From Macrostomum lignano (lineage: Eukaryota), in NCBI GenBank assembly GCA_002269645.1, contig NIVC01000020.1, positions 1,178,001 to 1,242,000 of the forward strand: DNA of 64,000 nucleotides, read 5' to 3'. Below are positions 1-64,000 of the stretch, piece after piece. The notes beneath the pieces were generated by a model. That model was not told the DNA's origin. It did no database searches and worked only from the letters and a program-made list of their open reading frames with translations. The translations under genes were made by a program, and so were the position numbers. How positions within the stretch are numbered: the stretch's first letter is position 1; each line of letters begins with the position of its first letter.

Positions 1-285
1 TTAACCTAATTTTCTCTAACCAATTTGTCCATATTGGTTTGCTTTCGGTTTTTCTGTACTGTACTCAGTTTTTCGGTGACTTTCACCTTTTTTCGCCCTG
101 GCCAGCGCCGGCAAACAAACTGGGACAGCCACGGGGGAGAACAAAATCAAGTCGCAGATCGAAACGAAAAGTTAAATGGATTTTTGATATATTTTCAACA
201 AATGAATAAAGCTACAAGTGCGCACATTCAGGCGCAGTCCTTAGGAAGCTCTGTCGTCACATGCATAGCCAAAAGGCATTCATCA

Positions 286-951
286 TCAAGGCAGCGCTCG
301 CTTGACCTCGCCGTTCGAGCCGCCATAGCCGTAGCCCGGAGGCTGCTGGAAGCTCGAGTTCGGGACCGGCTGGTGCTCGTAGCCATTGTGCAAGAACACC
401 TGCTGCTCACGAGGCACGATGCCGCCGTCTACCACATATGCAACCGCCTGCCGCTGCTGCTCCCGGTTCGGCTGCCTGTCCGGCACGCAGCAGCACGAGG
501 CCTTGCAGGCGAAGGCGCTGTGCACTACGGCGAGCAGGAACTCGGCGGCAAGCAGAAGGCAGCAGATGACACTCATCACGAAGTTCTCGGTGCTGCTGTA
601 CGAGCTGTGGACGCTGGAGCTCAGGGACAGAACGAAGGCGACCATGATGAGGGCAATGGCGCTGAACACGGAGGCCAGGATGCTGAACACCAGGCAGGTG
701 ACCACGCAGCCCAGCGTGCAGCGCCGCTCGCTCTTGCCCGCCACCAGGCCGGAGATGCCCGCTCCGATGAAGAACGGTGCCGACCAGATGCCGCTGGCGG
801 CGAAGACGGAGGTCATGTTCACTCCGGTGACTACAGCGGCGACGCTGAAGACGATGGTGAGCACCCCGACGCTGAGCTGCAGGGAGCCGAGGATCACGTG
901 TGCTGTGAGAACCCCGGCGGGGACCCGGCTGGCATAGGTTGGATTCTCCAT
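286..951 (-). CDS. MS4A/CD20-like tetraspan membrane protein, single coding exon (221 aa from MENPTY)
   Basis: Four hydrophobic segments (SLQLSVGVLTIVFS, GIWSAPFFIGAGISG, CLVFSILASVFSAIALI, VICCLLLAAEFLLAVVH) with the CD20-family GIW..F..G motif, a Cys cluster after TM4 and a Q/P/Y/G-rich tail. GC-rich codons. ATG at 951 preferred over the GTG ORF start at 1059. Confidence 0.75.
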   Translation of the reverse strand: MENPTYASRVPAGVLTAHVILGSLQLSVGVLTIVFSVAAVVTGVNMTSVFAASGIWSAPFFIGAGISGLVAGKSERRCTLGCVVTCLVFSILASVFSAIALIMVAFVLSLSSSVHSSYSSTENFVMSVICCLLLAAEFLLAVVHSAFACKASCCCVPDRQPNREQQRQAVAYVVDGGIVPREQQVFLHNGYEHQPVPNSSFQQPPGYGYGGSNGEVKRALP

Positions 952-1465
952 TGGTGTCACCGCACTGAGACACTGCAGAGAAGTTGATGCCGTGCGGGCC
1001 AGTTTATATCTGGTGGGTCGGTTGAGTAAATTTGGGGTGGGGCCGCTTCGCAAGTGCACAGGCCGCCCTGGCCTCTGCGGTCCGCACGTGGCAATTTAAG
1101 CAGAGCTGCGCGCAAGGCTTGCGTCACCCATCAAGGCAGCCACTGTAGAGTCGGTTTGCTCAAGAACTGCTCAAGTAAATGCTTACAAGATATATTATTT
1201 CATTCAATAATAGTGCAGTGATAGTGATAGGGCATCAGCTTTGGGGGTGAAGGGGCTTATAGTTGGAAATCAGAGTGACTATCTTACCAAGAAGAGACTC
1301 ATTTATTCAATAAATACTGCCCATTGTCTAGTCACTGTTGTCCATATAAGGAGACAATAGTAGGAATATCATTAATAAAAACAATAAGAAAATAGTGAAT
1401 TGCCAAACAATACAAATAATACTAACCATATTTTTTACATGTATAGGAGGGTTATGCACTCAATC

Positions 1466-1897
1466 GGGTATCGGGTATCGAGTACCGGGTACCGGGTATT
1501 GGGTACCGGGTATTGGATAACGGGTATTGGGTAACGGGTATCATGAAACGGGTATCATGTAGCGGGTATCATTGTAACGGTATCAGGTAACGGGTATCAG
1601 GTAACGGGTATCAGGTAATGGGTATCAGGTAACGGTATCAGGTAACCGGTATCAGGTAACGGTATCTGGTAACGGTATCTGGTAACGGGTATCAGGTAAC
1701 GGTATCAGGTAACGGTATCTGGTAACGGGTATCAGGTAACGGTATCAGGTAACGGTATCTGGTAACGGGTATCAGGTAACGGGTATCAGGTAATGGGTAT
1801 CAGGTAACGGTATCAGGTAACCGGTATCAGGTAACGGTATCAGGTAACGGTATCTGGTAACGGGTATCAGGTAACGGGTATCAGGTAACGGGTACTG
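1466..1897. repeat. Tandem minisatellite, 13/14-bp unit (C)GGGTATCAGGTAA
   Basis: About 25 near-identical units visible directly, preceded by degenerate 7-bp CGGGTAT units. Confidence 0.95.
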
Positions 1898-2222
1898 GGT
1901 GAATGTACCCGCACAGCCCCCCCCCCCAAACCCATTTTTTGCACCCTCCTAGCACCTGCCTGTGTATATGTGCACTATAATCTTTAGTCAAATTTTTTAA
2001 AGCTAGAAATGACACTGCACAATGGCGCGAAGTTAACACAAAAAAGCAGTCATTAATGTGCAATTTGCACCAGTTATTCGTAATTAACTAGCAGGTAATT
2101 AACAAAATAGAGAGCATAAAAAATACGAATCACGCGAACTGGTGTACAAAGGTAACAAAATATGTAAAGCAAGCAATTTTGGCCCAATTACATAGGTGGC
2201 GTGAATGAGCCTCACTTTATAC

Positions 2223-2526
2223 TAGGGGTTGGCAAACTTTTTTACCTCAAGGGCCAGATAAAGAACGTGACTGCGGGCCAGAGCTAGCGGAATTGGCGAT
2301 CCTCGCCTCCCCGCTGTGTCTGCCGATCGCCCTGCTGCGGGCCAGAGGAGGGGAGAAAGGAGAGGGAATAGAGAACAGAGAAAAAGAGGAGAGAACGGAG
2401 AGGAGATTAGAGAGAAGATCCAGATGAGAAGAGACCTGAACCTTGAGTGGGCCGGATTGCTTTTGTGAAGATTCAAAGGACCCGAGAGCCGCGTGTGGCC
2501 CACGGGCCGGAGTTTGTCGACCCCTG
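2223..2526. mobile_element. hAT/Charlie-like MITE
   Basis: TIRs TAGGGGTTGGCAAAC ... GTTTGTCGACCCCTG; subterminal GGGCCAGAT / TGGCCCACGGGCC motifs typical of Charlie MITEs; degenerate 8-bp TSD ctttatac/cttcataa. Confidence 0.75.
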
Positions 2527-2786
2527 CTTCATAAGAATGTACTTAAATATACTTTATAACCATGACATCCGTAACAACGACAGTAACAAAGGTTTTGAAA
2601 ATTTTCTACATTGAAATAATCTTCGGCTAGCAAACAGCCCAGACTGAAGCTCTGGACAGAATAGTGAAAATTTAGCTTTCTGCGAACGTATCATCCATGC
2701 AGTCGCTCAAAGCTGCCATCAGTTTATAATTCAGCCTTCAAAACATGTACAACTTTTGCTAGTACGCGGGGCAGGATTAGATGCAA

Positions 2787-3050
2787 GCAGGTGGGGTAGG
2801 GTGAGATGCGGGCAGGTGGGGTAGGGTGAGATGCGGGCAGGTGGGGTAGGGTGAGATGCGGGCAGGTGGGGTAGGGTGAGATGCGGGCAGGTGGGGTAGG
2901 GTGAGATGCGGGCAGGTGGGGTAGGGTGAGATGCGGGCAGGTGGGGTAGGGTGAGATGCGGGCAGGTGGGGTAGGGTGAGATGCGGGCAGATGGGGTAGG
3001 GTGAGATGCGGGCAGGTGGGGTAGTGTGAGATGCGGGCAGGTGGGGTAGG
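2787..3050. repeat. G-rich 25-bp tandem array (GCAGGTGGGGTAGGGTGAGATGCGG, ~10.5 copies)
   Basis: Direct repeats visible; they generate the spurious ORF 2731..3072. Confidence 0.95.
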
Positions 3051-4069
3051 AGTGCTTTAAGAGGGAAGACAAGATTCGGAGAGAGGTGTGGTTAGATAGG
3101 TGAGAGCGGGAGAGGTAGAGAAACGAGGCGGGTAGTCTTACTTAAAGTAGCATCATTTAATTAATGGGCTATTTTTGTACAACTAATACATTCGCCATTG
3201 ACAGCATTAGGTAGCAGCAGCTTCCCGAAAGCCGTAAAATTAACTGAGTCAATATGAATCAGCGTAGGCCATGCCGGCCCTTTGTTAGAAAGGCCTTGGT
3301 AAAAAGAAATAGGACAATTAAATTTGTTGTTTTTAAATCAGGTGCCAAATGGGATACAAAGTTTCGAGCTCGTAATGACAAAACCCGGAACAACTGCGTA
3401 AAATGAAATGTCCAATGCACTTTTCCCGCAGCTTTGGAAGTGTCTGTCTTGAAACAGTCTCGGAGTGCAAGGGCTGTCGGTGGGTTTCAGGTTCAAAATC
3501 AGTTTTAAAATGGGTCTGAACCAACTGCGCATTGATTTGAGCAATCTTGAGCATTGTGAACCGGACTTCCGGACCGCCGTCATCAAATAAAGACAATTTT
3601 GAGTGTCGAACGCTATCGAATGTCGTGCGTGATTGGGTGATTAATTTAATACATTGGACATTTTCGCGGCTGTGCAATGGACTGTATAAGCACTTCAGTT
3701 CCAGGTTTCACACGCCCATCAGTCCCGCAGTGCTGTATTTGCCAACAGTGTCCCCTGGCTGTGTCCGAATCACTGACAAGGCCGATGCCAGATGACGACG
3801 GAGCGGCTGGGCCGACTGTCCGCCTCAACTGCTTGATTGATTGGCCACCCGGGTGTTTTTCAAGCCACTCTGCGCGCGACATTCGCAAGCAGATTTACTG
3901 AAGGAAAATAAAGCAGCGCTTCCAGGCCGCCCCCCCGTAATCGCGCCCACTTCAGCCTCTCACTGGCCAAACTTTCTCCAGCCACCAGCGGGCACAGGTG
4001 AATCTCACTATTCTATCCAAGTCTTTCTTTCGCCCTCAATATCCCAGGCAGACTCGCGCACACGCATAG

Positions 4070-4157
4070 TCATTGCACCCGCATAACCATTGCACACGCA
4101 TAGCCATTGCACCCGCATAACCATTGCACACGCATAGCCATTGCACCCGCATAACCA
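4070..4157. repeat. Short tandem repeat, ~34-bp unit (CACGCATAGCCATTGCACCCGCATAACCATTGCA), ~2.5 copies
   Basis: Direct repeats visible upstream of the CLK gene. Confidence 0.85.
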
Positions 4158-5115
4158 TGCCGCTTCTGTCCCTACCAAGCATTCTTCTTTGTTTAACAGA
4201 CTTGGGTCTGCGGGCTGCAATCGAACAGCGCTGCAACTTCAGAATGCGTCAGGATGTGCGCTCAGTGTCCGCGGCGTCCCTGCCAGTGGCCCCCTCACTT
4301 CGAAGCCTTGGTGATGCACACACGGCACCCAGCTTCCCTCCATGCGCAACGAATCGGCGAATGCAACACCCCGAGTGCGCTGTTGGCCCATCCGTAGCTC
4401 TCCTGTGCAGGTAAATTCTTGACGCACCCGGTCTTTGCTTGCTGTTTTACAGATGGTGGGCAAAAATGACCTGGCTAGGCCGAGGAACAGCGCTGCGCAA
4501 CGGTCCCGGAAGGTACGCGGCCAGACTGAGGGGGAAAGAGAGCGCACGCTGCAGCAATAGAGGTGCGCCGCCATTTCGACCCGTTGGGGTTTCAAGTTTC
4601 TTATGCGAGCCCGGGAAAGGCAGGCCAGTGTACGATCGGCGGGTGTTTCATCTTCGCCCTTCAACCATCCTCTCTCCGATTTGAGGCGAGCGCCAATGGC
4701 ATCCAGCCGGTTCCATTAGATAGGCAGAAAACTGGCCTGGTCTCTCTGCATCTCAGTGTATCTTGGCAGGCGTACTGGCAGCGCAATAAATGCTCGCCCC
4801 TGAAGCCGCCTGCAGCAGATGAGGCTGCAGCAGCCAACCGGAGCAGCTTCCTCAGCAGCTGCAGCTTCTCCGCGGCGTCGCCTTCTCGGCTGCCTTCCCG
4901 AATCGCTCTGTGACCTGCTGGTTTGTTGCCGGCGAAGGCAACGTCTGGGAAGTTTGGAGACCTCTTCTTCTAGCAGCGAGGTCACGTTTCTCACCGCAAC
5001 CACCAGCTCGCCTCCCTTTAGCGCAACCGCCGAAAATCAGCTCGACTGGCGTCTCAGTTCGTGGAGCTCACCATGGCTGCCTAGGCTACCGGCGTCCTCC
5101 GAGACTTTCATACCC

Positions 5116-6936
5116 ATGACGCAGAGCGGCTCCAGCATGCTCTCGCACTCGTCTTTGAGCCGCAGCAAAAAGAAATGCCGGCGGTCCCGCTGCTACAATG
5201 GATCCAAAACTGAGGCGTCCATACCGCTGACGTTTAAAGACCCCGAGCTGCCCGATCCACAGATAGTTGAGCCTCCGGAAGCCGCTGCACAGATGGGCAA
5301 CATGCCAACTCTCGCTGTAAGCAGTCACTGTCGGAAAGGCCAACTGGACCAACTGAGGGGAGATTTGGAAAGGCTGGGTCAGCAGATCGCATCTCTGGCT
5401 GTGAGAAATAGCAAAAGCACAGCGGAAAGTCCCGAGCAGAGGTCAAACAGCGCTCAGCAGCCAGTGACGGTGACAAATTCCGGCGCAGAGGAACTGCTTG
5501 ACCCTGAAATCCCCGGAGCAATCGGGCTTGCCAGTGATCGAGGAAATGTAGAGGCCGTATCTGCAGCCGCTGGACAGACAGAGGAAGCCGTCGACTTTGG
5601 GTTCAGTACGGCCTCAACGGCACTACAATCAGGAGCTCAACAGGTGGACCTTCTACCGGATGCCACAGACAAAACGGTAAAGAACGGTGAGAAGCAAGGA
5701 CCAAAGACTGTCGCAGCAGCCAGTTCGGAAATCATGCAAAGTCTGCCCAAAAGTCGCGACCGGCAGAGAGCAATCGAGCCGCGCGAGGAGCCTCAAAGGC
5801 GCAGAGTCCAGAGGAAGAACAGCAAATCTCCGTACAGGGACGACTCAGATGGGCACCTGATCTACGCATTTGGAGATGTGCTGCAGGAGCGATATGAAAT
5901 AACAAAGACTCTGGGCGAGGGTACGTTTGGCAAAGTTACCGAATGCATTGACCTTCAAAGCGACAGCCGGAGGCGCGTGGCCATCAAAGTTATTAAAAAT
6001 GTTGAGAAGTACAGAGAGGCAGCTAAGCTGGAGATCAATGTGCTGAAGAAGCTGGATGAGAAAGACCCAGAGGGCTGGTACCTGTGCATCAAGTTGCTGC
6101 ATTGGTTTGAGTACTATGGCCATATGTGCCTCGTGTTCGGTTTGCTGGGCAAGTCTGTGTACGACTTCTTGAAGGACAACGACTACGCACCCTATCCCAT
6201 GGACCATGTGCGGCACATTGTGTACCAACTGGTTCACTCCGTCAGGTTTCTGCACGACAACCAGCTGACGCACACGGACCTGAAGCCAGAAAATATCTTA
6301 TTCCTGAACTCCGACTACACAACATGCTACAACCCAAAGCGTCGAAAGCACGAGAAGATAGTCAACTGCACGGATGTCATGCTAATCGATTTTGGCTCGG
6401 CCACTTTTGATCAAGAGCACCACTCGACCGTGGTCTCGACTCGCCACTACCGAGCGCCGGAGGTGATTCTAGAACTCGGTTGGTCGCACGCCTGCGACGT
6501 TTGGTCGATCGGCTGCATAGCGTTCGAGCTGTACACGGGCTTCACTCTGTACCAGACGCACGAGAACCGCGAGCACCTGGCCATGATGGAGCGCATTCTC
6601 GGCCACGCGCCCTACCGCATGACCCGCCGGTCGCAGACCAGCTACTTCTGGCACGGCCGGCTTGACTGGGACTACCATAGCAACGAGGGCCGCTACGTGA
6701 GGGAGAACTGCCGGCCACTGTATCGGTACATGAAAGACGAGTCCCAGGACACCAGGGACCTGTTCGACCTCATGCTTCGCATGCTGGAGTACGAGCCCGA
6801 CGAACGAATCCAACTGGAGGCGGCCCTGGATCACCAGTTCTTCCAGTCGCTGCCGCCAGCCTGCTTGCGCCACGTCGCCAAGCCGCCCGGAGGAGTCAGC
6901 GATCCCGAAGCTTCAGAGGCAGCTCCACAGACCTGA
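5116..6936 (+). CDS. CLK: CDC-like (LAMMER) dual-specificity kinase, CLK/Doa family; coding region intronless; start uncertain (ORF open from 4819)
   Basis: Complete kinase motifs [42 protein letters not shown] and the diagnostic [11 protein letters not shown]; DDSDGHLIY pre-kinase motif. Confidence 0.95.
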
Positions 6937-8893
6937 TTGGCCTCTCTTTTATTTTCTGGACGGCCTGTGCACTAAGGAAGTTGTCACAGTTGAGTGTCGG
7001 CTCTAACAGCTTCCAAGCAAAGCCGCTTCATTCAAGCCACTACACAGCTGCCTCTCGCATGCATCTTACCGAAATAACGTGTTTACGGTCTGTACTGAAG
7101 CTTCTGTATTATAGATCTGATAGATGCCTGCCGCCTCATCTACCAGTGATTTTGCCATATTCTGTATAGTTGAACATGCAGGCGCATCCTTCAGCAAACG
7201 TCTAAAAGGAAGGCTATGGAGCCATAAACAGTCCCAGATTTGCCTTGTATGCATATAGGTGGCTTATTTTTGTACGCACGAGAGAGCCTTCGGTAGACGA
7301 AACTCTCATTTTTATCAGACTGTTGCAGTGTCGCTTTGAACTATTTAAACATGCGCACCAGATTGGATCAAATAAATGCATGAAGCCCCAGTAGATTTTC
7401 TGCTTTTGTAGTTGTGTTCTAAATCGCATACAGCAAAGCTGCAACACTCGCAAGACTCTCGCGAATCTCTTTACTCAGTTTAGCAGGGGCACCTAAGAGC
7501 GTGTAAATATAGGGCGGAACATCTTGTATTGTGTGTATGGAGATTAAATTAAACAAAATTCGGAAAAAATTCATTTCTAATGAAAATGGCAACAATACTA
7601 CTGACACAGTTGAGTTCAGTAGTCTCACCCATCACGTTCCAAGGAATTTTACAATTCCTTCTATGGCCACACAAGCCGTTCGTGAATGGCCATCCCGAAT
7701 ATATGACAAACTAGCGCATGTAGCCATGGAAACTGAGAAGGAAAAACAAGACTTACAGAATTCTTAATCACGAAGACCATCTTTCACAGCACTGTACCGA
7801 TCTTGTTAGAACAGGGCGGATGAACTGAAGGGCAACCAGTGAGTCCCGGACCCTGGCGTGCCTGTCGGCCATCAGATTCGTAAATGTCAAATAGTTTCAG
7901 CGCAGTTGCTATGCAGTGGTAAAATATTCCACCGCAATTTCCGCCAGCTTTTCTTTCCTAAAGCAGAAATTAGCGGCAGTGGACACCGGCGCAGCACGCT
8001 GAGTTTGGGCAATCTGCATCCTCAAAATTGAAAAAGACATTACAAAAGCTGCAATTCTGCGCAGAACAATTCTTCCGCTCTCCAACAGATCTGCAGCCCA
8101 GTCTAGCTGAAGCTGAGGCTGAATCTGAAGACAGGCAGTCTTGATGCAGCACTCAGGCTTCTCTTCATCTGCGCCTGCAGCTGCGCACTTTCGTGGTGTT
8201 CCGGCAGAAAGCTGACAGAAGTTGTCTGGTGCTTATCCTGCCAGACTGTTCAGCTTGCAGTTCCCAGCGAATACGCAAGACTAAGAAAGAATTTTAAGTG
8301 GCAAGCAACAGCGTGGAGTGTAATCTTAATGCCAAACGGTAAAAACCACTGGCTGCACACAAAGAGAATTAAATGACACGGGAACTGCACAGGGCGGGAA
8401 GCTGCAGCGCTAAGATTGAATGACACCAATAAAAGTATGCGCATTGCTGCTGGTCATTGCGAGCCAGACCAAGTCTGCGCTCACTTGCCTGGGTACAGGG
8501 GTTCTAAATTTAATCCTATTATAATTAAGATATTCCGTATCGTTCAGCCAGCCATAGGAAGGAGAAATTTATGGCCTACAGTGCTTTTAATGACCCCCCT
8601 CGGTGGGCCACTTTTACTCGGATTTCTGTCTCCCCCAGGGTGGACAAGTGGCGCCACTCATTCGCACCCGGCCTGGCTCAGCTGCATGGCGCCCAGAGAC
8701 AGGCGAGCGTCAGGATCGGCGGCTCTCAGACCCCGCAGCCGCACACAGTAGAGGCTTTAAAAAACTTTTAGTGAGGTCGCTCAGCCTTTTAAATGCAAGC
8801 CATCGAACAATTAGGCTCTGCTTAACAAGTGTCCGAACCCCAGCCTTGTCTGCTTGCTCAGCTCTCACTTAGCCTGCATCATTCTGTCACTGC

Positions 8894-10188
8894 ATGTCAG
8901 ACCAGGACCTGACCCCGGAGCAGGTCGAGGAGCTGGAAGAGGCCTTCTCGCTGTTTGATGAAGACGGCAGTGGCGACATCACGATCAAAGAGCTGGAGCA
9001 CGCGCTGCGGGCGTTCGGCTTCAAACCGTCTGACGATGAACTCAAGGTGAGCCATTGAGGTGCTCAATAATATTAACGGAGAGAGAAGACACCACACAGA
9101 GTTGAAAGTCAGAATTTAGAAAGATTCATTCACACCTGCTTTATAAATAAAAGCACGGCTTTGCAGAAAATGATCCAGGAGATCGACAAGGACGGCAACG
9201 GCACGGTCAACTTTGACGAGTTCAAGCAGGTCATGCGGTACCGAGTCACCGATTCCGTGCTGGAAAGCGAAGTCCAAGAAGCGTTTAGACTATTCGACTT
9301 GGACGGAGACAGTGAGTTCATGCACATCTACATGTACGAGACATCTGCCAAAATTCTTTTATAATTAAACCAGAGGCGTCGCCAAGGATTTTATAGTGGG
9401 GGGACAAAGCCGAGAATTATACTGTCCATGTGCATGACTAAAGTCTTACATGTACAGTATTTCAGAATCGGTGTTGTCATCTGTCATTTTAGCGCCGCAG
9501 TCACTCATTTTGGCGCCGCAGTCACTCATTTAGGCGCCGCAGGCACTATTTTAGCGCGCCGCGGGCACTCATGGTGCCGCAGGCACTCATTTTAGCGCCG
9601 CAGGCACTCATTTAGGCGCCGCAGGCACTATTTCAGCGCGCCGCGGGCACTCATGGCGCCGCAGGCTCTCATTTTAGCGCCGCAGGCACTCATTTTGGTG
9701 CTGCAGGCACTATGTTTTGTTGCCCTAAAGCAAAATTGATTTCCATAATAGGTCAACAAGATGGGGTGGGGGGACAAATCATTGGCATGTCCCCTCATAG
9801 CTTTTACTGGGGGGACATGTCCCCCCGGTGGCGATCCGCCCCTGGATTAACCATTTCCGTTTCAAATGGCTCAGCTTTGTCTCATATGCAGTGCATGCAA
9901 GTCATCCGGCATGCGCGATGACTGCAGTGACACCCGCACTCCGCAGACTTTATCAACGCTAGCGATCTGAAGCAGGCCATGCTCAACATGGGCGAGCGGC
10001 TCACGGATGTCGAGACTGAGATGATGCTGCGCCTGGCCGACAGGGACGGCGACGGGCGAATCGATCTGGCCGAGTTCCGCATGGTCATGCAGGACGGCGA
10101 CAAGTGGCTGAAGCTGCGGGCTGAAGCTGTTGAAAACCTTCTGCTCCCTGGCGATGCCGAACAGTCGGACGACAGTGACAAAGGTTGA
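8894..10188 (+). CDS. Centrin/calmodulin-like four-EF-hand protein (179 aa); exons 8894-9046, 9167-9311, 9947-10188
   Basis: GT-AG junctions join in phase (540 nt). EF loops [48 protein letters not shown]. Confidence 0.9.
9371..9844. mobile_element. hAT-like MITE in intron 2 of the EF-hand gene, with an internal ~21-bp tandem array (GCGCCGCAGGCACTCATTTTA)
   Basis: Imperfect TIRs CAGAGGCGTCGCCA ... TGGCGATCCGCCCCTG; degenerate 8-bp TSD aattaaac/gattaacc; internal repeats at ~9493-9710. Confidence 0.6.
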
Positions 10189-10344
10189 CCTGCCACGGCG
10201 TGTACATGTACATGTACTGCGACATGTATCTTGTCCAGCAATTTTACACACATTTTGAACATTTCTAACAAAACTGCATTGCCTTCACAACAATAAATAC
10301 GCATTGAAAACAGCCACAGGGTACATCAAATGGCACGCTTTATC

Positions 10345-10600
10345 TGTGCTTATGGGGGAATTGTTGAGATGCCAAGGCTTACGGGTGGGGAAATTGCTGA
10401 GATATAAAGGCTTACGTGGGGAATTACTGAGATATCAAAGCTTACGGATAGGGAGAATTGCTGAGATATCAAGGCTCACGGGTGGGGGGGAATTGCTGAG
10501 ATGCCAAGGCTTACGGATGGGGGAATTGCTGAGATATCAAAGCTTACGGGTGGGCTTGCTGAAATGTTAGGGCTGGCGGGCGAGCTGCTGAGATGTCAAG
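10345..10600. repeat. Degenerate ~31-33-bp tandem array (GGGAATTGCTGAGATATCAAGGCTTACGG)
   Basis: About 8 diverged copies visible. Confidence 0.85.
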
Positions 10601-10626
10601 GCTAAGGTCAGAAGCTATACATGTAG

Positions 10627-11578
10627 CAAGGACAACTTGATAACTCTGGACCCGAAACGAGCCAATTCATGGCGAAAAAAGTATGAGGCTCGTTTAAAAG
10701 CATTGTTCTATGGCCCATCCGCATGCTTTCAGTTGCCAATTTATACTCGTATCATATTTGACTTTTTGATAGGCAGTCAGGCGGCGGGTGCAGGGTCGGT
10801 TTTCTTAAATGTTGAATAGTTTTATTACATAAAGTAAACGTCGTGAAAATACACAATGGGAAAGCTGTACATGCAGCACATGTATAAGGAAACTCGAGAA
10901 AAATTTACGATTCCTTCTTCATCTGAACTACAAACAGAGAGGAAAATAACTGTCACACAGAACGGGACAAGAGCTGACCATGATAAATAGTGAAGTGTTT
11001 GATCCAGGTTCGCTCACTGTCCACTCAGCTTCATTTTTCTATCGTGCACTTTATCCGGCGAAGGAGCGCTCTTTGCTCCTCGTTGAACATAACCCTTGAA
11101 GATGGTGGATGCAGCGGCCTTTCATTTCTTCCCTTTTTTATCATTGGTGCATCTTGAGGCCAGTGCTTAGCACAGTCGCCCATGTAGTCTGTCACGGTCT
11201 AAACAACAGCAAAATTGTTAATGCATTCATGTGGCCAGGCTGAATCTGATTCACAAAGCACATTTGAAGAAAGTCTTACCGTCAGTTGATTAGGCAGTGA
11301 CAGTCGCCAAGCCTCTCGTTCAGTTGCATCTTTAGGAAACAAAAATACTGCAACATTCCGATCACGGTTACTATTGTAGTTTGCACAACAGAAATGACGC
11401 TGAATTTTCTCGGCATGATATTTAGTTTCAGCAAGAATAAAAGTTCTCTCTCTCAATTGCAAGTGCATGCGAAGAACTCAGCTTTGGATGGGCCATAGAA
11501 CAATGCTTTTAAACGAGCCTCATACTTTTTCGCCCTGAATTGGCTCGTTTCGGGTCCTGAGTCATCAAGTTGTCCTTG
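10627..11578 (-). mobile_element. Non-autonomous P-element-like DNA transposon with a decayed THAP domain
   Basis: ~94-bp TIRs starting CAAGGACAACTTGAT; perfect 8-bp TSD ACATGTAG (10619-10626, 11579-11586); internal minus ORF 11199..11468 with THAP-like CCANYN...VFLFPKD..EREAW..L....VLCESD. Confidence 0.85.
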
Positions 11579-12293
11579 ACATGTAGTTTAAAAAATCATT
11601 CCATTCTGTGATGTCTATGGTATTGAATATTTTAGTTTGACTTTTGCTTTTCACTAACTCTGTTACTTTCTAAAACAAGGCAACACATCTTGTTGTGGCT
11701 ACGAGCCGGATTCAAATATACGATTGTATATGTACTTTTATATAACAAGCCTGACCAATCTTTTCCGACTCACTACGACACAACACATTCTTTGTTCGCT
11801 CCCGCGTTGGTGGGGGGCGCTGACTGCTAGTCCTAACCTAAAACCTAGTCCTAACATGCATGGCGACCTGGCGAATTGACTTTGGCTCGAGATTGTTAGT
11901 TTATGGGACGAATCCGCGCACTCGTGTTATGGGTGTTGGTTTCACGAGACGGCCGTGTCAGAGAGAGAAAGGAAAAGAAAAAAACGGATATTCTTTGCCG
12001 CAATGAATTGGTAACTGAGAACGTGAGTTAAAGTGACAAATTAGTAAATTATAATTATAATAAATTAATAACAAGCAGTGGCATCGAGTTACAGTTACCG
12101 CATGCAGAATTATTGAACAGCAACAAAAATGTTTACCCGAAAATTGTTCAAATAAAACATCACCCAGAATTAGTGGACACTCGGGGCTGATTTTACATTG
12201 ACCAACGCCTGACAAATGCAAAACACGCTAAATGAGCCTATGTACATTAAATTCGGTCTCAGGGACAGCCGAAGGAATCAATGAGCTGCCTGC

Positions 12294-15152
12294 TCACTGC
12301 TGGGCACCGCTGCCGCTGCCAGACGCAGCCTGGTCGATGATGTTCAGCAGCTTGGCCCGCTGCATCTCGCGCTGCTCGTCCTTCTCGTAAGCCGCCACCA
12401 GGGCCTGCAGTTGGCGCACCTTTTCCAGCACCTGGCTCACGGACAGGCTGCCCAGGTCGTGGATCATCTCCAGGTCGGACTTCTCCAGCTCCGCCTCGTA
12501 TTTGGCAACCAGAACTGGCAACACGATCTGCAAAGGGGAAAGCAATGGATTGCTAGCGAACCCACAGCAATTAATGCCCTCTGCCAGCCCATGCAATCAT
12601 TTAACTGCAGATAGCTCATGTCCTGTAAAGTGTACTCCATTATTTTAGCTGGTTAGTCTGCACTCTGCATGGCTTTGGGAACTGAGCCTGAGCACACAAA
12701 TGAATGTCTAAGCAGCACAGCAAACAGGGGGTTGACTTTTCCATTGCTAAGTATTTATGCATAGTTTAGTTAGCACAGGCCAACCACTGTGCACAAGTCC
12801 CAGGCCAATCATTTTTGCAGTTTCAATTGAAAATGGCCTTAAACAGAACTGAACCTGGGTACTTGACACAAGACAAACTGATTAACATACTTGAAGAGAA
12901 ATACCAGAAGAAAACAACATACCTTAGCAGAACTAGCTAGCAAGTCATCTTCTTTTTCTGAAACAATATAAACAATGCAAAGGTATAATCAAGTTACAAT
13001 AAAAGAATATATAAAATATATTTAAAAAAGACAAGTCTCTCACCAGAAGTTGCTGAATGAAACTCAGTTAAGACTTCATTGGTCATTAAATCATCATCTA
13101 AAAGAAATAAAAAAGTTATTAGGGTATAAAGACCAAAATAGTCTATTAATGATATAGATAATTATAAAATCAATATTATTTAAAATTTAGATTCCTTGTA
13201 AAAATTTGAATGTTCATCCTATCTAATCATAAAAATACTAATCCTATCCTATTTAGTCCTAAGCTCTCAGTGGCAGATTTAGAAAGGGGGGGTAATGGCA
13301 ATGAAGATGCCTCTTTTTTTCCCTAAAAAGGTATTTGCCCTCATAGTGCCCCTCTAATTGGTTTTATTTGTCTAATGTTACATGCTTTTATATACCAATA
13401 TTATTTATATTAGCATTTTGATCATATGTTTGAATTAATTTCGGCAATAGTGCAGTTTAGTTTATGAAATTATTTTTCATTTAAATTTGAAAGTTCGAAA
13501 CAAGAAAACAATAACAATGATAAAAATTGATGTTTTTTTAACCATTTTAACGATTGTGGCAGAGACCATGGCAGCCATCAGGTAGCGTGCATTTAGCTCT
13601 AGTTGCGGTAGAGCATTTGCTGGCAGCACTTCATTTGTTGGAATTATCCACAAGGGTCTTGGTGGTCGTCCAGCCATAATACAATATGTTGTCCAAAAGA
13701 AAAATCAGATATTAGCGGCTTCTCAGCTAAGGGGAAACAGTTCAAACCCCCCCACTTGAGCCCCTTTTGATTCTTTAAACTATTGTATTTTTTCCATAGA
13801 CAAATTGCATTTCAAGTAGCATTCAAGCGTGGCACAGATTTAATGAAAAAAGTATATTAATAGAGTGCCCATTTGCTTTAAAGTTCCATGACCAGTGAGC
13901 TCTGGCACAGTCGCTAGAATGGTTTAAAACATTGTTGTTATTGTTTTCTAGTTTCGAACTTTCAAATTTAAACAAAAAATAATTTTGCGAATGAAACTGC
14001 ACTATTGCCTTATTTTTCTATTTTATTATATTTAACTTAGAGACATTTCTTTTTCTGGGTTCTTAAAAGTCTTAAACATTCTATACAAATTTTTAACTTT
14101 TGTTTTATGATCCTCCTAATAAAATTTTTAAATGAATTCTCCATGTAAAAGAGCATAAGACAAAAATGAAAAACAAGGGCAGATTTAGGGGGAAGGGAAA
14201 GGGAGGCTGTTGTTCACCCCAAAAAGGGCTTTAAAAACATATTGCACCCCCAAGAACCTAAATTTGTACCTTTGTAGCTTGCTTCCAAATGCCTTTTTTG
14301 TACCTTTAAGCTTGATTTTTCACCTTAAAATGCCTTTTTATGCCTTTAAGCTTTATTTTGTGCCTCTTACATGCATTTTTGCATATTTAAACTTGATTTT
14401 TTGCCTGCTACATACATTTTTTCTTTCTTTGCTTAAAAATTAATATCTTAAACTTGTGTTGGCATCTCAAACTTAGACTGCCCCTCTCTAAAATGAAATT
14501 ATAGATTTGCCACTGATAAGGAGGGTGTGCATAGTCTAGATTCTATATAAAATAAGCAAAAAATGTTATAATTGTTGGAAATAACTTGATAAGTGTTTGC
14601 TACCTTTTTATAATACAATTTACAATATAAGATGCAAAATTGCCATTGAAGTGATCACAAAATGAAATATCACCCCTTTCACTTTTGTTAGACCTAAAAT
14701 TATCTATTCTTCCCAATATAATTTTAAACAAACTTACAATTTGAAAGATAGTATTGCAAAAGTAAATATATAATGTGGCTTTTTGTTAATTTGTACAAAT
14801 ACAACTAACATTGCCTTGACTTTCTTAAGAGGGATTATATAACAAAACAGTGCAGTAGAGGAGATTGCATAATAAATCAATAGCAATACATAGCCAAAGT
14901 GCAAAGGGATTGCATAGGGCCTAATGAAAGAATGCCACCTAACCAAATAAAAAATAGGTGATACAATAAATTCTACACGATTACAATTTTCCCTTGATTA
15001 TATTATTGAAGTGTAGGTCTAACTCTATTGACTTTGATGAATAGTAGTATCTAGTTAGTAGTGAATAGGCCTAGTAGTTAGTGAATAGAAGTTAGAACTT
15101 AAACAATAAACAACTTGTAATTAAAAAGAAAAAATTTACCCGATGCCGCCAT
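12294..15152 (-). CDS. LIN52: LIN52-like DREAM/MuvB subunit (111 aa); exons 15152-15140, 13097-13044, 12957-12923, 12527-12294
   Basis: C-terminal IHDLGSLSVSQVLEKVRQLQ...DEQREMQRAKLLNII matches the LIN52 pattern (L.T..L..KVR.LQ.LAY.LG..E.REM.R.KFLNIL). Four exons join in phase via GT-AG (336 nt), giving a length similar to known LIN52 proteins. Confidence 0.75.
13443..14009. mobile_element. MITE with ~80-bp TIRs (GGCAATAGTGCAG...), possibly PIF/Harbinger-like, in LIN52 intron 1
   Basis: 13443-13520 is the reverse complement of ~13930-14009 with few mismatches; TTA follows the right end. Confidence 0.6.
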
Positions 15153-15610
15153 TAGAAATGAAAACAATTTATTTCACAAAGAATACGAGTTAAGAAGTTG
15201 TGATAACAATAGTCAATATAGTGTATCCTGTATCGCTGTACGTTTGACTCGTTAATATATAATTCCAGTTCTATACAGATTTCTGTAAAAGCCCTTTTGA
15301 AATAGAATAAAAGTGGCAAAAGTAAGTTAAAACAAAGCAAACGCTTCCTTACTCTGGAAAAAAAGACGCAATAAAAATTAGGTGCATTTATAAAAACTTT
15401 TTTTGGTTACATTAGAAGAAGTTTTTAGAAAACATAGCCTTCTACTACACTTTTTCTAGGAAAAACATTCCGTTCCCTTCGATCTCCTCCACTTACCACC
15501 GCCGAGCTGTACGAGCTGTAGGCAGCAACTGTTTTTTGACTAAGCGAATTTCAATTTGTGTAAAATCAAGTTTTATATTAAGAAACAGTGTTGTTTTGTG
15601 GGCTTTAATA
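15153..15610. promoter_or_regulatory. Putative bidirectional promoter between the LIN52 and TOMM20 start codons
   Basis: Divergent ATGs only 458 bp apart (inferred from the gene models). Confidence 0.6.
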
Positions 15611-18600
15611 ATGATTACAGGAAGACAATATTTAGCTATTGGTGCGGGTCTTGGTGCTGCATTTCTAGGTTACTGTGTATATTTCGATCAAAAGCGTCGA
15701 AGTGCACCTGACTTTAAGCAAAAGCTAATTGAAAGTAAGCCTTTCCGATTTACTTGATCTATGTATCTTAGTAATAGTTATTATGTTTTTCATAGCCACC
15801 AAGTGAAGAGATTCTGCAATAGTATTCTAGCTAGGGCTAATTTACTAAATATGTCAAACAAGAAGAGAAGAAAAAGGAAGTTGGATAAAACACAGGTACC
15901 CAGTAAAATGCAGAATCTGCAGCAAAGAAAGCTTATTTCAAAAGATAGTAAGATTGTTATACCATCTTATATTTTACCTTCAATTTATGATCACCCAAAC
16001 ATATATTCCCCATTGAATTGATCGTGAACCAAAGCTAGCTGTAGGAAAGCATGTCAACCCTACCTTAGTATAATTAATCTTCAGTGCCACCCCCTTTTAC
16101 TTTCAGTTTACGATCACTTCCACACATGCACTCCGTTGAAATGATCGGGAACCAAAGTTGGCTGTAAGAAAGCATTTCAACCCTTAAAACATTTTTATAG
16201 CCAGCTTTGGTTCACAATCATTTTAATGCGCAATATAAATTTGGGTGATTGTAAGCTGAAGGTGAAATATATAGGCTACCATAGCTCAAACTTGCAACAT
16301 GACAATTGAAATTAGTTTGACAGGCTTTCCTATTGCCAGCTTCGATTCACAATGGGCAAAGTATGTTTGGGTGATCATAAACCAAAGGTGAAATATAAGG
16401 TGCTATGACAAACTTACCATTTTTTGAAATAAACAAGTTTGTTTTTGTTTAATTTCATTTCATTAGAAACTATAGATTTTATGTCTTACAACTTTTTTAT
16501 AGTGATCATCACTGTTTAAGGTGATTGTCACTAGGCCCTATTTGGAATGATTATAAAGCAAAGGAATGCCAAACTTGTAGCAGAATGGTAAATTGTGGAA
16601 TGAACTATGGATTCCAATTATAAGGGGTGTCCAAAAATTATTGATACTTTTTACTGTAGCTCTCGTTCTATAGCTTCTTATGATTTATAATTTTATGAAC
16701 TGATAGGCCTAGTGGCAAATCTCTTTTATAGACTGCTTTTTGAATTTTTAAAATTGATACCAAAGAACAAAAGTTATACCCATGAAAGTAGCAGTATATA
16801 TACCATAGGGTTACACAAATTATAGGCTGAGCTTCACAAGATCCATGCTGAGTAAGCTTCAATGAATTGTTAATTTTGGCTTGTCCAACCTATCAGTGAT
16901 CTCTCTAATGGTCATTTGGAAGTCCTCGTCAAGAAGATCCAGAATGGAATCCACCAGTACATCAGGTTGATGAATATATGGCCACCCTATCCAATGTTGA
17001 TCTGCCAAGTCAGTCCTTTCCTTGCTGAACTGCTCCATCCATCAATAAACTGTCATTTTGCTGACCGCAGTTTTGTGTGAATTTCTGGAGGCACTATGGC
17101 TAGCGCCCCAAAGAGTGAAGATGGCACTTTGCTGAGCAACAAGTGAGTGCACATCCATGTGTGTTGTTGAGTATGGGCAATGAAATCATGAACCAATCAC
17201 AAAATGCAAGCTCCTCTATTTGCAAGTAAATTATTGAATTTAATGCTTTATTTTTCTATGCATGATCTTGTCCATAAACAAATTTCAGTCAGCCACAGTG
17301 ACCATCATTTTGCAATTGGGCTTTGGTATTGCTTAAACAAGACATTTATCAATGCTTTCTTAATGAATGAGTGCAGAAGTCAACTATTATAAATTTTGAT
17401 ATAGTTTGTGTAACTCTATAGTACAGGTACTGTTACTTTCGTGGGTATAACTTTTGTTCTCTATTATCAATTTTAAAAATTCAAAAAGCAGTCTGTAGAA
17501 AAGATTTGCCGCTATCAGTTCATTAAATTTTAAATCACAGGAAGCTATTGAATGAGAGCTACGGTTAAAAGTATCACTACTTTTTGGACACCCCTTGTAA
17601 TTTGAAGTAAAATGCAAAACATAGGAATTAATCAAAAAATTTACAATTTTAAAGACATGTATATAGCCATGCCTAGATACTCTTTAGCAATTTAACCATA
17701 TGAAAAAGATTTATAAAATTTCAAGTGTGATTCTATATTAAGCTAAATTGAATTAGAAATAGCAGCATTTATTGGGCTTACTTAAAGTAGTAAATATAGG
17801 TTTTTTCATAAATAATATGGTTAATAATTGGGTGTTAAAATATTGTCATGATTTTTCTCTCCAGCAGTTTGGTCAAATTTGAAGGCTTTATTGTTTTAAG
17901 ATTTTGTCTCAGCTTGTCTTAGTTATTGCTGGTCTTAGCTAATATATTAGTTTCTTTATGAGCTAGTACAATAATCTTTGGCTTATCAAGTACTACTATT
18001 GGTATATATATGTATTATTTATAATTGGCATATTCTTTATTAGTAGTGAATATTACTATATATGTATGCCACTCTTTGGATCATGTAGTATATATGATCT
18101 AGACAATCCAGTCTCCTATGAGTGCCTAGAAAAGCAAGATCTTGATGCAAGGCAGTGTGTAGTACCTTAGTGAAGACCTGCAACATCAGTGGTCTGACTT
18201 CTAGTAACCCAGCATTGAAATGGCCAACTAATAAATCTTTTAGTTAGAATGTATTTTAGTGCTTCTATCTTTTGAATATAAGCTCTCTTGTCCTCAGAAT
18301 AAGCCAATCACACATGAGGTATCATGAACTTTTTCTTTCTGCTGAGCCTTCTAGTTTCTTTTTCAAAAGTCTTTGTGTAAAAAAGCAAAACTTCTAGGAA
18401 ACTTCCAGGTACTCCTTAAAACTTGCCATTCAATATAGTCTTTGTTAGCAACAACTTTGGTCTTTGGCCACTCATTATTTGATTGCTTTAATTGCTTGAC
18501 TAGCCACAAAAAGATGTTTTTAAGTATATCTTAAAGGGACAACTATCTTAAAATGAATCACAATAGGAAGTGTTTTATTTTCTTAACAAATAGCAATCAA

Positions 18601-21600
18601 TAAAAATGCTTTTATAGACATATTGAACTAAATTCCTATTAGGTTTAGAAATTGTCAAATAGCAAAAGTAGCTGTTCTTACTTTGTAGTTGCTATAGTCT
18701 AGTAGTCTAGTAGTTGCTATAGCTAACCATGGCAAAGAAGCCAGTCCTAGTTGCAGAAATCCTTTACATTTGCATAACAAAAGCATATTACTGAACTGTC
18801 ACTTATAGTAATAACCTTGCTACTATTAGTAGTGTAGGTAAATTGATATACATATATAGTTGGTTTCACTTTTTGTAAAAATTTGAGCTCCTTAATAAAT
18901 AGCTAAATATATGCTTATAAATTTTTCCTTTGCCCTCTGCCCTTGAAATGAATTAAAGTGCACTGAGGATCAAAGAGCAGCAGCATATGGCACGCCTAAT
19001 TGCTTGAACTTGGCCACATTGCAGTCTGTAGTCTGTTATTGAAATAGTGATGCCCCATCAGCCAGAGTGCTTCAGCCACCCAGTCACAGTAGTACACAGT
19101 GCCCCAGACACCCAGTCACAGCAGTACCAAGTGCCCCAGCTACCCAGTTACAGCAGTACACAGTGCCCCAGACACCCAGTCACAGCAGTACCCAGTGCCC
19201 CAGCTACCCAGTCACAGCAGTACACAGTGCCCCAGACACCGAGTCACAGCAGTACCTAGTGCCCCAGCTACCTAGTCACAGCAGTACCCAGTGCCCCAGC
19301 TACCCAGTCACAGCAGTACACAGTGCCCCAGACACCCAGTCACGGCAGTACCCAGTCACAGCAGTACCCAGTGCCCCAGCCACCCAGTCACAGCAGTACC
19401 CAGTGCCCCCAACACACAGTTACAACAGTACTCAGTGTCCCAGACACCGAGTCACAGCAGTACCCAGTGCCCCAGTCACAGCAGTACCCAATACCCCAGA
19501 CACCGAGTCACAGCAGTACCCAGTGCCCCAGCCACCCAGTCACAGCAGTGCCCAGTACCCAGCCACCCGGTACTCAAAAGCTCAGCATGTGCAGAGCTGA
19601 CAGTGTCAAGTAGCTAAAGAATGCCGATTTTCTACTACTAGCTGCATGCCTCCAGTCTGCATGAATCTGCCTTGCATTCAGTCCTCTGCAGCTGCAACAA
19701 AGAATCCAGACCAGTCCCCTCCCAGTCGGAGATGCCAGTGCATGAATGTCCTGAGTTGCCATTTCGCAAACTGGGCAAGCCCAGTAGGGGTGGCAGCCCC
19801 TTTCAGCTCTGTCATCAGACCATAGAAAGCAGATAAAAAGCATCCGCCAGATAAAATTGCTTCTAGAATTCAATGTGGCATAAGTCGATACGAGCTAAAA
19901 CCAAAGCCAATTGTTTTGCATTCTGTTTGAGCAAGCAATATCCTATTTTGAATGGGAATCCATTATCGGCTGCTGGTGCGGGTTAGCCGGGCGGGATAAT
20001 CAAGCCGCATGGAGTGCCTGCTTTAAAGGACTCTTGCGCTCAGCCTATTGTTTCAGTGCAGCCTGATTTGTTGGGATTTAATCAGGCACTTAATGCAGAT
20101 TCCCAGTTGAGTAGGAGGCGGGAATAATGGCATTTGTTATGCCATTGATTAAAATCATATCGCCGCGTTTGATTTTTTACTGCTTATTCTCGAGATACCA
20201 ATCTGAACTTGAACTGAAAATGGGAGCTTGAAGTGGCTTGTATTTTGTCTGTCATGGATATTTCGAGGCCTCAATATTTCGATGCACTAGCAGCTCTTCT
20301 ATTCAGCTATTGAGCATATTCAATTTGGGTTGCTACGTCAGCTTAGACTTAAAGCTTAAAGTTGCCATCTCTTTAGTGTATTTTTTGTTACCGGCTGAGT
20401 TTGTCTATGGCAAAAGCGTTTTTAGCGCTATGCGAAAAAGCTAATCTTTGCGAAACCCGTTTAGAAAACACAAATAACATGGATAAACTTGTGAACTAAA
20501 CGTGGACAAAACACACCTGTGTGAGCGTGTGCATGAGTGTGAGTGTGCGTTCATGCGCTTGTGTGAGCCCAGAAGTCAATGGGATGGACAGAGTTGCATC
20601 AGTGCTGGTTGTGGGAAGATGTCGAAGTGCTCCTGGAAAATATATTGTTACTTCTGGCATTGTTTTCAGTTTAGGACTGCGGTGCACTGAATTCTCATAT
20701 TTCTAATTCATTTTGCCCCAACTACCGGCCTATAGTAAGATTCGGATGGTTTGCGGATGTAAGTCCCTTCTACCATGAGACAGATAGCAATGAAGATGTT
20801 ATAAAAAATACCGGCTAAATTTGCCATCCCAGCAGCAGCAGCAGCAGAATTCCGTGTGCAAAATTTGCATCCATCAAAGACCCACTGGCTTCTGTTGGCT
20901 CATTTCGGTGCAACAATTGCAATAATCTACCTGTGCAGCACAAAGCTACCATAAGGGAATGAAGCTTTCAGTTTTCAGGTGCTTGAGCTGCCCAGCCTCT
21001 CTGCCCATAGCCTGCCGCTTTGGTCTAATTATGCTGGTTTAATTAAATTGATGACGCCCAGATCAGGGCCAACTAGTTCAGGGATGAAGCCGTGAGCAGT
21101 CCTTCAGTTAATTATAACCACCCGCTGGCCAGTTGTGTCAACCCTAATGCTGTTCCACACTGGAGAGGATACCCACTACAGTTAATCTGCTGCGCTTCGT
21201 ATCACCCGGCTAGGCTAAATAAGCCAGGATGTTAGTTAAAAAAATTGTACTCTACAGTGTTTAACCAGGAACAATATTTATACTTTCTAGTTTGACCTGT
21301 ATATATTTATCTATTTTTAATGATATGCAAAGTGTGGTTGCTTAAATAACAAAAAATATCTCTTGTGATCCTTGAGAGCCCAGCGTTGTTTGTTCCTTCT
21401 TAAACAGACCGCTTAAACAGGGAGTTGCTAAGATGCAAATTCCATTCTAGAGGCTTAAGTTGATTCCATTCTTGGCTTATGCATTGCAACAGACTTTTGA
21501 TTCGGGAGGTTAAAGCAAATGACAACTCGTGCTAAAATATGCATTTGCGAGATGGGTTTATTGTTATCGCCATTTTTCACCTTGAGGGACCATGACCGTC

Positions 21601-22611
21601 CTTATTCTGTAAAAAAACATCTAACGGTGCTTTTATGACATTAAAAGCTAAGGGATGATGGTGCTTCTTGGCGGGTGCTTCAGGTTATTTTGTTGCTTTT
21701 TGAGGCGCTCTTCAAGCCGCGAGAATTGCTGTTAGGACAAATCTTGTCTGAGGCGGTGATTTAACACTCGAAAGCTCTCTTGAGGAATGCGCTGTACTTG
21801 CAGGGTTGCTTGCTTGAATGCAAATCTCACAGTTCAATTGGGACAATTAGGACTGACAGTGACTACCGAATCAGTCTCTCCGATGATTGCGGCTTTCCCT
21901 TGGCAATCACAGCTAGACATGTTTGACCAATGACTAATCCGTTGGAGTTAAAATCGGATTAGCATTTATTAATCCAAGTGGTCGATTGTAGTTTTGAAAA
22001 TCTGTACGAGTGCTACAATCTAGCTGTCAGACTAAAGAGTCGGATTGAAGCTTTGAAGGCCATGTAAATAAAAATTGAGATGCGACGCATTTTTATTAAA
22101 GTTCAAAATGCAATTCAGACCGGACATTTTTTATTGAATTCCACAGAGCGCCGTCAGCAGAAGGAGGACCGCCGCCTGAAGGCCGAAGGCGGCCTGCCCG
22201 ACCTGCGCGACGCCGAGGCAGTGCAGCGCTTCTTCATGGAGGAGGTCCAGACTGGCGAGAGCCTGCTCGGCCGCGGCGACATCGAAGGCGGCGTTGAGCA
22301 CCTGGCCACCGCCATTGCCGTGTGCGCCCAGCCCAGCCACCTGCTGCAGATGCTGCAGCAAACCCTGCCCAACGAGATCTTTGAGCTCATCCTGGCCGCC
22401 CTGCCCAAGGCCAAGCAGAAGTTCAGCAAGGCTCGCGAGGCCCTCATCAGGGAGATGAGCGGAGGCACCTTCACCGTGCCCACGGAGGAGAAGGTGAGGG
22501 GCGTTGGGTCAGCTTGCAGCCTAGCAGTGCAGCTAACCGCTTGTAATACTCTGCTTTTAACCATTTTTTCAACAGAGAGTCGTCGAGATCCAGGAGGATG
22601 ACGTCGAATAG
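15611..22611 (+). CDS. TOMM20: Mitochondrial import receptor Tom20 (168 aa); exons 15611-15734, 22147-22493, 22576-22611
   Basis: GAAFLGYCVYFDQKRRSAPDFK anchor motif, LPDLRDAEAVQRFFMEEVQ.GE.LL..G.IE.GVEHLA.AIAVC.QP core and C-terminal EDDVE; junctions in phase (507 nt). Confidence 0.95.
16621..17597 (-). mobile_element. Internally deleted mariner element in TOMM20 intron 1
   Basis: TIRs (C/T)AAGGGGTGTCCAAAAA.TA.TGATACTTTT with TA TSD; minus-strand remnant SKMTVY*WMEQFSKERTDLAD...LLDEDFQMTIREITDRL resembling the mariner N-terminal HTH region. Confidence 0.75.
19072..19565. repeat. Degenerate ~32-bp tandem array (CAGTCACAGCAGTACCCAGTGCCCCAGCTACC) in TOMM20 intron 1
   Basis: About 15 diverged copies; source of overlapping low-complexity ORFs. 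Confidence 0.9.
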
Positions 22612-24300
22612 TGAAGAGGCGAGGCAACCAACCGCGCCGGGCCGCACCAGTGCCGGAAGCTGCGCTCATTACATTATATGTGTTTTTAGTGTGTCCCCAG
22701 GTCGATCAAGTATTTATCCAGGTGTTAGCGTAGCTGTAGGGAAAGCGCACCTTTGTGAATACTAGTGCTAGTGATGCTAGTAAACCTGAATTTACTTACT
22801 CCGTGCATGACAGACCTCTGGCTGCTGTCGGCTTGCTCTGCCAGTAATTCCACCTTTAAGCATGCCAGCCCTGAGCTGCGCTTGTAATTAAATAATTACA
22901 CACTGCTCGGTTATCTTTATTATTAGCTGGTGTTCATTTCTTCATTTATTTCGATTTTTAAAAATGTAGATTAGATGTAGATTTAAAGTGTAGGAAGCTC
23001 CAAGCACACTAGAAATTGTATGCATATCTCTACTATTTGTCCGCGAGTCTTGACTGCTTCGTTTACTTTATTCCGATTCGGGTTTTCGATTTAAAGAATT
23101 CTATTTTTTTGTGGACTATGATTGCGGGATCTTCTGGTATTTGGTATTTTTCAGAATCTTTTGCTTTCCTGTGTGCCAGCTTCCCCCCCCGTGTGTGTTT
23201 GGATGCTTTCATTTTCAGCTTAAAGCAATTCCACTGAATGTCATTGTTTTCTAGCTCACAGCTAAAGAGACGGTGCCAGATGCGGGGAGTTGGCGGGCTT
23301 CAATGCAGGCATTTCTTCAGGTTGGTGGATGACAGCACAGCTGCGCCAGATGGAGTTGGACTTTCCAGTCTTGCATTGTGAATTCTTGATTAGCCTGGCT
23401 GGCGATTCTCTCGCAAGCAGGTAAGAGCTAAAGGGCACTGAGTAGCAGCGACTTCTCTGAAATGCCTCAGAAAACTTGTTAGAAGCGGCTGTGAAGCAGC
23501 AGTTGGCCTGAGAGGGGTGGCTGGTGACTGCACTTGTGCATGCAAAATTTATACTCAATGGGAATTCGCTCAGTACTTTAGCAGCTGGGCCATCCTGCTA
23601 GTTTTTAGCAAACTTAGGACGCTCACGTGACTCCAAATCTTTCCTTTCTTCACTTCCTTAGTCACCTCTAATAGTGTTTCATACAGGGTTGGTTTGTGTA
23701 AACACTGTTGTGTCTGAAATGATGAAGAATTCTCTGTGGTTCTTTGCTACGTTTAAAGCTTTGTGAGACATATCAAGTTATGTCGATTTTTAAACGCTCT
23801 AAGTACTCTTTCTATGATCTTCTCTGCCGCATAAATAATGAACTTGTACTCCTGTTCCGATGAAACTCGTGCTGTAGTTGTGAAGAATTTATTCAGCTTT
23901 AAAACAAAACCAATTTTTTTTTAAATAAATTTTGCTGCTCGGAAGTTATTGAGGATTTTGTGAAGTTGATAAGGTTTCTCCGTCTAACTTGCCAAGCTTT
24001 TTTTCTAGGGGAAGTCGCTTTCATATCTCCAGTGTTCTTTGGCTAAGTACGTGTACTGATAGTCGTAGTGGAGTAAGGAAATAACTGCATCTGCAAATAG
24101 ACTCCAAGCATCCATTGTCTGATTCGCCTGTCTTCCACCAATGGCAGAGCCCACAAATTTGTCCATAAATTCTGGAACGATTGAATCAAAATTGCTTTTT
24201 CGTGCATACCTTGCCAGTTGACACAAAGTGTTTTTGTGCAAAAATTATTCTCCGTGATGATTGAGCTACCTATAGAATAAGTCCGGTAACTTTATCCAAA

Positions 24301-27300
24301 ATGGATTCCTTACACCGCTGTCACATGTGCGAGAAAACATGTGATACAGCTGCGCGTTTGACTGAGCATTTTAACGATGAGCACAACATTTCCCAATCGG
24401 TACCTGGCAAAGAAATGTCAGCGCGAATGGTGAGAAAGGTTCCTTCTAAAGCGAATTTACAAGATCGCGAAGGGGTTGGTCAAGCTTCAAGAACGAACGT
24501 CTCTGCTAATATTGAAGACGCGGATCAACCAAGTGCTGATTCTACTATCTGTCTCGAGTGCAACGCTTTTCTACGCGAGGAGCAAGATGCTGAACAGCAC
24601 TTCATGCGCTTTCATTCGGAGCTTTATGCTGCTTTTAAAGAAGGTTTTCTCGGCGACTCTATTGCTTTTACTTCTCTGACGAAAGAAAAAATTGCTGATT
24701 TTTATTCAAAAAGATGTTCCCGTCAATGCGTTCACGAGTCACCGTTTTCTACGCCTCTAGACGGAAGAGGGGGCGCCGCTGCAGATCTGCACCATCAACC
24801 GCCCATTGAGGACGCGTTTGACGATCGACTGCAAATAAAGCAGCAACTTGCTCGCGTAGATCGACTGTTTACTAGATTTAGGAGTAGGGGGAAAATATCC
24901 AAGTTGAAAACTCAGTTAGCAAACACTGCTCCCTTCTTTATTAACGAAGACGGAGTGTTTGAATTCAATTCCAACGAAGATCCGTTAGACATTAACTGTC
25001 CATTCTGCATTACACACAAGACAACGATTAAAGGTCTTGCAAAGCATTGTGTCAATCATCACGCACATGGTTTCGCGGATTGGAAGAGCGGCAAATACGG
25101 CCAGATCCAACTTCGCTTCGTACCCCCTGACTCTGACGTCGCCGTTTCAGTCCTTCAAGCTCTTGATGGGGCTATGCTACTTAAAGAAATTCCGCGCGGT
25201 GTTTCCTCGAGTTCGCTGTCAACCGAAAAGCAGTTAAGATGCTTTCCTCAAATTTTAGCTCAAAGGATTGATTGGAATATGTCAGTCAAAGCAGAAGCCG
25301 ACAAAACTCACGGGGTAATTCCCTCTTCGTCACTTCCGTGTCCTATTTGTGGTAAGCAAATCAGTGCCGAAGGAATAACAAACCACTGCTCAATTTACCA
25401 TCTAAAAGAGTACAATGACTGGAAAGAAGGAAAGTATGGTCGAGTCTCACTTTTCTCATTGAACTCTGTACTTTTCAAGAGTCCAAGCTCTGTACATCAA
25501 AGTTTTACTAAGCCAAAGTCCTTCATTCGTCGAGAATCGAAGAAACCCGTCTTTGTTTCTACAGCGGGTCGCAAGAAAGAGGCCACACGAGTACCGTGTC
25601 CTTTTTGTGGCGAGCGTATTTTTTCGAAGGGCATGGGAAAGCATTGCATCTACTTTCATAAAAAGCAGTACCGTGAGTGGAAAGCTGGGAAGTACGGCAG
25701 CGTTCCGTTACGTTTCATTCCCCTCCAGATTAGTTTCGAGTCTGCAGAAGCTGATCAGCATGATGAACCGTCAGAGGTCGGCAGAATTATTGACGCTCCA
25801 GCATCTGAGCTCACCTCATCATCAGTTTTAATGAATCGATCAATGGATGCTACCGGTACCGAATTGCAATTGGCTGAATCGCATCAGAAAAAATTTTCTT
25901 TCGATGGCTCTGTTTGTTACGCTGCAAGTCAAAAAGTTCTCTTTGACTCCGCTAAATCCGATTCCACTGAACTAAGAAAAAGTTTTTGTGTTTGTCATCT
26001 CTGCGATGGAGCCTTTGATACAACTGCCAAGCTGATAGAACACTTTGTAATTGATCATTTTGACTGTGATGAGCTACGTAAGTTGTTTATTATGCGAGTT
26101 GTATTCCACGAGCAACGATCCATGAACGGGTCTTTAGAGCCTTCAGGTGCTGGGTTTGGTATCTGTCACTATGTTTGCGATATGTGCCACACCCACTTCA
26201 TGACATGGCTCAGTCTCGGACAACATTATCGCTATCACATGCTTGAATTGTCCCAGAATGCATTCTCAACGTTTGACAATTGTGCTCCTGGCGGATATAC
26301 CCAGACTGATGTTAGTAAATTCAGTGCTTTCGCTCATCCTCGTCACAAATCTATAGAAAGCGACGCAGCAAAGAGCACATCGAGTAGTGATTCGAGCCAT
26401 CAGATTGCGCATACTGACACCCAAAACTTTTTGCTGGATGTCCCAAGAAGAACCAGCAATGCCGAAGGATCCTATAGCCTTCTGAATGGTAGTGCACTCG
26501 TCGGCGAGTCGCGGGCGAATCCCGTTCCAGCTTCATCCAAATGTAATTGGAAATGGAATAGGCCGGCAGTCGAATTAAATTTCAGCACTTCCACTGTTTT
26601 GAGCGGCTTGGAACAAGTATTGAATTCTATAAATAAAACAAGATCTATGCACAATTACCAGGCCTTAATTGATGCGACTGATTTGCGAAATTACGAGGCT
26701 CCACGCGATCTAAACTTCCCTGATCCCACAAAGGAGTGGTTTCCCTGTTGCTATTGTGCCATGCGATTTCAAGACGAGAGTGTCGCAAAAGCCCACATGT
26801 TGAGCTGTGGACATTTTTTCGCCTCTAAGCATCAAGAAACAACAAAAAGTTTCCTACAAGATAGAGATGATTTCGATAATTATGAACGATTTAAGGTGAG
26901 CTGAATGACATACTGTACTAAACGAGTTATTCCTATTTTGTGCAACATTTATCGTATTAAAAATATTCTATAATTTTAGGAATTGAATGAACGGCGAGAA
27001 GTCGTTTACAGGTGCAAGTTCTGCATGAGCACATTTAGCAACCGCCCTCTTATTGCCAACCATATGAAGTTCTGCAAGACTTCATCGCATGCAGTTTCTT
27101 ATAATAAGTGCTTTATGTGTGGTCAGCATTTCAATTTCAAGGAGTCTCTTCTCGCGCATATTTCGGAGTTCCATGCCACCCAAAGTCGGCACCAGTCGAG
27201 CCGCTACGCTCCTGTGTCGGACGCTTCAGCTGAACGGCAACAAAAGTTTCAATGTGGAATGTGTGGCAAAGAGTTTTCATCACAAGCCAACCTTCTGAAG

Positions 27301-27768
27301 CACAATGTAGTCCACACCAGTGCTCGAGTCAGTTGCCAAAACTGTGGTCGTGAGTTTAAGATGCCGTGTCACCTTGCTCGCCACTATTGTTTAGCAGACC
27401 CAGCTGAGACAAGATGCCATCCAACCTCCGCTGGTGACGAACAAGTTGCGGCAATGCTGCTTGACGACGATGAGCCACTGCACGAGTGTGACTTTTGTAA
27501 CGCCGTGTTCCGTAAGCCTGAGGACCTGCGCGTTCACAGTATTCGATGTCGTCAACGCGGCCGCGAGACCGTTGGCGACCGTGTCAATCTTGTGCACACC
27601 GGCTTGGGGCTTCAGGCTGTCGCAGCACTCAAGTTTTGCTGCGACCAGTGTCCCATGCAGTTTAATACTCGGAACAGTCTACTCTTACATCAACGTGCCC
27701 ACACGAAACTGCCATGTACGCATGGAACCGTCACTTCCTCGGTTGGTGATGGCGCTGGAAATCGCTAG
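24301..27768 (+). CDS. Multi-C2H2 zinc-finger protein (1127 aa); exons 24301-26895, 26980-27768
   Basis: Long ORFs with scattered Cx2Cx12Hx3-4H motifs, joined in phase by an 84-nt GT-AG intron (AAG|gtgagc ... ttttag|GAA). Confidence 0.85.
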
Positions 27769-28649
27769 TGCTGGTAGTGTGGAAACTTTTTATTTTTGGA
27801 AGCAAACGTTTGTCGGTTCAGCCTAATTGCTCTTATTGCGTATTGTTTTCGAGTCCTGCAACACCAAGTTTTCATAGATATTTTATGAATAACCTGTAAT
27901 TTCGTCGGATTCAGCTTGCTCTTGTCCCTGGATCTCGTTGCACTCACATGATTTGCTTTCTTTTCATGCTTAGCACGCTTGTGATTAGCATTTTTTCTAA
28001 TATAATTATTTTCACAATTTTCTGATGGCTCTGCAATCATTTTAAACTTAATTTATCTTCTATTCTATTGCTATTCGGATCGTGTTGGACTACTCTCTCC
28101 CATTGTGTATGAGGCACTTTGAATGGCAGGACATACTAGTAACTCACAAGTAAGACATAAAAAATATTTAAATTCTAAAAGTTGTATCGATTCGCAATTT
28201 AAAATACCCATTTTAATTCGTATGCTCACTGCCGTTCAGACAGAGTCTTGTCACAATGGACATATTTATTCACTATCTGTATTTATTCTGCGGTTATTTG
28301 CAGTCTGATATCTTAAAAGAGACGCAAAACTATTTGATTTAAGGCGGTCTTCAATTTTATTACGTGTCTGCTGCTTTCTCTGGAGTAAATGCGGATGTTT
28401 ATGTAGCTACTGACAGTAGAGATAATTTCACAGTGCGACTAAGCAGTAAAATGTTCAATTACTAGACTACCATGGTCTTGACTGGCTGAGCCAAGAAATG
28501 AGATTTGGTGTATAATTTCCACCATAACTCAAAGTTCCAATATGACTTAATAAGCTGACAATTTGATTCTTGTTTTATCTAGTTAGGAAAATAAAGCATG
28601 GGTTTGTTTAAACCAATTGATTTGCTATGATGTATCGAATTTGCAGTCA

Positions 28650-29906
28650 ATGCTGGCGCACTTCGCGCTGCTGATCCTGCTCCTGCAGCAGGCAGCTGCT
28701 GACAGCCTGTACGATCCGTACGGGCTTAACAAGGCCGAGACTGAGCAGCAACCGTTGGCTCAGCCTGAGTCAGAGTCGCGGGCAGCTCAGGCTGCAGCCT
28801 ACCGCACCTACTACCTCATTCTGGTGCGCCGGCTCCATCGGATTGTTTCTCGCCAGTTTGAGTCGCTGGATCCGCCAGACGATGCCAAAGTGCCGCTTGG
28901 CCTCGGCAGCGGCTGGATGCTCGATGGTGCCAGTCTGCGCGGTTTGAAGGCAGCTGCCGAACTTGACGAGCCCGGCGTTGAGCAACTGCAAGACGCGAAC
29001 GACCTGCTTCTGGCACTGTTTGGCAACCTGCAGCCTGCGAGTGAAGCCGGCAGCAGCCATCAATGGTGGCGCCTGTTTGACTCGGATTGGCTGGTGCTCG
29101 CAATTGTGGCATTCTGTGGGGTTGCGGCATTCTGCTGGATTGTGTTGCGCCGTGTTAGCGCCTGGCAGCTGTTTGCCGCAATGTTTATCTCCAGCTGGGT
29201 GGTGAACTATATCCGGTTGTACCGGCTGGAGCTGGCTCAGCGACAGCATGCGGTGACCAGTCTCCATTGTCGGCCCGCGGGACAAACTCTGAGCATCTTT
29301 GAGTCCATCAGCCTGTGGTTCACCGGCACAATGCGCGTCGCTCCGCCCAAAAACGACTGCCTGAAGCAGTTAGAAGCGCTGGCAGTTGATCCCTTTTGGG
29401 ATGTCAATCCGCTGGAGGCGGCAATCGACCTGCTAGGAAACATCGTATTGAACCGGCTGGTGCAGCTGATGCAGGCGGTAAATCTGGGCTACCGACACCT
29501 GATTGAGGGCCTGCCAATCTGGCACTCTGTCGGCATCACCTTCATCTTGCTCTTCTTGCCCACGCTTTTCTTGCTGCTGCGCTCTGGCTACGGCCTCCGC
29601 CTTATGTACGGCCTCCTTCACGTGGGTCCGGACGCGAACCGATTGCACGCGGAGCGCCTGGACACATTGGAGAGGGAGAATCGGCGCCTCCTCGAACTTG
29701 TCCACGCGGCGCCGCAGCCGACACCTGCTCGGGCGCTGCAGCGATCGGCGTCCATCGCCGTCAGCCAGCGGCAGCGTCCAGACGACCGGGGAGACGGCCC
29801 GGCAGCGGCGCCCGCAGTATTGGCAAGGACGCCGCCGCTGCGGATGCGCGCATCGCGGTCGGAGTGCAACATCTCGGTGGCCGCGTCGGTCGGTGACGAT
29901 CAATGA
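28650..29906 (+). CDS. CLCC1: Chloride channel CLIC-like 1 (CLCC1/MCLC) family ER membrane protein (418 aa), intronless
   Basis: Signal peptide, then TM segments with FISSWVVNYIRLYRLELAQRQ and C...EALAVDPFWDVNPLEA..., resembling CLCC1 (FLISF.WNW..LYK.A.A..Q; C..YYE..LVNP.W.V.P..A). Confidence 0.75.
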   Translation: MLAHFALLILLLQQAAADSLYDPYGLNKAETEQQPLAQPESESRAAQAAAYRTYYLILVRRLHRIVSRQFESLDPPDDAKVPLGLGSGWMLDGASLRGLKAAAELDEPGVEQLQDANDLLLALFGNLQPASEAGSSHQWWRLFDSDWLVLAIVAFCGVAAFCWIVLRRVSAWQLFAAMFISSWVVNYIRLYRLELAQRQHAVTSLHCRPAGQTLSIFESISLWFTGTMRVAPPKNDCLKQLEALAVDPFWDVNPLEAAIDLLGNIVLNRLVQLMQAVNLGYRHLIEGLPIWHSVGITFILLFLPTLFLLLRSGYGLRLMYGLLHVGPDANRLHAERLDTLERENRRLLELVHAAPQPTPARALQRSASIAVSQRQRPDDRGDGPAAAPAVLARTPPLRMRASRSECNISVAASVGDDQ

Positions 29907-30502
29907 CCAGAGTTTGCTCGCTGCCTTAGCGATTAGCTGTGGGATGTTCCCATGCACCCGCCGCTGCTTTTCTGAAGATAGTCGAAGTAGCTCACCTACG
30001 GATATTGGTTTTTGAAAAGCTGGAGTCTTAAAGATTCAGCTTAATTCCTCTATTTTCCTCTATTCCTCTAAAGCTTGAGCTCAGTTGTGGGCCAAGCAGT
30101 GATGCCCGATTGAGCCTTGAATTGGAGTTGTTTTTGAGTCTGTTCTGGTTCATCCTGGCCTCGTTTTCGCACGCTCTTTAAGCGCCACTCTCGTGAATCG
30201 CCCTCTGTGAAACCCGTGAATAATGATTACTCTATTTTCCTCTCGGCAGCAAACTTGCTTCGAAATTCTATATATTTTATTATTGAGCTAAATACAGTTC
30301 ACAGTTCGCTGCTGGCCTTATATTCCGAATTCGTATGTTTTTATATTCCTGGCTATAATGTCCAATCACTTTTTGCCTTTCTGCTTTGAAAATCAAGTTA
30401 GTGACTGCAGTGGAATTAGAGTTGCATTTTCTGGCTCTCACTCTAGCTGACAGGCCTTGCACTCAATGACTCTCGCAACCCGGCTTGTCCCGCTGCCGCC
30501 GC

Positions 30503-32537
30503 ATGGGCAAGCACAGAACTGACTCCCAGCAGCAGCAGGACGCTTCGCCTGACAGAGCCGCATCCAGTCGCAGCAGCAAGCGAAAGAAAGACAAGTCCAA
30601 AAAGAAGGAGAAGAAGTCCAAGAGCTCCAAGCGCGAGGGCCGGCGGGACCGCAGCCCCTCCGAGCGGAAGCGGCGCCACCGCCGTTCGTCCTCGAAGTCG
30701 GCATCCCCGGCGCCAGATTCGCTGAAGCGGCAGCAACGCAAGCGCGCCCGCAGCAGCAGCGACAGCCCCCTCGGCCAGCGTCACCGGGAAGGAAACTCGC
30801 GCGACCGGCCGCGGCCCGCCATGCCCAGCACCGGCCGCGGGGAGCGGGCCCGATCGCCCAGCCTCGCCTCCCAGATCCCCCTGCCAGCTGGGCCGCCGCC
30901 CGCCCAACAGCCGTCAACTGCTCAGGCGCCACCGCCGCCAACACCGCCACCGCCTCCCCCACCAGCGACATCGGCGTCCGTGACGGCAGCGGCGAGTCCC
31001 TTCGGTGCGCCTGCGCCTCAGCAATTTCAGCTGAATCCGTCGGCCGCTGACTTTGTTCCGCAGCTTGCCGCCTTCAACAGCCCGCCGCCTCAGCAGGCCT
31101 TCCTGTCGCCACCTCCCGCCCGCTTCTGCGCTCCGGCTCTGTCAACGCCGACCATTCTGTCGCCGCCGCTTGTCGCCATGAACTTTTCCGTGCCGCCGCC
31201 GCCGGTGTCCATCGCTGGCAAGGAAGGCGACGGCGGCAGCCGCGGCGGCAACAGCGCAGCGGTCGGGACCCTCGGCGACCGCAGCTCTGACGCGGAGCAG
31301 CCCGCTGACCTGCCAGACGAATTCTTGCAGCTCGGCGGCAACCTGCTGCTCAGCAAGCACTATCACGAGCCCGACTCCAGCATCTCCTATTTCCCCAACT
31401 TCCTGTCCAAGCCCGAGGCTGACAATCTGTTCCAGGTGCTGCTGAACGAGCTGGAGTGGCGCCAGAGAGACACCCTGGTGCGCGGCGAGTACCACAGGGA
31501 GCCCCGGCTCACCTGCTGGTTCGGCGTCCCCTACACCTACTCGGGTGTAGAGCTGCAGGCCAATCACGTGTGGCACCCCCTGCTCGCCGACCTCAAGGAC
31601 CGGCTGGTGCACAATCTGGATGCGAGCTTCAACTCTCTGCTGTGCAACCTGTACAGGTAACTGCTTCATCAGCATCCTGTAACTCAGCGGGATCAGCATC
31701 CCGTGACCCAGTGGGATGAGCATCCCGTGACCCAGTGGGATGAGCATCCCGTGACCCAGTGGGATCAGCAACCCGTGATCCAGTGGGATCAGCATCCCGT
31801 GACCCAGTGGGATCAGCAACCCGTGACCCAGTGGGATCAGCATCCCGTGACCCAGTGGGATCAGCATCCCGTGACCCAGTGGGATCAGGATCCCGTGATC
31901 CAGTGGGATCAGCATCCCGTGACCCAGTGGGATCAGCAACCCGTGACCCAGTGGGATCAGCATCCTGTGACCCAGTGGGATCAGCATCCTGTGACCCAGT
32001 GGGATCAGGATCCCGTGACCCAGTGGGATCAGGATCCCGTGACCCAGTGGGATCAGCATCCTGTGACCCAGTGGGATCAGGATCCCGTGACCCAGTGGGA
32101 TCAGGATCCCGTGATCCAGTGGGATCAGGATCCCGTGATCCAGTGGGATCAGGATCCCGTGATCAGCACTGGGTCAGCATCCCGTGACCCAGTGGGATCA
32201 GCATCCCGAGCCCGCTCCCCACAGGTCGGGCAGAGACTCGATCGGCTGGCACGCGGACGATGAGAAGTCGCTAGGCCGGTACCCCCTGATCGCCTCCATC
32301 TCCCTGGGCTACGAGCGCCAGTTCGAGGTGAAAACGAAGCGAATTCAGCCGAAATTCCGCGAGCTGAACGAATGGGGCCGCCACCTGCGGCTGCCGCTGC
32401 GGCACGGCTCGCTGCTGGTGATGCGGGGTGCCATGCAGGTGCACTGGCTGCACTCGGTGCCCAAGGACCAGCTGGCCTTCAACAGCCCCACCGCCTCTCG
32501 CATCAACCTCACCTTCCGCTACACGCACCCGGACTGA
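30503..32537 (+). CDS. ALKBH3: ALKBH3/ALKBH2-like 2OG-Fe(II) dioxygenase (488 aa) with a long K/RS-rich, Pro-rich, PAM2-containing N-terminus; exons 30503-31656, 32225-32537
   Basis: EPRLTCWFG, FNSLLCNLYR|SGRDSIGWHADDE (HxD), IASISLG..RQF, LRHGSLLVM.G..Q..WLHSVPK and RINLTFR; phase-2 intron joins correctly (1467 nt). Confidence 0.9.
31657..32208. repeat. 24-bp tandem array (GGGATCAGCATCCCGTGACCCAGT, ~22 copies) filling the ALKBH3 intron
   Basis: Direct repeats run from the donor to ~16 nt before the acceptor at 32224. Confidence 0.95.
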
Positions 32538-33189
32538 GTGACTCGCTCATGTGCAGAACAGTTAGTTCCCCTGTTGCTATCGCCTCCAGCTGTGTGCCTG
32601 CAAATGCCATGCCAGCCCCTTTCCGGCCCATAATGGCCGCTTATCAGATTACACTTCTCTGGAACTTGAGAGTCAAGGCATTTCTATATTTTAGCCCCTA
32701 ATTCTCCCTACTGGAAGTAGGCGGAACGCATATTGCAGTTAATTTTTATTTGGACTTAAATCTCGGGAAAACTTGTTTTACACATAAAATTGTTTTATCC
32801 GCAGCGTCTTATACACGACACAATCAAGGCATTTCTGATTTAGCGTGGGGAGATCTAGCTAGATTTTTGAGAACATTACCTATTATCACCTGTGCAGACT
32901 TGTCCAGCTTGTACATTTCATAATATTTATGTATACTGTACAAATGCATGTTCCTTTTTCTGATTAAATTAACTCATTGCTTTAGCCTGCACCCTCTTGG
33001 TGTCATTTTTGCTTGTCGCCTCTCTATATTCAGATATCATTCATTACATATTAACTAGTATTTGTGTCTGTGTACTCCTTGCACCTGCGCATTAGCCTTG
33101 GCTACCAGCTTCTCCCAGAGCCAATGCTCAATTTGTTGCTTCGTGATTAAAATTTCTGTGGACTTCTCGAGCCCGAGGTTTTGATTGGC

Positions 33190-34470
33190 GTGAGTCTGTC
33201 TGCCTGTGCTGTTGCACCTGACTGCTTGTGAGTCTGCCTGCCCGTGCTGTTGCACCTGACTGCTTGTGAGTCTGTCTGCCTGTGCTGTTGCACCTGACTG
33301 CTTGTGAGTCTGTCTGCCCGTGCTGTTGCACCTGACTGCTTGTGAGTCTGTCTGCCCGTGCTGTTGCACCTGACTGCTTGTGAGTCTGTCTGTGCTGTTG
33401 CACCTGACTGCTTGTGAGTCTGTCTGTGCTGTTGCACCTGACTGCTTGTGAGTCTGTCTGTGCTGTTGCACCTGACTGCTTGTGAGTCTGCCCGTGCTGT
33501 TGCACCTGACTGCTTGTGAGTCTGCCTGTGCTGTTGCACCTGACTGCTTGTGAGTCTGCCCGTGCTGTTGCACCTGACTGCTTGTGAGTCTGTCTGCCCG
33601 TGCTGTTGCACCTGACTGCTTGTGAGTCTGCCTGCCTGTGCTGTTGCACCTGACTGCTTGTGAGTCTGTCTGCCTGTGCTGTTGCACCTGACTGCTTGTG
33701 AGTCTGCCCGTGCTGTTGCACCTGACTGCTTGTGAGTCTGTCTGTGCTGTTGCACCTGACTGCTTGTGTCTGCCTGTGATGTTGCACCTGACTGCTTGTG
33801 TCTGCCTGTGCTGTTGCACCTGACTGCTTGTGTCTGCCCGTGCTGTTGCACCTGACTGCTTGTGTGTCTGCCCGTGCTGTTGCACCTGACTGCTTGTGAG
33901 TCTGTCTGTGCTGTTGCACCTGACTGCTTGTGTCTGCCTGTGATGTTGCACCTGACTGCTTGTGTCTGCCTGTGATGTTGCACCTGACTGCTTGTGTCTG
34001 CCTGTGCTGTTGCACCTGACTGCTTGAGTCTGCTCGTGCTGTTGCACCTAACTGCTTGTGTCTGCCCGTGCTGTTGCACCTGACTGCTTGTGAGTCTGTC
34101 TGCCCGTGCTGTTGCACCTGACTGCTTGTGAGTCTGTCTGTGCTGTTGCACCTGACTGCTTGTGAGTCTGCCCGTGCTGTTGCACCTGACTGCTTGTGTC
34201 TGCCCGTGCTGTTGCACCTGACTGCTTGTGAGTCTGCCTGTGCTGTTGCACCTGACTGCTTGTGAGTCTGTCTGTGCTGTTGCACCTGACTGCTTGTGAG
34301 TCTGTCTGTGCTGTTGCACCTGACTGCTTGTGAGTCTGTCTGTGCTGTTGCACCTGACTGCTTGTGAGTCTGCCCGTGCTGTTGCACCTGACTGCTTGTG
34401 AGTCTGCCTGTGCTGTTGCACCTGACTGCTTGTGAGTCTGCCTGTGCTGTTGCACCTGACTGCTTGTGAG
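33190..34470. repeat. Modular tandem array: constant core GTGCTGTTGCACCTGACTGCTTGT plus variable GAGTCT/GTCT/GCC[CT] linker (~30-38 bp, ~36 copies)
   Basis: Direct repeats visible; source of the long repetitive minus-strand ORFs 33055-34668. Confidence 0.95.
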
Positions 34471-36257
34471 AGGCACATTCTGAACTGCCTGTTGAACCCG
34501 AATGTCGGTGCAAAGCAGTTTTAATGGTGAGGGAAACAAACAGCCTTTAAATTTATCATAAATTTCAACTGCATTTAAATCTCTGCTGAAGGGCCTTTGA
34601 CGAAAATTCATGCAGCTCAAATTTGCACTGCATTTTGCGTACGCGCCTGACGTATCAGCAGTGGTCAATTATTCACCAATTTTTCATGTTTTTTTGATGA
34701 CGCAGTAAGGTAAATGGGTCTGCATGTCAATTGGTTATTAGCTCGAGTGACTGCCTGAGTGACTGCCTGTGTGAGCTCGAGATCGCCTCCCAGCTGCTTT
34801 ATAAACTGTTTCTCTGATTGCAGCGTCTGCAACTCCAATTTTCCCTTGTGCGTTCTGTCTCGAAATAAACTGGCTAAGCAGTCGCCTGCGGCCTGCCGCT
34901 ATTAGCAAAGCCCTGTATTTATGGTCCCGCTTCATTTTTATAATTGCTTCTTTGCTGTACATGTACATGCTAGCTTATGTGAGTCACAGGATTAACCAGT
35001 GAGTCTTTACAGAGCACATTTCCCAAATTGTGACGATCCGGTACTGACCAGTTGGGCTCGTTCCGTTATTACCGTTTATTCGTTAGTGAAGCAGCTTACT
35101 TTTTGATAACAATTTTGCTTACCAAAGTCATTTTATTTCTCCGTAACAGAATTGTTACAACTAGGGAAATGTTTTTAATAAGTTTTACTAAGAAGCATCA
35201 CGGACTGATTTCCGTGCGGTTCCGATTTGACGGCTGAAAGATGAATGACTCTCTTGCAGTGCTCTTTGTACGGTTTTAATTTTTATATTTTAGTTTATGT
35301 ATAAATCTGTTCTTTATTATGAGAGACGTAAGGCGTATCAGCGTATCAGCAGGAGGTTTTCAATCGAAAAAAGCTGAGAATTAGAGAAATTACCTCATAT
35401 TTGTTTGGATACAATCGATTAAAAGTTGCACACAAGTTTCGGCACAACAGACTTGACATAAAGCTTTTATTTTGAGAGTTTAGTAAGTCTAGGCAAGCAT
35501 TTTGTACTGTCTTACAGTACAGTTCCGGAGCTTCCGGTTAATCGTAGCTGTGCGTCACACGGGCAAGAATTTGAAAGCCCCACCAGCAGTAGCTAGTAGC
35601 CATTCTGCTGCCCGAAGGCCTGTTTGGTGTACAGGTAGCTGGGCCGCTGGTCCCCGGCTTGCAAGTCCTGGCGCAGCTGCTTCGGGCCCCACTTCATCCG
35701 CAGCCAGTTGCTCGGCGCGGTCACGTGCACCGTGAACTCGCGGGAGAATGGGCCCTGATTACGCTGCTGACCCTGTGGAGGAAAGTGCGAGTTTGGGGTT
35801 GTCGAACTTGAGCATGCTGTTGGCTTCTCAGTGATCCAAATGTTTTGCGTATTTTTTCCTTCCCTGCAAAAGCCGCAGTGACCTTAAACGTGTCGGCTCG
35901 TCAACGCCGCGCGATATTGTAGGAACTTGTAGCTATTTTGTAAATTTTACCTCTCAATAATAGCCGTCATTTAAGCTCGTTAAGCTCGTGTGTGTCTGTT
36001 AGGGTTATAAATCATACAGGTGTTTTATAATGCAAGCAAGAGTCAAGTGTACTTTAATAGCACGGCGGGTTCCTGAGGCCTGAGCATACTTCACCCTAAG
36101 CATGCTGTACCTAAGCTTTACGGTTGTGCGTTATAATTGAATTGGTTTGTTTGCATAGAATAGAGTCAACATTAGTTCATCATCTCGGTATGGAGCTGAT
36201 GAGAGATTTTAAAACGTAAAGGTGCTAAAATCAATTTTATGAAAAAAATGGGCAAAC

Positions 36258-36624
36258 CTTCTTCAAATCGAATCGCTGGACGGTCTCGAATGTTTTAGAA
36301 AAATATGGGTCATAGTCGTATAATTTTGATCTTTTTTGTACATGGCGACGTCTAGAGCTCGCCTGTCCCGGCCCAGACGGGAATTCTGGACAAGTCATGC
36401 TATTTTCTCCTTTGTAAAGATACCAAGCCATTCCCCCTTCTGGACCATCGAGATATTCGCCGATTTCTACCAGGTCTGATTTGGTGCATTCAATGCACCA
36501 TGTGCGCCAATCGGCACTGCGCCTTCGTGCAGCCTTGTCAAGCCGATCCAAATTTCATCAGCACGTCGACCACGTGTGTCTGCATCAGCTCTGACTTTGT
36601 TGTTTAAGGTGTTTAACCTGTTGA
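36258..36624 (-). other. Protein-like minus-strand segment(s), possibly downstream exon(s) of the uncharacterised gene or a pseudogene
   Basis: Two overlapping non-repetitive frames (LNTLNNKVRADADTRGRRADEIWIGLTRLHEGAVP... and ...DLVEIGEYLDGPEGGMAWYLYKG...KLYDYDPYFSKTF), the second ending at an AAG|gt donor. No homolog recognised. Confidence 0.35.
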
Positions 36625-37295
36625 ATGTTCAGTAGCTCCGCCTGGGTGAAGGCCAGTGACCAATGAAGTTAGAGCTGATGCAGAAATTTGGTCGTCTTAA
36701 GCTAATAATGTTGAGCCCGAGTAACCTACATGTATGTACACAAATGATGCGTCATTCTGCTCACAGTGACACCGGGTTTGGCAAAAAGCAACAAAATTTG
36801 GACTTGGGAATGGGGAGAACAAGCAAGGGCATAATTAGGGACTCCACTTTATGAGTAAAGTTGACGGGCCCTTCGGAGATTTTTGCCTGTAGAAAAACTC
36901 GGACCTGGCAGAATATTTAGATATCTTGACGTTACCGAAGGCTGGCGACTTAATTCTTATTTTAGAAGATGCACAACAAACAGTTAGCCAGTGTTCCCGA
37001 ATTTCGTGTGCCTGCGTTGCTCCGTTCCGGCGCAGCAAAAAAATTGTCACGGCGGGGGGGAATCCCCCCAAAATTGGCAGTTCTACTGTTAAAGCACACT
37101 GAGCTTTGTTGTGTTAAGCTGTTAGTCTTTTTTAGAAAATTTGAATCAATTTGCAACTTACATTTGCACGATATAGCTGTTGTTGGTTTAAATAATTGGC
37201 TGTTATTTCCTTAGAATATTGGTATAGCTAATAGAGAGGCAGGATATATACCTTCTAAGATATTTAGCTTTCCGCCCTAGTAGTCCTTGACTCAC

Positions 37296-40200
37296 CTTCC
37301 TGTCCACCTGCCAGTGCCTCTGCGTGCTCATCGTCCACCGCAGTCTCTCAGCTTCGTCGCCGCGCGAAACCAGCGTCGCTTCTCGTCGAAGCCGCGGCTG
37401 CTGATGCACGGATGTCGACAACGCAGTCGGCGGGAGTCCGCGGCGCAGGAAAATCTCCGCCCGGCTCTGCACGTAGGGAGCGGCCAGCTGCCGCTGCGCG
37501 CCTGCCGCCATAGCTGGCTCTGTGCGGCTGCGCTGAAGTTGCAGTCCCGGGCTGGAATTTCAGCGCGAAACCCTGAGAGCTGGCACTCACTGCCTCACGA
37601 TCCCTACCCTGAGAGCTGGCACCCACTGCCTCCCTACCCTGAGAGCTGGCACTCACTGCCTCACGATCCCTACCCTGAGAGCTGGCACCCACTGCCTCCC
37701 TACCCTGAGAGCTGGCACTCACTGCCTCACGATCCCTACCCTGAGAGCTGGCACCCACTGCCTCCCTACCCTGAGAGCTGGCACCCACTGCCTCGCGATC
37801 CCTACCCTGAGAGCTGGCACCCACTGCCTCGCGATCCCTACCCTGAGAGCTGGCACCCACTGCCTCGCGATCCCTACCCTGAGAGCTGGCACCCACCGCC
37901 TCCCAACCCTGAGAGCTGGCACCCACTGCCTCCCAACCCTGAGAGCTGGCACCCACTGCCTCCCAACCCTGAGAGCTGGCACCCACTGCCTCCCAACCCT
38001 GAAAGCTGGCACATACTGTCTCCCAACCCTGAAAGCTGGCACCCACTGCCTCGCGATCCCTACCCTGAAAGCTGGCACCCACTGTCTCCCAACCCTGAGA
38101 GCTGGCACCCACTGCCTCCCAGCCCTGAGAGCTGGCACCCACTGCCTCCCTACCCTGAAAGCTGGCACCCACTGTCTCCCAACCCTGAGAGCTGGCACCC
38201 ACTGCCTCCCTACCCTGAAAGCTGGCACCCACTGTCTCCCAACCCTGAGAGCTGGCACCCACTGCCTCTCAACCCTGAGAGCTGGCACCCACTGTCTCCC
38301 AACCCTGAAAGCTGGCACCCACTGCCTCGCGATCCCTACCCTGAAAGCTGGCACCCACTGTCTCCCAACCCTGAGAGCTGGCACCCACTGCCTCCCAGCC
38401 CTGAGAGCTGGCACCCACTGTCTCCCAACCCTGAGAGCTGGCACCCACTGCCTCCCTACCCTGAAAGCTGGCACCCACTGTCTCCCAACCCTGAGAGCTG
38501 GCACCCACTGCCTCTCAACCCTGAGAGCTGGCACCCACCGCCTCCCAACCCTGAAAGCTGGCACCCACTGCCTCGCGATCCCTACCCTGAAAGCTGGCAC
38601 CCACTGTCTCCCAACCCTGAGAGCTGGCACCCACTGCCTCCCAGCCCTGAGAGCTGGCACCCACTGTCTCCCAACCCTGAGAGCTGGCACCCACTGCCTC
38701 CCAACCCTGAAAGCTGGCACCCACTGCCTCGCGATCCCTACCCTGAAAGCTGGCACCCAATGTCTCCCAACCCTGAGAGCTGGCACCCACTGCCTCCCAG
38801 CCCTGAGAGCTGGCACCCACTGTCTCCCAACCCTGAGAGCTGGCACCCACTGCCTCCCAACCCTGAGAGCTGGCACCCACTGCCTCCCAGCCCTGAGAGC
38901 TCACGCTGATATTGGTCATGACTTGATTTCGTTGGCACCCAGACCTGCGGCTCTCACCTGGGAATGTCGCTGCCGCCGCGGCTTGCTGGCAGGGAGGCCG
39001 CCGCGCCAGCCGGTTGCTCCGCAGGTCGAAGCGGCGGGCCAACATAGAGCCTGAGGGACTTGCTGGGCAGCGGGTATTTCCACTGGCTTGCCGCGTCTCT
39101 CCTGGCGGTCGGGTGCATGCGGTGAATTGCCTCAGGATTTTCTCAATCATTTAATGGGAAAAGGGTGCATGCGGTGAATTGCCTCAGGATTTTCTCAATC
39201 ATTTAATGGGAAAAGGGTGCATGCGGTGAATTGCCTCAGGATTTTCTCAATCATTTAATGGGAAAAGGGTGCATGCGGTGAATTGCCTCAGGATTTTCTC
39301 AATCATTTAATGGGAAAAGGGTGCATGCGGTGAATTGCCTCAGGATTTTCTCAATCATTTAATGGGAAAAGGGTGCATGCGGTGAATTGCCTCAGGATTT
39401 TCTCAATCATTTAATGGGAAAAGGGTGCATGCGGTGAATTGCCTCAGGATTTTCTCAATCATTTAATGGGAAAAGGGTGCATGCGGTGAATTGCCTCAGG
39501 ATTTTCTCAATCATTTAATGGGAAAAGGGTGCATGCGGTGAATTGCCTCAGGATTTTCTCAATCATTTAATGGGAAAAGGGTGCATGCGGTGAATTGCCT
39601 CAGGATTTTCTCAATCATTTAATGGGAAAAAGGTATTCGCAGGGGATTTCGGGCGCTGCCACGAATCAATTGGCGACTGACGGCAAACCCGCAGTCAGCC
39701 AGAAGGCAAAAGTCATGTTTACTCAGCTGACCCCGAGCAGACAGACGCACACGGTTGTGTACTCAGGCACCCTCTCAGCTGCCCCCGACTCGATCTCATC
39801 GTTAGGCATGCACATGGAGTACCAGCTGCTTCGTCGAGAATTGCAGAAGCCGCCCCAGTCTAATTTTTTAATCGCCCTGATGTCATTGAAGCGAGCCTGG
39901 CGCGAGAGTCGGTTGCGCTGACCGCTGTGTCCCCCTCCCAGTAGAATTATTAATATAACTTTACATGTACTTGAAAGGCCAGGGGACATTCACTCTGGCA
40001 CTTGGTTTCATTTCATCAGCTCGATTCCGAACAACTCACGGCGAGCGCGGCGGCGAGTAGCCGTGCCTGTCGTAGATGGCGGATGCCGCTGCTGCCAGGT
40101 CCGGACTGCCCGCCAGGTGCGGCGGCGGCTGCTGCTGGCCGCTGCCGATGCTGGGCAGGCGGAAGGTCACCGAGGGCGATGCCGGCTGGTGCGGCCGTTG

Positions 40201-41544
40201 GAGCTCCAGCGGCTCCGCGAATCGCACAGTGGGATGCGGGTGCATGCCCGGCCAGGCTGGGAATTACGGGCGGGCGTGCTGTGCATGTCATAAACTGGAA
40301 TGGGGCATACTGTGCATGTCATAAACTGGAATGGGGCATACTGTGCATGTCATGAACTGGGATGGGGCATACTGTGCATGTCATGAACTGGGATGGGGCA
40401 TACTGTGCATGTCATGAACTGGGATGGGGCATACTGTGCATGTCATGAACTGGGATGGGGCATACTGTGCATGTCATGAACTGGGATGGGGCATACTGTG
40501 CATGTCATGAACTGGGATGGGGCATACTGTGCATGTCATGAACTGGGATGGGGCATACTGTGCATGTCATGAACTGGGATGGGGCATACTGTGCATGTCA
40601 TGAACTGGGATGGGGCATACTGTGCATGTCATGAACTGGGATGGGGCATACTGTGCATGTCATGAACTGGGATGGGGCATACTGTGCATGTCATGAACTG
40701 GGATGGGGCATACTGTGCATGTCATGAACTGGGATGGGGCATACTGTGCATGTCATGAACTGGGATGGGGCATACTGTGCATGTCATGAACTGGGATGGG
40801 GCATACTGTGCATGTCATGAACTGGGATGGGGCATACTGTGCATGTCATGAACTGGGATGGGGCATACTGTGCATGTCATGAACTGAAATGGGGCATACT
40901 GTGCATGAGTTTAATAGAACTGAAGATCGCGTGCTACTCACCCCCTGTAGTTCTGGCGAAGTCCGAAAGCCTTTTAAATTTCAGGGCAGCAGCACCGTTA
41001 CTATATATAAGCTAGCCCTTTTCCGAGGCAAGGAAACTTGGAAATTATTAACAGCTAATCGGCGCTTCATGCCCTGCTTTGCCAGCCCGCGCTGGCTACA
41101 ATAGCGGCCAAAGTTAAGCAGCTGCCTGTCAATTCATTTTGCTGCTGCTCAGAGCGCAGGCTGCACACGGCTGAGGTGAGGGGCGGGGCGCGCGCCGCTG
41201 TCTTGTACGCGCGAACGCACCCGGCTGCATGTCTTGTCTGCCGTCTTTGCTTTAGTTCTCTTTCCCTGGCAGTCCCGGCCTGCGCGCTCTGCTCACAGCT
41301 CAGAACTAATTGAGGCTGCGCATACTGGCCGGCCGGGATGCAGGCCCACTGCTTCTCCCGGGATCCCGCAAGGAGCTGCCTTGGCGCCTTCCTCCCAGCC
41401 GCTTTCCGTGGCTGTCTGGATGCTGTTGCCAGTGGCAACGGGAAGGTAGACTTGGGCCGAGCCGCTCCATCCTCGCTGCTTCCCCGCGGCTGGCCGAAGC
41501 TCAGCCCTGCTTTTTGCTTTTTCTTTTTGTTTCCTTTGCTTCAT
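37296..41544 (-). CDS. Uncharacterised multi-exon protein (3' part unresolved); predicted exons 41544?-41297, 41000-40942, 40256-40040, 39924-39753, 39130-38958, 37551-37296
   Basis: Six consecutive GT-AG-bounded exons join with matching phases (2,1,2,0,2) into an open frame including LKFKRLSDFARTTGAWPG, FNDIRAIKKLDWGGFCNSRR, SQWKYPLPSK, LQRSRTEP and LRWTMSTQRHWQVDRK. No family recognised; the first exon is least certain. Confidence 0.55.
37571..38900. repeat. 30/36-bp tandem array (CCCTGAGAGCTGGCACCCACTGCCTCCCAA, ~43 copies) in an intron of the minus-strand gene
   Basis: Direct repeats with variant blocks, lying between predicted splice sites at 38957 and 37552. Confidence 0.95.
39111..39630. 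repeat. 52-bp tandem array, 10 apparently identical copies (GGGTGCATGCGGTGAATTGCCTCAGGATTTTCTCAATCATTTAATGGGAAAA)
   Basis: Copies start at 39111 + 52n (n = 0-9). Confidence 0.97.
40280..40907. repeat. 31-bp tandem array (TGTGCATGTCATGAACTGGGATGGGGCATAC), 20 copies plus a partial
   Basis: 620 bp = 20 x 31; fills the predicted intron 40257-40941. Confidence 0.97.
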
Positions 41545-41937
41545 CGCCGCACAGGGGAGGGCGCGGCGGTGACGGTTGTCTGGGGCACCGGAGGCAGGGA
41601 AACAATGGTGGGGTTGGGTTGGGTGAGTGGCGGCTCTCAGCTATGAGAAAAATTTTAATGCAATGCCAAGTTTAGCTTTGTATTGATTTTCAGCAGCTAT
41701 AAAAAGCTTAAAGTTTTAACAAAAGTAACCCTGGAAGGCCGGGCTCCATGAAATTGATTGTGAATTTGAGTTCGCAGTCGTTTTATACTCATGCAGTTTT
41801 ATTATTTTAACTTAGCATAGTTCTGTGGAAAGGGAAATATAAAATGTTCTCCAGACAAGCCTATAACTTTTTATAAAAGCGCTACTATAACGCTATAAAG
41901 AGTAGTACATTCGTGTTTCAATTTGTTTTGTTGCTGA

Positions 41938-42923
41938 CTTGACTTGACTTAGCTGCAGGGGGCGTCCGGCGGATGCAGCGAGGAGGCGGAGGAGACCGCC
42001 CATTCCGCTAGCCCCTGGCGACCAATGACTTCCATCGAAGCGATGTCGCTCAGGGGGGCCCGTCGGTCTCGCCTGCAGCGCGGTCCTCCTCACCAACGGT
42101 GGGGAAGAACTCAGCTTGTCCCGTGTCCCTGAGGTACCGGGCGAGCAGCGGGATGCTCTCGGGCCTGCAAACGTCGGAGAACCGGGTTTGGCCCGAGGTG
42201 AGTGAGCCTGGCCCTGGTGAAGACCGGGCAGTGGCAGATAAAATGCTCGGCGTTTTCACTGCCTGAGCGGCAGAAGGGGACCGCTCCTCGGGTACTTGGC
42301 CCTGAAGGAAACGGTGGCGAGAGAAGCAGCCATGCCCGGAGAGGGCCATGCTGACTGCTCTGAGGTCTCTGTGGTTGAGCCTGAGGAGGGCTCTACGCAG
42401 GAGAGGAGAGGGGCAGGGGACGGCAGCACGGGATTGCCTACAATTCCGGGTGTCGTGCCACCTGCGGAGATGCTCGGAGTCAGCCCAGCGCTTAACGCGG
42501 GAATTGATCACCGAGGCGGGGATGGGGGCCCCAGCAGCGCGCCGGCGGAGCCAGCCTTGGTCAGCAGGTCGGCGCGCTCATTGCCGAGGAAGCCGCGGCG
42601 TGGCCCGGGATCCATCTGAGCTCCACCTGGTTGCCTAGCGCAAGCCCGTTGAGCTGGGTGTTGCAGTCCAGGACGGACCTGGAGCTGGTGGTGCAGCGGC
42701 AGAGGGCCCGAAGGGCTGCTTGGCTGTCAGAGTGAAAAATAAATTTCCGACCGCTAACTTCGGCGCAGCTCTGCCGCGCAGGAGCTGATGGCAAGCACCT
42801 CGCTCTGAAAAACACTGGAGTTGAGCCGTGTGCTGGGAGTAGCTCTACACCACTTCTCCCTTGAAGAAGACGCAAGCTCCGAAGCATGAAAGACAATGCC
42901 TCATAGAGCCGTCAGTGTAACAG
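41938..42923 (-). mobile_element. 5'-truncated, RNase-H-bearing non-LTR retrotransposon (LINE) fragment
   Basis: RNase H motifs VFQSEVLAI (frameshifted), FHSDSQAALRAL, LRWIPGH; C-terminal ...LSGHGCFSRH...LLARYLRDTG; (AAGTC)n tail; 13-bp TSD GTTTTGTTGCTGA at 41925-41937 and 42924-42936. Confidence 0.85.
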
Positions 42924-43380
42924 GTTTTGTTGCTGAAAAAATAAATTTACTGCACGATTGGGTTCTGCAAGCATTGACCTCTCCTCAATGTTGCCACCTA
43001 ACCTAAATTATGGCAGCCAATTGTGTGCCCGTATGATAGAAATCTGTGACCATAAAAGCCACTTAATAATCCTTCAAAATACATCAAGTCTAAAATTTCG
43101 ATGCAACCCATCAGTCAGCTTCTAGTTGTTTCAGACCAAACTGACGATCTCTGGTCGACATCGTCCAGCTTCCGCATGACTTCATAAAGGATTCAAAGCA
43201 GATCTGCAGCCAAAACCTGCTGCAATCGAGAACTTCCCTCCCGGCTGCTTCTTTATCCCACGAGAGCCAGACGGGGGCCTGAATGGGGTAGAGTCGCCAA
43301 CTTTGGCCGGAGCCTTACTGTAGGTTGTGGGCTACACTCCGGTGCTGTTACTGGATTTCCAAGGCCGAGTGCTCTTCGCT

Positions 43381-43610
43381 CATGCATGCGCAACACCTGG
43401 CCGGCTGGCGAGAGACCCAGCCGACGTAAGTCACAAAAATGCCCACCGGAAAAAGACGTAGAACTAATTAGGTGACAAGGTATTTAGCCTTAATAATAGT
43501 TATAATTACTTGCCGTATACCCAAAATTACATTGATTATGCTCAGGCTTCTTCCATATGTAAGTCGCAAGTCACACAGCCGGTGTAAATCTGGGTGGTTG
43601 CGCATGTATG
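43381..43610. mobile_element. MITE, TIR CAT(A/G)CATGCGCAAC; older sibling of 57546-57821
   Basis: Terminal inverted repeats plus shared internal motifs GTAAGTC(A/G)CAAAAATGCC and GACGTAG.ACTAATTAG with the second copy. Confidence 0.65.
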
Positions 43611-45841
43611 CTCTTTATGAAAGAATAGAAAAAAAACACCTGAGAAGATTGGTATTGAATTAACAATGGAATGCAAAAAACGTGACAATGGAGCAACCTA
43701 GCTTTGTATATTTTATTTAAATGCAGAATGAACTCATTGTAAAAATGCGTTATCTAAAAAGAATTCAATAAAAAAAGCAATGAGTATGAGAAAAAGCTCG
43801 TCATGAAGTCTGGAAAACACAGGCGACCCGAACAATAAGCAGATTAGCAGGCAGCAAGCCGGTTACCGGCAGACCGAGAATCAATCAGCCTCGCCACTTC
43901 TGAAATAAAATGGGGATAATTTTTTGTGAGTAACTTGCATTGATAACCGCTATAGCAAATACAAGAGTAGATTTTGGCTTTAATAATCAGCAGTTTTGGT
44001 ATTGATTGAATTGTCTTCAGTGAGATTGCAGAAGCAGAACTGGAAACATCATTTTAGATATTTAAAATAAGCTGAGCATTGCTCTGTCAGCCAAATGACT
44101 AAAGGACAGCTCATTTGTATGCAAATTGCAAACTGGAGATGGCCCTAGCGTTTTGGCATGAACAATATTGCACAGATACGACACCAAGGATAGCATAAGA
44201 TAAGCCACCCCAGCTCTAAACTGTGCTGGAAAGCAAAACAAAATGTCAGTTAAAGATAAAACTTATTCAATTAAATTACAAACCTCAATTGCATGATGTA
44301 GTGGCTGCGATTAGCTCTTGACACCTGGAAATACAGAAAAGGAAAGAGATGACACTAGTGATGATGGAAAAACATTAAAAAATGCAATCTAAGAGTAATT
44401 GAGTCAGCAATTTAATTTTTAATTGTCTTCAGAAATGAGTACAGAAGCAGAACTGGAGACATCATGCATATTAAATAAATAAATAAAAGTTATAAATTTT
44501 ATCAACTTATGAATATGAGCTATTTAATGAAATATATTTGTTTGTCAAACCATTAAAGAATAAAGTGGCATAACAAAATGATGCCAATTATATACATATA
44601 AAGATGACAACTGCTTATATAGCACAGTTACGACATCAAATATGTAATTAATAGTTACAGCTTGGTTGAAATGCTGTGCCAAAAAGTCTTTTAACATTGT
44701 ATCTAGAGAACAAGATGATCTAAATAGTAGCAAAAAATGAATTAATTAAGCATCTAAATGGAGCTATTAATGCCAAATAAATTTATTGGTTTATAAAAAA
44801 AACTTTTGGAATGCCTTTTATGAGGGCTTATTATATGACTAGGACTAGTTGGTGACAACTGTTACTAAGCAAATAGCCATTAATCCATTATAGGTAACAA
44901 AGCAAATTTATGAATTTCTATTAATATGAAGCCTCTATCTATATATCTCATCTGTATAGTAGACCTCAGTGTACTACCCACACTCTAGATCATGTAGTAT
45001 ATGCCCAAAAATTTAGGCATACATTGGCCTTGCATGCCAAAATTAGGCATGCACAATTGGTGTGCATAACTCTTAAAAAATAGTATGTGTGCACACCTGG
45101 CATGCACTTTACAGAATCACGAGTAAGAGTTATTGTGAAGTAGAAAAAAGATGAAGAAAGTTCATTTTTAGGCACAAATTTCAAGCTTTCCAGTTTTTTA
45201 AGCTTGTAAAAAAGCATTTAAACAAATCTTTGCATATATAAATTTTCTGCTGTAAAAAGTATTGCCAAAAAGCATAAAAAGCAACCAAATTATCTGGTAA
45301 AAAAAGTCTATTACACAATTTAAAAATGGTATTTTATTGTCACAATGTAAAAAATATCATTTATTATTGCAACACCAACGTATTTTTGAGACTGGGTGTG
45401 CATTACATTTTTTTCAGTGTACAATTGTAATTATTAATTTTTTTTCAGGCGTGCATCCAGCATGATCTAGACTATGTTGTTCCACCATAGCTACAACTAT
45501 GGCTATGGGATCCTATGCATATGGCAAATATGATAAAATAGGTGCCTATGGCAACTATAAATATGCTTGTAATACAATACTAATAGATAGCTACTTTTAT
45601 GACTATGACTATGGAAATATGGTAGTTGCTATTACATTCTATAGATTTCCATGACTATAACTATAGTTATTAATTAAAAAATTATAAATATTAGTAACAG
45701 GTAGAGTAAAACAAAGATACCTTGGTAAACTATATTATAGACTTAGAAACTTATAAATTATACCTAATAAAGTACAATAAAACATTAGCAAACTTCAATT
45801 TTTATTAATGTTAAAAAGTTTAGCAGTAGGCCTAGGACTAA

Positions 45842-46262
45842 TATATCTTTTTGCAATCAATTTCGTCGTTTTTGCGTTCAATTTCGGCGCAAGCACTAGT
45901 GTGCAGTCTAAACAACTGAGCCATAGACACTGGGCAACTTTGCATTCAAATTTAACCTTTTTGCATCCTATTTCGGCAGTGCAATCACATGGGCTGCACT
46001 GTAGGCACAGTTTGAATGTTTTTGCCTTTTTCACTCAATCGCATTCAGTGAGGGTGGGATGAAAAAGTTGTCTCCTAAAGCAGGCCTATAGTCGTCTCTG
46101 CAAGTATGTTTGATGCCATAAGCTGCCGAAATAGGACGCAAAAAAAGCTGAATTTGAACGCAAAAGTTGCCCAGTGTCTATGGCTCAGTTGTTTGGACTG
46201 CACACTAGCATTTGCGCCAAAATTGAACGCAAAAACAACGAAATTGATTGCAAAAAGGTATA
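45842..46262. mobile_element. Foldback MITE with ~140-bp TIRs (TA-flanked)
   Basis: ~45845-45985 is the reverse complement of ~46120-46260; the mirrored ORFs 45808..46062 (+) and 46075..46269 (-) share YLFAINFVVFAFNFGA. Confidence 0.8.
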
Positions 46263-47200
46263 TTATCATAATAGTGATTAAGTTAAGTAGCTAATATTGT
46301 TAGGCCTACTCTGTAAAAAGATGAAATATAATCTAACAAAAACAATCAAGTGTTTATTTTATTTTGTACTTTAATTTGCTGTTGTTTAAGCACTAGTTTA
46401 TCTTCCTGGTTCAAAATATTTTGTTTCCTAGACCAGCTGTGGCTATATGAACTATGGAAGTATAATAAAATTGGAGTCCCTATGGCTATAGAATATAGAG
46501 AATTGGAATAAGCCGTAGTTTTGCTTATGGCTATGGCTAAGGCACATGGACCTCCTTACGGCGAAACACTAGTAGGCCCTGCCCTGATTGATAGAAATTT
46601 ATGTCAATGATTTTTAATTATTAAATTATTGTGGCTTACTTGTGGCTGCATTAATTGGCGGTGGACGAAGTGACCAAGCGGTATGTGGTAGGCGTAGGCC
46701 AATTTATTTGATAGGTTGACGGTTTGACCAAGTGACGAGTGACTGGGTGGTCACAAAGAAATAGGACTGTAGTAATAGGCCTAGCCTACATAAAATAGTG
46801 GCCTAATAAAAGCACTAAAGCATTTTGATTGGAACAAAGTAAGTATTGGATCTTTTTCAAGTTGACTTGCCATTCCAGTTTGCACAAAATAGCCTCGAGG
46901 CCTATAGTTAAGCTCCTTTTGACTTGGGTTTTTCAGCAGAATGCATTTATACGAGCTCGTTAATTCTCTGGTTACAACCAAAACATAGACAAAATAAGCG
47001 GCATGAAAAGTATTAAACAATTTGCGATAACAAGCTTAAACAAAAAATAAACTTTTTTACAATTAAAAAAATGTAACATGCACAAAAAACGTTGATTTAT
47101 AAGAAATTTCTAAAAATAAATGTTTTGCCACTATTAAAAATAACATATATGTTGTGTACGGTAAACTTTTTGATTTCAACTATGTAGGACTCATGGGGCT

Positions 47201-47579
47201 GGGTCTCCCTAAAACACGCACCGCCCCGCCCCGAACCGCTACACATTATAACATTTTTTGTCAACGCAGTATTTGATTGCAAAGAAAAATATTTGTTGTA
47301 CGAGTAATGGAATAAATATCTTTAATTATTATTATAAATACTGTTTTTATTTTTTATATTCTCGTTTTCATTATTAAATTTTATTAATATTTTTTATTAA
47401 TATTATTAATATTATCACTTATTATTCACCGAATTTTATATTTCATAGTAAAAAAACTTAATTTAATAAAAACTTTAAAGCTTAACAGAAAACGCATTTT
47501 CAAGTGTCTTCAGTTATAGTCCAATTTGTTTTAATGTGTAGCGCTGCAGGGCGGTGCGGGGCGTGTTTTAGGGAGACCC
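47201..47579. mobile_element. MITE with TIR GGGTCTCCCTAAAACACGC...CGCTACACATTA and an AT-rich core
   Basis: 47201-47250 is the imperfect reverse complement of 47532-47579. Confidence 0.7.
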
Positions 47580-48359
47580 CGACCCGGTCACTGGGTAGTT
47601 CTCAAATTAAGGTCATGATGTTTTGGTACAGAAAAAAAAGTTTTTGAATAAAGTAATTATTTTGCAAAAACGATTCTTTCGTCAATTTAATTAAGAAACT
47701 GCCGTTAAAACCACAAGAAACCAAATATTTAAGACGAAATCTAGCAATTTGTTATTTTTCGCAACGGAAAATAAAACGACCAAAAATTGTGAAATAATGC
47801 AAGTTTTCTTTTATTTTTTATAAATAAGATACATTTTTATTTTATGTTTACTATTTAATAAGTATTATTTCAATAGAAAATATTATTTTTAAATCAGCAT
47901 TTTGTTTTTATCGTCTAAATTGCTTGTATTTAAAATTATCGCGTAACAAGAAACACCCGAAATAATTGATATTGTACCACTCAAGAACTTAATTATTGTA
48001 CTTAACACTGAAATATGAAGCTTAAAATCTACAAAACTGGTTTAGCTAAAAATTAGGCTTGCAAAATATGTCTTTTAAAGCATTAAAAGTTCTTTGAATT
48101 AGAAATATATAGTAAATGAGCTAGGAAGCCATTTCTTTTAAAACCTAAAATACATGTATCTTTTTTTCGAACAGACTTGCGTTTTTTTGAAAAAGAATTC
48201 AGCAAGCATTTATATTCTGCAACATAGCTTTAATACTATTTTACTATTTTACAATACTATTTTCTTATGTAATTAGGCTGCATAACTACTAAAAGAACAG
48301 AGCCATAAATTTAAATTAAATACTTTGGTCTTGGTAAGTTGGCCTATTACAGACGTCTG

Positions 48360-48900
48360 ACTTGGCAGCCACATGGATCACTGCAATTGCTCTGGCGAAC
48401 CTCTGTAATCAATTCTGGCCCTGCACTAGCTGTCATGCTCGGTATACAATTCGTCTCATTTGATAAATTACGTCGATGCCTGCAGAACTAACCACATCCA
48501 AAGGACCGCTGCACATCTTAGCATTGTGGCACATACAATGATGCTGGTGTTCTGGCAGAGAAACAGGTAAAAGTGCAGCAAATGGCATTACATATCCGTC
48601 CGAGATGTGTGCAGTTTACAGTGCTTTAGCCAATTGGGTCAGTAGAATTAAATCGATCACATTAGAATAAAAGTAGATGTTCGCTGTACATGTAACAAAC
48701 CAATAGCAAGACACTATTGGATTTCTTTCCCTTCTACTGATGCTCGTACATCAGATGGCTGTCTCCACAGGCCACAGCTCATCGCATTCTCTGTTTATCG
48801 CCGCTTCAGTGCTGTCAGCCGCACTTAACTGTGTCCGGCCTCGGTATATATAGAGTCAGTCCCAATGGAAAATCATCATCTAAAACATATCTAAAGCGTA
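48360..48900 (-). pseudogene. Possible heavily decayed Tc1-like transposase remnant
   Basis: Broken minus-strand frames reading ALKRR*TENAMSC and IVCATMLRCAAVLWMW...SSAGI resemble Tc1 TVRRRL.E.GL and IVPTVKHGGGSVMVWG motifs; many stops and frameshifts. Confidence 0.3.
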
Positions 48901-51127
48901 ATTGTCAATCGAAGAGTAAATATAAAATATAGTATGTCTGTTATGGGACTGCCATGACTAATCTGTTAAACACTTCACAAATTCGTGTGGCAGCACTCTG
49001 TAGAGATTCCATCTTTCTGTACCATATTTAATATTACATTGCCAGCATCAATGGCAATTAAGTTTTTTCTTTTATCTTTTTTTTGTTAGTAGCTATATGC
49101 ATCCAAAGGTGGAAAGTATCAACTGAATGTTTAAGTTGCTACATGTATATCTTTAATGAAGTGCAGCACATATGAGAATGAATTTAATGTTTCAAAGAAA
49201 TTAATTTTTTGTGCTTTAGACAGATAATTTCATTGATAATAAATCAGATGCAAAATTGTTTTAATACTATTTCTTGACTGATCAAATCATGCAACTTTTT
49301 TATTATTCGTTACTCTTATTTTCTTTTCAGTTTCTACTACCTCTTGTTTTGACTCATTATGTTTACTTGTAACTTACAATACAAATTTTAAATCAGTTAA
49401 AAAATTTTTTGAGTGAAAACAACAAAAAACGACTGTTTTTAAGAGAAAAATAGTCGATTTTATCTACATAAATCAAATTCTGTTTGTTCTGACTAACATA
49501 CGCTCGTATTGGGTGATCAATAGCAAAAATTCATCTAAATACATAAAAAACATCCAAAAAACCTAACAATGTGCTGAGAAAATTTTTTTTCATAACTAGA
49601 GACAAAAAAGTGGTACTTTTTCTCATCCCACAGATGAGGACTTTGAATTAAAATAACTTTGGTGCTACTTGCTTTGTTGTAGTCAGCTAAATCTCTCTTT
49701 GTTAGGTTAATTTTGTGCTATTGAAAAAGACTTAAAATTGAATTTAATTAACTTTTCTTTTTTAATATTGAATGAAACTGCCTTAATTGATACTTTAGTG
49801 TTAGATATGACTATCTTTCTTAAAAAAACATCAGAAAACGCAGCTATTAGCTGATTCCATCAACAGAACAAATTAATTAAAAGTGGATTTTTTAATCATT
49901 AATAATGTGACGTTTCTAGCGAAAATCGAAATAACAACATCTGCTTTGCAATCGAAAGAGTTAAATGGGTTCTAGGTTGTGCTAACCAAAGATATAAATA
50001 ACATTTATCAATTTTCTTCTTTAATAAGACCACGTGAACAGAATGTAGCTTCTCTAAAGTGGGTATTATAGCTCGTGCGATAATAAAAATATATATCGAA
50101 AAATGAAATAGCGCACTCTGTTGAGATTAACATCAAAAGTTCAATGTTAAAAAAGATTAAGACCCATGAGAGGCATTTATATTTTAAGTCCTTTTAGAGC
50201 TACAATAAGAAAAGATTTAATATTTCAGGCTGATTTTCAAAAATATTTGTTTCACTGCTTACGACTAAACTTTAAGAACGACCCCACTATTCGATATTAT
50301 ATATGCGCAAACTACAAAGTTAATAAAAAATCACAGATTCAAGAGTGCAATGTTGTTTGTACTTATAAATATAAGTTTTAATAAACGGTAGTACTTCTAT
50401 TCTATAGCAGTTTAATAATCTAAATTGCATTGGTCAGAGAAGTGTTGAAGAATGAAGATCAAAGGCTGATTCACATTGTTTGTTATCAATCAAATACACA
50501 AACTACATTCAAAGAAATAAAAGTTGCTAGCGATAGTACGGAATTTGGCCCTATCCTATAGTATATGATGGCAGCATTTATTTATGTGTTGCGATATTTT
50601 TATTATTTTAGGCTATATATGAGTATAGTCAATAGGTAGGTAATCTGTTAGGCCCTAAACATTCTCAAAGTCAAAGATAGGTCTATTGTTTTTGATAAAA
50701 TTTTTGCACGCTAAGCTGCTAAGCAGTTGTGCCACAATTGTTTGCAGTGGGGCCTGGGTGCTGTTAATGTTAGTAGTTTTTTTTAAATACAATGCCACCC
50801 TTGACTATCATTCATTTTTTATTATTCATAATAATAGAACAATTGAAAATAAAATAATAATACAATAGCAACAGTTTAACCTTACCTAGGCTTATCAACG
50901 CATATCACTCATTATATTAATAGGTCTTATTTATTGTAAAAGAATGACTTACTTGATTTAGCTTTTTACAGATTACTTATTTTTAACTTATTTGACTAAC
51001 TTAGATTGCATATATCTTAACTTTTGTCCCTGCCTTATTAGTTATTATGGAGAGCTTGCATGTACAGTAGCTATCCACCTAGTTTTTAAATTGCATGCAT
51101 GGTGCATGGCATCTATCCACATAGTGT

Positions 51128-54100
51128 TGTCACAGGGCTCCTGGGTAATCTATTAGATTCTCATTGATGTCACTAAAATCTATTGTAGGGTGAGATTACT
51201 GACTCCTATTCTATCAAATTATCACAAGGGACTTAATTAGGGAATAAAGAAAGATGCAAATTCTACTACTAACAGGAGTAAGCTGTGGGTTGCTCCTGGG
51301 GGGCATGAAGTGTCCAAGCGGCAAGACACAGTTTTTCTATTTAGTTTTTCTATTTAGTCTGGGGGATATAAATGGGGAAATTTAAGGGCTTTGCGGTGGA
51401 TCAGAGTTGCCTGGGGAATGATCACGCAGGGGAATTTCCTAATGGGGAATGCTTTCGCAGAGGGTAATTCGCTTAATAAGAATGGCGCCGAAAGCTGGTA
51501 GGACCCTTAATGGTTAGGAGAAATTCTGAGAATAGTGTTCAGAGAAGTTAAGTGGTATGCCAGGTCAGCGGGGAGGTTAGAGACGGGCTAGAGACTGGGC
51601 AATCTGCGAGTCTGGGCGGGAGAGTTGGCGAAACTCTAGGTCTGGCTAGGGACTGGGTTAGGGGAAGAAAGGGAGAGGCGGGGCGCCTTCCGTTGGGGAG
51701 AATTGGGCTGCAATAGTTACTGCACGTTCCTGGGGAAGGGGGGGAGGTTGAAGGGGGAGGGCTGTATACTTCTGACTGAGCAAGCCTGAAGGGAAAGGGA
51801 AGGCTGAGCGCCTAAATGAGGAACAGTGAGTCAAGCTATTTTTAGAACAAACTGTTCATACTCCAGACTTAGCATGGAGGCAGACAAGGTTAGCTTTCTT
51901 TTGCTGTATATTTGCGAGTATATATAGTATTTTCACTAAAAATGGTGGACAATTTTTAACAAATGTTATGAAAATAATTATTTAGCAACAAATTTACAGT
52001 ATAAAACTAACTACTTACTCATGTATATTTACTTCTAATAAGGCTATGAGTAAGAGTGATAAAAATAGTGAATTTGCATTAAAAATGTAAAAACTAATGT
52101 ATTGAGGCCACTTGACTACTAGTAAGGCATACAAAAATAAGCATACAAGTATTAATGAGTACATAGAATAATGAGCCTGCCTCAACTGGCTTTCTTATAT
52201 GAAAAATTTGAACAAACATGCAAAAAAATAAAAATGTGCGCGAGAATTTTTCAAAAAAACATTATATACTAATGTCAGTAGTATCAAATCCAGTTCAGTT
52301 ATTACATATATTGGACCATGGCGGTCGGCAGTCAGTCGTGGTAGGGCCAGCCACACTTGAGACCGGTCCACAGTACTTCCGTTCTGACCATCGCACGGTT
52401 GACCCAGCTGTGGTTTAGCTCGTGCAAGGCGTATGCCACAGCTCGTTTCCAAGCAGCTACGGCCTGATTTGGCTGCATACGCCCCAGAGCTTGAAACGTG
52501 GGCTTCAGAACTTCTCGAGTCGGCAGCGCCCTTCCGTCTAGGTGAAGATGACCCATGGTGACTAGGTGATTCTTAATGTTGTTGGCCAGCCTGTGGTACT
52601 CTTCACACTGGTTCTCCGGGAGATGGAGGATGACGATTCCGAATTCTCCTCCAATCTCTTCCAGAGGGTCTGGCTTGACGTAATCGGCCATCAAAGGGGG
52701 AATTTGGGCGACTGGAGATCGTTCAACAGCCTGGTGCTACGGTTGCAAGCCGTATTGTGTCAGTAGCGTCACTAGGGGTGGCTGGCTGGCTAGCAGCGGC
52801 TTGGTGGGCGACCTAGATCGCTGCCTAGGCGAGGTTGTCGGTGGTTGCTGTCTGGTAGGTGATCTGGACTGCTGCCTGGGGTTACATGATGACGAGGCTG
52901 ACAAAGACTGCTGGCTAGCCAGTGGCTGCCTGTTTGCCGGCTGCCTGGCCGGTGATCTGGCATGCGACCGAGGCGTCGAAATTTTCAATATTGGCGGTCT
53001 TCTTGTTGACGATTGTTTGGCAGGTGAACATTGCCGGGGGGACAAAACTGCAGACAGTCGATGAGGTCCTAAGCAGTTCATAATGCTTGTGCTAGGGGTT
53101 TTGACCTGAGGTAGTACAATCGAGGATCGACAGTCCTTGGGGTGACGCTTCAAAGTGGCTGGAGGCGTACAGACTAGAGTGCTAGCCTGACGTTTTAGGA
53201 TGTCAGCTTGATCTTTGGGAGTCGTGCTAGTTGGCGGGCATGTCACCATGGAAGATGGGCGAGGCCTTGGTTTGGGAGGCTGGGGCCTAGTCTGCTTGTG
53301 GCCGGGAATGGGTAACTTGTTTTCTTTGTCACTAATTAGTTCGCCTTCACTAGGGCTTAAGCTAAGCTCATCCTGTAGTTTCCTTAGTTTTCCTGCTTCG
53401 CTGGACATCTTGGATAATGGGATAGCAAAAGATAGTGGAATCAATGATTAACTAGCGGGATAATTGTTTGCTTGTTGTGCAACTTCAGTTTCGAGTGTTG
53501 GGGTTATTATTCCCTTTGTTCCTATTCTTTGGATTCCTCATTTTTGTGACTCATCCTGTTTTTCAACTTCTTTGGGCTTTAGTTTTGCCTTGGGTCGATA
53601 AATTTAGAGGGTCTTTGTTCATTAGCATTGCCCTAGGTGAGTTCTTTCTTTGTATAAAATTTGGGGTTGGTCACGCAATCGGGGATGGCGAGAGTGCTAG
53701 AATTGGAGGTTGCGCAACAAACTGAGGCTGTCAATAAGCGCTTTAGATGGCAGTCACATCTTTGTCTGGCCTGGGTTGGGTGCCTTAGATTGTAGGGGTG
53801 GGTGTGCATGGGCTTGGGATCTCGCAGGGCAGGAGAGGGGGGAAGGGATTGAGGGGCTTCTTCGTTCAAGTCTTCACTCTCTGAGTCATCGCTTGCTTCT
53901 TCTTCTATCTGGGCTTCAGGCAATTCTTCTTCTATCTCTTCGTCGCTGTCTTCTCTCAGTTGGCATCGCCAATTCATTCCTTTTTTATCAGATGATTCGG
54001 ATTCAGAAATTGTTGTTGGGAAATTCCAGCGGGGTGGCTTTCCTTAATTGGGAGTTGTCTCTTGGGCTTAGTTGAGGTGTGAATATTGGCAGAAGTTGGG

Positions 54101-54965
54101 GCGGAAGTGGGAGTAAGAGCGGGATCAGGGGCGGAAACATGGGTGGGAGCATCCTGGCTTTCCTTAGGGAAAAGTTCTGTGGTGGAATTGGGTATGGGCG
54201 TTAAATTATCTCTATGCACAAGCATTTCTCTACCAATCAGTTTACCATTTTCTTCCTTCTGGATCTTAAATACAACTTCGGAAATTTGGGCTATTACGCG
54301 AAATGCTGATCGCTTCTTTCTATGAAACTTGTGTGACTCTTTGGTGTCTAATTAGGGATTATTAATTAAAGCAAGGCAACCTATGGGGACTCTCGGGGGG
54401 AGCTTATTGGTTTTAATCGCATGGGATACATGGGGTACAAGCACAGTGGTTACACGGGGTGTGGACACGTGATGAGCAGAATTCGCATTGGTTAAATGGG
54501 GAGCAGTCGCATGAGCTGTAATCGCATGTGGGGCATTGTACACATGGGGGTCATGGGGAGCAATTGGCGTGACATCATTGATTTTGTTGCAAGCAAGTAA
54601 TGAGAAATTATTGGGTGAAGTAAATATCGCATTATTTATAGGCATTGGTTGTACATGGGAGGTTTTGCGGGGATAGCGGAAACCATACTAGGGAGGTTGC
54701 CAGTATTTTGGTTGGGGGGCATTTTTGAATGATGGGGAGGCCCGAGAGTAAGCAAAATTTTGGCCTGAGGGGCGTGGCCTATTAACTCGACCCTGGCTTC
54801 TCAGTTTCCCGACTTCTGGGAGTCATGGGGGTTGCGGAACTTCAGCGGCTCATATCTTGGGTTAGGGGGCTGATGCTTATTATTTCTTGGGGGCTCACGT
54901 CTTGGCGGTTGGTTCATCAGCTGGGGCCTGTACTGCTGCTGAGGTTGTGGCCTGCACTGCTGCTG
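51128..54965 (-). mobile_element. Decayed Gypsy-like LTR retrotransposon remnant (integrase C-terminus, extra downstream ORF, G-rich possible LTR at ~51130-51890)
   Basis: FRVIAQISEVVFKIQKEE...MLVHRDNLTP (integrase C-terminal GPY/F-like region) at ~54170-54330, HPYNLR tail at ~53783-53800, long ORF 53444-52332 with one stop; TGTCAC at ~51128. LTR pair and PPT not confirmed. Confidence 0.5.
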
Positions 54966-54967
54966 AG

Positions 54968-57270
54968 GTTGTTGTTGTTGATTGCGGAGATGAGCTCAGA
55001 GGGGCCACCAGTCAATGGCCCCCAGGAGCTGCGCCACTACGTCTCCTCGTGCAAGGTCACCAATGCTAGTGACGCTGATAGTGCGTCGAGTAAGTTCGAG
55101 CTTAGGACAATGGAGAATATGGAACTGCTCAGTTAATTGATTGCAAAGCCGGCATGGCCCTCCTTCGGCGATGCCTGTTCGGTGACAATAGTAGGATGAT
55201 TCTGGACAATGGCCGGATCTGACTTGGGATATAAGTGTCTGCTGCCGACGAGTGCCCATTCCTGGGGACACCGGGGTGTGGTATACCTCCAGGTGTCCTG
55301 GCAGGTCAGGCTGGTACCTAATGTGATGGTAGATCCGCTCCTTGGAGGCAGGGAGCAAGATGAGCACCTGATCTTGACAGAGAGTTGCTGCGACTTTAGC
55401 TTCTGTGTCGACAAGTTCATTGCCGTGCACCCCCAAATGTCCGGGAACCCAGAGCAGCGTAAGTTTGGTCCTATGGGCCACGGTCACGAGGAGGGCCTTC
55501 GCTAGTTCGAGCCTCGCATTCAGTGTGGGCCAGTCAGCTTGGATGGCCGTAATGGCACTTTGACTGTCCGTGAGGATGGCGGCACAGGCAGTAGTGGAAT
55601 CAATGATGTCCTGGAGCGTGAGAGTGATGGCATTAAGCTCGGCCTTGTAGGAATTGCACCATCGGCCTGCTGCCGCGTGCCCTCTGCGGATGATAGTGCC
55701 GTCTTCTTTGCAGAGGAGGATCCAGGCCGATCCCCCGTTGGTGGTGCCTCCTGAGACTGAACCGTCAGTGAAATAGAGGGCTGCGTCGGGACAATGCTGC
55801 TCAATCGCGGAGAGCACTGCCTCGGTCGCAGATCCTTCATGCTCGGGGAGTTTGGTGAACATCTGCACCCCGCAATCAACCAGTGAGTCCCATGGGGGGT
55901 TGCGGGTTGTAGGTATAGGCAGACGCGGGAGAGGGATCATAGCGTTGCAAATGGCTCTGGCTTGCTCTCGTAGCCCTTTGTTGGCCGCTAGCTGGGTGTT
56001 GAGTTGCCTGTCACAGATCTGCCAGAACGGATTGTCGGCCGGGCGGTGGTTGGCTTTCTTGTAGGCCATCAGGGCCCTACGGTGGGCTTCGAGGCTGATT
56101 GGGCTGACGTTGGTTTCCATATGGATGGCTTCCACCGGTGTCGAGCGTGGCAATCCTTGTGATGGCTTTGAGGGTTTCTCTTTGAGCGCGGTCCAGGTCA
56201 TTGAGGTGGGTACTGGACAGCCATGGAGTCCAGGCAGCAGCAGCGTGCCAGACCACCGATTCGACGAGTGCTCAATAAACCCGGAGGAGCAGGGCGCGGT
56301 CCCAGCCCCATTCGCAATGGCCGGCGAGCTGACAGCCCCTTGCGGAACTCCCTCACGGAGCCGGCACCATTTTCCTGTGGTCGCGCCGATTCTAACGGCA
56401 ATTTGGCGGCCCTCAAGGAAACTGTCAAACCATTTGACCATACAGGCGGGAAGGCCCTCGTCCATCATCCGGGCGAGGAGTCGGGCCCTCCAGACTCTGT
56501 CAAATGCTCTGGAGCAGTCTATGAGCATGGCAAGGGTTTTGAGATGCGGGTTACGCTCCCAACCGTCTTGAATGGCCTAGACCAGGCAGGCGACCTGTTC
56601 TTCGCAGCCCCGGCCTCGTTGGAAGCCTGCTTGCCATAATTGAATTGCTCCAGCCAGTAGTAAAGGCGGTCCAGAATGAGTCTTTCGAGTATTTTGCAGC
56701 AGATGGAAGTGAGGCTAACTGGTCTGTAACTGCTTCGGTCCTTGGGGTCCTTGCCCTCCTTGAGCAGAGGAATGATAATAGCTTGCTTCCAGGGGCCAGG
56801 GCAGTGTCCAGTGCGCCAGCAGCGGTTGAAGACCTTGAGCCACGCGGCTCTCCAGTGGTCGGGCAGGTGCAGAAAGAACGCTGCTTCAATGCCATCAGGG
56901 CCACATTTCTTGCTGGGATCAAGTCTGTGGATAGCTCTGAGCAGTTCACCCTCGGTGAAGTCACGGCAATAGTTGTCGTCGTCCACCTCATAGGAGGCTA
57001 GGCAAGTAGCCATTTGCACCTTGAATTTGCGGTGGGTGGTGTTGTGCTTCAGAGTGCTAATGTCTTCATAATATCTGCTGAAGGCATTGGCTTTGTCCTT
57101 GTCGGTACAGAATTCCTTTCTGTCTATGACCAGGTTCTCATTAGGGTGGGCCGTTTGTTTGGCGTTGCTAAGGCATTTGATGGTGTTCTAAACCTTTTTG
57201 GGGTCCTCGGATTCGGCCTTTTTTCCATTAAAGTCCTTCCAGAATTCATGTGTCTTTTTGCCGCAGCGTA
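54968..57270 (-). mobile_element. 5'-truncated I/Ingi-like LINE ORF2 (RT + RNase H + CCHC), internally deleted
   Basis: RT motifs GPDGI, WKQAIIIPLLKEGK, SYRPVSLTS...KILERLI, DCSRAFDRVW, GVPQG; RNase H YFTDGS, ILTDSQSA, WVPGHLGVHGNE; CRLC...HILHC; (CAA)4 tail ~15 nt after the stop. Confidence 0.92.
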
Positions 57271-57545
57271 AGTAAATTGAACTTAGGCACTGCTGATGCA
57301 ATTTAATGAAATGAACACTTTTAGCAAGCCAGAGTAGCCAAGCAGGTTTGACCTTGAATGAACTTTGCAAAAAAGTTTTCTATCAATTTAACAGTCTAAA
57401 ATAAACAGAATTAAACAAATTTTAAGCCATACCACCGGCTGAAAATTTCAAATAAAAAATCTGGTTAGAAATGATCTAGGCATTCAGCTTAAAATGTGAA
57501 ACATATGGACATAGGCAGAAACATACATAGATTTAGGTATAAGAA

Positions 57546-57821
57546 CATACATGCGCAACTGCTGGCCGACCTGGCCAATCTGGCCACCATAAATTGTGGT
57601 GGACCAGGGGTAAGTCGCAAAAATGCCACCCCAAAGAATACGGACGTAGTACTAATTAGATGCCGAGGCATTTAGGCCTGATAAGACAGTCATAGTTACT
57701 CCTGCCGTTTACCCAAATAAGCGTTTATTTTGCTTTAGGGTTTCTTTCAAAGGTAAGTCGCATTTTTGGTCAAAAAGTAAGTCGCATGGCCAGTGTAAAT
57801 CAGGGGGGTTGCACATGTATG
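57546..57821. mobile_element. MITE with TIR CATACATGCGCAAC and perfect 8-bp TSD TATAAGAA (hAT- or P-like)
   Basis: TSD at 57538-57545 and 57822-57829; TIR ends CATACATG...CATGTATG. Confidence 0.8.
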
Positions 57822-59574
57822 TATAAGAAGAAGAAGAAGAAGATTGCCAAACAAAGATTCTATTTTAGTCTTTGCATTGAAAGTAAAAATGTTCATCTTA
57901 ATTTTGGCCCCTAATCAGTATTATCATGAATATACAATGTGCTTATGACATTGAAAATCTATTGCTTAAGTCCCCAACCATAAAAAAAGCTTCTTTTATA
58001 TAAAGACTTAAAACTTCAAACTGAACCAAAAAGCTATTTATTAAGACTAGGAACACAAAGTCTTGGTGTGTATTTTAGGAGCTGCTAAAGACATGAGTCA
58101 TACCTTGGTTGTAGCAAATATATTATGATGATTGTTTTAGCAAGATAGCACTCTAGCTTATACTACAAGGACAATATAAGTATTTTTGGTGGCTAAGTTT
58201 AGCCATTTTTAGGTTAAGGATATCTAGCCCCTTTTTTCACTGAATTTGAACCCTTTAGACTTCTACTAGCACATTAAGCCCCCATGAGGGCATTCAAATT
58301 CAAAATTCAATCATTTAAAGTATAAAAAATTGTTTTTGAATATTTGACCCATTTTTATATCAATTTTTTCATTGTTCAAAATTGTATATATACTCAACAA
58401 CATTGAAAAGTTGCCACTCTATGTGCCAGTGAGCAATTTCTCTTGGACTATTCTGAAATAAAAGATACAAGAAAACTGATTAGGTAGCTTTAATCAATTT
58501 AACAAAACCCACACATACTGCACCCCACTTTATTCCTCAACTTAAGCCTGCTATTGCATAGCAAGTTGCGTCACTCACAAGATAGAAAGACTTTACTTGC
58601 ATTCTCAAAAGAGGCAACCACAGACAGAATCTTTTGTGATGGCGACTTTTTTATATTGCTGAATATATATAAGCACACTTTGATAATAAGCCCATAATGG
58701 TAGGCATTCAAATGAAAAATTCAAATATTAAAAGCATTCAAAACTTTGTTTTTAAATATTTGACTCACTAACAATTGGTATAGATATAAATAAATTTTAT
58801 ATACCAATTTGCCAAATGAATCTTAATCAATTAGGCACATAGTTACTACCTTCATCTGCAACTGTGCCACCTAGTGTTGTATTTATAAAATAAGACAAAC
58901 AAGATCAGAGCAGTTTAGGGGGTTGGTAAATTTCAGGCTAGCTTATTAACCCCCTCCCTATGCACCCACTCTTTCATCAATTGTCTATCAGACTAGTTGG
59001 TAAACAATAATAAAATTTAACCAACCCTACAAATTGCCAGCCTGCTGCACAAAGGGTCATAAAACTCCTTATCTTCATTGTAGATGTGCTTTTACACTGT
59101 AAATTTGCCAATGAGAGGCCTAAATGGTTGAACTGAGCAATTAAATTTAGAAACAGAGTGCCTATTGAAATCATAAAAAAATTGTTTTGCAAATACTTGA
59201 CCCACTTCCCATTCAATTTTTTCATCAAAAAAAGTTATGCATGATCCCAAAAAATTATAAATTTTTAAAAACTTATTTGAAAAAATTGTTTAAATGGCTC
59301 TTGAAAAATCAATGACAGATAGACCGACTGACTGACAGAAAAACAACACAAAATTAGACTTTTTTTTCTTGACACATAAAGGAGGCCTATTGATTACTTG
59401 TACAAAAGTGCAATGGATTTATATTTTATGGGAAAAGTGCATGGGAAAATTGAAACAAAGGTTGTCAGTGCTATGCAGACTTTTTGGAAGCATCTTCAGA
59501 GAATTTTGGAAACGGGGAGGATTTATAGAATAACTTATGATGAAATAAATATGGTGGACTATTATAGAATATAT

Positions 59575-59705
59575 AGAATTTATAGAATATAGTATATAGA
59601 ATAGTATATAGAATAATAGTATAGAATAGAATAGATAGAATAGTATAGAATAATAGTATATAGAATATAGAATATAATTTATAGAAGATAAACTATTATA
59701 GAATA
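59575..59705. repeat. AT-rich (TATAGAA)n-like simple repeat
   Basis: Directly visible. Confidence 0.85.
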
Positions 59706-60537
59706 TAAAATTATTTTTATGTAATTGCAAGAGAAGTCATTTGGTTACTGTCAATGAAAAAAACACTTTTTATAAAATTGTAACATTTCAGTATACACAC
59801 CTGGTAAATAGATAAAATTATATTTCTGTTTGGAATTTTGTGTTGCCTAATAGCTTTTCTTTGATTAAACACTAATAAGCTATAGCTAGTATATATAAAT
59901 ATAATAGTTTTTGAATAGCTTTTAGTTCAAGTATAATTTAAAGATTTCTATCTTCTGAAAGTTTCTATTTCTCATGGATTGACTTGCTAGTTGGCAAATA
60001 TAGCTCTAGCAAATGTTTAGTTAACAATTGAATTTTCTATCATATATGTAGTAGACTAAAAGCTTTTGTGCTATTATTTTGATAGGCTTAGAAAATTTTG
60101 GCTTTTAATAAAAGGAATGCATTCTTGCAATTATGGTAATTATACTGTTAGATGGGATTTTTTATGTTATATTGTTGCAAATGCTACTAAAATGTCTAAT
60201 TGCAACCAGTTCAAGCCTTCTGATATTATAGTAATGCTGAATATTTATAAGCATTAAATCCCACATTTATAAGATAGATATTGAGTGATTTATGTATTGT
60301 ATTGTATTTTAAACATTGTACATACACATGTTCATATGTCTACTTATCAATAGGCATAAGTAGACTGCTGTGGCATGATGCTCTTTATCCCAAGGTGCAT
60401 GAGAATTGGTCTGGTTTAGTATATGCTGTAACTAGTTGGCCTAGACATGGCTTGAATTGCATGCCTGTTTTGCTAACACAGGTTATGCATTCCAAAGCCA
60501 GATTTACAAGTATAAAATTTCATTCTGCTGTCTTCAG

Positions 60538-63410
60538 GAGGACCCGGCGCTAGAGATCCATTTCAAGGGCCACAAGGACGCCATCACCAGCGTTGACTTC
60601 TCGCCCAACGGCAAGCAGCTGGTGTCCGGCTCTCTGGATGGCAACCTCACCATATGGAACTTCAGGCCGCAGTCCCGCGCCTTCCGCTTCATGGGCCACA
60701 AGGAGGCCGTGATGGGCGTCCGCTTCTCCCCCACCGGCCAGCTGGTCGCCTCCGCCTCTCGCGACAAAACCGTTCGCCTGTGGACGCCGAGCGTCAAAGG
60801 CGAGAGCACCGCTTTCCGTGGCCACACGGCCGGCGTGCGGGCCGTTGACTTCACCGCCGACAACGAGCGGCTGCTCACCGGCTCGGACGACAAGACCGTG
60901 AAAGTGTGGACTGTGCAGCGGCAGAAGTTCCTGTTCTCCCTCAGCCGCCACGTGAACTGGGTGAAGTGCGCTCGGTTCAGCCCCGAGGGCCGCCTCATCG
61001 TGTCCGGCTCGGATGACAAAACCGTGCGCCTGTGGGACTGCCAGTCGCAGGACTGCGTCAGCACCTTCCAGGAGCACGGCGGCCTGGTCAACGATGTGCA
61101 GTTCCACCCGGCCGGCAACTGTGTGGCCGCGGCCGCCTCGGACGGGTCCGTGAAGATCTGGGACATCCGCATGAACAAGCTGGTGCAGCACTACCCGGTG
61201 CACGAGGGCCCCGCCAATGGCATCGCCTTCCATCCCAGCGGCAACTTCCTGCTGTCCGCCGGCGACGACTCCACCCTGCGCCTGTACGACCTGCTGGAGG
61301 GCCGCCTCATCTACACGCTGCGCGGCCACGACGGCGCCGTCACCGCCTGCAGCTTCAGCGTGTGCGGCGCCAACTTCGCGTCAGGCGGCGCCGATCAGCA
61401 GGTGTTCCTGTGGCGGACCAACTTCGATCAGGGCGCTGGTGGAGCGCCGCAGGCGGAGACCATGGAGGTTGGCGAGGTGAGGCTGCGGCTAGAGTCGCCT
61501 GACGCGTCCTGGGTTTCTGGGTGTTTCTGGTTTCCAATTCGGGTTTAACGCACAGAAGCGCTGAGGGGGACCCGAAAGGCACAGTGAAATTTCAGTTACT
61601 GGGTGTGTTTTGCTTCTCTAGGGTTCGAGCTGTCAACACCTGTCGAATATTTAACCTTCACATCACCATGCTGAACTCTCGCAGCCGGCTCAGCCGCGCA
61701 AACAGCAGCAGGACGGAAGCCGACCCAGCCGCCAGTCCGGACACCAGCAGCAGCCTCTGGCCGGCCAGCGATCGGCCGAGCTGGCCAGCAGCTCCCGTCT
61801 CGTCACCGACGTTGGCCGGCACGGCGGCCGAGGCCCTTCGTCGGCATTCGATGACAGCCTGCCGCGGCCGAGTCTGGCGGCGCCAGTCAACGGCGGCGGG
61901 GTGGCGGCCGTCGGCAGCTCAACTGAGCAGCAGCAGCAGCAGCCGGGCTCTGTGCCGCCCGTCATTGCCAACACGCTGGAGCACGTTGTCAGGCAGCTGG
62001 ACATCCTCACGCAGGTGCGTGATTGGAGTGCCGAATTTGCACACTTTCTAGTGTGAACGGTGGGACCTGTTCACCCTGGCAATGCTGGCAGATTTGCACA
62101 CTTTCTAGTGTGAACGGTGGGACCTGTTCACCCTGACAATGCTGGCAGATTTGCACACTTTCTAGTGTGAACGGTGGGACCTGTTCACCCTGACAATGCT
62201 GGCAGATTTGCACTATTTTCTAGTGTGAACGGTGGGACCTGTTCACCCTGACAATGCTGGCAGATTTGCACACTTTCTAGTGTGAACGGTGGGACCTGTT
62301 CACCCTGACAATGCTGGCAGATTTGCACTATTTTCTAGTGTGAACGGTGGGACCTGTTCACCCTGGCAATGCTGGCAGATTTGCACTATTTTCTAGTGTG
62401 AACGGTGGGACCTGTTCACCCTGGCAATGCTGGCAGATTTGCACTATTTTCTAGTGTGAACGGTGGGACCTGTTCACCCTGGCAATGCTGGCAGATTTGC
62501 ACTATTTTCTAGTGTGAACGGTGGGACCTGTTCACCCTGACAATGCTGGCAGATTTGCACACTTTCTAGTGTGAACGGTGGGACCTGTTCACCCTGACAA
62601 TGCTGGCAGATTTGCACACTTTCTAGTGTGAACGGTGGGACCTGTTCACCCTGACAATGCTGGCAGATTTGCACTATTTTCTAGTGTGAACGGTGGAATC
62701 TGTTCACCCTGGCAATGCTGGCAGATTTGCACTATTTTCTAGTGTGAACGGTGGAATCTGTTCACCCTGGCAATGCTGGCAGATTTGCACTATTTTCTAG
62801 TGTGAACGGTGGAATCTGTTCACCCTGACAATGCTGGCAGATTTGCACTATTTTCTAGTGTGAACGGTGGAATCTGTTCACCCTGACAATGCTGGCAGAT
62901 TTGCACTATTTTCTAGTGTGAACGGTGGAATCTGTTCACCCTGACAATGCTGGCAGATTTGCACTATTTTCTAGTGTGAACGGTGGGACCTGTTCACCCT
63001 GACAATGCTGGCAGATTTGCACTATTTTCTAGTGTGAACGGTGGGACCTGTTCACCCTGACAATGCTGGCAGATTTGCACTATTTTCTAGTGTGAACGGT
63101 GGGACCTGTTCACCCTGGCATTGTGGCAACGCTGGTAGATTTGCACTTTCCTAGAAATCGAATTCGAACTCGTGATAGTCCAGCATCCTGCGTGTTGTCA
63201 GCTGGTCTCAACCGCTGAGAGAGGACCCCAGTCGCTGACACATTTGTAGTTCGGTTTAACTATCATATATGCATCAATGGCTGCCATTTGTCATATCAAG
63301 TCATACCCCCCGCATTGCAGACCGTGTCAATCCTGGAGCAGCGGCTCACCTTGACGGAGAACAAGCTGAAGGACGTGCTGGACTCGCAGAGGCCACCGTC
63401 AGCCAAGTAG
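60538..63410 (+). CDS. POC1: POC1 centriolar WD40 protein; exons 60538-61476, 61685-62014, 63321-63410 (first coding exon lies upstream, candidate 41605-41622)
   Basis: [28 protein letters not shown] start, seven WD40 repeats, and the C-terminal Poc1 motif [16 protein letters not shown]|[17 protein letters not shown]; all junctions phase 0. Confidence 0.95.
62035..63120. repeat. 57/58-bp tandem array (~19 copies) filling the last POC1 intron
   Basis: Unit GCAGATTTGCACACTTTCTAGTGTGAACGGTGGGACCTGTTCACCCTGACAATGCTG; starts ~20 nt after the donor at 62015. Confidence 0.97.
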
Positions 63411-63459
63411 CTGCTGACAGAAAGCTGCAGTCGCAGAGCTGGCTGGCATTGAGCAGGCT

Positions 63460-63495
63460 GGCATTGAGCAGGCTGGCATTGAGCAGGCTGGCGCA
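63460..63495. repeat. 15-bp tandem repeat (GCTGGCATTGAGCAG) in the POC1 3' region
   Basis: About 2.5 copies visible. Confidence 0.8.
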
Positions 63496-63950
63496 CCAGC
63501 TCACTGATGACTTTGCAGTTGCTTTCTGCTCTGTGCTGCTCTCCGTTGCTGTTTTTTCCTGATCTGGGCGGGCCCGATCGTCACGTGTTCCACTGTATTT
63601 GTGTGACAATTCAAAACTGCTAGGGATCTACTTTGTTGGGATTCTGGCGAGCTCAAATAGAGAATTTAGCCTCGCTTAGCTTCATCTCTCCGTCCGTTGG
63701 CTGCCAATCAAGTTATTAGCATTCCCATATTGTTTCATTCTAATGCCGGTTTTGCGAACTAGGCGAAATATTTTGACTTAATTGTTCTTGCGTTCAGTTT
63801 GCTGCTAATATTAAATGAATTATTACTTATGCGACATTGCCTGGGAGAGATCCTGTGCGGCTTGGCTTGTCTTATTTCAATTGCCAATCAAATTTTAATT
63901 AAGAGGCTGTAGTAATAGTGTTAAGACTAAATTGATTCTTTTAATGCCCT

Positions 63951-64000
63951 CAGACTGAGCAGCCAGCCTCCCAGATCCTCAGGCTGAGCAGCCAGCCTCC
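63951..64000. repeat. Start of another ~30-bp tandem array (CAG.CTGAGCAGCCAGCCTCCCAGATCCT), truncated by the window end
   Basis: Two copies visible at the edge. Confidence 0.6.

What the first reader, a model, noticed from the sequence alone, without database searches (positions are those of the whole stretch)
30503..31400. AlkB demethylase fused to a PAM2 poly(A)-binding-protein motif and an RS/K-rich domain
Seen: about 270 aa precede the ALKBH3-like domain. They comprise a K/R/S-rich splicing-factor-like tract (KKKEKKSK...RDRSPSERKRRHRRSSSKSASP), a polyproline tract and QFQLNPSAADFVPQ (~31022-31063). Established: this matches the PAM2 consensus (LNxxAxEFxP) that binds the MLLE domain of PABP, and ALKBH3 removes m1A/m3C from ssDNA and RNA. 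Inference: an RNA demethylase tethered to polyadenylated mRNPs or speckles, an architecture I do not know for canonical ALKBH2/3. A CLK kinase, which phosphorylates RS domains, lies in the same window, but no link is shown.
Basis: partly seen in the sequence, partly recalled or inferred. Interest (0 to 1): 0.75.

Follow-up and report, generated by a model that had tools for sequence, protein, structure and literature searches.

The report
Flatworm ALKBH3 carrying a PABP-docking motif
A flatworm (Macrostomum lignano) ALKBH3-type nucleic-acid demethylase has a long disordered N-terminal tail with a textbook PAM2 motif, the peptide that docks onto poly(A)-binding protein, and the same pairing has arisen separately in spiders and sea stars, which suggests a real and so far undescribed link between this repair enzyme and polyadenylated mRNA.

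Summary
The window is Macrostomum lignano contig NIVC01000020.1. The gene has two exons (30503-31656, 32225-32537) and encodes 488 aa, already deposited as A0A1I8I2Q1 / PAA93870.1. Residues 292-488 are an intact ALKBH3-type Fe(II)/2OG dioxygenase. Residues 1-285 are predicted disordered and hold a K/R/S-rich basic tract, a polyproline run and FQLNPSAADFVP (aa 175-186, 31025-31060).

That peptide meets every recognition position of the PAM2 consensus. It is the only such match in all six frames of the window. Its only Pfam hit is PAM2, at 18.6 bits, just under the 20-bit cut-off.

New here: at least 14 spider ALKBH3 orthologues carry a canonical PAM2 in a C-terminal tail, and two sea stars carry one in the N-terminal tail. 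Close relatives in each lineage lack it. Shuffles predict 0.013 strict matches in the whole protein set.

I found no paper linking AlkB proteins to PAM2.

The PABP-tethering idea is therefore plausible but untested, because no binding data exist. The "RS domain/speckle" and CLK-kinase ideas are not supported. Translation of the N-terminal extension rests on a transcript-based annotation and a codon-bias signal, not on data I could inspect.

The parts
30503..31656 (+). Exon 1 of the ALKBH3-like gene (aa 1-384 plus two bases of codon 385). It starts at the first ATG after the in-frame stop at 30467-30469.
   Evidence: The CDS is identical to the deposited models, apart from one extra N-terminal residue in PAA93870.1.
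30503..30877 (+). Basic K/R/S-rich disordered tract (aa 1-125). It includes KRKKDKSKKKEKKSKSSKR and KRQQRKRAR, which look like nuclear localisation signals. It is not a true RS domain.
   Evidence: 41 K+R, 27 S and only 7 RS/SR dipeptides. pLDDT is below 50. In-frame codon-usage score is +0.20 against -0.18 and -0.27 in the other frames; GC3 is 0.85.
30929..30964 (+). Polyproline run PPPPTPPPPPPP (aa 143-154). The homeologous copies L001 and L002 carry an in-frame 6-bp (two-proline) insertion here.
31025..31060 (+). PAM2 motif FQLNPSAADFVP (aa 175-186): L177 at position 3, N178 at 4, P179 at 5, A181 at 7, F184 at 10, P186 at 12.
   Evidence: The only pattern match in six frames of the window; 0.006% of shuffles give the strict form. 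Pfam PAM2 is the sole hit, E=0.0014, 18.6 bits against a 20-bit cut-off. Consensus taken from PMC7356810 and PMC2854688. The region is predicted disordered. The DNA is identical in L001 and L002.
31178..31180 (+). Internal ATG (M226). It is the start of the 263-aa model annotated on the frameshifted copy, and a possible start of a short isoform of canonical length.
   Evidence: P0010 / PAA75878.1 starts here. The frameshift in L001 corresponds to window position 30839.
31382..31656 (+). AlkB (2OG-FeII_Oxy_2) domain, the part in exon 1 (aa 294-384).
   Evidence: Pfam 4.9e-34. PDB ALKBH3 3.7e-50. pLDDT above 90.
31657..32224 (+). The single intron (GT...AG), almost filled by a 24-bp tandem repeat (31668-32208, 22.5 copies).
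   Evidence: Intron length inferred from the locus and product sizes is about 1.6 kb in L002 and 2.4 kb in L001.
32225..32537 (+). Exon 2 (aa 385-488 plus the stop). It holds the Fe(II) ligands H394 (32250-32252), D396 and H461, and the 2OG-binding R477/R483.
   Evidence: Aligned to human ALKBH3. These columns are invariant or nearly invariant across 148 homologues.

Best explanation
The gene encodes a catalytically competent ALKBH3-type Fe(II)/2-oxoglutarate dioxygenase. This family oxidatively removes 1-methyladenine and 3-methylcytosine from single-stranded DNA and RNA.

The usual short N-terminal tail has grown into a disordered region of about 285 residues. That region carries basic, NLS-like nucleic-acid-friendly clusters, a polyproline run and one canonical PAM2 short linear motif.

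The proposed mechanism is as follows. The PAM2 peptide docks into the two hydrophobic pockets of an MLLE domain through L177 and F184, with N178, P179, A181 and P186 as supporting contacts. The most likely partner is the MLLE domain of cytoplasmic poly(A)-binding protein. Docking would concentrate the demethylase on polyadenylated mRNPs, where it could repair or erase base methylation on mRNA.

What is shown: the gene structure, the intact catalytic residues, the ALKBH3 affinity, the motif match, the predicted disorder, and the independent recurrence of PAM2 in ALKBH3 of spiders and sea stars.

What is inferred: translation from M1, MLLE binding, PABPC as the partner, and mRNA as the substrate.
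For: 1. Enzyme. Pfam 2OG-FeII_Oxy_2, 4.9e-34. Human ALKBH3 structures score 3.7e-50 against 9e-25 for ALKBH2. Foldseek ranks human ALKBH3 first, with target-normalised TM-scores of 0.84-0.89. H394, D396, H461, R477 and R483 are conserved.

2. Motif. All six PAM2 recognition positions are met, as those positions are defined in PMC7356810 and PMC2854688. PAM2 is the only one of 24,736 Pfam families that the peptide hits, at E=0.0014. It is the only match in six frames of 64 kb, and the strict form appears in 6e-5 of shuffles.

3. Context. Residues 1-285 are predicted disordered and residues 290-488 are folded with pLDDT above 90. This is the usual setting for a short linear motif.

4. Recurrence.
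- The first four spider examples came from an unbiased search with the flatworm protein.
- Among 388 fetched AlkB-family proteins, 24 carry the strict pattern, against 0.013 expected from shuffles. They fall into three lineages.
- Spiders: 18 sequences from at least 14 species, with PAM2 in the C-terminal tail. L, N, A, A, F and P form an invariant island in an otherwise poorly conserved tail.
- Two spider examples are uninterrupted ORFs on 2.3-2.5 kb RNA-run contigs, so the domain and the motif are on one mRNA.
- Sea stars: Acanthaster has PGLNPNAPVFEP and Patiria has GLNPYAPEFKS at the homologous N-terminal position.
- Each PAM2 lineage has close relatives without the motif: Asterias, the scorpion Centruroides and the second M. 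lignano paralogue. This points to at least three separate gains.

5. N-terminus in the mRNA. The GenBank annotation was built from RNA-seq transcript assemblies with TransDecoder ORF calls (PMC5730564). It gives 489-aa and 490-aa products on two copies, with only the one intron. Residues 1-125 show in-frame codon bias and GC3 of 0.85, like the catalytic exon. The indel in the proline run is in frame.
Against: - There are no binding, localisation or activity data.
- The Pfam score (18.6 bits) is below the 20-bit gathering cut-off.
- The motif could be checked only in three near-identical M. lignano copies, because no closer flatworm orthologue was found.
- The P/A-rich segment that holds the motif (aa 126-225) shows no codon-usage signal of its own.
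- Low divergence between homeologues also holds for the 3' flank (4 differences in 653 nt), so it does not prove coding.
- One copy (L001) has a 1-bp deletion in the extension and is annotated from M226, giving a protein of canonical length.
- The strongly basic, NLS-like tract predicts a nuclear protein, whereas PABPC is mainly cytoplasmic.
- By my own rough estimate from the shuffle rate, a few strict PAM2 matches per proteome are expected by chance.
- I could not check that M. lignano has an MLLE-bearing PABP.
Confidence: 0.5

Rival explanations
1. The extension is translated, but the PAM2-like peptide is a chance match in a P/A/S-rich disordered region. The tail then serves only as a basic NLS or non-specific nucleic-acid-binding appendage, and the enzyme behaves like ordinary nuclear ALKBH3.
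For: The Pfam score is below the gathering cut-off. No flatworm orthologue was available to test conservation. The relaxed ELM pattern gives chance hits at about the expected rate in the protein set, 4 observed against 2.6 expected. The tail is dominated by NLS-like basic clusters.
Against: The strict pattern is expected 0.013 times in the 388-protein set, yet it occurs in three separate ALKBH3 lineages and is invariant across spiders. All six recognition positions are met.
Confidence: 0.2
2. The real protein starts at M226 and has canonical ALKBH3 length (263 aa). The upstream 675 nt would then be a 5' UTR that happens to be open in frame in GC-rich DNA, or it is translated only in a minor isoform.
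For: The 263-aa model PAA75878.1 exists on copy L001, which has a frameshift in the extension. The reverse strand of the same GC-rich stretch also has open frames of 154-177 aa, so openness alone is weak evidence. The segment aa 126-225 has no codon-bias signal. Low divergence also applies to the 3' flank. TransDecoder simply takes the longest ORF.
Against: Two other copies keep the frame open, and their 6-bp indel is in frame. Residues 1-125 show in-frame codon bias and GC3 of 0.85. The 1-bp deletion lies in a G run, a typical long-read assembly error. A perfect PAM2 in exactly this frame, the only one in six frames of 64 kb, would be an odd coincidence for a UTR.
Confidence: 0.12
3. The PAM2 is functional, but its partner is the MLLE domain of the HECT ubiquitin ligase UBR5/HYD rather than PABPC. 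The motif would then control turnover of the enzyme or its recruitment in the nuclear DNA-damage response.
For: MLLE domains occur in PABPs and in UBR5 (PMC2854688). The NLS-like basic tract predicts nuclear residence. ALKBH3 is a DNA/RNA alkylation-repair enzyme.
Against: Nothing here discriminates between the two MLLE domains. Most characterised PAM2 proteins act through PABPC. The sea-star versions combine PAM2 with RG/RGG-rich, RNA-binding-type tails, which points to RNA.
Confidence: 0.12
4. The K/R/S-rich tract is a true RS domain. It would be phosphorylated by the CLK kinase in the window and would target the enzyme to nuclear speckles.
For: A few RS/SR and SP sites are present. A CLK2-like kinase ORF lies at 4819-6936.
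Against: There are only 7 RS/SR dipeptides in 125 aa, the tract is mostly lysine-rich, and there is no RRM. The kinase is 24 kb away with TOM20-like, zinc-finger and MCLC-like genes in between. Gene proximity carries no functional meaning in an animal genome.
Confidence: 0.05

Closest known systems
Human ALKBH3 (PDB 2IUW, 8JNK, 8JNR, 9NCZ)
   Same: Same fold and catalytic apparatus. Identity over the domain is 42-43%, with target-normalised TM-scores of 0.84-0.89. The HxD...H iron triad and the RxNxTxR 2OG site are present, and it scores much closer to ALKBH3 than to ALKBH2.
   Different: Human ALKBH3 is 286 aa and has a short N-terminus of about 70 residues, beginning with the RRRARVQGAW motif (from my own knowledge). 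That motif is also seen in the annelid, mollusc, sea-star and second M. lignano homologues. The flatworm protein has about 290 aa before the domain, only a possible remnant of that motif (KRQQRKRAR), and a PAM2. None of the vertebrate ALKBH3 proteins fetched has a PAM2.
PAM2-motif partners of the PABP MLLE domain (Paip1/2, ataxin-2, eRF3, Tob, PAN3, LARP4/4B and others)
   Same: A 12-residue motif with L3, N4, P5, A7, F10 and P12 in a disordered region. This matches LNxxAxEFxP and the refined definition --Phi-(P/V)-A--F-P.
   Different: None of the known PAM2 proteins named in the two structural papers read is a nucleic-acid demethylase, and no paper found links PAM2 with any AlkB protein. Position 9 is D rather than the commoner E. 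Binding has not been tested.
Unannotated ALKBH3 homologues with PAM2 in spiders (for example Argiope XP_055953982.1, Nephila GFS91089.1, Parasteatoda XP_042907467.1, Stegodyphus KFM66967.1) and sea stars (Acanthaster planci P0306, Patiria XP_038049091.1)
   Same: An ALKBH3-type domain plus a long disordered extension with a canonical PAM2. In sea stars the motif is N-terminal, between the basic RxQGGW motif and the domain, the same relative place as in the flatworm.
   Different: In spiders the motif lies 250-300 aa C-terminal to the domain and is followed by a conserved segment of about 80 aa. The extensions share no detectable sequence similarity with the flatworm tail. The lineages are not sisters in a rough NJ tree, so they look like independent gains.
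Arabidopsis YTHDF (ECT2)-PABP interaction (PMC10702811)
   Same: In concept, a protein of the mRNA-methylation machinery uses its disordered region to contact PABP (abstract seen).
   Different: ECT2 is an m6A reader, not an eraser or repair enzyme, and it is from plants. I did not read the paper beyond its abstract.
Human ALKBH2 with its N-terminal PCNA-binding APIM motif (from my own knowledge, not checked here)
   Same: An AlkB homologue steered to its substrate context by a short linear motif in the N-terminal tail.
   Different: The motif, the partner (PCNA) and the context (replication forks, dsDNA) all differ. The flatworm protein is ALKBH3-like, not ALKBH2-like.

Membership tests
AlkB family, ALKBH3 subfamily (Fe(II)/2OG dioxygenases) | 2OG-FeII_Oxy_2 (PF13532) domain above the curated cut-off | tested here: met
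   118.7 bits against a cut-off of 31.2, covering aa 294-483 and profile positions 2-194 of 194.
AlkB family, ALKBH3 subfamily (Fe(II)/2OG dioxygenases) | HxD...H iron-binding triad and RxNxTxR 2-oxoglutarate site | tested here: met
   H394, D396, H461, R477, N479, T481 and R483 align to human ALKBH3. These columns are invariant or at least 90% conserved in 148 homologues.
AlkB family, ALKBH3 subfamily (Fe(II)/2OG dioxygenases) | Closer to ALKBH3 than to ALKBH2 or other AlkB homologues | tested here: met
   PDB phmmer gives 3.7e-50 for ALKBH3 and 9e-25 for ALKBH2. Foldseek ranks ALKBH3 chains 1-10. The best database hits outside M. lignano are named ALKBH3.
AlkB family, ALKBH3 subfamily (Fe(II)/2OG dioxygenases) | Canonical N-terminal RRRxRVQGxW motif of animal ALKBH3 | tested here: inconclusive
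   The motif is present in Owenia, Patella, the sea stars and the second M. lignano paralogue. Here there is only KRQQRKRARSSS (aa 75-86), which may be a remnant.
AlkB family, ALKBH3 subfamily (Fe(II)/2OG dioxygenases) | Oxidative demethylation of m1A/m3C in single-stranded DNA or RNA | not testable with these tools
   This needs an enzyme assay.
PAM2-motif proteins (MLLE-domain ligands) | 12-residue motif with hydrophobic position 3, N/S at 4, P/V at 5, A at 7, F at 10 and P at 12 | tested here: met
   FQLNPSAADFVP has L177, N178, P179, A181, F184 and P186. The definition comes from PMC7356810 and PMC2854688.
PAM2-motif proteins (MLLE-domain ligands) | Pfam PAM2 (PF07145) above the gathering score | tested here: not met
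   18.6 bits against a cut-off of 20, E=0.0014, the only family hit. This is a database threshold for an 18-position profile, not a biological criterion. Two spider peptides pass it (21.0 and 21.9 bits).
PAM2-motif proteins (MLLE-domain ligands) | Motif lies in an intrinsically disordered, accessible region | tested here: met
   AlphaFold2 pLDDT is 36-48 over aa 171-190, with no secondary structure before aa 276.
PAM2-motif proteins (MLLE-domain ligands) | Motif conserved among orthologues while the flanks drift | tested here: inconclusive
   The motif is identical in three M. lignano copies, but these are 99% identical overall. No other flatworm orthologue was available. The criterion is met within spiders and between two sea stars.
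PAM2-motif proteins (MLLE-domain ligands) | Direct, F10-dependent binding to an MLLE domain, and presence of an MLLE protein in the organism | not testable with these tools
   No multimer prediction or binding assay was available.
SR / RS-domain proteins | Long stretch dominated by RS/SR dipeptides, usually together with an RRM | tested here: not met
   7 RS/SR dipeptides in aa 1-125, a tract that is mainly K-rich. There is no RRM or any other Pfam hit in aa 1-279.

The most novel reading that the evidence does not exclude
Coupling of ALKBH3 to poly(A)-binding protein is a selected and repeatedly invented solution in animals. It appears to have arisen at least three times (flatworm, valvatid sea stars, spiders). 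In these lineages ALKBH3 would work as an mRNA-directed repair or demethylation enzyme, delivered to poly(A) mRNPs through MLLE-PAM2 docking. That would be natural evidence that base-methylation damage or m1A/m3C marks on mRNA matter enough for selection to have tethered an eraser to mRNA.
Probability: 0.4. Interest if true: 0.8.

Novelty: new variant of a known kind. Interest (0 to 1): 0.62.

Why it matters
Whether ALKBH3 acts on mRNA in a meaningful way, either as an m1A/m3C eraser or as an RNA-repair enzyme, is debated. How it would find mRNA is unknown (from my own knowledge of the field).

A natural physical tether to poly(A)-binding protein would give a concrete recruitment mechanism. 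Apparent independent invention in three animal phyla would argue that the mechanism is under selection.

It also offers easy experimental entry points: peptide-MLLE binding, F-to-A mutants, and transgenesis and RNAi, both available in M. lignano.

It would add a new functional class, a nucleic-acid demethylase, to the list of PAM2 clients of PABP.

Tried and rejected
1. Whole-protein word-index search. Low-complexity words swamped it and only 9 hits came back. I repeated it without the basic and polyproline tract.

2. Search for homologues of the N-terminal extension. An exhaustive phmmer run against 1.84 billion representatives showed no listed hit aligning before aa 257. The extension therefore has no detectable relatives. 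Only the best 150 of 7,166 hits are listed, so weak matches to the tail alone could have been missed.

3. Exact-sequence look-up of the 488-aa protein in assemblies. Nothing was on record. The locus was reached through the cluster members P0128 and P0129 instead.

4. Homeologue divergence as a test of coding. The extension is about 10 times less diverged than the upstream intergenic DNA (3/675 against 29/596, Fisher p=2e-7). The 3' flank is just as conserved (4/653). I therefore rejected this as evidence for translation.

5. Codon-usage test. It is clear for aa 1-125 but uninformative for the P/A-rich aa 126-225.

6. Idea that the conserved (E/K)F.F..P element just before the ALKBH3 domain is a degenerate PAM2. 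I rejected it, because sea stars have both elements as separate motifs.

7. Expression or trans-splicing information for Mlig016133 and Mlig032459 in papers and supplements. None was found. Only a different ALKBH3-like gene, Mlig024840.g4, appears.

8. Literature on PAM2 together with ALKBH3, AlkB or demethylases. The hits were reviews or unrelated papers, mostly listing each term only a few times; I did not open them.

9. M. lignano PABP.
Full report
**Where the window comes from.** Window 24500-38537 is 100% identical to Macrostomum lignano assembly GCA_002269645.1, contig NIVC01000020.1 (L003). The organism is a free-living flatworm, so bacterial-style ORF lists must be read with introns in mind.

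**The gene.**
- The ATG at 30503 is the first ATG after an in-frame TGA at 30467-30469.
- No AG dinucleotide lies between them, so no splice acceptor can extend the reading frame upstream.
- The frame stays open to a GT donor at 31657.
- The intron (31657-32224) is almost entirely a 24-bp tandem repeat.
- It ends in ...CCCCACAG, and exon 2 runs from 32225 to the stop at 32535-32537.
- The spliced product is 488 aa and reads NLYR|SGRDSIGWHADDE across the junction.
- It is identical to UniRef A0A1I8I2Q1. Apart from one extra N-terminal residue, it is identical to PAA93870.1, BOX15_Mlig016133g1.
- The gene is therefore already deposited, under the uninformative names "hypothetical protein" and "Fe2OG dioxygenase domain-containing protein".

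**The catalytic part.**
- Pfam places 2OG-FeII_Oxy_2 at aa 294-483 with E=4.9e-34.
- Against solved structures, human ALKBH3 scores 3.7e-50 and ALKBH2 scores 9e-25.
- An AlphaFold2 model has pLDDT above 90 over aa 290-488.
- Foldseek ranks human ALKBH3 chains first, with target-normalised TM-scores of 0.84-0.89 and 42-43% identity.
- The iron ligands H394, D396 and H461 and the 2-oxoglutarate arginines R477 and R483 are in place.
- The closest database relatives outside M. lignano are ALKBH3 proteins of vertebrates and an annelid, at 45-51% identity.
- M. lignano also has a second, old ALKBH3 paralogue, P0135 / BOX15_Mlig033276, 41% identical over the domain. It has the canonical N-terminus RRRQARVQGAW and no PAM2.
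- A third ALKBH3-like gene, Mlig024840.g4, is listed in a published supplementary table.

**The N-terminal extension.**
- About 290 residues precede the domain, against roughly 70-100 in canonical ALKBH3.
- AlphaFold2 predicts no secondary structure before aa 276. pLDDT is mostly below 50, with a small rise over the polyproline run.
- Residues 1-125 have 41 K+R, 27 S and 13 D+E, with NLS-like clusters KRKKDKSKKKEKKSKSSKR and KRQQRKRAR.
- Only 7 RS/SR dipeptides occur in that stretch, and no RRM or other domain was found. It is a basic disordered tract, not an RS domain in the splicing-factor sense.
- P143-P154 is the polyproline run.
- Residues 175-186, FQLNPSAADFVP (31025-31060), are the motif of interest.

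**Is the motif more than chance?**
- The canonical consensus is LNxxAxEFxP. F10 is the main determinant of binding, L3 fills the second hydrophobic pocket, N4 stabilises the beta-turn, and A7 must be small (PMC7356810).
- The flatworm peptide has L3, N4, P5, A7, F10 and P12. Only E9 is replaced, conservatively, by D.
- An ELM-style pattern matches exactly once in all six frames of the 64-kb window, at this site.
- The pattern occurs in 0.5% of composition-preserving shuffles of the N-terminal 290 aa. The strict form occurs in 0.006%.
- Scanned as a 36-37-aa peptide, PAM2 (PF07145) is the only Pfam family it hits: E=0.0014, 18.6 bits, just below the 20-bit gathering score.
- From the shuffle rate I estimate a few strict chance matches per proteome. 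The motif alone is therefore suggestive, not conclusive.

**The unexpected support: recurrence in other ALKBH3 proteins.**

An exhaustive phmmer search of 1.84 billion representative proteins found no listed hit aligning to the extension; every best stretch starts at aa 257 or later. I then scanned the retrieved ALKBH3-like proteins for the PAM2 pattern. Four spider proteins of about 600 aa came up, each with a canonical PAM2 some 250-300 aa C-terminal to the AlkB domain:

| Species | Motif |
|---|---|
| Nephila | SLLNANAPDFIPH |
| Argiope | YVLNADAPDFVPQ |
| Parasteatoda | YELNADAIEFIPK |
| Stegodyphus | SDLNANAPDFIPS |

- In their alignment, L, N, A, A, F and P are an invariant island in an otherwise poorly conserved tail. 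That is the classic signature of a functional short linear motif.
- A profile search with these four found more long spider orthologues: Araneus, three Trichonephila species, Larinioides, Oedothorax, Stegodyphus dumicola and three proteins from sequencing-run assemblies. Every one has the motif.
- One short 320-aa hit from a run assembly (P0302) lacks the motif. It has no species name and may be partial.
- Two of the run-derived proteins are uninterrupted 634-aa and 739-aa ORFs on 2.3-2.5 kb contigs. These are most simply transcripts, so the domain and the motif sit on one mRNA.
- The scorpion Centruroides homologue (400 aa) lacks the motif.
- In sea stars, Acanthaster planci has PGLNPNAPVFEP and Patiria miniata has GLNPYAPEFKS. 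Both lie at the homologous place in the N-terminal tail, between the RIQGGW basic motif and the domain, and both are flanked by RG-rich sequence.
- Asterias, sea cucumbers, molluscs, the annelid Owenia and all vertebrates fetched lack the motif.
- In the 388 AlkB-family proteins fetched (130,016 residues), the strict pattern occurs in 24 proteins from these three lineages, against 0.013 expected from shuffles. Matches to the relaxed pattern only occur at the chance rate, 4 observed against 2.6 expected.
- The later spider sequences were retrieved with a profile that contained the motif, but the first four came from an unbiased search.
- A rough neighbour-joining tree without bootstrap puts the three lineages apart, each next to relatives that lack the motif. 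At least three independent gains is the simplest reading.
- All ten tested peptides hit PAM2 as their only Pfam family, at 14-22 bits.

**Is the extension really part of the protein?**

Evidence for:
- The GenBank annotation of this assembly was derived from RNA-seq-based transcript assemblies (StringTie, TACO and TBONE), with ORFs called by TransDecoder (PMC5730564).
- That annotation gives a 489-aa product on this locus, marked 5'-partial and starting one codon before the ATG. It gives a complete 490-aa product on a second copy, L002. The gene spans allow only the single intron.
- Residues 1-125 have an in-frame codon-usage signal (+0.20 against -0.18 and -0.27) and GC3 of 0.85, like the catalytic exon.
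- The homeologous copies differ by an in-frame 6-bp insertion in the proline run.

Evidence against or neutral:
- The third copy, L001, has a 1-bp deletion in a run of four G (equivalent to window 30839) and is annotated from M226 as a 263-aa protein of canonical length. It may be an assembly error, a decaying copy, or a hint of a short isoform.
- The P/A-rich segment aa 126-225 has no codon signal of its own.
- The reverse strand of this GC-rich stretch also has open frames of 154-177 aa.
- The low divergence of the extension between homeologues (3/675 against 29/596 upstream, p=2e-7) is shared by the 3' flank (4/653). It therefore shows membership of the conserved transcribed unit, not translation.
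- I could not inspect reads.

**Mechanism proposed.** The enzyme part should remove 1-methyladenine and 3-methylcytosine from single-stranded nucleic acid, which is established for ALKBH3 and inferred here. The disordered tail would supply three things:
- Basic clusters for nuclear import and/or non-specific nucleic-acid contact.
- A PAM2 peptide that docks on an MLLE domain.
- As a consequence, recruitment to poly(A) mRNPs, if the partner is PABPC as for most known PAM2 proteins.

MLLE also occurs in the ubiquitin ligase UBR5. A nuclear, NLS-rich repair enzyme could equally use that partner, and this remains a live rival. The RG-rich tails of the sea-star versions lean towards an RNA context.

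The CLK kinase is real: the ORF at 4819-6936 matches CLK2 at 3.8e-153. It is 24 kb away, with TOM20-like, C2H2 zinc-finger and MCLC-like genes in between. The tract it was supposed to phosphorylate is not an RS domain. No link is supported.

**Novelty.** Full-text searches for PAM2 with ALKBH3, AlkB or demethylase, and for ALKBH3 with PABPC1, returned reviews or unrelated papers, mostly listing each term only a few times; I did not open them. Nothing was found on this gene in M. lignano. The protein is a member of a known family and the motif is a known motif. The combination, and above all its recurrence in three phyla, appears undescribed. I rate it a new variant of a known kind, of moderate-to-high interest and directly testable.

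Noticed in passing
window 31668-32208 (intron of the ALKBH3-like gene); L001 and L002: A 24-bp tandem repeat (ATCAGCATCCCGTGACCCAGTGGG, 22.5 copies) fills the only intron. Intron length inferred from the locus and product sizes is 568 bp here, about 1.6 kb in L002 and about 2.4 kb in L001, so the array varies strongly in copy number between homeologous copies. It also creates long spurious ORFs on both strands.
   Followed up: partly
window 33198-34470: A 34-bp tandem repeat (37 copies, 91% matches) lies about 660 bp downstream of the stop codon. It produces 330-461-aa artefactual ORFs on the minus strand. Its length also differs between the three copies.
   Followed up: partly
L001, position equivalent to window 30839: One homeologous copy has a 1-bp deletion in a GGGG run inside the N-terminal extension. 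This is why GenBank annotates it as a 263-aa protein starting at M226 (PAA75878.1). It could be an assembly error or a real frameshift.
   Followed up: partly
window 30466-30522: A short upstream ORF (ATG at 30466, 18 codons) overlaps the main ATG out of frame. It would matter only if the mRNA 5' end lies upstream of it. The 5'-partial annotation suggests the assembled transcript starts at about 30498-30500.
   Followed up: no
window 4819-6936 (+): A 705-aa ORF with a CLK2-like LAMMER kinase domain (aa 337-678; PDB CLK2 E=3.8e-153) and a long N-terminal region.
   Followed up: yes
window 22080-22601, 24301-27768, 28617-29906, 60457-61548 (all +): Neighbouring genes: a TOM20/MAS20-like import receptor, a C2H2 zinc-finger protein (annotated as a 1127-aa product), a weak MCLC/CLCC1-like membrane-protein ORF just upstream of the ALKBH3 gene, and a seven-blade WD40 protein.
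   Followed up: partly
window 54996-56528 (-): An ORF with reverse-transcriptase and RNase H domains, that is, a fragment of a retroelement.
   Followed up: no
P0135 / P0284 (BOX15_Mlig033276g5); Mlig024840.g4 in a supplement of PMC5816591: M. lignano has further ALKBH3-like genes. One has the canonical RRRQARVQGAW N-terminus and an uncharacterised C-terminal extension of about 220 aa. Another is trans-spliced, and a supplementary table lists Schmidtea homologues for it.
   Followed up: partly
P0214, P0178, P0220, P0242 (alignment A2, columns ~545-640): Downstream of the spider PAM2 there is a conserved segment of about 80 aa (...RD..E......R....I...) with no Pfam match. It may be a small folded domain that came along with the motif.
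   Followed up: no
P0153, P0323 (Asterias) and P0306, P0168 (Acanthaster, Patiria): Sea-star ALKBH3 homologues have RG/RGG-rich N-terminal tails. In Asterias these are expanded into GRGGGHEQQTH repeats, and there is a long C-terminal EASSMEEE(N/S)KAP repeat array. RG/RGG tails are typical of RNA-binding proteins.
   Followed up: no
P0388 (Logan-derived, 562 aa): An AlkB domain is fused to a La domain and CCCH zinc fingers, according to precomputed Pfam hits. This is another eukaryotic AlkB protein joined to RNA-binding modules. The organism is unknown.
   Followed up: no
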